NCBI GenBank assembly: GCA_029856125.1
Contig: JAHQWJ010000152.1
Span: 1-64,000 of the forward strand
Length of the DNA: 64,000 bases
Direction: 5' to 3'
Origin: Promethearchaeia archaeon
GTDB taxonomy: Archaea; Asgardarchaeota; Lokiarchaeia; Sigyniarchaeales; SOKP01
Part shown: one piece after another, positions 1 through 64,000 of the stretch
How positions within the stretch are numbered: the stretch's first letter is position 1
Layout: each line of letters opens with the position of its first letter
The notes under the pieces: generated by a model
Told to the model about the DNA's origin: nothing
Database searches by the model: none
Seen by the model: the letters and a program-made list of their open reading frames with translations, nothing else
Made by a program: the position numbers and the translations under genes

Positions 1-139
1 TCCTATAATCGAGAGGCTTAGAAAAATGTCACCTTTTAAAAACAATTAAAAAAATAATATATACCCATGCGAAAATTATAAAGTCAAAAGGTTTAAATCT
101 AACTGTAAAAGAAGGGAGAATATTCAAGAGGGATGAATA

Positions 140-319
140 ATGAATCTATTAAGCAATAATATTGCTAAACATAAAATCATCAATTTAGAACTCAAGGATA
201 TATATTTCGGAAATGAGCAAATTGAATTCAAAAATCGCCATCCAATCTTTAAAACACTTATGAAGCTAGAATTTGAAGAAGCTCTTCGAAAATATCATAA
301 ATCAACTCTAATTGAATGA
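140..319 (+). CDS. 59-aa microprotein of the locally repeated 'IPF/YxGxExIxF' family (not in ORF track)
   Basis: ATG 140 to TGA 319 reads MNLLSNN...DIYFGNEQIEFKNRHPIFKTLMKLEF, which aligns with ORFs at 791, 3110, 29708 and 30161. Confidence 0.7.
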   Translation: MNLLSNNIAKHKIINLELKDIYFGNEQIEFKNRHPIFKTLMKLEFEEALRKYHKSTLIE

Positions 320-398
320 ATAAAGAAAAGAGTTTTAATGTTCTTATGAACATAAGATTTAAATAGATGAAAATTACTGATCATTTTGAAACTATATT

Positions 399-638
399 TT
401 GGGTAATAGATTAATCATGTCAGAAGAAAAAAATAAATCATCAAACTTCCCTAGAATAACAATAAGTTTAGAGTATTTTGAAAAGACAATTATTAAACTG
501 ATGGCGGAAAAAATGGATAGATCTCAATCTGAAATTTTACGAAATATAATAAAAGATTGGATAATAACTAACCAAGATATTTTAGAGGTTAAATATGGGA
601 TAATATTAGACGATGTATTAAGAGAAAATCAAATTTGA
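399..638 (+). CDS. ribbon-helix-helix (CopG/MetJ-like) DNA-binding protein
   Basis: PRITISL beta strand, then helix and SQSEILRNII helix; true start probably ATG 417. Confidence 0.65.
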   Translation: MGNRLIMSEEKNKSSNFPRITISLEYFEKTIIKLMAEKMDRSQSEILRNIIKDWIITNQDILEVKYGIILDDVLRENQI

Positions 639-790
639 AACAAAGTAAGGAAGATAGACCTAATACAAATTATATTTATGATATTTGAATAATATTAACA
701 TTATTTAATACTAATCTACAAATCTATCGTAATTATCGTATAACGACGTCTAAAAAATAAATGATATGAAAATAGTAAAGAGAATTTCTT

Positions 791-1006
791 ATGGCCATTG
801 AGAAAGTTAGAGAAGCTGTTCGACTACGGTTAGAAGAATTATACGAAGTAGAATCAGAATATCAACAAGTTCTATCTCAAATTGTAATTCCATTTTCAGA
901 AATATTTAAAAAACCAAGTTCTACCAAATTTAGTTCTAAAAATAATGGTATCCCTTTTAGTAAATGGGATAAGAAATTTAAACAAATTCTGTTAAAGGAA
1001 TTGTAA
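791..1006 (+). CDS. microprotein, IPF family
   Basis: QIVIPFSE...GIPFSKWDKKFKQILLKEL. Confidence 0.7.
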   Translation: MAIEKVREAVRLRLEELYEVESEYQQVLSQIVIPFSEIFKKPSSTKFSSKNNGIPFSKWDKKFKQILLKEL

Positions 1007-1117
1007 TATTTACGAACAGAGCGATTTCGCTGCTACATTTAAATTCTTTTTTAGTAAATCTAAAAACTTAAAAATTCATTCTTTACATATTACTTAATAT
1101 TGACTAAATAATTTGAG

Positions 1118-1495
1118 GTGAATCTTATGGGAGAAGAAGAAGAAGAAGATGATGGGTTCGCATTAGATCCGGAACAATTAGATGTGTTCTACGAGGTGCT
1201 TTTTAAAAGAATTATGGATGTAATGGATAATCCTAATGTTAATGTTAATCCTTTTGAGGATATGGTAAAGATTTTAAGCCGGTTAAGCGAAATATTTAGT
1301 TTTAAAAGCATGATAACTATCATTCCTGAATTAATAGGTTATGCAATAAAGTACGGTATGATGGTAGAAAAATCTTACGATGAAATAGGAGCAAGCTTAG
1401 AAGAAGACGAACAAGGATTTGGTCCAGAAGCAGAAAAAGCTAAGAAGAGATCAGTAATAAAGAAAGATGTAGACAAGCTTAGAATGTTTTTATGA
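1118..1495 (+). CDS. acidic hypothetical protein
   Basis: 125-aa ORF, SD-like GAGGTGA near the start, oligo-T after the stop. Confidence 0.7.
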   Translation: MNLMGEEEEEDDGFALDPEQLDVFYEVLFKRIMDVMDNPNVNVNPFEDMVKILSRLSEIFSFKSMITIIPELIGYAIKYGMMVEKSYDEIGASLEEDEQGFGPEAEKAKKRSVIKKDVDKLRMFL

Positions 1496-1670
1496 TTCTT
1501 TTTTTTAATTTATAATTTTTTGATTTGAAGCAATTGAAATATTTAAAGTATTTCGTCGATAGAAGTAAATTAAAAATTCATAAATAACATAGAATTTAAA
1601 ATTCCTAAAAGAATATTAAAACTTAGTAAAATTTTAAAAGACATTTAATTATTAATAATCTAAGAAATCA

Positions 1671-2573
1671 GTGATAAATACCATGAATGAATTAAAAAAC
1701 GAAGGCATTCCTTTTTACATAGTTGATGTATTTGCAGAAGAAAAATATTCTGGCAACCAACTCGCAGTTGTAATAAGTAGAAATAAGCTTAACGACGAAG
1801 AGATGCAACTTATCGCAAAAGAAATGAATTATAGTGAAACTACTTTTATTACTTCTGTCGAGAATTACGATGTCAGAATTTTCACTCCTGAAGTAGAACT
1901 ACCATTTGCGGGACATCCTACAATAGGTACAGCTTACGTCATACAGCAAGAATTCATGAAAGAGAAAGCTAAAACCATGTCTTTAAACTTAAAAATTGGA
2001 CCCATTGCAATTTTATTCAAATATAAAGGTGAAGTTCTTTCAGAAACATGGATGGAGCATAATGAACCGGCATTCAGTGGATTTTTTGCGCCTGACCTGG
2101 TGGCAGAGGTCTTAGGTATAGACGAAAGTAATATCGACGGCAGATTTAAAATTCAAGAGGTTTACACTGGTAGTCATACGCTCATTGTCCCTCTAAAGTC
2201 CTTAGATGCCATAAGAAAAGTGCGTATAAATAAGGAAAAATATAACCATCTTATTCAAAATACACAAGCAAAAAGCATCTTAGTCTTTTGTCCTGAAACC
2301 TACGACAAAAGAAACGATTTAAATGTACGATTTTTCGCTGATTACTATGGGGTTCCGGAAGACCCAGCTACAGGTTCTGCAAATGGTTGTTTAGCGGCTT
2401 ACCTAGTTAAGTATGGTTATTTTGGTAAAAATAAAATCGATATTCGAGTTGAACAAGGTTATGAAATTGGTCGAAAATCTCTACTCCTCTTGAAAGCTGA
2501 AGAAAAATCTGGAAAATTCTATATCACAGTTGGCGGCAAGGTTATATTAATCGCTAAAGGAAACTTACTTTAG
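1671..2573 (+). CDS. PhzF family isomerase
   Basis: VDVF..GNQLAV, SETTF, RIFTPEVELPFAGHPTIG, EDPATGSANG. Confidence 0.92.
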   Translation: MINTMNELKNEGIPFYIVDVFAEEKYSGNQLAVVISRNKLNDEEMQLIAKEMNYSETTFITSVENYDVRIFTPEVELPFAGHPTIGTAYVIQQEFMKEKAKTMSLNLKIGPIAILFKYKGEVLSETWMEHNEPAFSGFFAPDLVAEVLGIDESNIDGRFKIQEVYTGSHTLIVPLKSLDAIRKVRINKEKYNHLIQNTQAKSILVFCPETYDKRNDLNVRFFADYYGVPEDPATGSANGCLAAYLVKYGYFGKNKIDIRVEQGYEIGRKSLLLLKAEEKSGKFYITVGGKVILIAKGNLL

Positions 2574-2656
2574 CATTATAGTATACAACGCCCGACAAGT
2601 CAATTGACCAAAAAATTGAATAATTCTATTTCTTTAAATATTTTAGTTTAAAATTA

Positions 2657-3022
2657 TTGTTAAATCGTTGTATTGATTTAACATTGGAAATAAAGATTTT
2701 AGATAATTGGAGAAAGGATCACCAAATAATTTTCGAGAAAATCATTACCTTCGCAAATTTACCAGATAATAGAGATAACCAGAAAATAAAATTCTCACTG
2801 TTAACTGAACTATTCTTAAATCTTTGTACTAATAAAAACAATAAAGGCAATTTTAGAAACTTCTCAAGCTTAATTTTACTCCTTCTCAACTTATACAAAA
2901 AGAATTATCCTGTTGATATTTTCTCCAAACAAAAGAGCAGAAATCCTAAAGCTAAGGGAGGAATTTCAGAATTCAAAAGCATTTTAAAACAAGACCTGCG
3001 AAACAGCAAGCCTATACTTTAA
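2657..3022 (+). CDS. hypothetical protein
   Basis: 121-aa ORF only. Confidence 0.5.
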   Translation: MLNRCIDLTLEIKILDNWRKDHQIIFEKIITFANLPDNRDNQKIKFSLLTELFLNLCTNKNNKGNFRNFSSLILLLLNLYKKNYPVDIFSKQKSRNPKAKGGISEFKSILKQDLRNSKPIL

Positions 3023-3109
3023 TCAACAATGCACCACAGGACCATCAAATCACTAATTTAGCTGAGTCTATTTTGTTATAATTTAATAGCGATGTCATGA
3101 AATTATAAA

Positions 3110-3310
3110 ATGAGTTCTAAAGCATCTGGTAGGAAATTTCATAATAACTTCTTCATGCTTGAATTAGAATTATCTGAGACCATTGTTTCTTTTAAAAAAT
3201 TACTTGGTTATATTGGAGCAGAAGAAATTTATTCTGGAAAAGAAGAAATACCTTTTCGAGAAAAATTTATTGAATTTCAGAAGATAATGTTAAGTGAATT
3301 CATAAGTTAG
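3110..3310 (+). CDS. microprotein, IPF family
   Basis: EIYSGKEEIPFREKFIEFQKIMLSEF. Confidence 0.65.
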   Translation: MSSKASGRKFHNNFFMLELELSETIVSFKKLLGYIGAEEIYSGKEEIPFREKFIEFQKIMLSEFIS

Positions 3311-3390
3311 AATTTTTTTTGCTAATAATTTTTGAAAGAAAAAAAAAGTTAGAAGTTTTCAAATTCTTTGAAAAACAACCTAACTTAAAT

Positions 3391-4767
3391 TTACAAATTT
3401 AATTCTATGATTTTTTTCTGATTTTCTGCCACTTTGTCAGGAGTTAAATGGTACCATCTCCAAAATACGAATGTGCCAATCAATATGCAGATCATCGGTA
3501 CTACAGCTAAGTGGATATGTACTCCAAATTTCGCAGAAGCACTATATGGATCTGCAGCCAAACCAGTAAAAATGTGGGTTAAAGCAAAGCTTGTTGCTTG
3601 AAAAAAGATCGCTAACCGGCCAAAAAATTGTTGAAATCCAGCAAATACTCCTTCCTGCCGCCGTTTATGCGTAACAACAGATTCATCTACAACATCAGCT
3701 AAGATAGGAGCAATCATAGCCCAATACCCTCCAATTGATAACCCCCATACTACCATTGCGATAGTTATAGCTATAAGGTCTTCGAGAAAAATCAAAGGGA
3801 TTGTAAAAATACCCATTAGTAACCCACAAAGCACCATAACTTTTTTATTATTATTTGTTTTGTGAGCATACTTGACCCAAATTGGCGTTGAAACTAAGGC
3901 TCCTATGAGAAATCCCGCAAAAATTAGAATAGACGCTGTTGCAGCCATTTCTAATAAAGTATCAACAACAAATGGAACGGATGCAGTCATTGATTGCACT
4001 AAAGTACGATAGAGAGTATAGGATACAATAAAAGCAACAAAACTTTTTTGCTTCAAAGCAGAGCCTAAAGATTTAAAAAATGAAGGCCCCTTTTCTCTCG
4101 TGTCATATGTTTCCAAATATCTATCAACAGCGTCCTGATCGTCTCTTACGCCGGGTATTGCTAATCCTAAAGCAATTAGGCCAACGATAATAACAATTCC
4201 TGATTGAGCTACATATGTAGAAGGGATTCCAAATTCAACGACAATCGGAGGTAGTATAGCTCCGAGGGCTACACCTACAAGACCAACCGGAATTTGTAAC
4301 CCGGTGGCAGTTCTACGTTCTTTAACCGAACGGAACTTATCAGGGAATAGCGATGAGAAGTTAACCCAGAAAACCGAAGCAAACGTGTCGTATAAACAGG
4401 TAGCAAAAACTAACCAGCCAAAGAGTAACCATTGATCTAAAGAGGGTGGAGTAAATATAAACAAATAACTTACAATAAATGGAACGCCTCCTATTAAAAT
4501 CCAAGGAAATCTTCTTCCCCATTTTTTAGTAAACTTAAAGGGTTTATTTGTTAAATATCCTACAAGTGGGTCGTTAATCGCGTTGTAAATCGCATAGATG
4601 AAGAATCCAACCATAACGAGTATTACATTTAAACCAAGTTCCCTCTCGTAGAAATAAAAGGCGTATGTACCAAAAGCCATTGCAACAAATTCGTTCATAA
4701 AGTTTCCGAATCCGTACGAAGCCATGTTTTTCTTTGAGTGTCTTATTTCACCAATTTCATTTGACAT
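3391..4767 (-). CDS. MFS transporter, GPH (glycoside-pentoside-hexuronide) family
   Basis: About 12 TM segments; NAINDPLVG, WGRRFPWI, ADVVDE, R.EGVF motifs. Confidence 0.9.
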   Translation of the reverse strand: MSNEIGEIRHSKKNMASYGFGNFMNEFVAMAFGTYAFYFYERELGLNVILVMVGFFIYAIYNAINDPLVGYLTNKPFKFTKKWGRRFPWILIGGVPFIVSYLFIFTPPSLDQWLLFGWLVFATCLYDTFASVFWVNFSSLFPDKFRSVKERRTATGLQIPVGLVGVALGAILPPIVVEFGIPSTYVAQSGIVIIVGLIALGLAIPGVRDDQDAVDRYLETYDTREKGPSFFKSLGSALKQKSFVAFIVSYTLYRTLVQSMTASVPFVVDTLLEMAATASILIFAGFLIGALVSTPIWVKYAHKTNNNKKVMVLCGLLMGIFTIPLIFLEDLIAITIAMVVWGLSIGGYWAMIAPILADVVDESVVTHKRRQEGVFAGFQQFFGRLAIFFQATSFALTHIFTGLAADPYSASAKFGVHIHLAVVPMICILIGTFVFWRWYHLTPDKVAENQKKIIELNL

Positions 4768-4925
4768 AATTTATCATTTTAGTTTAAATTTATTTTGTTA
4801 ATTTTATTATTTGGTAAAGTTATTTTTAAAGCTATAGTTTTTAGAAGAAGAAATTATACTATGAGCGATAAATGCGTAAAAATAAAAAAAAGTAGAAAAA
4901 AATAATAAACACTTTAATTTACATT

Positions 4926-5318
4926 CTATTTTGCCATTTCCTGGTCGTAATAAAACCAAGTAAACGCTACGAAGAAAAATATAAAGATTGCTGTTTGTAA
5001 CCAGATAATAATCGGAACTGGAAACATAAATATCGCGAAAATATGAACACCTGTACCTAATGCGAGCCATGTTATTTCCATTTGAACTATAATTTTAACA
5101 TGGTGCCATTTGGTTTCCCTCCATGCTAATAAAGAAGCTACCGCTAGTCCTAAAAATACCGAGCCCAATACACGCCCAGTTACTGGGTCTAAATAAGGCC
5201 AACCTGTTATACTTACATAATATTCGACAACGACTAAAAAAGCTAACCCAAAAATTACTGCTACGAAAAAATGCACTAAAAATAGAATTTTTAATAGTTT
5301 TGAAATTTCTTCTTTCAT
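4926..5318 (-). CDS. 4-TM membrane protein, paralogue of 43954..44364
   Basis: Hydrophobic segments; shared pattern YLDPVTGRVLG / YFSPICWRQLG, then W..(V/I)(K/R)I. Confidence 0.75.
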   Translation of the reverse strand: MKEEISKLLKILFLVHFFVAVIFGLAFLVVVEYYVSITGWPYLDPVTGRVLGSVFLGLAVASLLAWRETKWHHVKIIVQMEITWLALGTGVHIFAIFMFPVPIIIWLQTAIFIFFFVAFTWFYYDQEMAK

Positions 5319-5461
5319 AAGTTTTAATCCCTCATTATTATAATTAATAGTATATTCAATTTAGATTTTTATTTTTAGAATTTCATTAAAGTAAGCTATT
5401 TGTTTTTGTTTATAAATCTTTCTCGATCAAGAACTCGATTAACTATAGGCAATAAACAGAG

Positions 5462-6250
5462 TTACTTATAGTTTTGAACGAATTCTGATAATGGTAAAAA
5501 ATATTCTTGGTTAAACGAGAGTATATTGTTGTGCCCAGCTTTTTCAATTAAAATTATTTTTTTCTCAATACTATTGGGTAAATTTTGATATAATAATTGC
5601 GATTCAGAATAAGGAATAATCCCGTCTGTTGTTCCGTGAATTAGCAGCGTCGGAACATTAAATTTTTTTACTCTAGTGTCGTTCGAGTATTCCTTTACCG
5701 AATCTGGTGTTAAGTTAGGGCTACGAACTCCAAATACTTCAGTCATCAGGTTAAAGAGGCTAGCAAAACCACTCTCAAATATAACGCCTCTTAACTTGGG
5801 TGGGTTATATGCCCCAATTTCTGCCGCACAAACGCTTCCAAGAGATCTCCCTTGAACGAAGAGAGAATCGAGATAATTCATTTTATCTAGCCATTGCCTA
5901 AAAGCGTCGTAAATAGGCATCGCATCGGATATCAAACTCGTATAGTAGGGTTCGCCTGAGCTAAATCCATACCCTCGAAAATCAACAACAGCGAGATTTA
6001 CATTACATTCCCAAAATAAAGGAGATATATATTGATAGTCAGAAGCAATTTCTCCATTCCCATGAAACAATAGAATTGTAGGATTTTCTGTCTTGGCACC
6101 AAAAAAAAACCCCCCTATCGAGATATCGTCATGGATATCAAATCTGAGGACTTTAATATTTGATTCTAGCTTTTCAGGTATTTTCGTTTTTCGCGGATAA
6201 AAAACCACATTTGAAATCGTAGGATTGTCAATTATTATATTTTTTTTCAT
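5462..6250 (-). CDS. alpha/beta hydrolase (ABHD13/17-like)
   Basis: FHGNGE, DFRGYG, GRSLG nucleophile elbow, HGTTD, AGHN. Confidence 0.9.
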   Translation of the reverse strand: MKKNIIIDNPTISNVVFYPRKTKIPEKLESNIKVLRFDIHDDISIGGFFFGAKTENPTILLFHGNGEIASDYQYISPLFWECNVNLAVVDFRGYGFSSGEPYYTSLISDAMPIYDAFRQWLDKMNYLDSLFVQGRSLGSVCAAEIGAYNPPKLRGVIFESGFASLFNLMTEVFGVRSPNLTPDSVKEYSNDTRVKKFNVPTLLIHGTTDGIIPYSESQLLYQNLPNSIEKKIILIEKAGHNNILSFNQEYFLPLSEFVQNYK

Positions 6251-6514
6251 AATTAGTTAAATATTTCGTTATCTTATTAAACTCTTTTTTCACCTTTTTG
6301 AGATTTTTGATAAATTAGCCTTTTAAGCAATAAAAAGACTTATTTAAGAGGTTTATTATTAATAAATCATATTTTATTAATCATATTAGATTTTAAGTAG
6401 GCGATGTGAACAATAATTTTCTTTGAAAGATATGAAATCCTCTTTAATAAGTTTAATCGGAGTTACTTAACTTCTATTGGGGTCTTCATCCCTGGATTAA
6501 CTATTTTATTTTCA

Positions 6515-7075
6515 TTGATTTTGTATAATTTAGGTGACTCGTCATTTAGTGTTTTTACGCATTATTTGAGCCATCTAGGAATAGGACCGAATGGATCTAA
6601 CATTGTTTTTAATTTGGGGAGTATCTTATCCGGCGTTGTTATGGTGTTTTTTTTTCTAAACCTAAGCGTATTTCTACTTAAAAAGGAAGTGCCAAGAATT
6701 CTCGTGAATTTATCGTTTATTTCCGGTTTTATATCATCTGTAGGGATTTTTATGATGGGGTTGTTTTCAGGCGATATTTCGCAATATTTACATAACTTTG
6801 GAGCGAGTTTTTTCTTTTTAGGAGGTTTAGCTTATTTAATACTTTATGGAATTTCAGAATGGAATGCTAAAGGTATTTCTAAGCTTCAAGCGCTATCAGG
6901 ATTCATAACAGCTTTTCCTTTTTTGGTGTTCCTCTATTTTACTAATATAAATTTTTTTAATCATGAATTAGCATTGCAAATTTCTCATTTTTCAGAGTGG
7001 ATTCTTTTTACATTCCTAATGTGTTGGATTATCGGACATGAATTTTCTATGATAAAAGATAGAAGATTAACATAA
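6515..7075 (+). CDS. DUF998-like membrane protein
   Basis: YLSHLG...FN, G.F...H, EW motifs; reading frame is open back to 6410. Confidence 0.7.
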   Translation: MILYNLGDSSFSVFTHYLSHLGIGPNGSNIVFNLGSILSGVVMVFFFLNLSVFLLKKEVPRILVNLSFISGFISSVGIFMMGLFSGDISQYLHNFGASFFFLGGLAYLILYGISEWNAKGISKLQALSGFITAFPFLVFLYFTNINFFNHELALQISHFSEWILFTFLMCWIIGHEFSMIKDRRLT

Positions 7076-7109
7076 AAATCGATTTTTCAAATAATATCTT
7101 GATAGTCGG

Positions 7110-7871
7110 TTAAGCCTTTCCCTGATTTGCAACGGCTTCAGTTGCTTTTTTAACAGCTTCTGAATCGCCTAAGTAATAATGCTGTATAGGTTTTAAATCG
7201 TCGTCAAGTTCATATATTAATGGAATACCGGTTGGAATATTTAACTTCACTATTTCGTCTTCAGAAACATTATCCAAATACTTAACTAGAGCTCTTAAAC
7301 TATTACCGTGAGCGGAGATTAAGATTTTTTTTCCACTCTTAATGGTTGGAGCAATTGTATCGTGCCAATATGGTAAAAAACGCTCAACAGTGTCTTTCAA
7401 GCATTCTGCCAATGGAATATCTTTGGATTCAAGATCCTTATATCTGTTATCATTACCGGGGTATCTTGGATCAGAAGTTTTAAGAGTCGGAGGAGGTGTA
7501 TCATAACTTCTCCGCCAAATTAACACTTGTTCTTCTCCTAGTTCGGCTGCTAACTTAGATTTGTAAAGTCCTTGAAGTGCACCATAATGCCTTTCGTTTA
7601 ACCTCCAAGATCTAAATACGGGTATCCACATTAAATCCATCTTATCTAAAACGATCCATAAGGTTCTAATCCCTCTTTTAAGAACCGAAGTATACGCAAT
7701 ATCAAAAGTAAAGTTATTATCTTTAAGTAAAATTCCCGCTTTTTCAGCTTCGATTACTCCCTTAACTGAAAGATCTACATCCGTCCAGCCAGTAAACCTA
7801 TTTTGCTTGTTCCATTCACTCTCTCCATGGCGTAATAGAACTAATTTTTTCATAATTATCACTCTAATCAA
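7110..7871 (-). CDS. gpmA: 2,3-bisphosphoglycerate-dependent phosphoglycerate mutase
   Basis: [36 protein letters not shown]. Confidence 0.95.
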
Positions 7872-7955
7872 TATAAATTTAGATTTTTAAATTAATTTCA
7901 ATTATAATAATTACCAATTTTAATGTAATTTTAATATAGAAGACCATACTTTTAG

Positions 7956-8633
7956 GTGTTATGGAAGATGGATGAAAAAGGTATTTTAAAAGGTGCCAAT
8001 CGTAAAGAAGAGATGTGGAAAAAAATTAAGCTTGGTGAACCGTTTAAGAAGGCTTTAAAGCGGTTTAGAGCGGATGTCATATCTCGGAGTGATTTTGACC
8101 CAACCTCTTTACTACAATTTGGCTTGTTCATGTCCATGGCTGTCATCAATATATTACAAGACGTCGAAAAAAAGTTAGGTGGTAAAGGTCAGAAAGTAGT
8201 CATCGACGCTTTAATCAAAACTGGATATACCATGGGAAAACAAATTCTTGAAGACATACAAATACCCGCTGAAATTTCCGATATAGAGTTAATGAGTTTT
8301 TTAGCAACGATCGTAAATACTCAAGCTTGGACTTCAATTGAGGATCCGCGAATTGACAACGAAGAACAGTGTTCTTTTGATATAATTTGGTGTCCTCTAC
8401 AAGATGTTTACAAAGCTTTTGATTGTAGAGTTCAAAGATATTTAGTTCAAGGAATAATTAATGCTTTTAGGGATTCTGGCGTATTACAACACGAATATCA
8501 AGTCGAATTTAAAACAACCATCCCAGCCGGAGCAGAGACTTGTTTATTCCATATAACAAAGAAGAACCCTAATGAAAAAGACAAATGGGAAGAATATTCA
8601 GAAACTCTCGAAAAGAAAGCTTTAGAAAAATAA
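7956..8633 (+). CDS. V4R / ATC-hydrolase-like ligand-binding protein
   Basis: WCP...DC...TIPAGAETCLF cysteine pattern. Confidence 0.6.
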   Translation: MLWKMDEKGILKGANRKEEMWKKIKLGEPFKKALKRFRADVISRSDFDPTSLLQFGLFMSMAVINILQDVEKKLGGKGQKVVIDALIKTGYTMGKQILEDIQIPAEISDIELMSFLATIVNTQAWTSIEDPRIDNEEQCSFDIIWCPLQDVYKAFDCRVQRYLVQGIINAFRDSGVLQHEYQVEFKTTIPAGAETCLFHITKKNPNEKDKWEEYSETLEKKALEK

Positions 8634-8746
8634 CATGAGATTAAGAATTTAATATCAAACTAGTTCTTTAATTAATTGTCTATACTTAAATATTTATAAA
8701 GAGATATTTAATATACAATCCTTTAGCCCGTAATAAAATTTAAAAA

Positions 8747-9451
8747 ATGAGTCAAAAAAGATTAATAACATCAATTGCATGTCTTTGCTTAATTTTATTG
8801 TCAGTTTTACCTCTTTATGCACTTGGCAGCACAACTTTAGGGGAGTCTAAATTTCCTGTTGAAGAAGAAAGTGAATTTATTTGGAGAACTGTAAATGCGA
8901 CTGAATCGTGGTATATGGATGTTCCACTTGTGAAATTCACCGTTTCAAAAATCTATAACGAGACTTTTAACGAAAAGAATTATCTTTTTTTGAATTATAC
9001 ATTAGAGTTCTATTACAAAATCTCTTGGGTGCCAGAATATACAAATTCTTTTTACATGGCTTACAATAAAACTTTAAATTTTTTAAACTGGTCTTCAGAA
9101 GGATTTTTTAACGGCAATTTATTTGTATTTCCTACTCCAGTTAATTTAACGCTCATAGGTGAAGCGGTGAAAAAAGAAGGGGACCTAAACTATTCTGTGA
9201 TTGGACAAAAAATCGTTTTAGACTACTATGGAAATGGTACCTGCATTGAATTATCGATTAATTCTGCAGGAATATCTACGATTATTGAAAAAATTACAAA
9301 CGGAACGACAATCTACAGGTGGGAATTGAACGAAGACAAAATCATTATATTAATTCCTTTCGGGAGTAACTTTTTAATAATTACAATCATTAGTTTAATT
9401 CCGCTTGTTATCTTTACGAAAAAAAAGATAGCGAACTCGAGAAAGCATTAA
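8747..9451 (+). CDS. secreted glycoprotein with C-terminal membrane anchor
   Basis: Signal peptide, many NxS/T sequons, IPFG-TM-KKK tail. Confidence 0.75.
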   Translation: MSQKRLITSIACLCLILLSVLPLYALGSTTLGESKFPVEEESEFIWRTVNATESWYMDVPLVKFTVSKIYNETFNEKNYLFLNYTLEFYYKISWVPEYTNSFYMAYNKTLNFLNWSSEGFFNGNLFVFPTPVNLTLIGEAVKKEGDLNYSVIGQKIVLDYYGNGTCIELSINSAGISTIIEKITNGTTIYRWELNEDKIIILIPFGSNFLIITIISLIPLVIFTKKKIANSRKH

Positions 9452-9539
9452 CATTTAACGAAAATTTATGTATTGGTTTATTTTTTCTATATCACTAGTT
9501 CAAGTATAATTACATTAAATTAGCAAAAGATGAAAAAGT

Positions 9540-11069
9540 GTGAGTGAAGAATTTTTTTGGTGGAATGACGAACAGAAAGCTATATACAAAGATGTGAGAC
9601 AGTTTGTCGAAGATAACTATGAAGAGGCTGAGGAATACTTCTGGAATACGAAATTTCCGTGGTCACTCGTTAAAAAAGTAGCGAAAAAAGGATATTTTGG
9701 GGCAGGAGTTCCAAAAGAATACGGGGGATTAGAATTAGGCGCTACTGGAAGCTGTATTGTTGCAGCACAACTCGGAAGACTTTACGCTGTAGGACACGTA
9801 TTTACCGTAAGCATGTTAGCTGGATTGGAACAAGTATTGAGGTTTGGAACGGACGAACAAAAAGAGGCGTGGCTTCCTAAAATCGCAAGCGGGGAAGAGT
9901 TAGGCGCTTTATGTATAACTGAACCGTTTGCAGGATCAGACGCCGCAAATGTTTTTACATCTGCGGTTAAAGATGGAGATGAATGGATACTAAATGGTAA
10001 AAAACGATTCATTACGGGAGCAGGGGTTTCTGATAGGTATTTTATTTACGCAAAAACGAGCGATGATAAGGCTCTTCGAAAGCAATATGGCCACATCACT
10101 TCTTTCATGGTGGAAAAAGGTAGACCAGGATTTAGTTTAGAAAAAATAAACCCCCTTATTGGCTTTGATAACGTTCCTAACGGATACATAGATTTCGATC
10201 ACGTTAGAATTCCTGATATCAATCGTATTGGTGCAGTTGGAAAGGGATGGAACGTGATGATGGCAGGCTTAAATTTCGAACGCTTAATTGGAGCAGCAGT
10301 TTTCAGTGGGCAGTTTGAAGATGTAATTAATTTGTTATTTCACTTTACTAAAAGACGGGTTCAGTTCAGAAAAACCACGAATCAATTTCCAGGAGTTCAA
10401 GAAAAAATCGCTGAAATTATAACTAAAGCAAAGGTTTCGAGGTTATTTTCTTATCATTGTGCTAAATTAATAGATGATGGCGGAGAACCAATGGTTGAAG
10501 CATCGATAGCAAAAATGATTAATACGGAATACGCAAGAGACATAGGACTTAAAGCCATCCAAATTTTAGGTGGGGACGGACTTACGAAATTCTTACCTGC
10601 TGAAAGAATTTTACGCGAGGCTAAAATTGGAGAAATTGTAGCCGGGACGACCGAAGTTCAGAAGATGATTATTTACCGATTCTGTGCTATGCTTCCTTCC
10701 TATAATAAACCTATGAGATTAAGATGGAACGATGAAGTTAACGCACCCATTATTTCAAGGAAAGAATCTCAATTCATGGGAATGGATATCACTGAAGAAA
10801 ACGTGTTAAAAGTTATCTCTCACGATTATAAAGTAAATCCCGGCTTGTATATGACTCCAGACGATGTACGCGAGGATATTGGAGGAGGTAGATCTGAGTT
10901 GCGAAAAATTTTTGAACAATTAGAACAACAAGGATTAATCGTTATTCATCGCGATCGCTCAGGAAAAACTGCCTTAGTTAAAGCTACTTACGAGGGATTA
11001 CAAAAAGCATTTCCAAAAGAATACTACCAGTGGTTTCCAGCATGGTATGAAAACGCTGATAAGTTTTAA
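9540..11069 (+). CDS. acyl-CoA dehydrogenase with C-terminal winged-helix-like extension
   Basis: CITEPFAGSD, LNGKKRFIT, RVQF, QILGGDG, GTTEVQK; about 125 extra residues. Confidence 0.9.
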   Translation: MSEEFFWWNDEQKAIYKDVRQFVEDNYEEAEEYFWNTKFPWSLVKKVAKKGYFGAGVPKEYGGLELGATGSCIVAAQLGRLYAVGHVFTVSMLAGLEQVLRFGTDEQKEAWLPKIASGEELGALCITEPFAGSDAANVFTSAVKDGDEWILNGKKRFITGAGVSDRYFIYAKTSDDKALRKQYGHITSFMVEKGRPGFSLEKINPLIGFDNVPNGYIDFDHVRIPDINRIGAVGKGWNVMMAGLNFERLIGAAVFSGQFEDVINLLFHFTKRRVQFRKTTNQFPGVQEKIAEIITKAKVSRLFSYHCAKLIDDGGEPMVEASIAKMINTEYARDIGLKAIQILGGDGLTKFLPAERILREAKIGEIVAGTTEVQKMIIYRFCAMLPSYNKPMRLRWNDEVNAPIISRKESQFMGMDITEENVLKVISHDYKVNPGLYMTPDDVREDIGGGRSELRKIFEQLEQQGLIVIHRDRSGKTALVKATYEGLQKAFPKEYYQWFPAWYENADKF

Positions 11070-11094
11070 AATCATTCTTTTTTTTTCTTTTTGA

Positions 11095-11445
11095 CTAGTC
11101 TTCTATTTTAAAGTCTTTAAGTAAACCAACTTTATTGTTAAGATCTATAGTTATGGCTAATAGTATTGTCTCTTCTGAGTCCTCAAATTCGGGATCGAGC
11201 ATTACAAAGTAAAAGATTTTGTCCTTCGTATTGTATCCCATCTCTAATTCGCCACATTCCTCTGGTAGAATTTTTAGCAGATCATCAGACGCGTTATTTT
11301 TCAATACCTCGTATATCGAATTTTCGACTTCTGATTGACTTTCTCGTATTTCTTTAATCTTTGTAAAATCAAATTGACCCATTGATTCTCCAGCTTTCAA
11401 ATTTAAATCATTCCATTTCTGAAAGAGTTCGGTTAAGTTTGACAT
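11095..11445 (-). CDS. hypothetical protein
   Basis: 116-aa ORF with plausible composition. Confidence 0.65.
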   Translation of the reverse strand: MSNLTELFQKWNDLNLKAGESMGQFDFTKIKEIRESQSEVENSIYEVLKNNASDDLLKILPEECGELEMGYNTKDKIFYFVMLDPEFEDSEETILLAITIDLNNKVGLLKDFKIED

Positions 11446-11534
11446 AATAAATCTATTTCTCAGAGATAAAATAAATGTTTTTATTATCCTAGAAATAAAA
11501 AAGAAGGTGTATTAAAAAGAAAATTGGGACATGA

Positions 11535-11804
11535 TCATTGCCGAACTATCCATATAATAAGAGCGAAGAAACCTAAAAACGCCGCAACGAATCCTATTGG
11601 TAGAATTGCCATCCAAGGAGAAAACGAACTTGAGGCGGTTTTTTTCACTTGTCCCTGCTCTAAGCGTGCTATTTTTTGTTCTAGTTCGTTAATTCTAGCG
11701 TCTTTCTCGTCAGTATTTGTGCTTTTTTCGAAGCTGAATCCACAAAAAGAGCAGAATTTCCCAGCAAATTCGATTTTAGCTCCACAATTTTGACAATAAA
11801 ACAT
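11535..11804 (-). CDS. zinc-ribbon + coiled coil + TM protein
   Basis: CQNCG...FCSFCG and C-terminal TM. Confidence 0.75.
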   Translation of the reverse strand: MFYCQNCGAKIEFAGKFCSFCGFSFEKSTNTDEKDARINELEQKIARLEQGQVKKTASSSFSPWMAILPIGFVAAFLGFFALIIWIVRQ

Positions 11805-11888
11805 GATTTTTAAGAGAACAATCTTTTAAAAATTAATAAAATATTATATTTATTAATCTTTTCAAGAATACGAAGGTTTTTTTACATT

Positions 11889-12827
11889 ATGAAATATAAT
11901 TTTGATATTAAAAAAGCGCCGTTTGCTCATACATACTCCATCGTAGCAAGAGACCCAAATACAGGAGAAATGGGAGTTGGAGTACAAAGTCATTATTTTT
12001 CAGTAGGTGGCGTTGTATCGTGGGGTGAATCAGGCGTAGGAGTTGTAGCAACTCAATCGCTTGTTAATGTATCTTTTGGATTGCGTGGACTTGAGCTTTT
12101 GAAGCAAGGAAAATCGCCGCGAGAAGCCTTAGATATATTAATTACTGCCGATGAGGGAAGGGATGTAAGACAAGTAGCAATATTAGACGCTCAAGGCAGA
12201 GTTGCTGCTCATACTGGTTCGAAATGCATTGTTCACGCAGGTCACATTGAGGGCGATAACTTTTCAGTTCAAGCTAATATGATGCTTACCGATAAAGTCT
12301 GGTCAGCAATGGCTAAAGGTTTTGAATCGAATAATAACTTACCTTTAGCTGAAAGAATCGTAAAAACAATGGAAGCTGCAGAAACTGTTGGGGGTGATAT
12401 CAGAGGAAAACAATCTGCAGCGATTTTAATTGTAGGCGGTAAAGAAGCCGAAAACAAGTGGGAAGATAAAATCATCGATTTAAGAGTTGAAGATAACGAG
12501 GAACCAGTAAAGGAACTTAAGCGGTTATTAAAACTTTATAGAGCTTACAAACACATGGATAACGGAGATTTAGCAATGGAACACGATGATATGGAGTCTG
12601 CACTTAATGAATATGATTCTGCTCTAACTATGTTCCCTGATAATCTTGAAATGAAATTTTGGACTGCGGTCACCTTGGCTAATAACAAAAAAATAAAAGA
12701 AGCATCAAATATCTTTAAAAAAGTCTTTGATAAAGACAACAATTGGCGATTACTTGCAGAAAGACTTCCCGAGAGCGAGTTACTAACCGTTTCTAAAGAT
12801 GATTTGAAAAAATTTTTGTCATTATAA
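11889..12827 (+). CDS. DUF1028 Ntn-hydrolase with C-terminal TPR
   Basis: HTYSIVARD..TGEMGVGVQS, GGDIRGKQSAA, DLRVED. Confidence 0.88.
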   Translation: MKYNFDIKKAPFAHTYSIVARDPNTGEMGVGVQSHYFSVGGVVSWGESGVGVVATQSLVNVSFGLRGLELLKQGKSPREALDILITADEGRDVRQVAILDAQGRVAAHTGSKCIVHAGHIEGDNFSVQANMMLTDKVWSAMAKGFESNNNLPLAERIVKTMEAAETVGGDIRGKQSAAILIVGGKEAENKWEDKIIDLRVEDNEEPVKELKRLLKLYRAYKHMDNGDLAMEHDDMESALNEYDSALTMFPDNLEMKFWTAVTLANNKKIKEASNIFKKVFDKDNNWRLLAERLPESELLTVSKDDLKKFLSL

Positions 12828-12829
12828 AT

Positions 12830-13333
12830 TTAATTACCATATAAGTTGTCAAAATCATTTTTATTCATTGAATATTTCATTACTTTCTCATTTTTTTGTT
12901 CAATGATTGTATCACCCATGTATTTCATCCCCGAACGTTCAGCTACTAACCATCCTTTCTTGTTATCTTGACTGACATAAGCAAACAGTGTATGTATCTT
13001 TAAAATTGAAAATGCGAATTCAATAGATTTCTTAAGAGCCTCTATTGCGTATCCATTACCCCAATATTGAGGAAATAACATAAAATAGCATTCCATTTCA
13101 CTGCTGGAATTTAAAGGTTTTAAAAAAGTAAGACCTAAAAGTTGGCTATTGACTTTGTGAGTGATTGTAAAAATGAGCGTATTCTTACGAATATTTGTAG
13201 AGAAGCTACTCTGGTTGGTATAACTCTCAAATTTTTGATGCAATTCATTACCACTTTTATAAAAATCCATCTGATTAATTTGCTTGATTACGAGTCTTTT
13301 TGTTTCTAGCGTAGTAAAGATTTCAGGATTCAA
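12830..13333 (-). CDS. GNAT acetyltransferase (RimJ/RimL-like)
   Basis: LETKRL, YWGNGYAIEA, N..G..VAERSGM. Confidence 0.85.
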   Translation of the reverse strand: MNPEIFTTLETKRLVIKQINQMDFYKSGNELHQKFESYTNQSSFSTNIRKNTLIFTITHKVNSQLLGLTFLKPLNSSSEMECYFMLFPQYWGNGYAIEALKKSIEFAFSILKIHTLFAYVSQDNKKGWLVAERSGMKYMGDTIIEQKNEKVMKYSMNKNDFDNLYGN

Positions 13334-13409
13334 TTGAGGAGAACTAATGCAGTTGTTTTTACTTTATTTATAACTCGTGAACTAATAAATATTTCCTTCT
13401 AAAGAATAA

Positions 13410-13796
13410 CTAATCAACTAATAGTTTTATTCCTTTTACGAGCTGTTGTGGGCTAATTCCGTAAAGAAATGCGGAATGAAGTGTTTTAACGTCGCTTTCG
13501 ATTTTATTAATGTCCCTGTATTGTTCTTTATAGTCCTTCGCAATCTCTTCAAGTTTTGAATATGATAACTCTTTAGAATTACTTATTTGTCCGTAATATC
13601 CTCCATAGGCTGTAAACATATTGTGCATTAACTCGATTTCTGCATCATTAAATGCTTTAACGCATTCCTCGCATACAGTTCCAAAAGTATTGCCAATTTT
13701 TTTAATCTTTACATCCAATTTGGTATCATTTCGGCAAAGAACACATTTTATATTGCTAAAAGTGGTTTTCTTTTTCGGAAATTCTGAGACAATCAT
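13410..13796 (-). CDS. zinc-finger protein, paralogue of 44571..44951
   Basis: CxxC..CxxC, F.AYGGYYGQ, YGISP. Confidence 0.75.
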   Translation of the reverse strand: MIVSEFPKKKTTFSNIKCVLCRNDTKLDVKIKKIGNTFGTVCEECVKAFNDAEIELMHNMFTAYGGYYGQISNSKELSYSKLEEIAKDYKEQYRDINKIESDVKTLHSAFLYGISPQQLVKGIKLLVD

Positions 13797-13952
13797 AAAT
13801 CTCTAATTTTTTCTGTATATTTAAAAAAAAAATTTGCTTAAGGGTAAAGTAATTTTCTTTTTAGTGGAGTAGTCAGTTAATTTCATTTTAGGAAAATGTT
13901 AGGGTTTAAAAATATAGTTGTTAATTATTTGGTGATTCTAAGTGCTTGAATT

Positions 13953-14774
13953 ATGATAATACCAAAAAAAAACGAAGCGGAGTCATTTGAACATCTTAGA
14001 ATCAAAGAACATTTCTACTCTTTCCTTCCGTTTGATAATAAAATTGATGTTATAAAGAAAGAATACCCTATCGGTGACCGTATTGCTGATGTTTATTGTA
14101 AATTAAGTAACGGTAAAGAAATAGTTGTAGAAATACAACACTCAATGATTCTTGTTAAAGATTTAATACAACGAACAAAGGAATACAACGACAATAATTG
14201 TTTTGTGTTGTGGGTATTCAACGGGAGTTCGTTTGAACGCTACCCTAAAATTGATGATAACGTAAGGATATTAAGTTTTGAAAAATGGTGTCACTTGCTA
14301 TATCGTGGTCGCGTATATTACATTAATATGACTAAATCGGGCATCCATAGCCCAGTCTATCCTGCACATTTTGCGAATAATTACGAATTAAAATACTCTA
14401 AATCAGGATTCCAGTTCTATCATAGGTCTTTAACTAAAAAAAGTTTTATTTCGTCTTTTATTCCTTCTCTAAAAATTAAAACATTTAAAAATATGGGATT
14501 TAACCTAGCCGGTTTTTATGACGATAACATAAGAAAATCTTGCTTAGCTGAAATTACACAATTTTTAAGTAAGTATAGCGTCCTTGAAAATGAAGTAAAA
14601 AAAATAAAAAAAATGAGTCGAAACCAAAAAAAGCTTTACCTAATCATAAGTATTTACGGTAATAAGTATGGATTAAATTTATTATTTAACATATTGAATT
14701 ATCTTAAAGTAGTATCAAAAAAAAATTATCGATATATGAGCGTAATTTATCAACATCTAATTAATAAAAGATAG
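13953..14774 (+). CDS. CoiA-like PD-(D/E)xK nuclease
   Basis: ES.EH..IK, EYPIGDRIADV, VEIQHS, RT..Y, VLWV. Confidence 0.8.
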   Translation: MIIPKKNEAESFEHLRIKEHFYSFLPFDNKIDVIKKEYPIGDRIADVYCKLSNGKEIVVEIQHSMILVKDLIQRTKEYNDNNCFVLWVFNGSSFERYPKIDDNVRILSFEKWCHLLYRGRVYYINMTKSGIHSPVYPAHFANNYELKYSKSGFQFYHRSLTKKSFISSFIPSLKIKTFKNMGFNLAGFYDDNIRKSCLAEITQFLSKYSVLENEVKKIKKMSRNQKKLYLIISIYGNKYGLNLLFNILNYLKVVSKKNYRYMSVIYQHLINKR

Positions 14775-14799
14775 CCAAAGATACGTTTGTATCTTGGAT

Positions 14800-15375
14800 T
14801 TAATTTACTTTTTGAAATATGTAGGCGTCGTAAAAAGAAGTTTTCTTAATTTCTAAAGATAACTTATGAGTATGGTTAAATTCTCGGGGATCAACCGCAT
14901 CTGGATGATCTGCGAATTTTTTTTCCCTTATTGTTCCAATCGCACGAAGATTTGGTTCGAAAATACAAATTTTACCTTTAGGTTTTATCACTCGTACGCT
15001 TTCATTGTAAGCTGCTTGACCGTCCTCAATGTGATGAAGAGCTCCAGAAATAAAAACGACATCAAACGATCCATCTTCAAATGGCATTTTCTCCGCATCA
15101 AAAGGAGTATAAGTAATTAAGTGATCGACTTCAACTTTTTTAGCTGATTTGAACCAATCTCTTTTAGCATATTTGGACTCGTCGCCCTCCAATTCTCCAG
15201 TTAGCACATGATAGTCATTTAATGCGAGAGCTATTGCCATTTTACCCTCGCCAGTTCCAACATCTAAAATTTTCGAGTTTTTCTCCATTTTTATTTCTTG
15301 TAGAAGAGAATCAATATTATCAAAAACAAAGCTAAATTCCCCACCTAAAAGCTTTTTAGCATCACTTTTATCCAT
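14800..15375 (-). CDS. class I SAM methyltransferase
   Basis: ILDVGTGEG, MPFEDGSFD, LHH, RVIKPKG. Confidence 0.9.
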   Translation of the reverse strand: MDKSDAKKLLGGEFSFVFDNIDSLLQEIKMEKNSKILDVGTGEGKMAIALALNDYHVLTGELEGDESKYAKRDWFKSAKKVEVDHLITYTPFDAEKMPFEDGSFDVVFISGALHHIEDGQAAYNESVRVIKPKGKICIFEPNLRAIGTIREKKFADHPDAVDPREFNHTHKLSLEIKKTSFYDAYIFQKVN

Positions 15376-15582
15376 TTTAATATAACTCCGTGGTTTAACA
15401 TTAAGAATATAATTTTTACATTAGATAGTAAAAGAGGGTAATAATAATTTCCCCCTATAATTTAGAGATGAGATACCTCTCATTGTTAACTAAGATAAGT
15501 CGAAACATTTTTTGGATTCTTTAAAAATCGTTAATTTCTGGTAGTCCTATCTTTTATTTTAAAAGAGCTGACAATATTATTT

Positions 15583-15717
15583 ATGGAAAAAACAGCGACA
15601 AAATTTAAATGGGAACAAAATATTGATACAAAGGTTTTAAACTCAATCGATGTTCCCGATTTGATTTATAGAGATCGTCTTAGATTGTTAAAGTCTAAAC
15701 ATATGAAGATTGATTAA
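15583..15717 (+). CDS. possible 44-aa small protein
   Basis: ATG 15583 to TAA 15717, TATA-like element about 25 nt upstream. Confidence 0.3.
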   Translation: MEKTATKFKWEQNIDTKVLNSIDVPDLIYRDRLRLLKSKHMKID

Positions 15718-15824
15718 AAAGAGTTTTTGTATATAGTAGTTAAAATATCATAAAAACAACTTTCTTAATTACTTAAATATTAGCGGTATATTCCCGCATT
15801 CTATCGATATTACATTATTTTATA

Positions 15825-16250
15825 TTGACAAAAAATCCGGTAGCATTTGTCATGACCGAATTTTTATTTGATTTTTTTGTCCTCGCCCAAGGAGGAAAAG
15901 TAATTTTTAGCCACTTTTCTCTGCTAAAATGTGACGATCAGCTTATTGGAGCATATTTCCACGCGATAAATTCGCTGTATAATGTTTGTTTTGAAAGAGA
16001 TATGCAAAAAGTTTCGATGAACGATTATCGACTCCATTTTAATAAAATCGAACCCTTCTTCTTTATAGGTATCTCACCTAGGAGCCTTAAAAATAAAGCT
16101 GCAAACGAACATTTTGAATCCTTATCCCAATCTTTTTACGATAAATACTGCAATAAGCTACCTCAACACTGGGAAAGTAATGTAGCCATGTTTAACGGTT
16201 TTAACTCCGGCATTGACAAACACGAAAAAGGAATTACTTTACCAAGTTAA
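15825..16250 (+). CDS. longin/roadblock-like domain protein
   Basis: FFVL..GG.VIF...DDQLIGAYFHAI pattern typical of Asgard longin-like proteins. Confidence 0.65.
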   Translation: MTKNPVAFVMTEFLFDFFVLAQGGKVIFSHFSLLKCDDQLIGAYFHAINSLYNVCFERDMQKVSMNDYRLHFNKIEPFFFIGISPRSLKNKAANEHFESLSQSFYDKYCNKLPQHWESNVAMFNGFNSGIDKHEKGITLPS

Positions 16251-16295
16251 CACTGGCAAGGTATTAATCATTCAAATTATTAAATAATTAAGAAA

Positions 16296-17810
16296 TCATT
16301 CCATAGAGATAGCAATATTGCGATCAATATTTGCATCGTACTTAATCACGAAATTCTTCCCGACTAATTCTTGATTTTCTAAGGTAAAGAGCATACCTGA
16401 TTCAGTTGCGATAATGGCAAGGGCACGGTCCCCATTTTCAAGAGAACCAACTAGAACACCTCGTTTAGGTTGCCCCGTTCGATCGTAAATAATAGAATAT
16501 CCCTCAACAGTTAGCTTACCATTCACTTTTTCAACTATATCAGGCAATTTTCTTTTTAAAATTGATTCTTGAATTTTAGAGACATCCTGAACTCCCCAAT
16601 CCATAGTAGGCGGTTTAGTTCCATAGATTCCAATCGATTGTTTTGTGTTATAGCCACCATTAGCTATAACCATTACTTTTAATGAAGGATCAGTGCGAAT
16701 TAATTCGACAGTGTTGATAATTGCATGTAACGAATAATTACTTAAGGGGGTCCCAAAGTATGGAAGTCCCCCTGTAACTGTCAACTCGCGAGGATCATCT
16801 TCTTTAATTCCAAGTTCTTTCATAAAAATCTCTACAATTGAAGGAAAACAACTATATAAGTCAAACTTGTCAATATCAGCTAGTTCTAAACCCGCTTGTT
16901 CCAAAGCAATTCGAGAACCTTCTCTAATCGCAGGAGAACTATCAAGTCTCGGACGGCGATAAATTTCATTGATATTTTTTAAATCTACCCCTCCCATTAT
17001 ATATATCCAATATTTTCTATCAATATTTAGTAATTCAGCAATTTCTTCACTAGCAACTATAATTGTTCCAGCTTGATCAACGAAATTGTTAGCACACATG
17101 CGTTTAGTATATGGATGGACAACACGACGATTCTTAGGAGAGGGAGTTGTAATTTCATCAGCACTAAAAAGTTTTTGAGTCCAGCTTAAAGGATTTTTTG
17201 AAGCTACCTTAGAAAATCGTTCCAAAAGGGCTCCCATGTATTTTCTATGTTCCTCAATAGTACGTCCAGATGATGATCTTAGGGCAGTTTCGAAGATTGC
17301 GTAAGTAAGGGACGGAAAATGGAGCCCATACTTCCTATCAATGTCGGGGATGTCCCAATTCCCCCCATTTAAATATTTTGAAGGCTTATTTTTAGGCCAA
17401 TGCTTAGGACGCTTCCCTTTGAATAATTTATTAATAGAATAAGCTGCTTCTCCACCCGTAATAAGAACGCAACGGTGCTCTCCAGAAGCGATAGCTTTTG
17501 CAGCTCGATTAACTAACATCTGAGGACTATGGCCACCATCAGGTAAATATATTTTTTCTTTAGGTGTGATATTGAGTTTTTTACTAAGCTCGCCCGGAGC
17601 GTCTTCATATGACCAAGAACTGATATTTACCATGTAAACAGCATCAATAAAATCGACAATCTTTTTGTTTTGTGTATTTTTTATTGCTTCCTGACCAGTT
17701 TTGACCATTAAACTGAGAGAATCGAGAGGTTGAGGCGTACCTTTACGTTGAGTAAACTGTGCGGCTCCAACTATAATTGGAATATGATTTTTCCCCATGA
17801 TAAGTAGCAA
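16296..17810 (-). CDS. thiolase-like acetyl-CoA acetyltransferase family protein
   Basis: VDQAG, FDLYSCFP, LTVTGGLPYFG, ANGG motifs. Confidence 0.85.
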   Translation of the reverse strand: MLLIMGKNHIPIIVGAAQFTQRKGTPQPLDSLSLMVKTGQEAIKNTQNKKIVDFIDAVYMVNISSWSYEDAPGELSKKLNITPKEKIYLPDGGHSPQMLVNRAAKAIASGEHRCVLITGGEAAYSINKLFKGKRPKHWPKNKPSKYLNGGNWDIPDIDRKYGLHFPSLTYAIFETALRSSSGRTIEEHRKYMGALLERFSKVASKNPLSWTQKLFSADEITTPSPKNRRVVHPYTKRMCANNFVDQAGTIIVASEEIAELLNIDRKYWIYIMGGVDLKNINEIYRRPRLDSSPAIREGSRIALEQAGLELADIDKFDLYSCFPSIVEIFMKELGIKEDDPRELTVTGGLPYFGTPLSNYSLHAIINTVELIRTDPSLKVMVIANGGYNTKQSIGIYGTKPPTMDWGVQDVSKIQESILKRKLPDIVEKVNGKLTVEGYSIIYDRTGQPKRGVLVGSLENGDRALAIIATESGMLFTLENQELVGKNFVIKYDANIDRNIAISME

Positions 17811-17967
17811 TCGTCCTAATGATAAAGTAAATTTCTTAATTCTATTAAAAATTCGTTAATTTCAATTGTAAATCAAAACAAAAAGAAATCTCATTTTTTT
17901 TTTATATATCTTCTTGGATTGAACACTGTAACATAATTAAATCTCAGTATAAAACAGATGATTATTA

Positions 17968-18828
17968 ATGTTTGTCAATCAAAAAATGGACACATGGTCT
18001 CAACCGTATTGGGAGCATGTAATTAGGAATATTGGACCCATTACCTTCGAAGAACAGGAACTAATCAGAACTTCGCGCGTCGCAGTGCTCGGAGTAGGCG
18101 GTTTAGGTGGACCACTCGCAGAGAATCTTGTTAGAGCAGGCTGTCAAAACTTAGTTATTTGCGACTTTGATGTATTCGACGAATCAAACCTAAATCGGCA
18201 AATTTGCACTACTGAAGACCTTGGTAAGAGAAAAATCGACATCGTAGAAGTTTTTTTACAGAAGATCGATCCTGAAATAGAAGTCAGAAAATTTTTTAAA
18301 ATAACCCAACAAAACATTGATGAGCTTCTTAAAGGTGTAAAAGTGATCGCGCTTACTTTGGACGATCCTGCTACCTCGATCTTTATCGCCCGAGAAGCTC
18401 GAAAGCGGGGAATCACCATGATCGAGTCCTGGGGCGTGCCGTTTTTGTTTACTTGGTGGTTTACTCCCGACAGCATTGATTACGAGAGATGTTATGGCCT
18501 CGAGACAAAGAAGTTCAATTACTTCGAATTGTCCAACCTTAAAAAGGAGATAAACCTCGCCACCTATCAAGCGTTGTTACCAAAAGTATTTACGATGCCA
18601 GGAGTCAGAGAAAAATACGATAGAGAACCAGGAGCGTTCGAAGAAATGATGAATGGTTCGATTGGTGCACGATCCTTTGCGCCTTTCGTAAGAATCACTG
18701 CTGATTTACTTTCTGTAGACGTGATTTTTTCTGGTATTCTCGGAATAAAGCCAAAGAACTTAGCTCCTCACTTGAAAGGGTTTGATTACATTAACATGGA
18801 AGTACGAGAAGCTAATTTAATAATTTAG
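17968..18828 (+). CDS. ThiF/MoeB/HesA family adenylyltransferase
   Basis: VLGVGGLG, DFDVFDESNLNRQ; no CxxC zinc site. Confidence 0.88.
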   Translation: MFVNQKMDTWSQPYWEHVIRNIGPITFEEQELIRTSRVAVLGVGGLGGPLAENLVRAGCQNLVICDFDVFDESNLNRQICTTEDLGKRKIDIVEVFLQKIDPEIEVRKFFKITQQNIDELLKGVKVIALTLDDPATSIFIAREARKRGITMIESWGVPFLFTWWFTPDSIDYERCYGLETKKFNYFELSNLKKEINLATYQALLPKVFTMPGVREKYDREPGAFEEMMNGSIGARSFAPFVRITADLLSVDVIFSGILGIKPKNLAPHLKGFDYINMEVREANLII

Positions 18829-18848
18829 AACTAATTTTTTCTTTTTTT

Positions 18849-19250
18849 TTAGTCTCTATTCAAATCTTCGCCATCAACAGATCTCTTATTCTTAACATTT
18901 AACACAAAACCATTAATTCTTTCCGCTACTGTTTCTAGTAATTTGTTCTTCTCTAAAATTTCCTCCCTTAGTTGAGATTCTACTTTAGTTGGTGAGGAAG
19001 TTTGCTGAGTGTTTCTTAGGGTTTGCATTAGTTTTTTAGACCTTTTTTCCGCAAAGAAAAAGCCAAAATCCGTTATTTCTTCGACCATACGACCTCGACA
19101 TAGAAGTAACAAGTGCTTTAATTCTTTTCCACCGATTTTTCCCTCTGTAAAGTTTCTTATCGCAATCTTGAGCTCTTCTAATTCATCATCATTGAAGATT
19201 ATTTTTTCTACTACCTGTTCAAAGTTTGCTAGCTCTTGACTCTTTTCCAT
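18849..19250 (-). CDS. small helical/coiled-coil protein, last gene of the ATPase operon
   Basis: Start overlaps the ATPase stop (TAATG). Confidence 0.7.
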   Translation of the reverse strand: MEKSQELANFEQVVEKIIFNDDELEELKIAIRNFTEGKIGGKELKHLLLLCRGRMVEEITDFGFFFAEKRSKKLMQTLRNTQQTSSPTKVESQLREEILEKNKLLETVAERINGFVLNVKNKRSVDGEDLNRD

Positions 19251-22200
19251 TAAATCCCCCCCAAATCACCCTCAATGTATTGTCTGAAACCATCAAATAT
19301 CGTGGAATACATTTCGAAGGCATTTTTACAAGTTTCAGCTACATTAGCCTGGTCTCTTACTTCAATCTTTTCACATGAAGTTAAAAATTGCTTTAGATCA
19401 TCCGCTGTAAACGGAAACCCTTCGAATTTACCCAAATTTCCTATAAATTTACTAATATCTTCTGATGTTATAGCATAATTCACGCTGTAATATTCTTTGT
19501 AAACGCTGTGTAAAAATTTAGGGAATAAATCCCGGGCAGTCTTTATCACTTTCTCGTATTTTTTGTGGTTTAAGTTTTTGTGCATCGTAAAATATTCGTA
19601 ATATAGAATAGGAGCAAAATTTTTAGAGAGGGCACTTCTCAAATTAATAGGATTCAGTGACTCTTCTAGAGGAAGTTGGGTAGATTCCAGTTCCACCGGT
19701 TCGTAAGTGATGATCGAACTATCTCGGGAATCGTAATAGTCTTTTAAAACTCTTTGGTAATGTGGTCCGACCGCAAAAGAAGTTTGCATGGACTCCGAAC
19801 CGCTAGCTCTTCGGGGGTGAGTTTCTGTTAAATATTGTTTACTTACTAAAATACCAAAAACTTTGTCAATAATATCTTTCTCTCTCTGCTTTTCTTTAGT
19901 AATTTTTACTATGTAAGGTTTCAACACTTCTTGAAGTTCTTCTCTCACTTTTTTTTTGTAAAGATTACCTACTTTATCAACCGCTTGGATGTTGTTTAAA
20001 AATTTAATGATCCCTTCTATTAAATCGCTATAACCGGCAAAATCGCTTTCAAACAAGGTAGCTTGTGCCCTTTTCATAATTTTATTCTTGGTTGTTTCTA
20101 AATCGTAGCCTTGCTTTTCCATGTAGCTCACGATCTCTTTCCATGATAAAGGTTTAGCTAGCTGTAATTCTTCGAAGTCAAGTTGTACAGGGAAAGATTG
20201 GTATATGTCCTCTCGTTTCACCACCGCCTGGTTTTGTTTCATCGCTCCGATGTATCTCGTCTGATATCCTTCGTTCCTCCGACTGCTATAGTAGCCGACC
20301 CCGTGCAGGTTCTCTAAATTCATCTGTCCGTTGAGCACTGCCACATCTCTTTTATCGGATGTTCGAAAAGTTACAATGTTATTGATGTAATTAAACACAT
20401 TCGGGTGTAAATACCTTATTTGAGAAGCAGAAGTTAATGTTCCAAACCCTTTATCAACTAATGGCGAAAAAAACTTGTCGATCTTGCCATATTGAATTTT
20501 TTTGTCTAAGAAAAAACCGTCAAAAACTACGTCAATGTGTGGTATTACAATAAATTTTGGAGTAAACTCTTCTCCAATCTTCAAGTAGTGAATCATTTTA
20601 GACAATACCACAAACGCAAAAAAGCACTGTTTGTCGTAATCTCTTACTTCTGAGAGGTCTATAATCACTGTTTTGTCGTTCGTTATGAACTCGTGCGCTT
20701 GCGCAGAGTTTAGTGTTTGAGGTTGTTGACGTTGAATAAACGAAGACTCTTGTGGAGTGAACTCCTTAAAAAAGGATAATAATGTTTCCGTGATTGAAGA
20801 TTTCTCCCAGTCTCGTTGCGATGTTAAATCTAACACGAGCGTAGAAATGTCAATGTCGGGATTTCGAAGTATGGTGTTTTTAAAGGTTTCAATGGTCCGT
20901 TCATCTTTCTTAAAACACAACGCGTACGCGTCAAACATATAGTCTAAATAGGCAGGATTGTTTTTATCGTAGGGTATTTCCGAACGAAGCGGATTGATCA
21001 CGATAGTTTTTCCTAATTTGTGGTAGATAAACTGATTTTCGTAGATAGAGCCTTGAAATATTTTTATAATCTTTGACCAATTACCCGTAAAATCGAACAC
21101 TACCGAAGGATAACCTGCTCTAACCAGTTCTACTACGATTTTCTGCGTTAGGAATTCTCGGCTAGAATTTGTACCGTTAGTGACTATTAAATTACGTACT
21201 TGGTCAAATAAAAAACCTGCAGGCGCCTCGTTTTCTAAATATTCTGTATTAATAGTGGAGCCAACAGTAATCTCGTTTTTTAATTGTAAGGGTGTATTGA
21301 ATTCTGCTGCTAACTGCGTTTCTATTCCTTTTTTAAATAGATTGGAAATCGTGGTTAAAATTCCTAAAGTTTTCCCTTGAAACAGCAAATAATTAAGATG
21401 CGTACCGTTCCTTCTGAAAAATTTGTTCTTGAGAGTTTCAAATATTAATCCTGATTCTAGTAAATTGTTCCTCAACGGTTTTATCATATAATTCATAAAA
21501 TTATTCCCAAACGCAGCTTCTAAAACGGTGAATTGCTGTACTAATCGTCTTTCGATTGCGTCCATAGTTTCGTATGTGAACGAGGGCGAGTTAGATACGA
21601 CCGAAGTAGAATAGGTAGCAATCGCGCTCCAGATACCTGCCTTTTGCTTGAGCCAATTTTCACGTTGTACAGGAATCTTTCTGCGTTCTAATAAGTAAAA
21701 TTTTTCTATTTCTGTTAAATATTCAAATCCTTCCTCGTCAAATTTTTCGAAGTTTAAGGGTCCTAACTGGAAAGTAACCGTAAATGGCATCCCTTCTTTA
21801 ATTAGAGATTCGTAAAACTTATCGGGATTACAATATGGTGGCGGACTACAAAAATAGAGGTTTGCCATTTTAATCCCTCCAGTGCTTTTTCCTTCTATCT
21901 GGTAAAAAATGATTTCAGGCGTTTTTCTAGACTTGAAAAACTCTATATTATCAAAAGGATCAATTACGCTAATCTCTTTAGATTTGAAAAGTTTACCTTT
22001 CGACAACTGAAAGAACAATTCCTGCCACCATACGATTAATAAGAAAAAAATAATTCCGATATTGAGTAAAAACCTATAAATTAAAGGTAAATTGAAAAAC
22101 AATAGCGATAAATCTAATAATATTACTAACGCAACGATGTAACTCGCTTTTGCAATAGAAGCGCTTAATTTAGGGCGTACGGTTTTACATGTGACTATTT

Positions 22201-23023
22201 TCGAATCGGACTCTAATGGAACATCTCGTTTCAAAACTGTGCTTCGAAACGTCTCAATTAACTGATCATCGGTCAGGGATGATATCTTAAAGTGGTGAAA
22301 GTTTGAAGTAATCCCAGTTTTTAATGCAGTTGTGCTTAGCCGAAGCTCTTTTACTAACTTAGTTAACTTTGATTTATTGATCCCCCCGTTTATTTTATAA
22401 TAGGTGGAAAATAAAATCAAGGTCTCAAAAGTCGAGTTTTTGTCGTAAACTTTACTATTGGTTATCTGAAGCGGTTTGTGGATGACTTGAAATGTATACG
22501 GAGTGCGATTTTTGTGTAATCCTTTGATAAACGTAAGTAGATTTGCTGACACATTTTCGGCCATCACTCCTATTTTTAAAATACTAACGCCGGTAGTTAT
22601 CATATCTCTGCGATTTGTATAATATAACACCGACTTATCATAATCGGTCTGCCAGAATGTAAAATTTTGAAAGGGATTAAACGCTCCAAACTCCAAAAAG
22701 TGGCGAAAATTAAAGAAATTTTTACGAAACACGAGCACAAAACTTACTCCAACTAGTACGATTGCGCTAATTGAGAGCAAAAAATCCACTGTAGCTAGCA
22801 AAAGAGAAGCGAAAAAGACAAATTCAATTACCACTAACGAGATCGATTTTTTGAGCGTGTCGGATCTATCTATATCCTTATAGGAAGGAAACGAGTTCCA
22901 GACGCTATAAAACGGGTCTTCGTCGCTTTTTGTATCGCTTTTTTGCCCATTTGCACTATTTTCTTTTCCTTTCTTATTCTGATTATTAGTTTCGTTTAAA
23001 AATTCTCCATACGATTTTACCAT
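19250..23023 (-). CDS. membrane-anchored VirB4/HerA-like ATPase-fold protein with degenerate Walker motifs
   Basis: Two N-terminal TM pairs; VVFDFTGNW, INPL, TVIIDLS, SASQIRYL..NV.NYINNIVTFR HerA-type motifs; Walker A TNGTNSSRE, Walker B VIPHID. Confidence 0.72.
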   Translation of the reverse strand: MVKSYGEFLNETNNQNKKGKENSANGQKSDTKSDEDPFYSVWNSFPSYKDIDRSDTLKKSISLVVIEFVFFASLLLATVDFLLSISAIVLVGVSFVLVFRKNFFNFRHFLEFGAFNPFQNFTFWQTDYDKSVLYYTNRRDMITTGVSILKIGVMAENVSANLLTFIKGLHKNRTPYTFQVIHKPLQITNSKVYDKNSTFETLILFSTYYKINGGINKSKLTKLVKELRLSTTALKTGITSNFHHFKISSLTDDQLIETFRSTVLKRDVPLESDSKIVTCKTVRPKLSASIAKASYIVALVILLDLSLLFFNLPLIYRFLLNIGIIFFLLIVWWQELFFQLSKGKLFKSKEISVIDPFDNIEFFKSRKTPEIIFYQIEGKSTGGIKMANLYFCSPPPYCNPDKFYESLIKEGMPFTVTFQLGPLNFEKFDEEGFEYLTEIEKFYLLERRKIPVQRENWLKQKAGIWSAIATYSTSVVSNSPSFTYETMDAIERRLVQQFTVLEAAFGNNFMNYMIKPLRNNLLESGLIFETLKNKFFRRNGTHLNYLLFQGKTLGILTTISNLFKKGIETQLAAEFNTPLQLKNEITVGSTINTEYLENEAPAGFLFDQVRNLIVTNGTNSSREFLTQKIVVELVRAGYPSVVFDFTGNWSKIIKIFQGSIYENQFIYHKLGKTIVINPLRSEIPYDKNNPAYLDYMFDAYALCFKKDERTIETFKNTILRNPDIDISTLVLDLTSQRDWEKSSITETLLSFFKEFTPQESSFIQRQQPQTLNSAQAHEFITNDKTVIIDLSEVRDYDKQCFFAFVVLSKMIHYLKIGEEFTPKFIVIPHIDVVFDGFFLDKKIQYGKIDKFFSPLVDKGFGTLTSASQIRYLHPNVFNYINNIVTFRTSDKRDVAVLNGQMNLENLHGVGYYSSRRNEGYQTRYIGAMKQNQAVVKREDIYQSFPVQLDFEELQLAKPLSWKEIVSYMEKQGYDLETTKNKIMKRAQATLFESDFAGYSDLIEGIIKFLNNIQAVDKVGNLYKKKVREELQEVLKPYIVKITKEKQREKDIIDKVFGILVSKQYLTETHPRRASGSESMQTSFAVGPHYQRVLKDYYDSRDSSIITYEPVELESTQLPLEESLNPINLRSALSKNFAPILYYEYFTMHKNLNHKKYEKVIKTARDLFPKFLHSVYKEYYSVNYAITSEDISKFIGNLGKFEGFPFTADDLKQFLTSCEKIEVRDQANVAETCKNAFEMYSTIFDGFRQYIEGDLGGI

Positions 23024-23031
23024 TAATTATT

Positions 23032-23886
23032 TCACCTTTTTCCGTAATACAATTTGTTAATGAAAATTAAAATTACTATTACTCCCACGCAAATGAGGGT
23101 AGTGTTACTGATTGACATCGATAAGACCCCATACATAAACGATTCTACTAAAACTACGACTCCAATCATTGCGAACAATACAATAAGTCCAATTACCAAG
23201 AACTGCCCAATATTTTCTTTAGATTGACGATACGATATGTTATCCTTTAAAGCCCCTGATATCGCGATCTTTCTTGTCGATTTTTGCTCTAATTTGTTTC
23301 GTACAGTTTTTAGATGTAAGATCTTTTCGAAGGCATTTTTATCGAATTTGTGTTCGAGCTGTATCTGGAGCGCTTTTTCCTCGTCTTTGAACCTTTGCAT
23401 TAAGATCGGATTAAGCGTATTTTCGCTTTTTTGCTTTTTAGATTGACCACCTGATAAAAAAGAAAACATCGATACTGTTCGGTTTCGGTTCAACGCTTCT
23501 GAATTAATTTTTTCGTGTAAATTGGGTACTTCCAGCTTCTGAAGCTCGTAATACGCTTCAATTACACCCTTCACCTGCTCAAGATTTATATCTCCCTGTC
23601 GTTTCAAAAATAAAAGCTCTATTTGGGACAATTTCTCTATTAGTTCTGGTTTAAACACCGATACATTGAAGTTAAGGGCAAAAATATTGTTTACGAGTTT
23701 CATGTATTCAAAAATGTTTTCGCCTGACCCTCTCTCTCTCGTTCGTATACCTAATTTGATCCCTATTTCGTCAACTGCGTTGCTTACGAGCACAAAACTT
23801 ACTACCGCTAGCTTTTTATAGTTGCCCGTTTCCTTACAGAGCTGAATCAGTCGCTTTAACTTAACATCAAGCAACCGCTCGCTCAC
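23032..23886 (-). CDS. helical cytoplasmic domain + 2 C-terminal TM protein
   Basis: 4-nt overlap with upstream gene; two hydrophobic helices at the C-terminus. Confidence 0.7.
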   Translation of the reverse strand: MSERLLDVKLKRLIQLCKETGNYKKLAVVSFVLVSNAVDEIGIKLGIRTRERGSGENIFEYMKLVNNIFALNFNVSVFKPELIEKLSQIELLFLKRQGDINLEQVKGVIEAYYELQKLEVPNLHEKINSEALNRNRTVSMFSFLSGGQSKKQKSENTLNPILMQRFKDEEKALQIQLEHKFDKNAFEKILHLKTVRNKLEQKSTRKIAISGALKDNISYRQSKENIGQFLVIGLIVLFAMIGVVVLVESFMYGVLSMSISNTTLICVGVIVILIFINKLYYGKR

Positions 23887-24635
23887 TTTCTCACCCTCGT
23901 AGTTAAAAAATCCTCGTAAATTTGTTCTACCTCGTTCTTAGGCTCAATTTCCCGCTGTAATTTAGTGGACTCAAGTTCCAATTCTTCTTGAGCGATTAAT
24001 TTATCTAAATCAAATTCTTCCTTCGCATTTTCAATATATGATTTTATCACTTCTGCTGGAGTATTCTGCTCCTTTTCGAAAGTACTTATTACCGACTGGT
24101 TGAACAACGCATACGGAAACGTACATCCAAAGGAGAGTACTTGAAGCCAATAGCCAGGACCAATCGAATAGTTAAGCGTGAGTTCTAATTCGTAATCGAA
24201 ATAAACCATAAATGGGTAATAAAGATCGTTTGGTAATAAAAAAAACAAAGGGAACACTAACACGAAAAATCCGATTAGAGTAACTAATGAAATCGTAATA
24301 AAACTAAACCTCTTTACTTTTAACAGGTTATCGCCTTTTTCTACATCGTGAAAAAGCGTTGAATAAGCTGAAAGGAAGATCGCAACGATAAAAACCATCA
24401 CAATGACAACGGGCATAGTAGCGTTTTGTGGTTTGTAAGATTCGTTAAATAAATTCCCTTCTGTAAATGGAGTGCTCCACCCAAACAACGCGTTGTAAAT
24501 CCACGACATAATGGGCTCTCCACTGCTGTTAAGTACGCCTTGGATGTAATACCAATCTAAAAACACCGAAGCGAAGCTAAAGATAAGGCCAATTAAAAAA
24601 ATTATTTTATATCCTGACTTGATATTTATCGACAT
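23883..24635 (-). CDS. 4-TM membrane protein with acidic cytoplasmic tail
   Basis: TM1-DWY-loop-GW, TM2, TM3, IGPGYWL TM4. Confidence 0.75.
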   Translation of the reverse strand: MSINIKSGYKIIFLIGLIFSFASVFLDWYYIQGVLNSSGEPIMSWIYNALFGWSTPFTEGNLFNESYKPQNATMPVVIVMVFIVAIFLSAYSTLFHDVEKGDNLLKVKRFSFITISLVTLIGFFVLVFPLFFLLPNDLYYPFMVYFDYELELTLNYSIGPGYWLQVLSFGCTFPYALFNQSVISTFEKEQNTPAEVIKSYIENAKEEFDLDKLIAQEELELESTKLQREIEPKNEVEQIYEDFLTTRVRK

Positions 24636-24685
24636 GTTACAATAAACTCTTTTCTTTTTTACTTATAGAGCCTAAAATCGACGAG

Positions 24686-24703
24686 AATTTATAAAGAAAA
24701 AAA
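24686..24703 (-). promoter_or_regulatory. T-rich-BRE TATA promoter of the ATPase operon
   Basis: Reverse complement TTTTTTTCTTTATAAATT. Confidence 0.65.
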
Positions 24704-24704
24704 T

Positions 24705-26570
24705 TTAAGGGTCGTCTAAAAAAGACAAGTATTTACTCCCGTATTTTGTTGTTGAATCACTGACAGTTTCAGACTTAAGCTGCTCAGGTTCGAACATATT
24801 TTGGAATTCCGGTTCTTTGTGTTTTACTTCTAAACTGTGTTTTAATGTATTTGTTTCACTTTGCTCAATGGCTCCGAATCTAGCATTTTTCATTAAACAT
24901 TCGTAGCCGAATTGAGTCAACAACTCGTCTGTGAGTTCTTCTTTAAAATCAAGCATATCAATCTCGCTAAATTCGAAGTTTTGCAGGTAGTAAGGAGTTT
25001 CGAATTGAACTGCGAATTTTTTTTTGTTCCGGTAAAAATTGAAATAAAATAGTGTTAGTAAAGATATGTAAATCCCTACGACAGCTAACCCGATGGTGTT
25101 AAGCAAGCGTAGTAAGAAATACCACTCTGCGAAATATATAATAAAGAGCGCTACAGAGTACCCTAAGATCGGAAAGGACGCTACTCTCACTCTAGTGCGA
25201 AGTTTTTCTTCCGAATGTCGATAATCTTTAACTAAATTTGTTTTTTTCGTTCTTTTTTCGATCATTCGATATTTCTTTTCTAAGAACTTAATCAAAGGAG
25301 CTAAATCAGGTTTGGTAATGGCGTGAAGATTAGAACTTCTTTGGTACGGGAAAGAAAGCGTTTTTTCCATGCTTCTGGGAGGATTGTTACAAAGTAAGAT
25401 AGGTTCGATAACGACCTTGTACTGAGTAGATCCAGAAAGAAGAAACAAACTTTTGTTTCCGAACCCTCTCTCTAAAGAAAGTGAAACTTGTAAGTATTTT
25501 TGGAAAAATTGGCGAATATTTTGATTATTAGCTAAATCTTCGTACATCAAATTCGTGGTTTGTAGTAAGTTTTGGCTGATTTGCTCGAGATTGTAAGCTC
25601 CAAGATCGTTTTTTTCCGTGTGTGATTTTAATTCTAGTTTGATTTCGTCAACTAACACCGTTCCTTCTTCGTCGAGCCATTTCACAGGAAAGAGAAACAG
25701 AAACCTAAGGTTATCTGAAGCTTTTACTAACTTACACCCGAGATAATCGAGATCTTTAGTAAATTTATTTAACGATTCTAGCGAACGCGGGATTTCATAA
25801 CATCCAACATCCTTAAACATGCTGCTAATTTGCTGGTTAATACTACTTTCGAAAAATTTTTCTTTGGAATCTTCGAAATCGATAATTTTTGGTTCTGCTG
25901 GTTTATAATCGATCACTTCATCTCCTATTATGTTTTTTTGCTCTGGGTGATCATGTCCAATATGTATTTCAGGAATACTTTCACGTGTAGGTTCTTCTTC
26001 ATATTCAGTTGGGGTTTTCAAATTGTTTTCTTTGTCCCATTCAATGACAAAATGTTCTTCTTCTTCAACATTATCTTTAGGGCTTTTAGTCCGTTTTGAT
26101 ACTGGAGGATAAGATGCCGTTAATCTCGAGTAATTAAACTTATCGGAAAACCATTTTTGATTAGACTGTGAGCGTTCGAAATCTTCATTAACTTCTTTTG
26201 GGGATTCGTCACTGATTTCTTCGATTTCTTCTACAACGACTTCTGCAACTTCGTATTTTTCAATAAGTTCTGATGTTAATTCATCCTCTACTGAAGGGAC
26301 GACTTGTTGAGAACTTTGTGCAATTTCATCTGTTTGAGAACCACTTAAATAAAATCTAGCTGCAGCAATAAACTTTGTAGCTGAAGCTAAACCAATTCCT
26401 GGAGTTTCTGACAACTTTTCGGGCGTCAACTTTGCGATTTGTTGTATCGATACAATTTTTGCGTTGTATAATTTTTCAGCAGTAGTAGCGCCAATACCTT
26501 TAATTTCCGTCAGATCGTCTCTGGAATGTTCACTGACTATATTTTCGTGAGTTCCATATACATCTGTCAT
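24705..26570 (-). CDS. membrane-anchored helix-hairpin-helix DNA-binding protein
   Basis: DLTEIKGIGATTAEKL...ETPGIG tandem HhH, acidic linker, 2 TM near the C-terminus. Confidence 0.75.
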   Translation of the reverse strand: MTDVYGTHENIVSEHSRDDLTEIKGIGATTAEKLYNAKIVSIQQIAKLTPEKLSETPGIGLASATKFIAAARFYLSGSQTDEIAQSSQQVVPSVEDELTSELIEKYEVAEVVVEEIEEISDESPKEVNEDFERSQSNQKWFSDKFNYSRLTASYPPVSKRTKSPKDNVEEEEHFVIEWDKENNLKTPTEYEEEPTRESIPEIHIGHDHPEQKNIIGDEVIDYKPAEPKIIDFEDSKEKFFESSINQQISSMFKDVGCYEIPRSLESLNKFTKDLDYLGCKLVKASDNLRFLFLFPVKWLDEEGTVLVDEIKLELKSHTEKNDLGAYNLEQISQNLLQTTNLMYEDLANNQNIRQFFQKYLQVSLSLERGFGNKSLFLLSGSTQYKVVIEPILLCNNPPRSMEKTLSFPYQRSSNLHAITKPDLAPLIKFLEKKYRMIEKRTKKTNLVKDYRHSEEKLRTRVRVASFPILGYSVALFIIYFAEWYFLLRLLNTIGLAVVGIYISLLTLFYFNFYRNKKKFAVQFETPYYLQNFEFSEIDMLDFKEELTDELLTQFGYECLMKNARFGAIEQSETNTLKHSLEVKHKEPEFQNMFEPEQLKSETVSDSTTKYGSKYLSFLDDP

Positions 26571-26595
26571 AATTTCTTCTAGGAAAATTCTAGCG

Positions 26596-26612
26596 TTTAT
26601 AAAGAAAAAAAA
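26596..26612 (-). promoter_or_regulatory. T-rich-BRE TATA promoter
   Basis: Reverse complement TTTTTTTTCTTTATAAA, about 25 nt from ATG 26570 (leaderless spacing), in a divergent intergenic region. Confidence 0.7.
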
Positions 26613-26711
26613 GTTCTACTAGTTTATTTCAAGATTTTAGAATATAAAAAAAAGTATTTTAAAGGTTATCTCTCGTATCTATCAATTTTCATGTATGAAT
26701 ATAATTCAAAC

Positions 26712-26729
26712 TTTTTTTCCTTTATATTT
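26712..26729 (+). promoter_or_regulatory. T-rich-BRE TATA promoter
   Basis: TTTTTTTCCTTTATATTT upstream of the helicase, divergent intergenic region. Confidence 0.65.
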
Positions 26730-26792
26730 GATCGAGTGTAAAAACTGTTATGGGAATCAATAACACGGCTATTTGCAGAAAAACCACGAGAT

Positions 26793-29318
26793 ATGTCTCT
26801 TACTAATTACACCAACTCTAAAAATCCAACAGATGAAGAAATAAAGGAAGAAGAAATATTTCAATTCATCCAAGACGAGCGGATCCTTCGAGTATTGTTC
26901 GAACAGAAAATCTTTAAGCTCCGGCAAATTCAGAAAGAAGCGATCCAAAAAGGATTGTTCTTTCGAAAGTCATTTTTGGTTTGTGCGCCCTCGGGAAGCG
27001 GGAAAACTTTGATAGGAGAAGTGTCAGCATTAAACAATGTCTTTCAAAAGTTTGGTAAGTCGATCTACTTAGTGCCTTACAAAGCGCTTGCTACCGAAAA
27101 ATATGTTCATTTCAAGAAATTTTACGAGCGATTCGGCATTAAAACCGAGTTATCGATAGGAGATTACGATGTTGACGACTCTCGTTTGGCTAAAGCTGAT
27201 TTAATTGTTACAACATACGAGAAAATGGACTCAATCTTGCGGAACTTTAGCGATAAAGAGTGGATATTCGATATTTCGACTATCATTATAGACGAGATAC
27301 ATATCATCGGCGAGTCAAGTCGTGGACCGAGATTGGAATCGCTTATCGTGAGGTTAATCGAGTTTCTACACCAACCGCAGATAATAGGGCTTTCAGCTAC
27401 CATTAAGAATCCTGAATTCTTTAATTCGTGGCTCTCTTCTCTCGGCAACGATACTACGCTAATAATTTCTGATGCACGACCTGTCCCTTTACACTATAGA
27501 ATAAAAATTACGCAAAATAAAGACTCCACTATCAAAAAACTTGTAAAGGCTACTTTAGAAAACAACGGACAAATATTAGTATTCCTCAACAAAAGAAAAT
27601 CGACTCAGCAGATGGCCCAAAATCTAAAAAATTTGGTTAAAGCACAAATTTCTGAAGTTGAGCTGAAAGCATGCAAGAAAGTGGAAGAAAAGCTCAGTAA
27701 AATTAAAGGAAGGCACGCAATACTTAAAAAAGCTGTTAAATTCGGAGTAGCTTTCCATCACGCAGGGCTCCTTCCAAAGGAGAGAAAACTCGTTGAAGAC
27801 GCTTATCGAAAACGAATAATTAAAATAATCTGTTGTACCACTACTTTAAGTGCGGGTCTTAACATGCCTGCCCGAGTAGTAATAGTGAAAGATTTTAAGC
27901 GGTATGTGACTTCAGGCCACAACATTAAAAACTTTTCTGGCTTTTACGAGAACGGAGACGGATTTTCTTACTTCATGCCGTTTTCAGCCAATACCGTTTT
28001 TCAAATGCTCGGTCGAGCAGGAAGACCAGGGCTTGATTCAGAAGGTTTTGGCTATTTAATTGCTAGCAATATAGACGAACGGGATTGGATCGAAGATCAT
28101 TACTTCCAGAACACTTTACCATCCGAAATTTATACGCCTAAATACAACGATTTAACTTCGGGGCTTAACAAACTTAACACTTTAAAAGAACAAGTGCTTT
28201 TGCGGATTTACGAGGAAAAAACAATAACTTTAGATAAACTAAAAGAGTTCTTCGAAAAAACTTACTTTTGGTATGGCATCAAAAATAAGATGGAACGACA
28301 GCAAATTCCTATAGATCAACTCTTGATGATTAAAGAAATTACCCCGGTTAACATCCTAAAACTTCATTCCGACCCTAAAAAAGTCAATACCTTGTCCAAC
28401 CGCCACCACCAGATTAAGATTACCAAATTAACTAAGTCAAACATATCGGGCTACATTAAAACCGATTTTGGAGTATTTTTTGCGGAGTTTGATATCGATG
28501 TAGGGATACGGTGCTCGTGCGGATTTGAAAACGGGATATCCAACAGCTACTCAGACGATCAATTCTCTTTTGAATTTTGCGACCACATCACTGCGTTTTT
28601 ACTACATTTAATCGGCATCCCCGACCAGAACTTCCAGAAATACGTCCAAGACATTGTTCCTAAGTCGGTAAAGAATCAATATGTGCTTAATTACTTGTTC
28701 GATAAAGGGCTAATCATCAAACAAGACGATGAAACCATAAAATGCTCGCAGTTTGGAAAACTCATCATCCGATTGTATCTTTATCCAGTTTCAGGAGTTT
28801 TAATAAGGTACAAGCTCGAAAATGCTGCAATAGAAACACATCAAGACATCATAAAAGAAGCCTATGAGGTGCTCAAGGCGGAATTAAGGGTCAGAAACTA
28901 CAAACTGCTCCAACCTATCTTGGAATGGTGTGATGAAGAGTCAATTGACGACATTTTGGAGAGACACAAGATAATGGCAGGCGACCTTTACAGCACAAAA
29001 GACAACTTAGAGCGAATTGTAACTTTCATTGGGATTATCGCCGTCCACCTAAGCGAGTCCGATCCAGACATCGCAGAAACCATGGTTAAAGTAGCTGAAA
29101 TGTCAGAAACGCTCAAAATTCGAGTGCATTACGGGATTAGCGAAGAATTATTTGATTTGGTCTTAAGATTAGACAACGTGGCGAGAGCGAGGGCGAGGAT
29201 ATTGTACGACGCAGGATACCATACCGCCACTAAGGTAAAAAAAGAAAATCCTTATGTGCTTAATCGAAAAACTGGATTAGGAATAAATTTGTGTAAAAAA
29301 ATCGTAAGTAAAAAATAA
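26793..29318 (+). CDS. Ski2-like DNA helicase (Hel308/Hjm family) with SWIM-type zinc finger insertion
   Basis: APSGSGKT, DEIH, SAT, FHHAGL, QMLGRAGRPG; CSC-x19-CDH; C-terminal HhH. Confidence 0.88.
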   Translation: MSLTNYTNSKNPTDEEIKEEEIFQFIQDERILRVLFEQKIFKLRQIQKEAIQKGLFFRKSFLVCAPSGSGKTLIGEVSALNNVFQKFGKSIYLVPYKALATEKYVHFKKFYERFGIKTELSIGDYDVDDSRLAKADLIVTTYEKMDSILRNFSDKEWIFDISTIIIDEIHIIGESSRGPRLESLIVRLIEFLHQPQIIGLSATIKNPEFFNSWLSSLGNDTTLIISDARPVPLHYRIKITQNKDSTIKKLVKATLENNGQILVFLNKRKSTQQMAQNLKNLVKAQISEVELKACKKVEEKLSKIKGRHAILKKAVKFGVAFHHAGLLPKERKLVEDAYRKRIIKIICCTTTLSAGLNMPARVVIVKDFKRYVTSGHNIKNFSGFYENGDGFSYFMPFSANTVFQMLGRAGRPGLDSEGFGYLIASNIDERDWIEDHYFQNTLPSEIYTPKYNDLTSGLNKLNTLKEQVLLRIYEEKTITLDKLKEFFEKTYFWYGIKNKMERQQIPIDQLLMIKEITPVNILKLHSDPKKVNTLSNRHHQIKITKLTKSNISGYIKTDFGVFFAEFDIDVGIRCSCGFENGISNSYSDDQFSFEFCDHITAFLLHLIGIPDQNFQKYVQDIVPKSVKNQYVLNYLFDKGLIIKQDDETIKCSQFGKLIIRLYLYPVSGVLIRYKLENAAIETHQDIIKEAYEVLKAELRVRNYKLLQPILEWCDEESIDDILERHKIMAGDLYSTKDNLERIVTFIGIIAVHLSESDPDIAETMVKVAEMSETLKIRVHYGISEELFDLVLRLDNVARARARILYDAGYHTATKVKKENPYVLNRKTGLGINLCKKIVSKK

Positions 29319-29334
29319 ATTTCCTTTATTAGAA

Positions 29335-29350
29335 TTTTTTCCTTTTTAAC
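29335..29350 (+). promoter_or_regulatory. T-rich-BRE TATA promoter
   Basis: TTTTTTCCTTTTTAAC about 25 nt before ATG 29375. Confidence 0.5.
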
Positions 29351-29374
29351 AGTTCAATTTCTAACATCATTATA

Positions 29375-29656
29375 ATGGATTTTGATACCGAAAACGATCT
29401 ATTCGACCTGAACTTCTCAAAAAAAGTAAGGATTAAAGAATTCTTAGTTTTTATGGAATCCGAGGAAGATCAAGACTATTATGTAATTAAAAAGTTCGAA
29501 AATACCAAAGAACAAAACTTAGAAACTCTTGAGATCATTCAAAAAATCATAAAAAGCGACCCGAAGATTAACTCCGACCGGATTAAGGGATATCTAAAGC
29601 GCCAACGCTTGTTCATAAAGCTCTATTTAAAAGAAATAAACAAAGATCAAGGATAG
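29375..29656 (+). CDS. hypothetical protein
   Basis: 93-aa ORF. Confidence 0.65.
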   Translation: MDFDTENDLFDLNFSKKVRIKEFLVFMESEEDQDYYVIKKFENTKEQNLETLEIIQKIIKSDPKINSDRIKGYLKRQRLFIKLYLKEINKDQG

Positions 29657-29657
29657 C

Positions 29658-29680
29658 TTTTTTCTTTAAATACTCAAAAA
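29658..29680 (+). promoter_or_regulatory. T-rich-BRE TATA promoter
   Basis: TTTTTTCTTTAAATACTCAAAAA; the CTTTAAATACTCAAAAA part is identical at 60293. Confidence 0.65.
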
Positions 29681-29707
29681 ACTACAACACATCATTTACT
29701 GATAAAG

Positions 29708-29980
29708 GTGAGTTATGAGAATATGGAAGCTTCTAAAAACGAAAAACACGAGCCAGTTGTTATAAAAATAATGAACTACGAGAACCTCGAGTCGGTGCTA
29801 TCGAAAATTGTAATTCCTTTTTCGGAAGTTATAAGAGATTTTAACATTCCAGATGTGTATGTTGGCTACGAGAAAATTCCGTTTGAGAAACGCGACCCGT
29901 TCTATCAGACTATTATGAGACAGGAGTTTGTGGATGAGATGAGATCATTAAAAAAAGGCATCTCAACAGAAGTTAAATAA
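29708..29980 (+). CDS. microprotein, IPF family
   Basis: KIVIPFSE...DVYVGYEKIPFEKRDPFYQTIMRQEF. Confidence 0.75.
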   Translation: MSYENMEASKNEKHEPVVIKIMNYENLESVLSKIVIPFSEVIRDFNIPDVYVGYEKIPFEKRDPFYQTIMRQEFVDEMRSLKKGISTEVK

Positions 29981-30160
29981 TACATTTCTTGAACATTATT
30001 TCATGGAACTGTTTCTTAAAAATTTTTAAAAAATATAATAATTAAGATTTTAGCTTATTGTTTAAACGTGAGAAAAACTTCAATTTTATTCCAATAGACT
30101 TTATATTAGAATATTTAGGATTTAATTATAGATATATAATTTTATAAAAAGATTTTAATC

Positions 30161-30400
30161 ATGAGTTCTCAAACAGTAGAAAAAAAGGAACCAATTTTTC
30201 CTATTTACGATATATATAGAGAGGACTTCATTAATTTTGATAATATCATAATTCCGTTTTCAGATTTTGGAATTTCTAAAAATCCTTCATATATTTATAA
30301 TGGGAATGAAGATATCAACTTTAAAGAAAGACACCCTTTATATCAAAAACTTTTTTTAGATGAGTTTCCTGTAGAGTTTTGTGAAACTTTTCGTGAATAG
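30161..30400 (+). CDS. microprotein, IPF family
   Basis: NIIIPFSD...YIYNGNEDINFKERHPLYQKLFLDEF. Confidence 0.75.
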   Translation: MSSQTVEKKEPIFPIYDIYREDFINFDNIIIPFSDFGISKNPSYIYNGNEDINFKERHPLYQKLFLDEFPVEFCETFRE

Positions 30401-30900
30401 TAGTAGTCGTCATCGTTCTTGATCAACATTCCACTTTTTTTAGCGTTTCTAATTAAGGTTTTTAACTCTATCGCAGGAATTCCGTAATCTTCAGCCATGA
30501 TGTCGAGTATATACTTCGGAAATCGTTTGTATAACTTTGATAGCTCAAATAACATCTCGGTAAACTTCTCTTTATAGTTAATTATTTGATCCTCGTTTTT
30601 CACCGCTTTAGCTCTACTTTTAGGTAGAGCAACACTACGCGTAGCTACAACAAAATCACTTCCCGAGCGAAATTCAGGTATTGCTAACTCGTTTTGTTTT
30701 CTTTTTACGGTGTTCACGGCTTCCGTCATCCCGTACACTACTTCTCTGTCCTTTAGTATTCCTTGTACTTGGTGTGACCTTCCACACCGTAAGCATTTTT
30801 TAGTTTTCTGACTTGTTTTTACGTAGGAATATTGCTGACATTTTTTACAGGCAAAGATTAAATACGGAGTTTCGTCTTTTTTAATCGCAATGTCTTCCAT
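30343..30900 (-). CDS. DUF1922-like zinc ribbon + winged-helix protein
   Basis: YLIFACKKC...KKCLRCG; C-terminal AEDYGIP..ELKTLI...KKSGML. Confidence 0.7.
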   Translation of the reverse strand: MEDIAIKKDETPYLIFACKKCQQYSYVKTSQKTKKCLRCGRSHQVQGILKDREVVYGMTEAVNTVKRKQNELAIPEFRSGSDFVVATRSVALPKSRAKAVKNEDQIINYKEKFTEMLFELSKLYKRFPKYILDIMAEDYGIPAIELKTLIRNAKKSGMLIKNDDDYYYSRKVSQNSTGNSSKKSF

Positions 30901-30903
30901 TAG

Positions 30904-33126
30904 TTACAGGTCACCATTATTTTTTACATGTAGATAAATATTTTTTAGGATAAAATATAATTCTTCCGAAAGATCGATGGTTATAGCTTGGAGTTTGTTA
31001 TCTTCACCCCAATCCGTGAATTTTTGTTTAAGCAGCTTCTCTTCATTATCGAACTCTTGTTCAATATCTACGAAATCGAAAATGGAAACGATAAGTTGAT
31101 ACTTTTTGCTCAACAGTGCGTATTTTTTAAGAAGCGAGTCTCCGTCGAACTCTCGGGGGTTAATTACTTGGATCAATACTTTATCAAACAAGGTTAAATC
31201 GAGTATAGACTTTACGATTTCAAACGATATCCTATCCTTCTGAAACTTTTTTCGCAAACCAAATTTAACAGGAAACGACACATTGATTTTTATCTCTGGT
31301 TGAAGTTTTATTGGTTCTTGTTTAATTTGTCGGTCTTGAGAGAACGAACTCAAGCTCGATTGGATTTCTTTTTTATTAATTTTTTTGTTATGTCTGAGTA
31401 ATTGGTTTGATGGTCTCTTACTAATTTGGGGTACTGCTATAAAATTTTCAATATTATTATTTTGAAGTTCTTGAATTATGGGTGTCTCTGGAATTTGATG
31501 GTGGATATTTGAATAGGCGTTATTGAGTTGTTTTTCGCCTTTTAGGTTCACATTCATTTTCTTGAGCTTTGACAAGGCAATGTGCATGTATATTTCGTCG
31601 TGCGTGCCTTTACAATAAAGAATAATTACTTTACCTTCTCGATGACGAGCAGTCCTCCCTTTTCTCTGGATAAATCGTATTTCCGAAGCTACGACGTCGT
31701 AAAACACCACTAGATCGCACTCAGCGATGTCTAAACCTTCTTCTCCGACGTTAGTGCTGACCAATACATTGTACTGACCTTGCTTAAACTGCTCTAAAAT
31801 TTCTAACTGTTGTTTTTGCGATAAACCCCTATCATCTTGAGATTTTGTAGCTTGACCCACAAATCGAGATGGTTTAATCGCGCTATTTTCACTTGCCTTT
31901 AGTTTGTATACAATATTTTTAACCGAGTCACGCAACTTCACGAAAACCAACACGCGAGAGTTTGGATTGTTTTCAAATTCTTCAATCAACAAAGACTCGA
32001 GCGAGTAATATTTAGGATGGATGAGCTTTTTGGGAGAAAATTCTTCGTTCTTTTTCAGTTCAATAAATATCTGGGTAAGCCTGTGATCTCTCGCCAGAAT
32101 TTTTAAGGCCTTAGAGCTGTTTTTCTTGCGAGCCTTGGCTTTCATTTTGGTCAGGTAAATCAAAAGGACATCCAGCCCTTGTTGTTCAATTAATTCAAGC
32201 ATGTGAAATAAAATAAGCCCTTGGGCGTTTACGGAAAGAGCACTATAGGCTCCCGCTTTATCTCCGTCCCCATTGATTATTCTAGTTAGTTCTCCGTTTA
32301 GCTTTAATAAATCTTTTCGAATAATTTTAGTATGCAACTTATCTGACTTCGAACTTATGAAGTTGAGCTGGGAAAGATATTGTAAGCGCTCCTCCAAAAG
32401 GATTTGGACTGCATAGTAAGCGTCGGCCATGAGTTCTGTCAAATTAACGCCTATTTTGTAGACATCCATCGGTTTTAAGTAAGTTTTCACATCTATGTCC
32501 TTTCTGGTGCGAGTGTGGATGTTCTCTAACGGAACATGTAAATTTTCACAAAGAACTCTAATTTTTTCTTTAGAAGCCCCTGGACTAGCCGTCAAACCTA
32601 AAATTATGCCGTCCGGATTTTGTTCGACAAACTTATCTGCGATTAAGGTGTAAGCGTAATCGCCACTTGCGTGATGGGCTTCGTCAAATATTACTAGACA
32701 AGTCCGATCTAAAGAATATTTTAAGTTTACTAAGTCATTTCTTAAGGTTTGAGGCGTGTAAAATATTATTTGGTGGGTTTCGAATAGCTCCACTCTACTA
32801 TCTGCAGGAGTTTTTCCCGTCAACATAACGAACTCTTTTTCGGGAAGAGACATTAAATTTGCAAACGATTCGTAATGTTGGTTTATTAACGGTCTTGTTG
32901 GCGCCAACACGATAATTTTACTTTTCTCTGGGAATTTTTCTAAGGTGAGCGCTGCCACGAAGACGCCAATTATCGTTTTTCCCAGACCTGTAGGGAGGAC
33001 AACCAGCGAATTTTTAGAAGCACAGGCTCGAGCGATTTTTAATTGATATTCTCTTTTCTCGATTGATTTTTCTTTCAAGTAAACATTATTAATCATCGTC
33101 TTATCTTCTCTCTCGCTTTCGATCAC
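30904..33126 (-). CDS. Hef/FANCM-family DEAH helicase with degenerate C-terminal ERCC4-like domain
   Basis: LPTGLGKT, FDEAHHA, GLTASPG, RFVGQ, EEGLDI, QRKGRTAR. Confidence 0.9.
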   Translation of the reverse strand: MIESEREDKTMINNVYLKEKSIEKREYQLKIARACASKNSLVVLPTGLGKTIIGVFVAALTLEKFPEKSKIIVLAPTRPLINQHYESFANLMSLPEKEFVMLTGKTPADSRVELFETHQIIFYTPQTLRNDLVNLKYSLDRTCLVIFDEAHHASGDYAYTLIADKFVEQNPDGIILGLTASPGASKEKIRVLCENLHVPLENIHTRTRKDIDVKTYLKPMDVYKIGVNLTELMADAYYAVQILLEERLQYLSQLNFISSKSDKLHTKIIRKDLLKLNGELTRIINGDGDKAGAYSALSVNAQGLILFHMLELIEQQGLDVLLIYLTKMKAKARKKNSSKALKILARDHRLTQIFIELKKNEEFSPKKLIHPKYYSLESLLIEEFENNPNSRVLVFVKLRDSVKNIVYKLKASENSAIKPSRFVGQATKSQDDRGLSQKQQLEILEQFKQGQYNVLVSTNVGEEGLDIAECDLVVFYDVVASEIRFIQRKGRTARHREGKVIILYCKGTHDEIYMHIALSKLKKMNVNLKGEKQLNNAYSNIHHQIPETPIIQELQNNNIENFIAVPQISKRPSNQLLRHNKKINKKEIQSSLSSFSQDRQIKQEPIKLQPEIKINVSFPVKFGLRKKFQKDRISFEIVKSILDLTLFDKVLIQVINPREFDGDSLLKKYALLSKKYQLIVSIFDFVDIEQEFDNEEKLLKQKFTDWGEDNKLQAITIDLSEELYFILKNIYLHVKNNGDL

Positions 33127-33139
33127 ATCTCAGTCCCCT

Positions 33140-33715
33140 CTATACTATTTGGATGATAAAATCTTCAATCTGTAATTTAGAGATCGATTTTTTGCTTCGG
33201 TTATACGACTGAATGAGCCTACCCGCCTCAACTGCCAGTTTAGAAGGATATATCAACCCATTTCCTCTATGTTCGAAAAAATAGGGATGTGAACGGTTAA
33301 ACTGTTTTACTTTCTTAGAAAGTTCCGTCTTGTTTCTTATAATGTTGAAACCCTTCCCAATTTTTACATGTTGGAAATAATATATGATGTCGCTCAATAA
33401 GTTCACTTGGGTTTGGTTGATCTCTATTTCCTTTAAGTCGGACAAAAATTGACAAGTAACATCCGATTTTGGTTTTAGAATTAAATAACTTCTATCGCTT
33501 CTCCACTTCTTACACAAAATAAAGTCGCTAAATACTGAATTAAAAAGGTTCTGAAATCGAAACACGAGCTCTAATACCTCTTCTAAATCTCGTTCTGACA
33601 AGTTGAGATATTCAGCTAACTTATCGAGACTGAAGAGACTGTTTTTTCGCGTTTGGAACCTCTCTAACGCTGAAATGATTTGATGTAATTGCTTAAATTT
33701 AGCGCTTTGTGCCAT
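33140..33715 (-). CDS. winged-helix-like protein
   Basis: SLDKLAEYLNLSERDLEEVL HTH; first gene of the hef operon. Confidence 0.6.
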   Translation of the reverse strand: MAQSAKFKQLHQIISALERFQTRKNSLFSLDKLAEYLNLSERDLEEVLELVFRFQNLFNSVFSDFILCKKWRSDRSYLILKPKSDVTCQFLSDLKEIEINQTQVNLLSDIIYYFQHVKIGKGFNIIRNKTELSKKVKQFNRSHPYFFEHRGNGLIYPSKLAVEAGRLIQSYNRSKKSISKLQIEDFIIQIV

Positions 33716-33736
33716 TACAGCTTATATTAATCGTAG

Positions 33737-33752
33737 TAATAAAAAGGAAAAA
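33737..33752 (-). promoter_or_regulatory. T-rich-BRE TATA promoter
   Basis: Reverse complement TTTTTCCTTTTTATTA about 22 nt from ATG 33715. Confidence 0.55.
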
Positions 33753-33788
33753 TTTTATTGCAGTTTAAAAAATAAAAAAAATTATTTA

Positions 33789-36752
33789 CTATTTTGAGGG
33801 TTGCTTATTTTTGAGTTTTTTTGAGCGAATCGTTTTATAACTGCCAAGTAAAGGTATTGTAGCGGCTCCAACCATCCCGATCGCTAAGGGAATGGTTATG
33901 ACAGCGTCTCCCTCGAATAGCTTGTTAAGATCGTCCTCAGGATCAGGATCGGGATCAGGATCTGGATCAGGGTTGGTGTTGGGATCCTCGTAGTCAAATG
34001 CAGCGTTGCAGATTAATTGAGGAACGGAGAGATAAGGATCGTTAAGATAAAATTCAAACGAATAGTTTCCGAAATAGATTGGCGAATAATCGAAAGTAAA
34101 TGTTGAGCTTTCTAAGTTGTGAGAAGTTATCAAGTCTATAACATCCACTTGATCACCGTCTCGATACACATTGGCATACATCGAGCCACCGAAGATCGGT
34201 TCGTCTCCAGAAATAAACACATGGTATCCATAGATTTTAACTTCAATCCGAGATTCAGTTTTTACTATTGAATATGAAAACTGAGAATCAAATTCGGTAG
34301 TAAAAGAGAAAGGAATGCTTCCTTTTTTTATAGCGCCGTCATATACGCATAACTCTCCTTCCACAATCGGATAATTGATTGTATCAATTGGAACATATAC
34401 TTCCTTTTGATACGTATAGTTCCCCAATTGATCCAGTACGATATTTCCTAATTGTGCTGACTCGATCTTAACCGTGGTATATTGTCCAAAATCCGAAAGG
34501 ATGAGGTTTACCAGATCAACAGTGAACAAGTTGTTACTTCCTAATCCGACAGTATCGGAGTAAGAAGAACTCAATCTTACATCGTCAGTTTTTGCAATTT
34601 CGCACAACCATAAGAACACATCGTGATCCAGTTCTTTTCTCTCAACGGTCATGTAAAATTCATTGTATATGTCAGAGTATATATTTTGAACGAGTAAATG
34701 GGTTTGCTCGACATCGAAATTAACGTTCAAATCCAAATATTCCGAAATTTTGTAGGAATAATATAAATTTTCTACGTTCGAATAGTTAAGGTGGTTTACT
34801 ACGAAATTATTAATTTTATTTATGTCCAAGCTGAATTGATCAATAGCGTTTAAAATGTAGATCGTGTAATACAAATTCTCTAAGGTTAACTCTACGCTAT
34901 CTGAGTATTTAGCATCAAAGTATACCTCGATTGGAGTTTCTACCGTGTTTCTCGTAATGTATGTTCCAAGCGCGGATTTGTCGAATCCCAAATCAGCGAA
35001 ATACTGACCCGTGATGTCCCCTAATCCTAAATATTGGCTAATAGTTTCCATAGTCTGTATAGCGTAGTAAGAATACTTCAAGTAGACCAGATCGTTTTTC
35101 CACTCGGAAGATGACAATATATTTTGGACCAAAAAAGCACCAAAATTATCGGTGTAGGATGGATCAAGGAATTGAGAATTAATTACTTCCTGCAATACCC
35201 GATTTAGATCAATAATCGAGGTAAAGTCGTTTAATTTAAAGATCTTATCTAAAGTATCGAGTATTTTAAATGTTGCTTCGTGGGAGACGAGGGAGTTCAT
35301 ATCTTCAACATAATCGTGGTATCCCGTAGTAAAATAATCGAAAGGCTTGGAACGGAACTTTACCAGAGCTAAATCTAAACCGGTGCAAGAAAAGATATTG
35401 TACTTCGTACCGTAATCTACAACAGTTCCGCATAAAAGATCATATACCTCTTGAATGTCAAGTTCGCCGATTTTATCAAAATAATCGAACGACGAAACAG
35501 TAGTATATATTAAGTCTACAGAAGCGTAATCCTCTGAAAGTAATGAATATCCACGTTCTTGAGCAAACAGAGCTATAAACGAAAATATTTCGTCTCTATC
35601 GCTTAAAGTTAAAACTGCAATATCTCCCGTGTTCGAAAGCGACCTTAATATTTGGAATGTGTCAATTAATTCCTGAAAGGCGATTGAACTGGAACCTAAC
35701 CACCCTCCACGATGGTTTCGATTAGTAAAAATAAAGGACAAGACATCCTCCTTCTCAAAATTAACAAATTCGGTTATATCCGCCAATTCTAAACTCATAG
35801 CTGTTGCTACCACGTTAGAATAGTTGACCATAGCGCTATCTGAAAGGTCAAAATATCCTTCCTGAGGATGATAAAGCGCAGTTAGGTGTTGGTAGAATTT
35901 TGTTTTATCTATTACATCTATGTAACTACTTCCGAAGGTCTCTAACGTTTTCACGCAATAATAAGAAGCAAATTGATTGGGTTCTGGCTCCTTTAAGGAA
36001 TCGAACATGCCCTCGTTATCGTTATAAAAGCCAGTAGATGAACTCAAAGATTGCAGACTGTCAATGTAGGATACAATATCGTCTCGTTCCTGCGAATGCA
36101 AATTCCAGTCTACACCTAATATATCTAAAGTAATAACACCGTAATAGGTATTATCTGCTGTAGGGATTTTAAATCCTTCTTCTAAAGAGTTATCGTAAGG
36201 TTGACCAATAAATCCGTGAAGGATAGGGTGATAGCAGTCCCAAATAAAAGTTAGCATTTCAGCAATGTTTATTGAATTGACACTATTCAAGATTTCCAGT
36301 GAAAGCACCGCATAACAATTGACTTGTAAAAGCGTTGAAAGAGGATAATATCTCCCCGGGATTTTTGAAGCGAAATATCTCTGAGCATTCTCGTCCGAGA
36401 AAATGTGAGAACTGGAGTTGTAAAACGACATAATATAGTCGATTATCGCTTGTTGATCAATATCTCCCAATTCCCCTATAGCATCTAAGACATATAGAGC
36501 GTAATAAGTCGCTTGAAGAGAGTCAGAGTAAATCTGAGGGTAATAGCCGTAAGTAGCGTAATCAGCGTTTTTTGCGTCAAAAACGGATTGCAAAATCTCT
36601 AGGTTCGAGGCATCAGATAAAGCCAGCAGGTTGAAATTCTCGTTTTGCCTTTCGTTAGGAATCGCAACAGATTTTATACCTATTGTTGATAAATAAGCTA
36701 AAACTACTATTAAAACAAGACTAACTAAAACTCGGGGGTTTTTCCATTTCAT
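33789..36752 (-). CDS. large surface protein: prenyltransferase-like alpha/alpha-toroid repeats, beta domain, Pro-Asp linker, C-terminal TM
   Basis: Signal peptide; about 10 repeats like ATYYAL.VL..IG; (PD)n; TM plus basic tail. Confidence 0.75.
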   Translation of the reverse strand: MKWKNPRVLVSLVLIVVLAYLSTIGIKSVAIPNERQNENFNLLALSDASNLEILQSVFDAKNADYATYGYYPQIYSDSLQATYYALYVLDAIGELGDIDQQAIIDYIMSFYNSSSHIFSDENAQRYFASKIPGRYYPLSTLLQVNCYAVLSLEILNSVNSINIAEMLTFIWDCYHPILHGFIGQPYDNSLEEGFKIPTADNTYYGVITLDILGVDWNLHSQERDDIVSYIDSLQSLSSSTGFYNDNEGMFDSLKEPEPNQFASYYCVKTLETFGSSYIDVIDKTKFYQHLTALYHPQEGYFDLSDSAMVNYSNVVATAMSLELADITEFVNFEKEDVLSFIFTNRNHRGGWLGSSSIAFQELIDTFQILRSLSNTGDIAVLTLSDRDEIFSFIALFAQERGYSLLSEDYASVDLIYTTVSSFDYFDKIGELDIQEVYDLLCGTVVDYGTKYNIFSCTGLDLALVKFRSKPFDYFTTGYHDYVEDMNSLVSHEATFKILDTLDKIFKLNDFTSIIDLNRVLQEVINSQFLDPSYTDNFGAFLVQNILSSSEWKNDLVYLKYSYYAIQTMETISQYLGLGDITGQYFADLGFDKSALGTYITRNTVETPIEVYFDAKYSDSVELTLENLYYTIYILNAIDQFSLDINKINNFVVNHLNYSNVENLYYSYKISEYLDLNVNFDVEQTHLLVQNIYSDIYNEFYMTVERKELDHDVFLWLCEIAKTDDVRLSSSYSDTVGLGSNNLFTVDLVNLILSDFGQYTTVKIESAQLGNIVLDQLGNYTYQKEVYVPIDTINYPIVEGELCVYDGAIKKGSIPFSFTTEFDSQFSYSIVKTESRIEVKIYGYHVFISGDEPIFGGSMYANVYRDGDQVDVIDLITSHNLESSTFTFDYSPIYFGNYSFEFYLNDPYLSVPQLICNAAFDYEDPNTNPDPDPDPDPDPEDDLNKLFEGDAVITIPLAIGMVGAATIPLLGSYKTIRSKKLKNKQPSK
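33933..33971 (-). repeat. 6-bp tandem repeat encoding the PDPDPDPDPE linker
   Basis: Imperfect (GGATCA/G/T)n on the + strand. Confidence 0.8.
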
Positions 36753-36805
36753 TATACTTCACTTAAAGTGTGTTACAGAAGCTTTGAACTACCCACAAGC
36801 CGTAT

Positions 36806-36821
36806 GTATATAAAGAAAAAA
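36806..36821 (-). promoter_or_regulatory. T-rich-BRE TATA promoter
   Basis: Reverse complement TTTTTTCTTTATATAC. Confidence 0.6.
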
Positions 36822-36935
36822 TACGATTATTACGATTGTAAACCATAAGGATAATGGGCTATCGTCGTAAATCATAAAAAAAGGGAAAAAAAAAATAAAA
36901 AGTAAGAAAATAGAAATTCAGCCCAGAGTTCATCG

Positions 36936-38213
36936 TCAACAAAGCACGGGTGGCCCTTTCGGATTATAAAATTTCCATAGTTCTACTTTTACCGGCTCCT
37001 GATCTTCATATATCTCGTTTTTGTCTGAATCATAAAATTCATCAAAGTTGAGTTTGTGATTAGTGTTAAGATTATGCTGTTTATCATTAATAGATGCAAT
37101 CAAATACCCGCTGGCTTCTTTTACAAAAAGAAAATGCTCTTCACTCCCATTTAGGGAGTTAAATACTTTACTCGCGTTTCCCAATACTACTTGAACTATA
37201 TCGTCATTTTCAAGCGAATTTTTCGAACCTTCAATTGGATCGACAAAACCCTGATCGAGCACACCTAATTTTTGCATAACTTTTTTTAACAATTCCGCCG
37301 ATTTTACAAGGGTTTTGAATCCAGGAACGTTAAACCTTTGAATAACTCTTCTCTCTACTTGCCGGTGAATCGTTGACATTTTAATCCCTAATCGGTCACA
37401 AATTGCACATACGCTCACTTCTTTTGTTTGAGAGCAGAGGAGTGTAATAGAAGTCACTAAACCAACGATTACATCGTCTTTTGTGTTTTTGATTGAATCA
37501 TAAAACCTGTTTAGTATACGTCGTGATTGGTAGTAAAATGGCATGCCTAATTTAAAGTGCTCGCTCACTTCTAAAATTCGCTCGATTATGTATTGCTTGC
37601 GATTCCGCTCTTGGTAATCTGGCCAGATGCGAATAATCGAAAATTTAAAAGCGTTAAAGTCTTTCTTTGAAATTTTTGAGACCTCTAAAAGGTCTTTTTC
37701 GCTAATTGGCTTGTTATTTTCTTTGTAAAAGGCGTAGATCACACAAGGTACCAACATTTCAGCACTCCTGTATTTAGTGCCCTTCCCTAAATTAGCGCGA
37801 TTCTCTTTAAATTTACTTAGAATTACATCAAGATCTTTTAATGAGAAACCCAAAACGGTTAATATCCTTTTAATCTCTACTTTGGCTGCGATTAGAACAT
37901 TTTCTTCAGTTGAACGAGATGCGTCAATCCGACTAAGCCCTTCTAACTTTGCAGAATGTTGTAATTTACTCCTTTCGGACTTGAAACCAATCTGAGTTTT
38001 ACTTAATACCGCATGTTGAACGACATCAGCATCGTAAGGCCTATGATATTCTAATTTTTGCACCTCTAACACGATTCCGCAGGCTCTACAAGTAAAACCT
38101 TCTCGTGTCTCTACAAGGTCGTTAGATTTACAAATGTCGCACTGGGAGGTAGGATCAACTAAGGGATTCATCTTTAACGATTTTGATTTATCCATATTTT
38201 TGGTTGTTGCCAT
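36936..38213 (-). CDS. tfb: divergent transcription initiation factor IIB (TFB) paralogue
   Basis: CDIC-x15-CRACG zinc ribbon, two cyclin repeats (RSAEMLVPCVIY...PISEKDLLEVS; SVCAICDRLGIKMSTI), about 110-aa C-terminal extension. Confidence 0.82.
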   Translation of the reverse strand: MATTKNMDKSKSLKMNPLVDPTSQCDICKSNDLVETREGFTCRACGIVLEVQKLEYHRPYDADVVQHAVLSKTQIGFKSERSKLQHSAKLEGLSRIDASRSTEENVLIAAKVEIKRILTVLGFSLKDLDVILSKFKENRANLGKGTKYRSAEMLVPCVIYAFYKENNKPISEKDLLEVSKISKKDFNAFKFSIIRIWPDYQERNRKQYIIERILEVSEHFKLGMPFYYQSRRILNRFYDSIKNTKDDVIVGLVTSITLLCSQTKEVSVCAICDRLGIKMSTIHRQVERRVIQRFNVPGFKTLVKSAELLKKVMQKLGVLDQGFVDPIEGSKNSLENDDIVQVVLGNASKVFNSLNGSEEHFLFVKEASGYLIASINDKQHNLNTNHKLNFDEFYDSDKNEIYEDQEPVKVELWKFYNPKGPPVLC

Positions 38214-38843
38214 TTTTCTCCAACTTTTTTATAATTTTTTTGAAAAATATCGATTACATTTTAATTACAAAGAATTAAGATCACCAGTTTGCTATTTGAA
38301 GATTTGGAATTATGAAAAATCTCTAAAAATGTGGGAGATAATCAAATGATTAGTGAAAAATGAAGCGGAATGGTTGAGTAAACTTTAAAGTTTTTATGGA
38401 TTAATAAGAAATCATTCAATAGAAAGAAGATTAATACGGCATTTTTTCATCAAAATCACAATTTTGCAATTTTATTCCAAACAAGGAGAATTTTTGAATC
38501 GCAGTTGCGGAGGTTACAGCTTAAATTGGGAATATAAAAAGATGTGTAATGGAAATTTTGATTATATATTGCCCTTCATAATTCTTTTAATGTAAATATA
38601 TTAATAACAATAATAGAATTATAACCCAATTGAAATAAGTATAATATTCATAGAAAATTAAAATTGAATTAATTTCCTTCGACTTTTCTTAAGTCTCCCG
38701 TTGAAAGTTCTTTTATGAAACTCACTTTTATTCTTACATTTATCTTATCCATAAATTTCTTTATAAACACCTCTTAAAAATAATGATTAGTTTAAAGGGG
38801 AGATCAAAGAAAGAATAAAATAAACAATTTTTTCGATACTAAA

Positions 38844-38858
38844 TTTTTCTTTTAAATA
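38844..38858 (+). promoter_or_regulatory. T-rich-BRE TATA promoter
   Basis: TTTTTCTTTTAAATA 27 nt before ATG 38886, divergent intergenic region. Confidence 0.65.
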
Positions 38859-38885
38859 TGTTCCTATAATAGTAAAGATATAATC

Positions 38886-39653
38886 ATGATTGAATTATAT
38901 TTCTGGCTTCTTGTTATGCTAGGATGTTCGATGTTAGTTCAGGGTTTTTACCGTTATGCCCGAACCCCGGGATACAAAGCGTTGTTTAACATATTAACCT
39001 TTATCGGAGTGTTTGTTCACGAGGTGGCACACTATACGCTGGCAACCTTGTTCGGAGTGAAAACCGGTAAAATGCGAGTAAAATACCGAGATGAGGATAC
39101 ATCGAGGGTAGCCATTCACGGTTCAGTCCGTATTCCTGAGTCCGAAAGAAATTCGCTCTTACAAACCTTTGCGATAAGTTTTGCTCCTATACTGGTGTCT
39201 ACTTTTTTATTTATGTTTTGTTTGGATGTGATCTTTCACATACAAACCGAATTATGGATAAAGGTGGTGGCAATAGCTTTCGGCGTGTCGCTACTTATAG
39301 GATTAGAACCTTCAGGACAAGATATTAAGATGATTGGTTGGTCCTTTCAAAACGACCCCCGCTATTCACTCTATCAAATATTTCTGCTGGTGCTCTCCAG
39401 CGTGTTAGTGTGGTTATTTGTAGACGTGTATTACTTTGTGCTTCCTTTTGAAGTGCTGTATTATGTAGAATATTTTATAGTTCTTACTGCATTCTATTTT
39501 GGTTTAAAAGGTGTGTTTTGGATAGCCAGTAAGATCGCTCAAGGGATAATCAAGAAAATGGGAAAGACGCAGGTATCGAGTCCGAAATTTCTCACTCGAA
39601 GGAGAAGGTTTAAACACATAGAGGACCCTAACGAAAGGGAGGTACAGTGGTAA
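38886..39653 (+). CDS. membrane zinc metalloprotease (M50/DUF3267-like)
   Basis: GVFVHEVAH, HGSV, ISFAP, PSGQD, multiple TM. Confidence 0.78.
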   Translation: MIELYFWLLVMLGCSMLVQGFYRYARTPGYKALFNILTFIGVFVHEVAHYTLATLFGVKTGKMRVKYRDEDTSRVAIHGSVRIPESERNSLLQTFAISFAPILVSTFLFMFCLDVIFHIQTELWIKVVAIAFGVSLLIGLEPSGQDIKMIGWSFQNDPRYSLYQIFLLVLSSVLVWLFVDVYYFVLPFEVLYYVEYFIVLTAFYFGLKGVFWIASKIAQGIIKKMGKTQVSSPKFLTRRRRFKHIEDPNEREVQW

Positions 39654-39997
39654 TGAAAGGTTTTTGTTTAATTGCGATAATAGTAGCTATGCTAATGTTT
39701 TACCAGAAAGAGCCGTTCTACACTGTAGTCATAATTGGAATTGGTGTGGTAATATACTTTGTTTACAAAGCAAAAAAAAGCGGGAATGGACTGCTCGGAG
39801 CTTTTTTCAGTGGAAGTCAATCACAACAAGACAACCGATTAGACGATTTAATTGCTCTGATGATGCTTCAACAGCTCACATCGACCAACTCCCAGAATAA
39901 CAGTGCTTCTCAGGTGATATCCGAAAAAGCTCGTAAACGATATGAAGCAATTGATAAAACTCAAAAAGAAGTGTTAGACTTATTGAGTAGTGATTAA
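39647..39997 (+). CDS. small membrane protein with Q/S-rich tail
   Basis: Overlaps the protease stop; 2 N-terminal TM. Confidence 0.7.
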   Translation: MVMKGFCLIAIIVAMLMFYQKEPFYTVVIIGIGVVIYFVYKAKKSGNGLLGAFFSGSQSQQDNRLDDLIALMMLQQLTSTNSQNNSASQVISEKARKRYEAIDKTQKEVLDLLSSD

Positions 39998-40003
39998 AAC
40001 ACA

Positions 40004-40717
40004 ATGAAGCCAAACGATCCTTCCAATATTACATCTTTGTTCAGTCTGTTAAGGGAACGAAGAATAATCTCTGTTTCGGGAGAGTCGAGCACCGGCAAAA
40101 CAACTTTAGCGCTCCAATTGATTGCGTCTGCATTAAGTTGTGAGGATGATACTGACGAGCATTGCGTCTGGATTCAAGCTAGTGAACAATTCCCTAAAAA
40201 ACGACTGCACACTTTTTTTAAAAGTTCTCCTGGTAAGTTCAATGTCCTCTTAAAAAAAATCTTTTTATATCCAGTGACCTCTCCTTTTTTGAGTTACGAA
40301 GATCAATCAGCCTTTTTAACAACCTTAAGAAGCGCAATATTACCCTTTAACACCAAATTTTTAGTAATCGACAACATTTCTCATCACTTACGGCTTGCTG
40401 CTTCTTGTTGCTCAAATTTCAAGCAAAAAACGGCGCTTTTAGATGAATTTTTTAGCTCGCAACTGTTTCCCCTCATTATGCGTTGTCTAAGGGAAGAGAT
40501 CGTTTTAATTCTAATACACGAGGTCTCTTTCTCTCCTGCATTAGGAAAGAATCAACCGTTTTTTAACAAGTTGTACTCGAGGATCAACAGCGTAAATGTT
40601 TGCTTATCGAAACCATTTAACTCTAAGACTAAACGGATGGAACTCCTGTCGAGAAACAAACAGATCACAAGCGAGCTGAAATACAAAATCCTAGATAGAG
40701 GAATTTCTTTAGTTTAG
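40004..40717 (+). CDS. RadB-like / Rad51-paralogue RecA-fold ATPase
   Basis: GESSTGKT, F...RL, LVIDNIS; no N-terminal HhH domain. Confidence 0.75.
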   Translation: MKPNDPSNITSLFSLLRERRIISVSGESSTGKTTLALQLIASALSCEDDTDEHCVWIQASEQFPKKRLHTFFKSSPGKFNVLLKKIFLYPVTSPFLSYEDQSAFLTTLRSAILPFNTKFLVIDNISHHLRLAASCCSNFKQKTALLDEFFSSQLFPLIMRCLREEIVLILIHEVSFSPALGKNQPFFNKLYSRINSVNVCLSKPFNSKTKRMELLSRNKQITSELKYKILDRGISLV

Positions 40718-40736
40718 TATTAGATCGTGAAAAGCT

Positions 40737-42083
40737 TTATATACTAATCTTGTGATATTTTTCAATAGAGATTATTGGTTCAAATTTAGGGGTCGGTCCT
40801 TGCTTACTTCTTACCCAGTTTAATTCTTCTTTAATATCAAGTTTAATCTCATCTTTATATTTAATCTTTTTTAACCTTAAAAATCTCAATGTTAATTTAT
40901 AGAATTTTATCGCTTGATCTTCTAATTCTAATTTAGCTAAAACTTTTGCTAGATTCCAATAATAAAATAAATCGTCCCTATACAATCGTATAGCTTCTAA
41001 AAATTTATTATGAGCTGTCCTGAAATTTTTTTTGTAAAAAGCCTTTATCCCTTTATAGTAATAATCCAACGATTTTTGTTCAATTAAGTTGAAAGAAAAA
41101 AAAGTGATTTCAATTTCCTTAATATTCTCAGATAAATCTTTTAATTTTTCTGTGATTTTGTCCCGATCTTCTTCGAATTGATATAATTTCGTTATAATAC
41201 TTTTAGCATACGATTCAATTGAAGAAAAAATAATTTTTTGGGTTCCTGGTTTAAGTGGTCCTTTTTTCAAAGAATTTAATAAAATACTAGGAAAATCTAA
41301 ATCATTTAATAATTCAGTTGTCTTAAGAATTAATTTTATTTCGTTCCCGGAAAGAAGATCTTTATTTTCTATTGCTTCCAAAAAGAATGTAGCGAATTTA
41401 GGCGATCTTACGGATATACCAGTTACCAAATCAAAAATTTTATCCTTTTTATCGTTTTTCTCTAATTTTAATAATTCTACAGCAAATTTTGCTATCAAAT
41501 CTTCCTGCTCTTTTATAATAAACGAATCAGTAAAATCAACAAAATTCTTAACGAGCATTGCCTTACGGATTTTTGTTATGATTTGAAAAATTTTAAGTGA
41601 ATAACCCTCATCAAGTTTGTTGCACTTAAATCTAACAGAAGGAATAGATTCATTGTTATAATAGAATACTGTGGAAATATTACTAAAACCTGCATTGGAT
41701 AATAGTTCTTTTAATAAGGAAGGAGGAAAACAAATCTTGTGTTGCAATCCTTTATGAGGTATTCCAAAAAACCATCCCAATATCTCCTTTTTCTGCTCTC
41801 CGTTTGCTTTCAAATAATGCTGACAAGTTTTCTCAAGGTCAGGAGTTTCAAGGATTAATTTCCCATTTGGTTCTAATACTCTAAAGATTTCACTAAGAGC
41901 ATAAATAGTTTCAAAAAAACTTAAGTGTTCAATTATATGAATCGCTTTAATTTCATCGCAAGTATTGTCATCAAATTCAAGGTTAAAAGCTGACATGAGT
42001 CTATCAGCCACTAAATCTTCATATAAATCAATGTTACAATAATTTAGATTGTATTTTTTACCGCAACCAATATTAAGCTTCAT
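40737..42083 (-). CDS. methyltransferase (type 11-like) + TPR protein
   Basis: LNIGCG, HIIEHL, RVLEPNG...TPD; C-terminal TPR helices. Confidence 0.78.
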   Translation of the reverse strand: MKLNIGCGKKYNLNYCNIDLYEDLVADRLMSAFNLEFDDNTCDEIKAIHIIEHLSFFETIYALSEIFRVLEPNGKLILETPDLEKTCQHYLKANGEQKKEILGWFFGIPHKGLQHKICFPPSLLKELLSNAGFSNISTVFYYNNESIPSVRFKCNKLDEGYSLKIFQIITKIRKAMLVKNFVDFTDSFIIKEQEDLIAKFAVELLKLEKNDKKDKIFDLVTGISVRSPKFATFFLEAIENKDLLSGNEIKLILKTTELLNDLDFPSILLNSLKKGPLKPGTQKIIFSSIESYAKSIITKLYQFEEDRDKITEKLKDLSENIKEIEITFFSFNLIEQKSLDYYYKGIKAFYKKNFRTAHNKFLEAIRLYRDDLFYYWNLAKVLAKLELEDQAIKFYKLTLRFLRLKKIKYKDEIKLDIKEELNWVRSKQGPTPKFEPIISIEKYHKISI

Positions 42084-42162
42084 TTTTTTTTATTAAAGTC
42101 TTTTATATTTACAGTTGATATTTTGCTCCGCTAGGATAAGTGTTTCTTATCGATTCATACCT

Positions 42163-42411
42163 TCATTTTTTAGCTTCAAAATCCTCTATTTTTACAGTAG
42201 AATATAATGTTCCAGCAGGATAAATATGTCTTGAGGCTTCAATTCCAAAAATAATAATGACAATGCCCAAAAAAATAAAGACAATTATCATTAGGATTGT
42301 AAATATTAATGGATATTTAGAATTGTCAAATAAAAAGATTTTATTAATTTCTTTTTTACTTAATCCTAACTCTTTACCGATTTTATTCAATTGAAAAAAA
42401 TTATCTAACAT
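42163..42411 (-). CDS. small single-TM protein
   Basis: 82 aa, SD AGGAGG upstream, located between the rSAM and MTase genes. Confidence 0.65.
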   Translation of the reverse strand: MLDNFFQLNKIGKELGLSKKEINKIFLFDNSKYPLIFTILMIIVFIFLGIVIIIFGIEASRHIYPAGTLYSTVKIEDFEAKK

Positions 42412-42445
42412 TTTTAAGATCCCTCCTTTAAATTTTATTATCAGA

Positions 42446-43549
42446 TTATTTGAATATTAAGTTATGAAACATATTTTTTAATATTGAAATTGTTGAATCC
42501 AATTTCCCTTTTAGTGGTAACTGTTGCGAGGAAAACAATTTATTTTCAATTGCTCTTAGACAATAAGGCTCTTCAAATTCTTTTAATGCATATGCTGTTC
42601 CCAAACATCCTCCCCGACAAATTTTTGCCAAATCACAATCTACGCAATAACCTTTTAACTGTTTTTGTTTTAGCCTTAACTTTTCCAAAATCGTTTTCAA
42701 ACTCTGCGTTCTAATATTTCCTTCTATAAATCCATCTGGGAGAGTTAGACATCCTTTAATATTTCCGTTACTCTGAATGCCTAAAACTGATTTTCCCGCT
42801 TGACACCCCACCCATGGATCCAACCCTAAATTTGGTATAAACTTTGAAAAATGGCCGAAACAATGGGCACCAATAACTGGTAATCTTTTATAAGAATACT
42901 TTTTCACGTTTATGGCAATGAATAATGCTACAGTGTAAAATTCTTCTCTCGAAATCGTTAATTCTCTTGGAAAGCGTCCTATAGGGATTGCTATCTGAAT
43001 TTGCCAAGCAATATTTCGATCTAATAAGATGTTTTTTATCTTATCTAGTTCATTCAAATTAGTTTTACTTACTGCTGTAATAACACTAACTGGTAGTTTT
43101 TCTTCTTTTAACCTATTAATCGCATTTAGAGTTTTTTCAAATGCTCCTGGAATACCTCTAAGATAATCGTGGACTTTGGCCGAACCTCCATCTAAACTCA
43201 GTGATACACAATCAACTTTTAGGCTTTTTAATTTTTGAATGTTATCAACTAAAGTTAATCCATTAGTAACAATTGATAATTCTAACTTATTTTTTTTAAT
43301 TTCTTTCGCAATTTCATACCAATCTTCTCTAATTAATGGTTCTCCTCCCATCAAAGCAACTCCTTTATATCCACAATCATGGATTTCCCTAACTAATTTT
43401 AATGATTCTTCGGTATCCAGTTCATCAAGACGGGTTTTTCCCGCTTTTGATCCACAATGAATGCAATTACTATTACATTTTAGTGTAATTTCCCATACAG
43501 CGCAAGAGGGTTTAATCCTTTGAGATATTAGAGAAGTAATGCTTGGCAT
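42446..43549 (-). CDS. radical SAM/SPASM-domain protein (PqqE/COG0535-like)
   Basis: CNSNCIHC, GGEP, TNG, SLDG; CQAG...GC...CVDC.....CRGGC...C. Confidence 0.9.
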   Translation of the reverse strand: MPSITSLISQRIKPSCAVWEITLKCNSNCIHCGSKAGKTRLDELDTEESLKLVREIHDCGYKGVALMGGEPLIREDWYEIAKEIKKNKLELSIVTNGLTLVDNIQKLKSLKVDCVSLSLDGGSAKVHDYLRGIPGAFEKTLNAINRLKEEKLPVSVITAVSKTNLNELDKIKNILLDRNIAWQIQIAIPIGRFPRELTISREEFYTVALFIAINVKKYSYKRLPVIGAHCFGHFSKFIPNLGLDPWVGCQAGKSVLGIQSNGNIKGCLTLPDGFIEGNIRTQSLKTILEKLRLKQKQLKGYCVDCDLAKICRGGCLGTAYALKEFEEPYCLRAIENKLFSSQQLPLKGKLDSTISILKNMFHNLIFK

Positions 43550-43780
43550 ATCTTTAAATTCGATTCATTTTATTGAATTACAAATTATGAATTAAATTAT
43601 TAAATGTTTCCATCCACAATGCATATCTTTTGAAAAATTGCTTAATACCATTAGGATTACAAAATAAGAAAAAATGATGCTTTTAAAGCTTTAAGGTGCA
43701 CTTTTCTAACAATTTGAAAGGTTGGATATTATCTGAGTTAGAGCAATTAGGATTCTGTCATTAAGTTTGATGTGGATTAT

Positions 43781-43870
43781 ACTAAACGGATGGAACTCTT
43801 ATCAAAAGACAATAAAATCACAAGCAAGATGAAATACGAGATTCTTGAAAGTGGAATTTCTTTAATCTAG
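43781..43870 (+). pseudogene. orphan duplicate of the last 29 codons of the radB-like gene
   Basis: TKRMELLSKDNKITSKMKYEILESGISLI* versus TKRMELLSRNKQITSELKYKILDRGISLV* at 40628..40717; first 18 nt identical. Confidence 0.85.
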
Positions 43871-43953
43871 TATTATAATTAATTTAAGTTTTACAGTTTT
43901 GTCACATTTCTTATATAATAGGAATTCTTAGTTAATCTTACAAACAACTTAGA

Positions 43954-44364
43954 ATGAAATCTAATAAAAAATTAATAAAAAGGTATAAAAACATGGCTGA
44001 AATTTCAAAAGAAGCGAAAATTATTATTTTGATTAATATGATTGTTTCCTTTCTCTTTGCTTTCTTTTTTTTAGGAATTCCAGAAATTTATGCGAGTTGG
44101 ACTAATGATGCCTATTTCTCTCCTATTTGTTGGCGACAACTAGGAGGAACACTTCTAGTACTTGGAATATTTGGTATAATCGCATTAATACGAAAAGAAT
44201 GGGAGCAAATAAGAATATTTTGGGAAATAGGAATTGCGTTCGTAATATTATTAGTTTGCATCGATATATGGGTCATAGCTAATGGCATATTTGATTATAC
44301 GGTAATTGTCGAAATTGTGTTAGTTGCAATTAACATCATTTTTTATATAAGAGAAAGGAGATAG
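43954..44364 (+). CDS. 4-TM membrane protein, paralogue of 4926..5318
   Basis: See paralogue; start probably ATG 43993. Confidence 0.72.
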   Translation: MKSNKKLIKRYKNMAEISKEAKIIILINMIVSFLFAFFFLGIPEIYASWTNDAYFSPICWRQLGGTLLVLGIFGIIALIRKEWEQIRIFWEIGIAFVILLVCIDIWVIANGIFDYTVIVEIVLVAINIIFYIRERR

Positions 44365-44532
44365 AAAACCATATTCCTAAATCTTAATTTTTTTTTATAT
44401 TTTTGGTTTAATAATCATTTTCTAATAGAACTTGTATCAATCTCTTCCTCTGAACTGAGTTATAATTATTGGTATGAGCAAAAAACAGTGCAAACTTTTC
44501 TTTAAAAAGGAAAAACTTTTGTCGCGTGAAAA

Positions 44533-44549
44533 TTCTTTTCCTTTAAATA
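44533..44549 (+). promoter_or_regulatory. T-rich-BRE TATA promoter
   Basis: TTCTTTTCCTTTAAATA about 21 nt before ATG 44571. Confidence 0.65.
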
Positions 44550-44570
44550 GTTCTTTTATATAAATATTGC

Positions 44571-44951
44571 ATGATCAACGCCCCCGATTCAAAAATCTCT
44601 AATCAGATAAAATGCTCCATCTGCCGAGCCGACATTAAAGATCGCCACGATTTGTATCAATCGAACTTAAAACTGGGAGTTATCTGCAAGACCTGCCGAG
44701 AGCGGTTTTCTGAGGAAGATGTTGAGATGATAGTAAACCTTTTTTTCGCCTTCGGTGGATATTTCGGACAGTTCGATAAATCCGCGTTTTCTTTAGACGA
44801 GTTAGTCATAGAATTTGCAGAGCAGTTAGACGCAGGCAACTCGACCTTTCATTTACAGAATGTGAAAATGTGGCACAAAATATTAACTCACGGTATTGCT
44901 CCCAAAGATTTTTTAAAAGAACTTTCTACCTATGTTGAACAAGGCTTGTAA
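44571..44951 (+). CDS. zinc-finger protein, paralogue of 13410..13796
   Basis: CSIC..CKTC, FAFGGYFGQ, HGIAP. Confidence 0.75.
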   Translation: MINAPDSKISNQIKCSICRADIKDRHDLYQSNLKLGVICKTCRERFSEEDVEMIVNLFFAFGGYFGQFDKSAFSLDELVIEFAEQLDAGNSTFHLQNVKMWHKILTHGIAPKDFLKELSTYVEQGL

Positions 44952-45078
44952 AAAGAAGAAGAATCAAAATTTATATAGAGTTCAATCGGTACTTTTATTA
45001 AGTAAAATTAAATTATGATTCTCTAATATTAACCATTTTTGCTTAAAAAATGGTAAATAATTAAAAAAGAAAATCAAA

Positions 45079-45474
45079 ATGTCAGACGAAGAACTAAGTA
45101 ATCAACTTACTAAAATCGCAGTAGAAATTGAGAAAGTTGAACAGACAGCGATTCAAAAAAAAACCTACTTTACAAATAAATGCGATGAGGAATATGACTC
45201 AAAAATTAGGGCTATTGGGGAACAATTGCTTCATGAACAAAACAAATTAAACGAAATCCTTAAAAGTATTAATGAATTAACGGCGAAAAAGAAAGAATTA
45301 CTTTCCATTACAAAGAATTTGGAATCTGAATACAACTCCTTGATAAAAGAGAAGGAAAAAATCTTCAACCAGAATATTAAAGCAATTGAAAGAGAAAAGA
45401 AAAGTAAAACGAAGGACATTGATAACAAAATTAAATTACTAGAAAAAGAATTGAAAGCAAGTGAAAAAAATTAA
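45079..45474 (+). CDS. coiled-coil protein
   Basis: K/E-rich heptads. Confidence 0.65.
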   Translation: MSDEELSNQLTKIAVEIEKVEQTAIQKKTYFTNKCDEEYDSKIRAIGEQLLHEQNKLNEILKSINELTAKKKELLSITKNLESEYNSLIKEKEKIFNQNIKAIEREKKSKTKDIDNKIKLLEKELKASEKN

Positions 45475-45510
45475 GCTGGGAGTTTGTTCTAAAACTAATA
45501 AAAAAAAGAA

Positions 45511-45849
45511 TTAAAGAAGTTTTGTTTCGGTTGTAGGAGTAGGTGTTTTTATAACCAAGAATCGAAAACTTGCTTCAGATTCGTTTAGTAACGTGTGAAC
45601 GATTTTGGCCGGGCTAAAAATTAATTGATCTTTTTTCACGGTTTCTCTTTCTTTTCCAATCTCAACTATACCCTCACCTTCTAGAACGTAAAAAGATACG
45701 TCTACAGGCGTTATATGTCTTTTGAGAGCTTCGCCCGGTTTAAGTTCGATATGTACGATTGTTGCGTGCTCAAAATTAATTAATTTTTTCACAGCTACTT
45801 TATGTACTGTGTCCGCAATCTGAACGTCTTTTGTATTTATTATTTTCAT
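45511..45849 (-). CDS. cupin domain protein
   Basis: LKPGE...H, YVLEGEG, P...H...N. Confidence 0.88.
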   Translation of the reverse strand: MKIINTKDVQIADTVHKVAVKKLINFEHATIVHIELKPGEALKRHITPVDVSFYVLEGEGIVEIGKERETVKKDQLIFSPAKIVHTLLNESEASFRFLVIKTPTPTTETKLL

Positions 45850-45965
45850 TTTATTTTAACCTAAATTTTCGAATTATTGTAGGTTATGCAATATAAATCG
45901 ATGTATAATATAAGGTTTAGAGTGAACATCTTCACGTAAAGTAAAAGAAAAAAAGAAAAAAAAAT

Positions 45966-46481
45966 TTAAGGTGTTGGCAAAGATGCAAGTACGCTAGTAT
46001 ATGCACTTAAGAACAAAACTGCTAACCCAGCAAGAACATTCAACATTAGTGTGAGCATATTGAACGTCTGATTCTGTTTTGGAGTGAGTTTTTTAACTCT
46101 ATCCACAATTAGACTGCGGAATATACTTAATGAGATCATAACAATGTATAATATATGTTTGATACTCAACAGAGTCGAATATTCCGTTCCAAAGCTTAAG
46201 AAGCCCGTGTACAACCCAGATGATGCGACTTGTCTTGCCATAAACATTCCGGTAATTACCAAGCCAGCCATACTAATATAGGTTAACAAGCTAAGTCTTT
46301 TCTTTATCAAAGCATTTAACATTTTAGTTTCTTTGGATTTCCCAAGAATTTTCCTGATTGCAGGTAAAACGGAAAATGCGAGCGCCAACATGCCTCCAAT
46401 CCACATCGCAGTAAATGTACTGTGGAGGAAGGAAATCAACACTGGAGCTATTACAGCACTTATAGGAACCATAATGATCAT
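45966..46481 (-). CDS. CopD-like membrane protein
   Basis: LH....WIGG, ITG, LSIKH; 4 TM. Confidence 0.7.
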   Translation of the reverse strand: MIIMVPISAVIAPVLISFLHSTFTAMWIGGMLALAFSVLPAIRKILGKSKETKMLNALIKKRLSLLTYISMAGLVITGMFMARQVASSGLYTGFLSFGTEYSTLLSIKHILYIVMISLSIFRSLIVDRVKKLTPKQNQTFNMLTLMLNVLAGLAVLFLSAYTSVLASLPTP

Positions 46482-46713
46482 TTAATATTTTTATTTTAAT
46501 TGATATTTAATTAACTAAATTTAACCAACCAATAATTTTGTTTTCCTTTACGGGTAAAGTTTTTTTGAAGACGACTACTTTTTTTTTCCATTTATAAATA
46601 TTAGGATTATTCGCTTTTCCATGACTTTGATACAAACAAGCTAATTTTGAATTAATTCTTTAAAGAAATTCTTTTTTATTATGAGTATATATCGGTAGAA
46701 AATCGGTAATTGC

Positions 46714-46845
46714 ATGAGAAAATTAGCAGAACAACTAAAAAAAATAGATTTAGAACTACCTAAATGGACACGCGAAGTTATTTTTGAGCATTTAGTAGAA
46801 GTGTGTAAAGATATTAAGCAACATGGGGAATTAAAAAGAGCCTAA
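46714..46845 (+). CDS. possible 43-aa small protein
   Basis: MRKLAEQLKK...; T10-CCATTTATAAATA element at 46578..46600 upstream. Confidence 0.3.
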   Translation: MRKLAEQLKKIDLELPKWTREVIFEHLVEVCKDIKQHGELKRA

Positions 46846-46874
46846 CACTATTCCTTTTTCATATCTATTCTTTC

Positions 46875-47354
46875 TTATATTTCTATAAATTTCCAACGTG
46901 TTGGGGTCCCTGCATAATCATTCATATCCCAACAAAAAACTTTGGTTTTGTTTACCCGATAAAATGGAGGAGGATGATCTAAATTGTATTTTCTCATATA
47001 ATCCATTTTAATCTCCTTAATAACATTTTCATTTTTTTCAATTGATACCTTCCCTTCTATTATAACAACCTTCGTCCCACTTTCTGAGTGAACAACAATA
47101 TGGGGATTTTCAACTAAATTTTTACGATTTTGTGTTTCTGAACCTCCCCCAAAATAAAAATTATCATTAATCCAGGATCCCCATATAGGAATTGCATGGG
47201 GACGACTATCTGATTTTGTAGTACTTAACCAGTAATTTTTTGCATCCTTCATCTCATTTTGTACAAAATCCCAACCTAATAATCCGTTATCTGATTCTTC
47301 TATTCCATAATCAGGTATATATGGACGATCACGTGATTTTTCTTGCTTCATCAT
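46875..47354 (-). CDS. pyridoxamine 5'-phosphate oxidase (PPOX/F420-binding) family protein
   Basis: YWLSTT..D.RPH..PIW, N..ENP, VIIEG. Confidence 0.85.
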   Translation of the reverse strand: MMKQEKSRDRPYIPDYGIEESDNGLLGWDFVQNEMKDAKNYWLSTTKSDSRPHAIPIWGSWINDNFYFGGGSETQNRKNLVENPHIVVHSESGTKVVIIEGKVSIEKNENVIKEIKMDYMRKYNLDHPPPFYRVNKTKVFCWDMNDYAGTPTRWKFIEI

Positions 47355-47425
47355 TTAACTTGTGGGTTTTCTGTAATTTTAAATTTACACTTTTTTAGTC
47401 ATCACTGAGTTTTGCATCCTCTCTA

Positions 47426-47444
47426 TTTTTTTTCTTTATAAATA
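47426..47444 (+). promoter_or_regulatory. T-rich-BRE TATA promoter of radA
   Basis: TTTTTTTTCTTTATAAATA in a divergent intergenic region. Confidence 0.7.
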
Positions 47445-47498
47445 TTCGATTCTAAAGGGATTTAATCTCAAAATACAAATAGGAGTTGATAGTAAAAA

Positions 47499-48734
47499 AT
47501 TTCAGACTTAGACCAAGTAAAGTCGATAAACGCTCGACAAATTAAACTCCTTCAGGAAAGTGGAATTAGCACCGCGGAAGCGCTGGCAATGTCTCCACAT
47601 AACATCATATCGGAGATTGATGGACTAGGCGATAAAACAGCGAAGAAGCTGATTTGGAATGCTCGAAATGCGTTAGGTATGACCGAATTTATCACTGCTG
47701 GGGAGATTGACGAGAACACGGAGTATATAACTACTGGTTCTTCTGAGCTAAATAGAATATTGGGCGGTGGATTCCAAACAGGAAAACTCACCGAGGTATA
47801 TGGTCCGTTTAAAAGCGGAAAAACAAATTTAGCTCATACTATTGCTGTGACAATCCAACTTCCGAAGAAAAAGGGAGGATTAGGGTCTGCTGTAGCATAC
47901 ATTGACACTGAAAACACGTTTGCTAAAGAAAAGATCAAAAGAATCGCCAAGAGATTTGGACTCGATCCGAAAGAAGTCCTGTCGCAAATTTTTCACGCCA
48001 GGATTTATTCGTCCGACCACCAGATGCAAATGATTCAGAAGGCGGAGACATTATGCAAAACGCGGAACGTGCGTTTAATAGTAGTAGACAGTTTAATGGC
48101 GCTATTGAGAGCAGAATACGTCGGTATTGGAATGCTAGCCCGTCGTCAGGGCGTTCTCAATAACATGATACACGGGCTTTCGCGAGTTGCAGAGACTTAT
48201 AATTGCGCTATTCTACTTACGAATCAAGTCTCGACCAAGATGATGGGTATGTTCTCTGCTAATGACGCAATCGGTGGGAACATCGTTGCTCACGGCTGTC
48301 ATTTTCGTGTGATGTTCAAAACTAAAGGATTTTCGTCCAATAACTCGTTAAAACGGAGAGCGATAATAGTTGACGCCCCTGACTTACCACCAGAAGAAGC
48401 AGAGTTTTTTATCACGAGTGTAGGTATTGCAGACACCGAAAAAGGAGAGGTTCCCGAAGCAAAGGGGTTAGATTTCGAAGTAGAAACGCTATACGAAGAA
48501 GAAACTCCAGAAGTCGGAATTACGGAAGATACGACTAACTCAGGAGAGTATTCCTTAATTGATGTGAAAGGAATAGGTGACGGGACTGCAAAAAATCTCG
48601 CAAAAAATGGCATAGCATCAGTCGAAGACTTACTAGAATCTGACCCTGAGACCCTCGCTCCCAAAATTAGCGGAATCTCTTCTAAGATGATTAACGAGTG
48701 GCAAACGAACGCAAAAGCTCTTTTAAACGCTTAA
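47499..48734 (+). CDS. radA: RadA/Rad51 recombinase with an extra C-terminal HhH domain (ORF track starts at 47589)
   Basis: FITA polymerisation motif, GPFKSGKT, YIDTENTF, LIVVDSL, TNQV, GGNIVAH; N-domain homology continues upstream to ATT 47499 after SD AGGAGTTGAT. Confidence 0.9.
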   Translation: MSDLDQVKSINARQIKLLQESGISTAEALAMSPHNIISEIDGLGDKTAKKLIWNARNALGMTEFITAGEIDENTEYITTGSSELNRILGGGFQTGKLTEVYGPFKSGKTNLAHTIAVTIQLPKKKGGLGSAVAYIDTENTFAKEKIKRIAKRFGLDPKEVLSQIFHARIYSSDHQMQMIQKAETLCKTRNVRLIVVDSLMALLRAEYVGIGMLARRQGVLNNMIHGLSRVAETYNCAILLTNQVSTKMMGMFSANDAIGGNIVAHGCHFRVMFKTKGFSSNNSLKRRAIIVDAPDLPPEEAEFFITSVGIADTEKGEVPEAKGLDFEVETLYEEETPEVGITEDTTNSGEYSLIDVKGIGDGTAKNLAKNGIASVEDLLESDPETLAPKISGISSKMINEWQTNAKALLNA

Positions 48735-48850
48735 AATTTACTCTTTTTTTTCTTAATTTTTTTAATTCATTTTCTTGAAATGTATGCTTCTTGACCTTTA
48801 TCAACAAATGAATTTAAAAAATCTTCTTTTTTTTCTTCCTTTTTTAATTT

Positions 48851-49123
48851 TTATCTAAATCTAATCATAGCCATTATAATTGAGCCTAAAATTATAATAG
48901 AACAAAGTATTGCAATTTTTTGCTTTGCTTTTATTGGAACCGTGTTTCCTCCGCAGTGAGGACATTTTTTAGCATAAACATAAGCTGGAAGTCCTAAAAC
49001 AGCAATACTGACAAAATTAGCGGTTTGTTTTCCTGTAGTTTTTGGTTCTTTTAATGCCATAACTTCTTTTTGACATTTTTTGCAATACATTTTTTTTAAT
49101 ATTATCTTTTTTTCTTCTGACAT
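48851..49123 (-). CDS. small zinc-ribbon membrane protein
   Basis: CKKC-hydrophobic-CPHC, C-terminal TM. Confidence 0.7.
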   Translation of the reverse strand: MSEEKKIILKKMYCKKCQKEVMALKEPKTTGKQTANFVSIAVLGLPAYVYAKKCPHCGGNTVPIKAKQKIAILCSIIILGSIIMAMIRFR

Positions 49124-49185
49124 TTTTGCATTACTCTTAATTTTTTATAAATTCCGCTTTTGTGATTTTATTGTTGTTTGGGGTA

Positions 49186-49237
49186 TATAAAGATTACATT
49201 GAAATTAACAAGTAAATTCTTCTTTTTACCGGTAGAA
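49186..49237 (-). repeat. 52-bp promoter-like repeat, copy 1 (copy 2 at 50012..50063)
   Basis: 43/52 identical; TATA box plus TACCGGTA palindrome. Confidence 0.75.
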
Positions 49238-49394
49238 ATATGGATGCGGTTAGTAAAAATTGTTGGAATTGTTTGAAAATATCTCAGAAAGAAGTAATTT
49301 TTTAATTCTACATTATCGATGAAATTTATTTATAAAAAATGCGAAAAAACAAGCAAGAGGAATTAATAACTTCCTCCAGGTTAAGATTTAATTA

Positions 49395-49799
49395 TTATCT
49401 CTTTAATTCTTTTCTCTCATGGAGAGCAAGTTCGATTTTATATAATACTCCAGCGACGACAATCAACATTAAGCAAAACAAAACTGTTACTAGATGAGTC
49501 ATATTTAATACTTTTCTCAGAGTTTCGTAATAGTTGTTTATCATTTCTATCATCTCTGGGTTTTCGGTTATAGCTAGAAGATATGTTGATTCAAATTGAA
49601 CTACAGTATATAAATGGAAGCCTAAGAGAAACGACATTGCTATTAAAACATATTTATACAGCTTTATTTTTAACACTACTGGTTTTCCTGTTTTATTAAT
49701 ATCGTTTTTCTGAATTGTTTTATGTTCTACTATTGGTTTATATTCTACTACTTCTTTTTTAACTTCTTTATGTTCTAATGGTTTGACTTGTTTTACCAT
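49395..49799 (-). CDS. 2-TM membrane protein
   Basis: SD GGAGG upstream, two hydrophobic helices. Confidence 0.7.
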   Translation of the reverse strand: MVKQVKPLEHKEVKKEVVEYKPIVEHKTIQKNDINKTGKPVVLKIKLYKYVLIAMSFLLGFHLYTVVQFESTYLLAITENPEMIEMINNYYETLRKVLNMTHLVTVLFCLMLIVVAGVLYKIELALHERKELKR

Positions 49800-50011
49800 T
49801 CTATTTCTTACCTCCTTTATTTTTGGTTATCAATACCTTTTTTTATTTCTTTTTCTTTTTTTTTTATTTAATTATTTTAATATCCATTCATAACTACAGG
49901 AGCAACAAATCTAATAATTAGGTCAATTATGACCCTTGAGATAAAAGTAATTATGCTCCATACGAAATTTTTATTTCTAGTATCTTTAAATCACTGTTGT
50001 TTAATATTGAT

Positions 50012-50063
50012 TATAAAGATTACACTGTAATTAACCGTTAAATTGATATATTTACCGGTAGAA
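50012..50063 (-). repeat. 52-bp promoter-like repeat, copy 2
   Basis: See 49186..49237. Confidence 0.75.
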
Positions 50064-50197
50064 TCTAAATTGAAAATTATTTTATAGGATTAAATTGTAG
50101 AAGAAAATAAATCAAGAGATTTTGTCGAATAACTGTCAAATAAATAGTTCGCATGAAACGAAAAAAAAGTTATAATTAAAAATTAAATAAAAAAAAG

Positions 50198-51235
50198 TTA
50201 ATTGGTCCGTAAACTGACGGAGTCTTTTTTCCGTCTGACCGCCCCTAAAACTACTAAAATAGCCAATAATCCCCCGGCAGAGAGTCCAAAAGCAAGAGTC
50301 CACTCCATCGGCACATAGAAGTAGCCGATCGCAGTTTCATTTGCAGACGGTTCAGGCTCGGGGTCTGTTCCGTTGTTAATGGTGCTAATTTGATAATCTT
50401 CAGCGATAGCGTAGGCAATGTTTACTACATCAACTTGGCAGTGAATCCGAATTTTAACCGTATAAATTCCTTCCATAGCGGTTCCGAAGTCGAAGTGCAT
50501 TATCGTTCCAACGCCCCCTACTGTTTTGTTTTGGTAGATCGTAAATTCAAGCCCGTCAGGATCGGTCACATCGTAATCCACTCTAACTTCATTTTCAACA
50601 GTTAACCCTCCAATTGCCGAAACTCTTCCGAGGTAAAACTTGTATGACACATCGGTTTTGAGAACAGTGTTATGTTCAACTACCATCCCGTTAGTGAACT
50701 TGTTAACTTGATATAATTTCATTCTTTCTAAAAATTTTGGTGATATCACATCGTACAAGCACTTTACTTCCGGGTCGAACGATATTTTGATATGCAAATT
50801 TAAGGTAAGAGCACAAGCAACGGAAACGATGAAAGTATAGTTTCCGGCGATCGCCGTTCCAAACGGAACTTCGAACCAATCGTCGTCTTGAGAAATATTT
50901 ACTTCCGTATTGAACACATTGTACACATCTAATACCGGATCGACGATAGTCACGTTAATTTCGCAATCGTGAGGGGTTACAATCTCAAGTAACATATAAT
51001 AATTAACTTTTTCGAACAAATATAAATCCTCAAACCGTAATGTGTCGTTAGGTGCCAGAAAAGTAAACACTTTGTCTACTAAATTTTGCTCAGAACTCGC
51101 CTTTGGGTTGTCTACTTGACTTGTCACACCTAATACCGGGCGAGGAGAGGTAGACAGAACTCCAAAAATGGCGAGGCCGGTGATGAGCGAAATAACAACG
51201 AGGGACTTTCTAATTCTAGGGGAATTAATAGCCAT
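50198..51235 (-). CDS. surface protein with two tandem beta-sandwich domains and C-terminal TM
   Basis: Signal/TM, internal duplication (DP...FGTA..G.YT twice), PEPEP linker, TM-RRKK. Confidence 0.75.
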   Translation of the reverse strand: MAINSPRIRKSLVVISLITGLAIFGVLSTSPRPVLGVTSQVDNPKASSEQNLVDKVFTFLAPNDTLRFEDLYLFEKVNYYMLLEIVTPHDCEINVTIVDPVLDVYNVFNTEVNISQDDDWFEVPFGTAIAGNYTFIVSVACALTLNLHIKISFDPEVKCLYDVISPKFLERMKLYQVNKFTNGMVVEHNTVLKTDVSYKFYLGRVSAIGGLTVENEVRVDYDVTDPDGLEFTIYQNKTVGGVGTIMHFDFGTAMEGIYTVKIRIHCQVDVVNIAYAIAEDYQISTINNGTDPEPEPSANETAIGYFYVPMEWTLAFGLSAGGLLAILVVLGAVRRKKDSVSLRTN

Positions 51236-51551
51236 ACACCTGCAATTCTTTGAATTCAGAGACGAGTATTTTCACTTTCGAGCAACTGTCGTAGTCTATA
51301 CAATTAAAACATGGTTGATCCGACCAAAAATACGCAGGTTGATTCCTTCTTTCCACGATTAAAAGCGGAAAGCTACCTTTTGGACATTCTAGCGCAGAAT
51401 TACTAATCTTTCCCTTCTTCGGGATCGGATACGAAATACCGCACGCATCGCATTTGACGAATCGTTTGTAGTTATTTGTTTTATACATCATTAGTGAGCA
51501 CTGACAGGATGGGCAAGTGCCTATTTCTTGAATCTGTTTCAATTTAAACAC
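51225..51551 (-). CDS. stand-alone topoisomerase-I-type C4 zinc-ribbon protein
   Basis: IGTCPSC...RFVKC..C...YP.P....CPK..FP...CFNC. Confidence 0.7.
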   Translation of the reverse strand: MFKLKQIQEIGTCPSCQCSLMMYKTNNYKRFVKCDACGISYPIPKKGKISNSALECPKGSFPLLIVERRNQPAYFWSDQPCFNCIDYDSCSKVKILVSEFKELQVYGY

Positions 51552-51587
51552 CGTAAATTTACTTTTACTTTAAGGTAAAAATCGATG

Positions 51588-51602
51588 CTTATAAAGGAAA
51601 AA
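51588..51602 (-). promoter_or_regulatory. T-rich-BRE TATA promoter
   Basis: Reverse complement TTTTTCCTTTATAAG, divergent intergenic region. Confidence 0.68.
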
Positions 51603-51807
51603 GCACTTTTTAAAAAAAAATTAGTAATTGCGGCACCCGATCTTATTTAAAAGGTACGGAATTGCTTCCTACACTTGTAATTCGATGAATACACCCTAAT
51701 TTATTTTTTTGGAAGGTTAGGCTTTTAATTTCTATCCTTTCTTTTTAATTGACCAATTTCTAATACAACAAATAATAGCGACTATTATCATAAAATGAAA
51801 GGATTAA

Positions 51808-51823
51808 TTTTTTTCTTTAAATA
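51808..51823 (+). promoter_or_regulatory. T-rich-BRE TATA promoter
   Basis: TTTTTTTCTTTAAATA 22 nt before ATG 51846. Confidence 0.7.
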
Positions 51824-51845
51824 ATCGGTACAAAATTCATCTATT

Positions 51846-52070
51846 ATGGTATTGTTCGATTATTTTGAAGATGTTCTAGGAGGAGTCGAGTTTTTGATAG
51901 CCTTCGGTTCGCTTGTGGGAATCCTTGGACTTTTAATTGGCATTATGTTAGCTATTTGGGGCGGAAGTCGGCTTCGCTACAAGATGCTAGGAGTTATAAT
52001 ATTCTCATTTGTGTTGATTGCGATTTGCGGCTTCGATACTGGATTCAAATACTTCAGAATTTTTAGATAA
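51846..52070 (+). CDS. 74-aa two-helix hairpin membrane protein (VirB2/CedA1 pilin-like topology)
   Basis: Two Gly-rich hydrophobic helices joined by basic loop GGSRLRYK. Confidence 0.65.
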   Translation: MVLFDYFEDVLGGVEFLIAFGSLVGILGLLIGIMLAIWGGSRLRYKMLGVIIFSFVLIAICGFDTGFKYFRIFR

Positions 52071-52091
52071 TTAAAAAAAATTCTTTTCTTT

Positions 52092-52475
52092 TTAGCAATA
52101 ATGGTATCCTTGGGATGGTTGACTCCCTCCAAACACTAACCCTAAAAATTCGAAAGGGACTCCGGTAAGAAAAGCGCCGATCCATAGTAATAACGCACTA
52201 GCTAGAAACGATTTAACGCGGAATTGGTGAAAGAAGATTTTGAGGATGTTTATTACGAACAAGGCGCCCCCAATGGTAAGGAAAATTTGACCTACGCTCA
52301 TGAAAATTGTTTTAAAAAATGTTCCTGTCATATAACGCAAATTCGATCCGAAAAAAGGCACGATTATTGCGATGAAACCTAAAATCCCGAGGATCATTAA
52401 AAAAGTGCGGTTTGACTTGCGTTGTTTTCGAAGGATTATGATACCGTTGCTACTTTTAGCCATAGATTTTATCAC
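52092..52475 (-). CDS. small 3-TM protein
   Basis: Basic N-terminus, TM, then hairpin with HQFRVK loop. Confidence 0.7.
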   Translation of the reverse strand: MIKSMAKSSNGIIILRKQRKSNRTFLMILGILGFIAIIVPFFGSNLRYMTGTFFKTIFMSVGQIFLTIGGALFVINILKIFFHQFRVKSFLASALLLWIGAFLTGVPFEFLGLVFGGSQPSQGYHYC

Positions 52476-52509
52476 TTGATGAGTTTTACTCTCATATTCA
52501 AATCAAATC

Positions 52510-52523
52510 CTTATAAAGAAAAA
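52510..52523 (-). promoter_or_regulatory. T-rich-BRE TATA promoter
   Basis: Reverse complement TTTTTCTTTATAAG, divergent intergenic region. Confidence 0.65.
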
Positions 52524-52607
52524 GTTCAACTTTTTCTAATCCTAATTAAATTAAATTCATATTACAACGAAAGAAATGTTTAATAATTCTGCACCCAAAT
52601 AAGTAAT

Positions 52608-52823
52608 ATGTCGAATAACGAAAGAGTGAAATGTCCTGAATGTGGCTCTATGACTTTAATTTCTCGAGATAGGGAAGATTATTGCTCTAATTGTGGTATA
52701 GAGCTTAATTATGATGACTTGCAACAAGGAGGAGGGAAAGTCCTTATATTATGGGTCTTAGTTGTTTTTATAGTAATAATTAGCGTAGTTTTAATTATGT
52801 TACCTTTCTTTCCTCATTATTAG
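52608..52823 (+). CDS. zinc-ribbon + TM small protein
   Basis: CPECG...CSNCG, C-terminal TM. Confidence 0.72.
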   Translation: MSNNERVKCPECGSMTLISRDREDYCSNCGIELNYDDLQQGGGKVLILWVLVVFIVIISVVLIMLPFFPHY

Positions 52824-52894
52824 TGTCCTATTGGTTTTAATCATAATGATAGGGATTGCTCTTATATTTTTATTCTTCTTGTATGCGTAGATAA

Positions 52895-52910
52895 TTTTTC
52901 TTTTTTATAA
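52895..52910 (+). promoter_or_regulatory. T-rich-BRE TATA promoter (variant)
   Basis: TTTTTCTTTTTTATAA 20 nt before the fen ATG. Confidence 0.5.
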
Positions 52911-52930
52911 TCTGTAATGACCTAAATTGT

Positions 52931-54031
52931 ATGGGAGTTAAACTTCAAGATTTAGTGATCCGAAACGTAATCGAATTTTCCAAACTTGCAGGTAAGATTA
53001 TAGCGGTAGATGCCCCAAATGTAATAATGAGTTTGTTTAATTTCGCTCGCAAAAACCCTGACGGTTCTCAAGCAGGACTTATTCTCGACCGCACCCAAAG
53101 ACCGATATCTCACCTTTATGGCTTGCTCTTTAGGACGAACTTTTTCTATTCTAAGAAAATTTTCCCCATTTTTTGCTTCGATGGACTCGATTCCGACCTA
53201 AAAAAGCTAAAAACTAAGGATAGGCTCAACGACTTCTTATTCACGGAAAAGTTATATCGATCATTAATCCAATCAGGGAACAGAGAAAACGCGAAACAAA
53301 TCGCTTTATCGAAAGAATATATGTGGCCCAACATTGTTAAAGAATCCAAGCAACTTCTAGGTGCATTAGGCGTGCCATACATAAGCGCTCCCGCTTCAGC
53401 AGAATCACAATGTGCTCAAATTGTTAAAAGCAAAGTTGCACACTATTCTAACTCTCAAGATTTTGACTCTCTTCTTTTTGGATGCCCGCAGACGCTCCAA
53501 AACCTCTCAAAATCATTAAGAAGGAAAGTGCAGGGTCGCTGGAAATATCAAAAAATCACTCCCGTTAAGATCGATCTCAACGAAAATCTAAAAAGGTTGG
53601 AAATCGATCAGTTTCAATTAGTAGACATGGCGCTCCTGATAGGAACCGACTATTTTCCGGGTATAAAAAATATTGGACCAAAAAACGCTTACAAATTCAT
53701 TAAAAAGCACCGTTCCATAGAAAATGTGATCATAGAAGAAAAAAGAAATTACGATTTTTCTGCCTTGAGTTCCGAAGTCATTGCGAAGGTAAGAAAAATC
53801 TTTTTACTCCCCGAAGTATTAACAGATTATCCACATTTGGGCTGGAATTTTCCTAGCGAACAACAAACATTAAACTTATTGTGCGAAGATCACCATCTCA
53901 ATCGAGAACGGGTAGAAAACAACTTTAAAAAGTTGGCTATAAATTACGGAAAGTGCCAAATCTTTTTCTCCAACAAAACGAGAAATCCCTCGAAAAAACA
54001 AGAAACTCTTGATTCTATTTTTTCTACTTAG
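52931..54031 (+). CDS. fen: flap endonuclease 1 (FEN1/XPG family)
   Basis: MGVKL, AVDA, FDG, AESQCA, SQDFDSLLFG, LIGTDY..GIKNIGPK, PIP-box-like KQETLDSIF. Confidence 0.9.
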   Translation: MGVKLQDLVIRNVIEFSKLAGKIIAVDAPNVIMSLFNFARKNPDGSQAGLILDRTQRPISHLYGLLFRTNFFYSKKIFPIFCFDGLDSDLKKLKTKDRLNDFLFTEKLYRSLIQSGNRENAKQIALSKEYMWPNIVKESKQLLGALGVPYISAPASAESQCAQIVKSKVAHYSNSQDFDSLLFGCPQTLQNLSKSLRRKVQGRWKYQKITPVKIDLNENLKRLEIDQFQLVDMALLIGTDYFPGIKNIGPKNAYKFIKKHRSIENVIIEEKRNYDFSALSSEVIAKVRKIFLLPEVLTDYPHLGWNFPSEQQTLNLLCEDHHLNRERVENNFKKLAINYGKCQIFFSNKTRNPSKKQETLDSIFST

Positions 54032-54039
54032 AAATTTAA

Positions 54040-54054
54040 TTTTTCTTTATAAAA
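54040..54054 (+). promoter_or_regulatory. T-rich-BRE TATA promoter
   Basis: TTTTTCTTTATAAAA. Confidence 0.6.
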
Positions 54055-54072
54055 GCTCAATGAATTGTTTGT

Positions 54073-54729
54073 GTGTTAATTAAAATCTACACTCACATAA
54101 CTAACGAAATTGAGAGAAGTATGGCAGAATCAACGAACGATGCGATCATTCTGCAAAACAGTTTAAGAACCTATAGAAGGGTTCCAAGGGACCATGTTAA
54201 CAAAGAGAAAGTGCTTAACTACTTTTTTAGATTCGAAAGCTTTGCGGATAACACTAATGAATACAAAGATTTAACCCCCTTGATCGTGAAGAACATTGTG
54301 AAGGAAACGAACTTACCCGATTTCGTAGTGTTAAACACCGTTTTTGAGTTTATAACCGATGCGACCCAATTCAGTCATACTTTAAGGTTAGGACTCGTTT
54401 CGTGGGGTTCAGGAGAGAAAAGCGTTTTACGCCAGTCGAAATTTTATCTGAGAAAGGTTCATAGAATCGCCCCTGTGTTTGATTACCCCCGAGCAATTGC
54501 CAACTTAGAGATTTTACACAAAATCTTAAAAAAAAACTTTTTTTGGCCACACATCACCACTCAACTTGCTTTAACCATATTCGTGACCGACAGAAAAGAC
54601 CCAACTATAACGAAAAATGAGTATATCCTGCAAAAAAACCTAAGAACATTTTGCGCGTGCTCCGCTTACGCCTTCCACATGGCCAGAAAGAAGCTTCATA
54701 TTGACAAGACGGGTTGTATCTACACTTAA
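54073..54729 (+). CDS. hypothetical protein, possibly cyclin-fold / TFB-core-like
   Basis: C-terminal ...LALTIFV...ILQKNLRTFCACSAYAF resembles the end of a TFB cyclin repeat; start may be ATG 54121. Confidence 0.5.
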   Translation: MLIKIYTHITNEIERSMAESTNDAIILQNSLRTYRRVPRDHVNKEKVLNYFFRFESFADNTNEYKDLTPLIVKNIVKETNLPDFVVLNTVFEFITDATQFSHTLRLGLVSWGSGEKSVLRQSKFYLRKVHRIAPVFDYPRAIANLEILHKILKKNFFWPHITTQLALTIFVTDRKDPTITKNEYILQKNLRTFCACSAYAFHMARKKLHIDKTGCIYT

Positions 54730-54759
54730 TCTGTTTTTTAGGGTTTTTCAATTTATGAA

Positions 54760-54774
54760 TTTTTTGTTTAAATA
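54760..54774 (+). promoter_or_regulatory. T-rich-BRE TATA promoter (G variant)
   Basis: TTTTTTGTTTAAATA; the same 15-mer occurs at 56842..56856. Confidence 0.55.
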
Positions 54775-54817
54775 CTTAGTTACTAATTTTTACTTATTAG
54801 TAAAAAATTGAGAGGTT

Positions 54818-55747
54818 ATGAAAATAAGCGCCTCAGTAGAAGAGTTATACAAAAAATTATTGGACCTTGGATTGTCTGAAGAAGAGCTGGAAAAAAAAGT
54901 TAAGAACAAAGTAGAAGAATATGGCGGCTTCATGTCGAAACAAGGAGTGCTGTTTATAATAGCTAGAGAAAACGGGCTTGATGTTAGATCTCCCGATATT
55001 GACGATTATATTTACGACGAGTTAGAGGAGGAAATCGATTACAACGAGTTTACAATAGATGTCTCAGACCTTAGAGAAGGGATGAGCAACATCGTGCTGT
55101 TAGGGAAGATTTTGAACTCACAAAAAGTTCACGAGTTTGTGCGAAAGGACGAATCTAGTGGAAAAGTATGCTCTTTTTTACTCGGAGACCCGACTGGAAT
55201 CGTGAAAATCGTGTTGTGGGACGAACGGGTAGATAGTGTTAATCAAGAGTATTTCAAACCAAATGAACTCGTTCGAGTTATTGGCGGATATTCAAAACTA
55301 GGACAAAAAAATACTCTCGAAGTGCACCTCGGAAGAAAAGGCACATTAATTCTCTCTCCTGAAGTTAGCAGGAAAAAACGAGAACAGTTCGAAGCAATTA
55401 CTATTTCCAGTTCAGATGATAAAACATCCAAGAGTAACTTAGAACCTTTGGAACAAGCTATCCAACATAATAAATACATCAGCACCGTCAAAGGAACTGT
55501 TCAGATAGAAGAATTTAAGGAATTAGAGTTAAAATCGGGCAAGAAATCGTTTTTGCTTACTATTTTCTTAGAAGCAGAAGGGTTCACTATTAGAGTGAAA
55601 GCGTGGGGCATGAAAGGGGTAGAATGTTTGAAAATAGTGAATGATGGGGATTTTGTTTCTATTACTAACTTAGCCGTAAAAGAGAACACGTATACCGGCG
55701 AGAAAGAGCTTGTGTTCACGAGTAATTCGAGTGTAATGTTGATTTAA
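54818..55747 (+). CDS. replication protein A / ssDNA-binding protein (2 OB folds)
   Basis: N-terminal helical domain (GGFMS..G...IIARE.G), GDPTG..KIVLWD, second OB fold with AWG. Confidence 0.85.
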   Translation: MKISASVEELYKKLLDLGLSEEELEKKVKNKVEEYGGFMSKQGVLFIIARENGLDVRSPDIDDYIYDELEEEIDYNEFTIDVSDLREGMSNIVLLGKILNSQKVHEFVRKDESSGKVCSFLLGDPTGIVKIVLWDERVDSVNQEYFKPNELVRVIGGYSKLGQKNTLEVHLGRKGTLILSPEVSRKKREQFEAITISSSDDKTSKSNLEPLEQAIQHNKYISTVKGTVQIEEFKELELKSGKKSFLLTIFLEAEGFTIRVKAWGMKGVECLKIVNDGDFVSITNLAVKENTYTGEKELVFTSNSSVMLI

Positions 55748-55769
55748 TTAGTTAAAAATAGAAGTATTG

Positions 55770-56702
55770 TTATTCTCCTGTTATCGAATCTACATTTCTA
55801 AAAATCTCTTTGAGTTTTATTACATCCTCTTTTGGGAGGGGGGGTTTTTGCATAATTTTAATGTTTTCTTTCAAATGATCAAGATTTCCAGTACCTGAAA
55901 GGATTACATGGGTACCTGGTTCATAATTACAAAACCGGTATGCTGCATCAACTACACTTTCAACACCTTTATTATGTATAAGAAAACCAAGAGGATCTTC
56001 TTTATCTATCACAGAGGGATTGATCTGTTTATTCTGAATTAATTCATCAATACATTGTTTCAGACGTATGGGTCTACTAAACGCAAGTCTCACGGCAAAC
56101 ATTATTAAAATCCCTATTTTTTTTTCCATTGTAGCTAAAAATATTCGCTCTCGTGCTGACTGGTTCAATATATTAAAACCTACCATCATTACATCCCAGA
56201 TATCATCTTTTAGTGCTCTCTGCAACATAGTATGTTGGGGATCAACATTAAACCTTTCTGTAATACCCAGAAAGCGTATTTTACCTTGATCTCGCATTTC
56301 AAGGAGAGTAGGGACCACTTCTGAATAGAGATTATCGTAATCTTGCAAAATTACTCCATGAAGGTGATAAATATCAATATAATCGGTCCCAAGATTCTTA
56401 AGACTCCTCTCAAGGCTTTTTATGACTTTATCTGGCTTTATACTCCCCCATGTTGATTTTTTAGTTGACAAGACGAGATCTTCTCTATTGAAACCTTCAA
56501 TACCCTTACCCACAATCTTTTCTGTCCGATAAAACTCGGCTGTATCAATAAAATTGATGCTAGAATTTAACCCATGCTTAATTATTGCGATAGATTCTTC
56601 TTCAGTATTTCCAGTAGCTTGCCCAATACGGCTAGGTCCGCCACATCCTAAACCCATAACGCTGACCTTCAACCCCGTACGCCCAAGTGTAGTATAATCC
56701 AT
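55770..56702 (-). CDS. aldo/keto reductase
   Basis: LGRTGLKVS..GLG, IDTAEFY, STK, DYIDIYHLH. Confidence 0.9.
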   Translation of the reverse strand: MDYTTLGRTGLKVSVMGLGCGGPSRIGQATGNTEEESIAIIKHGLNSSINFIDTAEFYRTEKIVGKGIEGFNREDLVLSTKKSTWGSIKPDKVIKSLERSLKNLGTDYIDIYHLHGVILQDYDNLYSEVVPTLLEMRDQGKIRFLGITERFNVDPQHTMLQRALKDDIWDVMMVGFNILNQSARERIFLATMEKKIGILIMFAVRLAFSRPIRLKQCIDELIQNKQINPSVIDKEDPLGFLIHNKGVESVVDAAYRFCNYEPGTHVILSGTGNLDHLKENIKIMQKPPLPKEDVIKLKEIFRNVDSITGE

Positions 56703-56912
56703 AATTTCTCAGACTTTTTATTGTTATCAAAGGAAATTGAAACATAGATTTTATAGTTTAAGATTAAATTGACTTAATTAAATATCTCTAAGTCTTAACC
56801 TTCCTCATAAGTTGTGAAGGTTTAGAATTTCTCTTTTCTTATTTTTTGTTTAAATATCCTACTTTTTTCTTGTGCTGTAAGATTTTTAGTCTTAAATCTC
56901 CATAAAAATAAT

Positions 56913-57587
56913 TTGAAAATCATGATAACTAAGCAAAAGTTAAACGCAAACGAGATCGTTGGTTTAGAAAAACCTTCAAATCCCATTTCAAAGCGGTTGG
57001 AAGAGATTTTTTTCTACAGTAGCGTTAGTTACATCGTATTGTTGGTTATGAATGTTATTTTATCTTCATTTTTCGGATATTCGCTCATAACTAATTACAT
57101 TAGCGACTTAGGAAGTAAAAATATAATCCCTTTTCCTTACGTTCACGATTTAATTTGCGTGTTTGGAGGTATTGTGAGCCTTCCTGTTAATTTTTTTGTG
57201 AGAAAAAAGTTGCGAATTGTTTACAAAAGTTCGAAGCACTCTGTCTTATTTGTCGAGTTAGGCGTAGCTTTAGGAATAATTGGAAATATTGGATACATAT
57301 TTTTAGGAGTATTCAGTTTAGATCGAGGAGGTCCAGGAGGCATCTATCACCGTATTATAACCTTCATTTCGTTTGGTGGTTATATTTTTTCTATCTTCTT
57401 TTTTAGTTTGAACATTGTTTTATCGCACAAATGCAAGTTAAAACATTTAGGTTTATTTGGATTGATTGTTCCCATTGCTTTGCTTTTTGCCTATTGCGCC
57501 ACCACCATCCCTCTTATCGAATGGTTTTTGTTAAGTTCCATCTTGTTGTTTTTGCTTTTGTTGGATTATTACGTGTTCAAAATTTAA
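56913..57587 (+). CDS. DUF998-like membrane protein
   Basis: NYISDLGS, GVFS.D...H, EW. Confidence 0.72.
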   Translation: MKIMITKQKLNANEIVGLEKPSNPISKRLEEIFFYSSVSYIVLLVMNVILSSFFGYSLITNYISDLGSKNIIPFPYVHDLICVFGGIVSLPVNFFVRKKLRIVYKSSKHSVLFVELGVALGIIGNIGYIFLGVFSLDRGGPGGIYHRIITFISFGGYIFSIFFFSLNIVLSHKCKLKHLGLFGLIVPIALLFAYCATTIPLIEWFLLSSILLFLLLLDYYVFKI

Positions 57588-57611
57588 TCGTCAAGCTAAA
57601 ATTGAAATGAC

Positions 57612-58106
57612 TTACTCTCTCACTATCTTATTCATCAAAATAGCGCTTATAAGAACTAGTCCCCCTCCAATAAGATTAATAACAAATCCATACCCAATAA
57701 CATGATAATTATAAAAATAAACCCCACCAAAAAACGAAAAAATCCTAAAAAGTATTAACCATAGAACTGTTAAAACAAGAGTAAAAATTGCTAATAATAA
57801 AAAGTTTTTATTCATCTTCTTTGTGAAATTTTGGGTTTTTCTAAATTCCAATAATAATTTAACAGTTTTAACTGCGAATACAATAATTATAATGGAAAAT
57901 ATTATCCCGTATATCAAGACATTTAATAGCATACCTATGTATTCTCCTCCTACACTTATCCATAATCCCCACATCCAAATATAACCACCAACCCCTGTGG
58001 GAAAATCGGGATTTTTAGGAAACATAATTGGTAAAAAGACCAAAGAAATCATTATGATTAAGGTTCCAATTGATGCTAAAATCCAAAATTTAGTAAAATT
58101 AACCAT
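57612..58106 (-). CDS. 4-TM membrane protein (claudin-like pattern)
   Basis: WMWGLW in loop 1, IGYGF before TM4. Confidence 0.65.
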   Translation of the reverse strand: MVNFTKFWILASIGTLIIMISLVFLPIMFPKNPDFPTGVGGYIWMWGLWISVGGEYIGMLLNVLIYGIIFSIIIIVFAVKTVKLLLEFRKTQNFTKKMNKNFLLLAIFTLVLTVLWLILFRIFSFFGGVYFYNYHVIGYGFVINLIGGGLVLISAILMNKIVRE

Positions 58107-58184
58107 TTCTTATCACTTAATATTTCTTTTTTTAACTTTATATAATCTATATTTTTTTTTTACCTAAAAAGGATTGCAATTAGG

Positions 58185-58877
58185 TTAATTTTTAGCGCTA
58201 CTTTCATTACTTTCCTTTGGTTTCCTTTTTGCGAGAAAATCGAGGTATTCTTCACTTTTCTCCTTTTCTTTCTTGGAAGGTTCATGAAAATTTGGATGTA
58301 TTATGAAAAACAGAATTATTGGCAAAAGAAAGAAACTTAAGAGATATACAATAATAATAGTATTTTCGAATAACATAAAATTATGCGCATCTTGTTCTTT
58401 AATACTATGAGTATAAATGAGATTATAATTCACAGTACCATTCTGTGGATTACTGTTCAATTGATAGTTTAAATCAACGGAGCCTTGACAAGTTAAATTG
58501 TCTCCAAATGATAATTCAATACTTCTTGAGGATATTATCTTGGGCCAGTAGAGTAAGGTACCATTATAAGTGTATAGATTTATTGTATTCTGATAAATTT
58601 CACAATCAATTCTTTCAATTTCCACAGCTGTTACACTTGCATTAAATGTGAAATCAATTTCCAAATAATATAAATATGCAACCGGATTTAATAAGTTTGA
58701 ATTTAACTCTATACTCATAGCAACATTCATATCTACATCACCGTCAATAGTTATATTTTTACTCCCTTTTAATCCAAAAAAATAATCAATGCTTCCTATT
58801 AGAGGAATTAAACACAATAAAACTACAATAATTAGAATTGTAAAAACTATAAATTTAGATTCTTTGCTCTTTACCAT
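58185..58877 (-). CDS. membrane protein with extracellular beta domain
   Basis: N- and C-terminal TM, NxS/T sequons. Confidence 0.7.
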   Translation of the reverse strand: MVKSKESKFIVFTILIIVVLLCLIPLIGSIDYFFGLKGSKNITIDGDVDMNVAMSIELNSNLLNPVAYLYYLEIDFTFNASVTAVEIERIDCEIYQNTINLYTYNGTLLYWPKIISSRSIELSFGDNLTCQGSVDLNYQLNSNPQNGTVNYNLIYTHSIKEQDAHNFMLFENTIIIVYLLSFFLLPIILFFIIHPNFHEPSKKEKEKSEEYLDFLAKRKPKESNESSAKN

Positions 58878-59101
58878 CTTTCTCCCTCCATTTTTTTAAA
58901 AACAACAATTTGGGATACAAGAACATTTGTATTTACTATATTAAGAATTGAGTATTTTAATGTTAGGTTCTAAGCACAAAAAAGCTAAGAAAATTGTGAT
59001 TTGCAGTTTGAATCCCGGTTGCTTGAGAAATCATGAATTTTTGTTTTTGGGTAAATTGCGTAAAAAATCAGTTTTGAGAGGAAGACAACCTTTAAATTAC
59101 T

Positions 59102-64000: not shown

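Follow-up and report, generated by a model that had tools for sequence, protein, structure and literature searches.

Archaeal and eukaryotic transcription is usually pictured as one basal machinery tuned by gene-specific regulators. The canonical archaeal TFB and its eukaryotic counterpart TFIIB carry a zinc ribbon that docks RNA polymerase, a linker and two cyclin repeats with a C-terminal helix-turn-helix that reads the BRE, as in the P. woesei TFB core bound to TBP and BRE-TATA DNA (PDB 1D3U and 1AIS). Bacterial-style replacement of the promoter-reading subunit has only weak archaeal precedents: the many TFB and TBP paralogues of haloarchaea, and Sulfolobus TFB2 and TFB3. TFB2 serves a cell-division regulon, and its responsive promoters have BREs similar to those of TFB1 but differ in spacing (bioRxiv 10.64898/2026.09.06.749720). 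TFB3, a ribbon plus coiled coil without the cyclin core, acts as a co-activator with a canonical TFB in the UV/DNA-damage response, activating Ups pili and the Ced DNA importer. Asgard viruses and mobile elements are reported to encode TFBs, among them the TFIIB-like protein of Lokiarchaeota virus WyrdV1 (MZ666939.1, QYW08131.1). In eukaryotes, Brf1/Brf2 (Pol III) and Rrn7/TAF1B (Pol I) combine a TFIIB-like ribbon and core with a C-terminal extension and a divergent B-reader.

Against this background we examined a 64,000-nucleotide stretch of contig JAHQWJ010000152.1 (assembly GCA_029856125.1) from a Promethearchaeia archaeon, here called the window. A preliminary description, made from the letters alone, had singled out the gene at 36936..38213 (-) as a TFB paralogue with both cyclin repeats, a zinc ribbon, a rewired BRE-recognition helix, a short B-reader and a C-terminal extension, and this observation holds: the ORF encodes a 425-aa protein that is a real but heavily remodelled copy of TFB. 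Two details needed correction. The sequence E-Y-H-R-P-Y, given as a shortened form of E-W-R-A-F, is not itself shorter; what is short is the whole ribbon-to-cyclin-1 segment, at 57 aa against 70-82 aa in the genome's seven canonical TFBs, mainly through loss of the B-reader loop. The extension, put at about 110 residues, is larger, with 147 aa from the start of the recognition helix to the C-terminus against 16-25 aa in the canonical TFBs.

The identification rests on profile and fold evidence, which is far beyond chance, because searches with the single sequence against Pfam, NCBIfam and the PDB gave only sub-threshold or irrelevant hits. The window's own protein scores 18.3 bits against a cut-off of 29 for the ribbon family PF08271 and 16.2 bits against a cut-off of 384 for the NCBIfam TFIIB model NF001658, and it has no hit to the TFIIB repeat model PF00382, which only 6 of 67 diverse family members reach at E <= 0.01. 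By contrast, hhalign of the family against the genome's own seven TFBs gives 95-97% probability, E 1.6e-8, over residues 20-284 and thus both repeats, and a family profile hits human TFIIB at 8e-8 and P. woesei TFB at 4e-6, with weaker matches to Brf2 and Brf1 at 2e-4 and 3e-4. The AF2-predicted core (pLDDT above 90 for residues 100-320) superposes on P. woesei TFB (1d3u_B) with TM 0.80 and rmsd 3.2 A; 1ais_B is also matched, every Foldseek match with E <= 0.001 is a TFIIB, TFB or Brf chain, and true cyclins are far weaker, at E of about 2e-2, so that a true cyclin or CDK partner was rejected. The core is basic, with a charge of +15 that matches canonical TFBs. A tree of Loki sequences only shows one group on a very long branch from all seven canonical TFBs; eukaryotic TFIIB, Brf and Rrn7 were not included. 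Full-length members were found in only one family-level taxon of Lokiarchaeia/Promethearchaeota.

Read from the N-terminus, the protein begins with a TFIIB-type C4 zinc ribbon at residues 24-49 (38067..38144, -), whose cysteines C25-x2-C28-x13-C42-x2-C45 are invariant in the 67 relatives, 40 of which match PF08271 (best E 2.7e-8). The shortened B-reader/B-linker follows at residues 50-101 (37911..38066, -). Here L-E-Y-H-R-P-Y-D aligns with x-G-P-E-W-R-A-F (R-P-Y with R-A-F) and K-T-Q-I-G with L-S-T-M-I-G, the alignment gaps fall at the B-reader loop, and P59, T73, G76, E80 and R81 are conserved in at least 90% of members; with flanks that align, the loop between them missing and a low-confidence AF2 model in this region, the data do not say whether a B-reader helix and loop of the canonical type should be considered present. 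The first cyclin repeat occupies residues 102-201 (37611..37910, -), with pLDDT above 90 and profile matches to the first repeat of human TFIIB, P. woesei TFB, Brf1 and Brf2. The second, with the helix-turn-helix, occupies residues 202-292 (37338..37610, -).

Within that second repeat, the recognition helix M-S-T-I-H-R-Q-V-E-R-R-V-I (residues 279-291; 37341..37379, -) stands in the place of the canonical V-T-E-V-T-x-R-N-R-Y. The stretch G-I-K-M-S-T-I-H-R-Q-V aligns column for column with G-V-T-E-V/A-T-L/I/V-R-x-R of the genome's own TFBs, so the canonical BRE-reading consensus is absent although the helix-turn-helix is in the right place, and the Val and Arg positions that contact the BRE in the 1D3U and human TFIIB-BRE structures become Ser and His/Gln. 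The core M-S-T-[IV]-[HQ]-x-Q-V is kept in 22 of 23 loci, down to 38% identity, with S280, I282, Q285 and V286 among the most conserved positions. Next comes a post-core segment at residues 293-320 (37254..37337, -), with G298, F299, L302 and S305 near-invariant, conservation as high as the core (2.35 bits per column) and a high-confidence predicted helix; it has no counterpart in the canonical TFBs, which end about here. The ribbon, the helix-turn-helix and this segment are the most conserved parts of the protein.

The remaining residues, 321-425 (36939..37253, -), form a variable, acidic tail of net charge -9, with a predicted beta-hairpin, an Asn-rich linker and a terminal strand. Its fold was not resolved in either of two AF2 runs, where pLDDT was low although the same secondary-structure elements recur, and it matches no Pfam family and has no usable hit in the Atlas. 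Not noted in the preliminary description is a K[GD]PP motif conserved across the family within the last ~10 residues, here K-G-P-P at residues 419-422 (36948..36959, -), with P421 and P422 carrying 4.15 and 4.32 bits across 67 members. In all there are about 125 extra C-terminal residues. The role of the tail and of K[GD]PP is unknown; they could bind a partner, auto-inhibit the factor, or stall translation.

The gene lies in a syntenically conserved, accessory island of spare DNA-recombination and membrane genes, with RadA and RadB paralogues, Hef-like and Hel308-like helicases, an XPG-like nuclease and an HhH membrane protein. The preliminary description had also placed the gene within a T-rich promoter class, and this class is real. 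Sixteen transcription units around the gene start behind a T-run, then C, then a TATA box, with the T-run plus C sitting exactly where the purine-rich BRE would lie. Immediately downstream of the TFB-like gene, the T-run promoter TTTTTTCTTTATATA (36807..36821, -) precedes a 987-aa prenyltransferase-toroid gene, and the same motif lies 49-68 nt before the orthologue in the related loci numbered L026-L029. On the other side, 38844..38857 (+) precedes the divergent M50-like / 116-aa / RadB-like operon, and a T-run promoter is present before the M50-like gene in 28 of 28 metagenome loci with enough upstream sequence.

The other T-run promoters extend across the window. Those at 24688..24703 (-) and 26596..26612 (-) precede, respectively, a 4-gene membrane/ATPase-like operon (23883-24635 onward) and the HhH membrane protein gene (24705-26570), which has an HHH_5 domain, while 26712..26728 (+) serves the Hel308-like helicase gene (26793-29318, assigned by Pfam) and 29335..29350 (+) and 29658..29672 (+) serve the small genes 29375-29656 and 29708-29980. 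The site at 33738..33752 (-) heads the operon of a 191-aa gene, the Hef-like helicase and a Zn-ribbon gene, and is conserved before the 191-aa gene's orthologue in loci L028-L031. Further along are 44536..44549 (+), before gene 44571-44951; 47426..47442 (+), before the island RadA paralogue, one of three RadA in the genome; 51588..51602 (-), before the operon 51225-51551 / 50198-51235 and conserved in L027 and L029; 51808..51823 (+), before the small ORF 51846-52070; and 52510..52523 (-), before gene 52092-52475. The series ends with 52895..52908 (+), before the XPG/FEN-like nuclease gene (52931-54031, a Pfam assignment); 54040..54053 (+), before gene 54073-54729; and 60286..60301 (+), before the operon 60353-62780.

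The motif is about 14-fold enriched on this contig: 12 of the 43 sense-upstream sites in the genome lie on it, although it makes up 1.9% of the genome (binomial p 2e-11), whereas an A-rich control gives 5 of 284. The sites counted lie 33-78 nt before start codons. Among genes with a perfect TATA box, the BRE position is T-run plus C in 6 of 11 island genes against 10 of 265 elsewhere (Fisher p 5e-6). The motif is conserved before orthologous genes at 30-40% protein identity. A reading of the T-run as merely an oligo-T terminator of the upstream gene was rejected, because 10 of 16 sites have no co-directional gene ending within 150 nt and because the C and the fixed abutment to the TATA box are also conserved. 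Ten T-run sites do occur before unrelated genes outside the island, and these genes show no common function, being mostly unknown proteins with one Arf-like GTPase, one MFS transporter and one aminotransferase. A scan for sigma-70-type promoters and terminators, irrelevant for an archaeon, was uninformative.

The TFB-like gene itself is not preceded by a promoter of this class. An A-rich, canonical-looking BRE/TATA stretch (caaaaaaattataaaaaa) lies at 38225..38242 (-), 12 nt before the start codon region; the assignment is by sequence only, but the upstream is A-rich and lacks a T-run in all 23 orthologous loci. The 670-nt upstream spacer also carries invariant sequence blocks. The element ACTGGTGATCTT at 38277..38288 (-), a candidate operator or leader, is invariant in an alignment of loci; CTGGTGATC occurs once per locus, only before this gene, in 13 of 23 loci, and the 11-mer CTGGTGATCTT occurs twice in the 3.7-Mb genome. 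A near-invariant block at 38680..38700 (-) contains the inverted repeat GACTT-n5-AAGTC, whose arms are identical in eight loci with proteins about 62-89% identical; there is no covariation, and a short ORF across it is not conserved. A further block at 38441..38469 (-) reads TTGCAAAATTGTGATTTTGATGAAAAAAT in the window, with four columns varying among the eight loci, and only a local hairpin without covariation is predicted there. A structured RNA in the spacer is not supported, since Rfam finds nothing and RNAalifold finds only local invariant hairpins with an unfavourable covariation term.

Linkage between gene and promoter class was examined across relatives. Synteny is kept across 21 of 23 loci, the exceptions being two paralogous loci, L023 and L025, and the window's copy lies between the same chromosomal genes as its orthologues down to 38% identity. 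Anchoring on the neighbouring gene, 11 of 14 metagenome loci have the TFB-like gene beside it, whereas three rearranged loci keep the T-run promoter on the M50-like operon without an adjacent TFB-like gene. The motif-to-control ratio is 1.95 in 54 genomes with the gene, 1.29 where no island RadA was found, and 0.79 in the sister family. Genomes lacking the gene yet retaining the motif had been named in advance as evidence against the specificity-factor reading, and we looked for them. Ten near-complete relatives show no family hit, and five of these still have island pieces and a motif excess. In the two whose contigs were read, however, the island contigs break exactly at the gene: in one (G150:C59) the contig ends just beyond the start of the M50-like neighbour, and in the other (G234:C43) it starts at the 191-aa gene. 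Four others (G121, G144, G183 and G138) lack the island RadA, the M50-like gene and the TFB-like gene together, and a fifth (G264) lacks the island RadA and the TFB-like gene, its M50-like gene not having been searched. With contig breaks on one side and co-absence of the island on the other, this comparison speaks neither for nor against the reading. Nor did helix/motif co-variation appear, since H283 varies with Q without visible change in the motif. The sister-family genome G285 gave no clean covariation test: it has a different, 22%-identical TFB-like paralogue with helix V-T-A-S-T-V-Y-S-Y-L, and its island-like genes lack the motif.

The interpretation offered earlier, that altered BRE specificity would match the surrounding promoters and make this a sigma-like specificity factor, is partly supported. 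What the analysis itself establishes is the complete but highly divergent TFB architecture, the helix-turn-helix in the canonical place with different side chains, the extension ending in K[GD]PP, the conserved accessory island and its T-run promoters; the remainder is our inference. In this view, housekeeping TFBs would transcribe the gene from its own A-rich promoter, probably under control of the conserved upstream blocks, and the protein would then pair with one of the cell's three TBPs on the island's TATA boxes; none of the three full TBPs lies in the island, so host TBPs would have to be used. The rewritten helix (S280, T281, H/Q283, Q285) would read the A:T tract with the A's on the other strand, the ribbon would bring in RNA polymerase, and the island would switch on as one unit. 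By the criterion that an alternative-TFB regulon should have a distinct element at the BRE position confined to a gene set linked to the factor, the enrichment, conservation and linkage qualify. The reading is plausible and consistent but unproven, and we consider it about as likely as not: binding to the T-run, to TBP or to polymerase was not assayed or modelled, there are no TSS or expression data, and the link between protein and motif is therefore guilt by association within one island. All genomes with the family belong to one taxonomic family, so the co-occurrence is effectively one evolutionary event, and the largely deleted B-reader loop could impair start-site selection and initial transcription. 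A bolder and more tentative version, which we judge somewhat less likely than not, is that one family of Asgard archaea runs a sigma-factor-like promoter switch built from eukaryote-type parts, in which a dedicated TFB reads a poly-T "inverted BRE" next to the TATA box and turns on a roughly 40-kb accessory island for DNA recombination and possibly DNA transfer. The factor would be held under separate control by conserved operators in its spacer, and perhaps through K[GD]PP, acting as an aIF5A-dependent translation stall or as a docking site for a partner.

Other readings are less likely. The protein may be a TFB-derived regulator that does not read the T-run, whether a decoy or modulator competing for TBP or the polymerase dock, or a co-activator working with a canonical TFB as TFB3 does; the T-run would then be read by another island protein, or could act through DNA shape on TBP binding and polarity. 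The shortened linker (by 13-25 aa), the acidic tail that could mimic DNA or auto-inhibit the factor, the three rearranged loci and the lack of covariation are all compatible with this possibility, and the 191-aa protein, of unknown fold, without family assignment and as syntenic as the TFB-like gene, is an alternative reader that was not examined as such. Weighing the other way are the strong conservation of the helix-turn-helix on a basic core, as expected for a DNA reader, the position of the motif exactly at the BRE and abutting the TATA box, and the retention of the full ribbon and core, and we regard this rival as possible but rather unlikely.

Less likely still is that the gene is a domesticated or exchanged viral or mobile-element TFB with its main role in virus-host conflict, hijacking the transcription machinery or blocking a viral TFB, so that its place in the island is incidental. 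The relationship to the WyrdV1 protein, the variable copy number with fragments and stop-containing copies in relatives, and the two paralogous loci without synteny could be read this way. Mobile-element cargo is nevertheless rejected for this copy, given its chromosomal synteny and the absence of family members from IMG/VR viral contigs, and the reading concerns origin more than function and does not exclude the preferred one. Use of the TFIIB fold outside transcription, for example as an ORC6-like DNA-binding scaffold in replication or recombination, would fit the neighbouring recombination genes but is very unlikely: only 2 of 67 members match the second cyclin-like domain of ORC6 (PF21913), marginally (best E 8e-4), the invariant polymerase-docking ribbon is absent from ORC6, and all significant profile and fold hits are TFIIB, TFB or Brf.

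Bacterial alternative sigma factors offer a functional analogy only, that of a dedicated initiation factor encoded with or near its regulon, whose DNA-reading helix would match a distinct promoter element; the protein family is unrelated, and here recognition, not yet demonstrated, would still depend on TBP and a TATA box. Relative to canonical TFB, this paralogue has changed exactly the residues that read the BRE and sits among promoters whose BRE position is the complement of the usual one, which makes a clean, directly testable case for BRE-based promoter-class switching in the archaeal lineage closest to eukaryotes, and a natural pair of TFB and BRE specificities for dissecting how TFIIB-family helices read DNA. 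Like TFB2 and TFB3 it would be a TFB paralogue dedicated to a defined gene set, and the DNA exchange and repair functions under TFB3 resemble the content of this island, but there is no orthology; the BRE position here has a different sequence class, in contrast to TFB2-responsive promoters, and the protein keeps the cyclin core that TFB3 lacks and adds a tail. The WyrdV1 protein is the closest annotated relative (hhalign 98.4%, E 1e-14, 24% identity over residues 59-285), sharing the P-Y-D...G-F-K-S-E linker and the L-G-I-x-x-S-T-[IV] helix and so linking a chromosomal TFB family to a virus-encoded TFB, yet it is only 240 aa, without ribbon or C-terminal extension, and the virus lacks the exact T-run-C-TATA motif, having instead a different repeated T-rich element, TTTTGTTTTTTAAGG, in three copies. 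Brf1/Brf2 and Rrn7/TAF1B share the general architecture, but the Brf1 homology blocks and a TBP-anchor domain were not found in the tail, the PDB profile similarity is confined to the first cyclin repeat (Brf2) or to the ribbon through the first half of that repeat (Brf1), and TFIIB and TFB are matched better than Brf. The Rrn7-type ribbon PF11781 matches only 3 of 67 members (best E 9e-4), with no hit to the Rrn7 cyclin families and no Rrn7/TAF1B chain among the PDB hits. Restricted to one Lokiarchaeial family, the protein is not an ancestor of these eukaryotic factors, and it shows a TFIIB-family factor gaining a C-terminal extension independently of Brf and Rrn7.

Window 36936..38213 (-) is an uninterrupted ORF of 425 aa, on contig C152 of a 3.69-Mb Loki-type Asgard (Promethearchaeota) MAG that is 99% complete. 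Close homologues carry Lokiarchaeota, Hermodarchaeota or Promethearchaeota labels and are mostly called "hypothetical." On its own, the protein reaches no curated threshold: Zn_Ribbon_TF gives E 0.0017, Cyclin_N gives E 0.0047, NCBIfam TFIIB scores 16 bits against a cut-off of 384, and there is no PF00382 hit at all. Profile methods, however, settle the question. An alignment of 30 homologues, compared by hhalign with the genome's own seven canonical TFBs, gives 95-97% probability (E 1.6e-8) and spans the ribbon, the linker and both cyclin repeats, with residues 20-284 set against TFB residues 4-290; a profile of 67 diverse members hits human TFIIB (8e-8), P. woesei TFB (4e-6), Brf2 (2e-4) and Brf1 (3e-4) among PDB sequences. 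An AlphaFold2 model has pLDDT above 90 for residues 100-320, and every Foldseek match to it with E <= 0.001 is a TFIIB, TFB or Brf chain; the best core superposition is with P. woesei TFB in its TBP/BRE-TATA complex (1d3u_B, TM 0.80, rmsd 3.2 A), whereas cyclins proper are far weaker. The architecture proposed in the preliminary description, a zinc ribbon with both cyclin repeats of a TFB paralogue, is therefore correct.

Within this architecture several elements are changed. The ribbon-to-core segment is 57 aa, against 70-82 aa in the seven canonical TFBs; in the alignment, L-E-Y-H-R-P-Y-D stands opposite x-G-P-E-W-R-A-F and K-T-Q-I-G stands opposite the B-linker L-S-T-M-I-G, while the B-reader loop between them is gone. 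The segment is nevertheless strongly conserved, with P59, T73, G76, E80 and R81 present in at least 90% of members. In the recognition helix, G-I-K-M-S-T-I-H-R-Q-V aligns column for column with G-V-T-E-V-T-x-R-N-R. In the 1D3U and human TFIIB-BRE structures, the canonical Val and Arg contact BRE bases, a point that was not re-tested here; those two positions are Ser280 and His283 in this protein, and His283 is Gln in deeper members. The core M-S-T-[IV]-[HQ]-x-Q-V is kept in 22 of 23 loci, down to 38% overall identity, and together with the ribbon it is the most conserved part of the protein. Core charge is +15, like that of the canonical TFBs (+12 to +20).

Canonical TFBs end 16-25 aa after the recognition helix starts, whereas this protein runs on for 147 aa. 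Residues 293-320 are as conserved as the core and are modelled confidently as a helix; the rest is a variable, acidic tail (charge -9), partly Asn-rich, which was not resolved in either of two AF2 runs, though both predict the same small beta elements. The most conserved feature of this otherwise variable tail is a K[GD]PP motif (window 36948-36959, residues 419-422), found within the last ~10 residues of nearly every member when the C-termini of all 67 aligned members are compared; P421 and P422 carry 4.15 and 4.32 bits. GPP and DPP are strong proline-stall tripeptides that depend on EF-P or a/eIF5A, so that translational stalling near the stop codon is one possibility, and a docking motif is another.

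The family comprises 333 clusters at 50% identity. In 301 sampled Asgard genomes, full-length matches occur only in the window's own family-level taxon (hereafter f1); elsewhere the profile finds only the N-terminal halves of ordinary TFBs. A tree of family members and Loki TFBs puts the family in one group (SH-aLRT 91) on a branch of about four substitutions per site. A genome of a sister family carries a different TFB-like paralogue of 423 aa (G285, contig C108, locus L061, 386-1657, minus strand) that is 22% identical and has the helix V-T-A-S-T-V-Y-S-Y-L, intermediate between the canonical form and this family; it too has a long C-terminal extension, but one ending in P-P-V-S rather than K[GD]PP. 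The window's genome has seven canonical TFBs of 303-321 aa, three full TBPs, two of them in tandem on C136, and a 321-aa ORF with a single TBP repeat (contigs C84 with two genes, C73, C63, C12, C36 and C18; C136:59164-60426; C142:6138-6659; C38:40949-41170), which is a large combinatorial basal-factor set for an Asgard archaeon. None of the three full TBPs lies in the island that surrounds the TFB-like gene.

The gene is not mobile cargo. In 21 of 23 related loci it lies between the same genes, an order that holds down to 38% identity: on one side, transcribed divergently, an M50-like membrane gene with a 116-aa gene and a RadB-like ATPase; on the other, a 987-aa prenyltransferase-toroid protein, a 191-aa gene, a Hef-like helicase and a zinc-ribbon gene. 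Further island genes are a Hel308-like helicase, an HhH membrane protein, an XPG/FEN-like nuclease and a RadA paralogue; the RadA is spare, as the genome has two other RadA genes at 44-45% identity. A methyltransferase/radical-SAM cassette between the RadB-like gene and gene 44571 (window 40737-43549, and 43954-44364) has no T-run promoters and is absent from most related loci, where the RadB-like gene is followed directly by the 44571 orthologue (loci L012-L015, L017-L022 and L024), which fits a later insertion into the island.

Reading of the upstream regions showed a recurring T-run (4-8 T), then C or CC, then TTTATA or TTTAAATA. Sixteen transcription units between 23.8 and 60.4 kb carry this arrangement. 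Two further island promoters, upstream of window 54818-55747 and 56913-57587, read TTTTTTG-TTTAAATA, with G instead of C after the T-run, so the C may not be strictly required. With the pattern TTTT[TC]C directly followed by TTT plus five A/T bases, 12 of the genome's 43 sense-upstream sites lie on this contig, which is 1.9% of the genome (binomial p 2e-11); an A-rich control gives 5 of 284, which is no enrichment. Among genes with a perfect TTTAWATA box, the BRE position is T-run plus C in 6 of 11 island genes against 10 of 265 elsewhere (p 5e-6), where A-rich is the commonest class at 91 of 265. The sites lie 33-78 nt before start codons, and ten of the 16 have no co-directional gene ending upstream, so they are not simply terminators. 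The motif also stands before orthologous genes in loci whose proteins are only 30-40% identical; one example is TTTTTTCTTTATATA, 66-68 nt before the toroid gene in the window and in related loci L026 and L029. A few genes outside the island also carry the T-run promoter (the gene at C30:10510-11046 of the window's genome, locus L069, and other sites among L064-L071), including an Arf-like small GTPase, an MFS transporter and a class-V aminotransferase, among which no common theme was found.

The TFB-like gene's own upstream region is A-rich, with no T-run, in all 23 loci. The 670-nt spacer upstream of it (window 38214-38885, read on the minus strand) is not neutral: several blocks are invariant or nearly so across eight loci with about 62-89% protein identity, namely the inverted repeat GACTT-n5-AAGTC at 38680-38700, the block TTGCAAAATTGTGATTTTGA at 38441-38469, and ACTGGTGATCTT at 38277-38288. 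The spacer gave no Rfam hit and no covariation, and a 27-codon ORF across the first block is not conserved. The 9-mer CTGGTGATC occurs once per locus, only here, in 13 of 23 loci. These blocks look like operator sites controlling the factor.

The preliminary description had held that genomes lacking the gene but keeping the motif would overturn its proposal of a sigma-like specificity factor, and such genomes were sought. Across 301 genomes, the motif exceeds its backwards-read control about 1.95-fold in the 54 f1 genomes with the gene, while the ratio is 0.79 in sister family f2. Ten near-complete f1 genomes have no family member even when every candidate is scored. Five of them still have an island-type RadA, and some have clustered motifs; but in the two whose contigs were read, the contigs break exactly at the critical spot, with contig C59 of genome G150 (L057) ending just beyond the start of the M50-like gene and contig C43 of genome G234 (L058) beginning at the 191-aa gene. 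In these two MAGs the island is assembled in pieces whose ends fall at the segment holding the TFB-like and toroid genes (a further G234 piece is on C88, L060), and other island pieces, in G252 (C31, L059) and G159, also sit at contig ends. This segment seems systematically hard to assemble or bin, possibly through strain variation or multiple copies, and gene-absence calls there are unreliable. Four others of the ten (G121, G144, G183 and G138) lack the island RadA, the M50-like gene and the TFB-like gene together; G264 also lacks the island RadA and the TFB-like gene, but its M50-like gene was not searched. For these five the motif ratio falls to 1.29. These MAGs therefore speak neither for nor against the proposal on this point, and what can be said is that gene, island and motif travel together. 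Anchoring on the M50-like neighbour instead of the TFB-like gene gave 14 metagenome loci with informative upstream sequence, of which eleven have the TFB-like gene in place and three are rearranged, with another gene there; all keep the T-run promoter. The helix varies (His or Gln at position 283) without a visible change in the motif, so there is no covariation signal.

That the protein is a TFB-family member is near certain. That it is the initiation factor for the T-run promoters, by contrast, is an inference: it is the simplest account of a DNA-reading helix that is rewritten yet highly constrained, a promoter element that lies at exactly the BRE position, the co-location of protein and promoters in a conserved accessory island, and a gene whose own promoter is of the ordinary kind. 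We regard this reading as about as likely as not; the suggested role of a specificity factor for the surrounding promoters is supported only in part. The deleted B-reader loop, the acidic tail and the three rearranged loci keep a modulator or decoy role alive, while the relative encoded by Lokiarchaeota virus WyrdV1 raises a viral origin or a role in virus-host conflict. A non-transcriptional, ORC6-like role is unlikely given the invariant ribbon.

Published work notes TFB homologues in Asgard viruses and mobile elements, but we found no paper describing this chromosomal family or its promoter class, and no member was found on IMG/VR contigs. The only annotated relative is the 240-aa TFIIB-like protein of WyrdV1 (MZ666939.1, 13195-13917; hhalign 98.4%, E 1e-14), which shares the family's linker and helix motifs but has neither ribbon nor tail. 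The virus carries three copies, near 1040, 2135 and 2515, of a roughly 60-nt element that starts TTTTGTTTTTTAAGG and lies before three gene blocks; this element is loosely similar to the T-run-G variants of the island.
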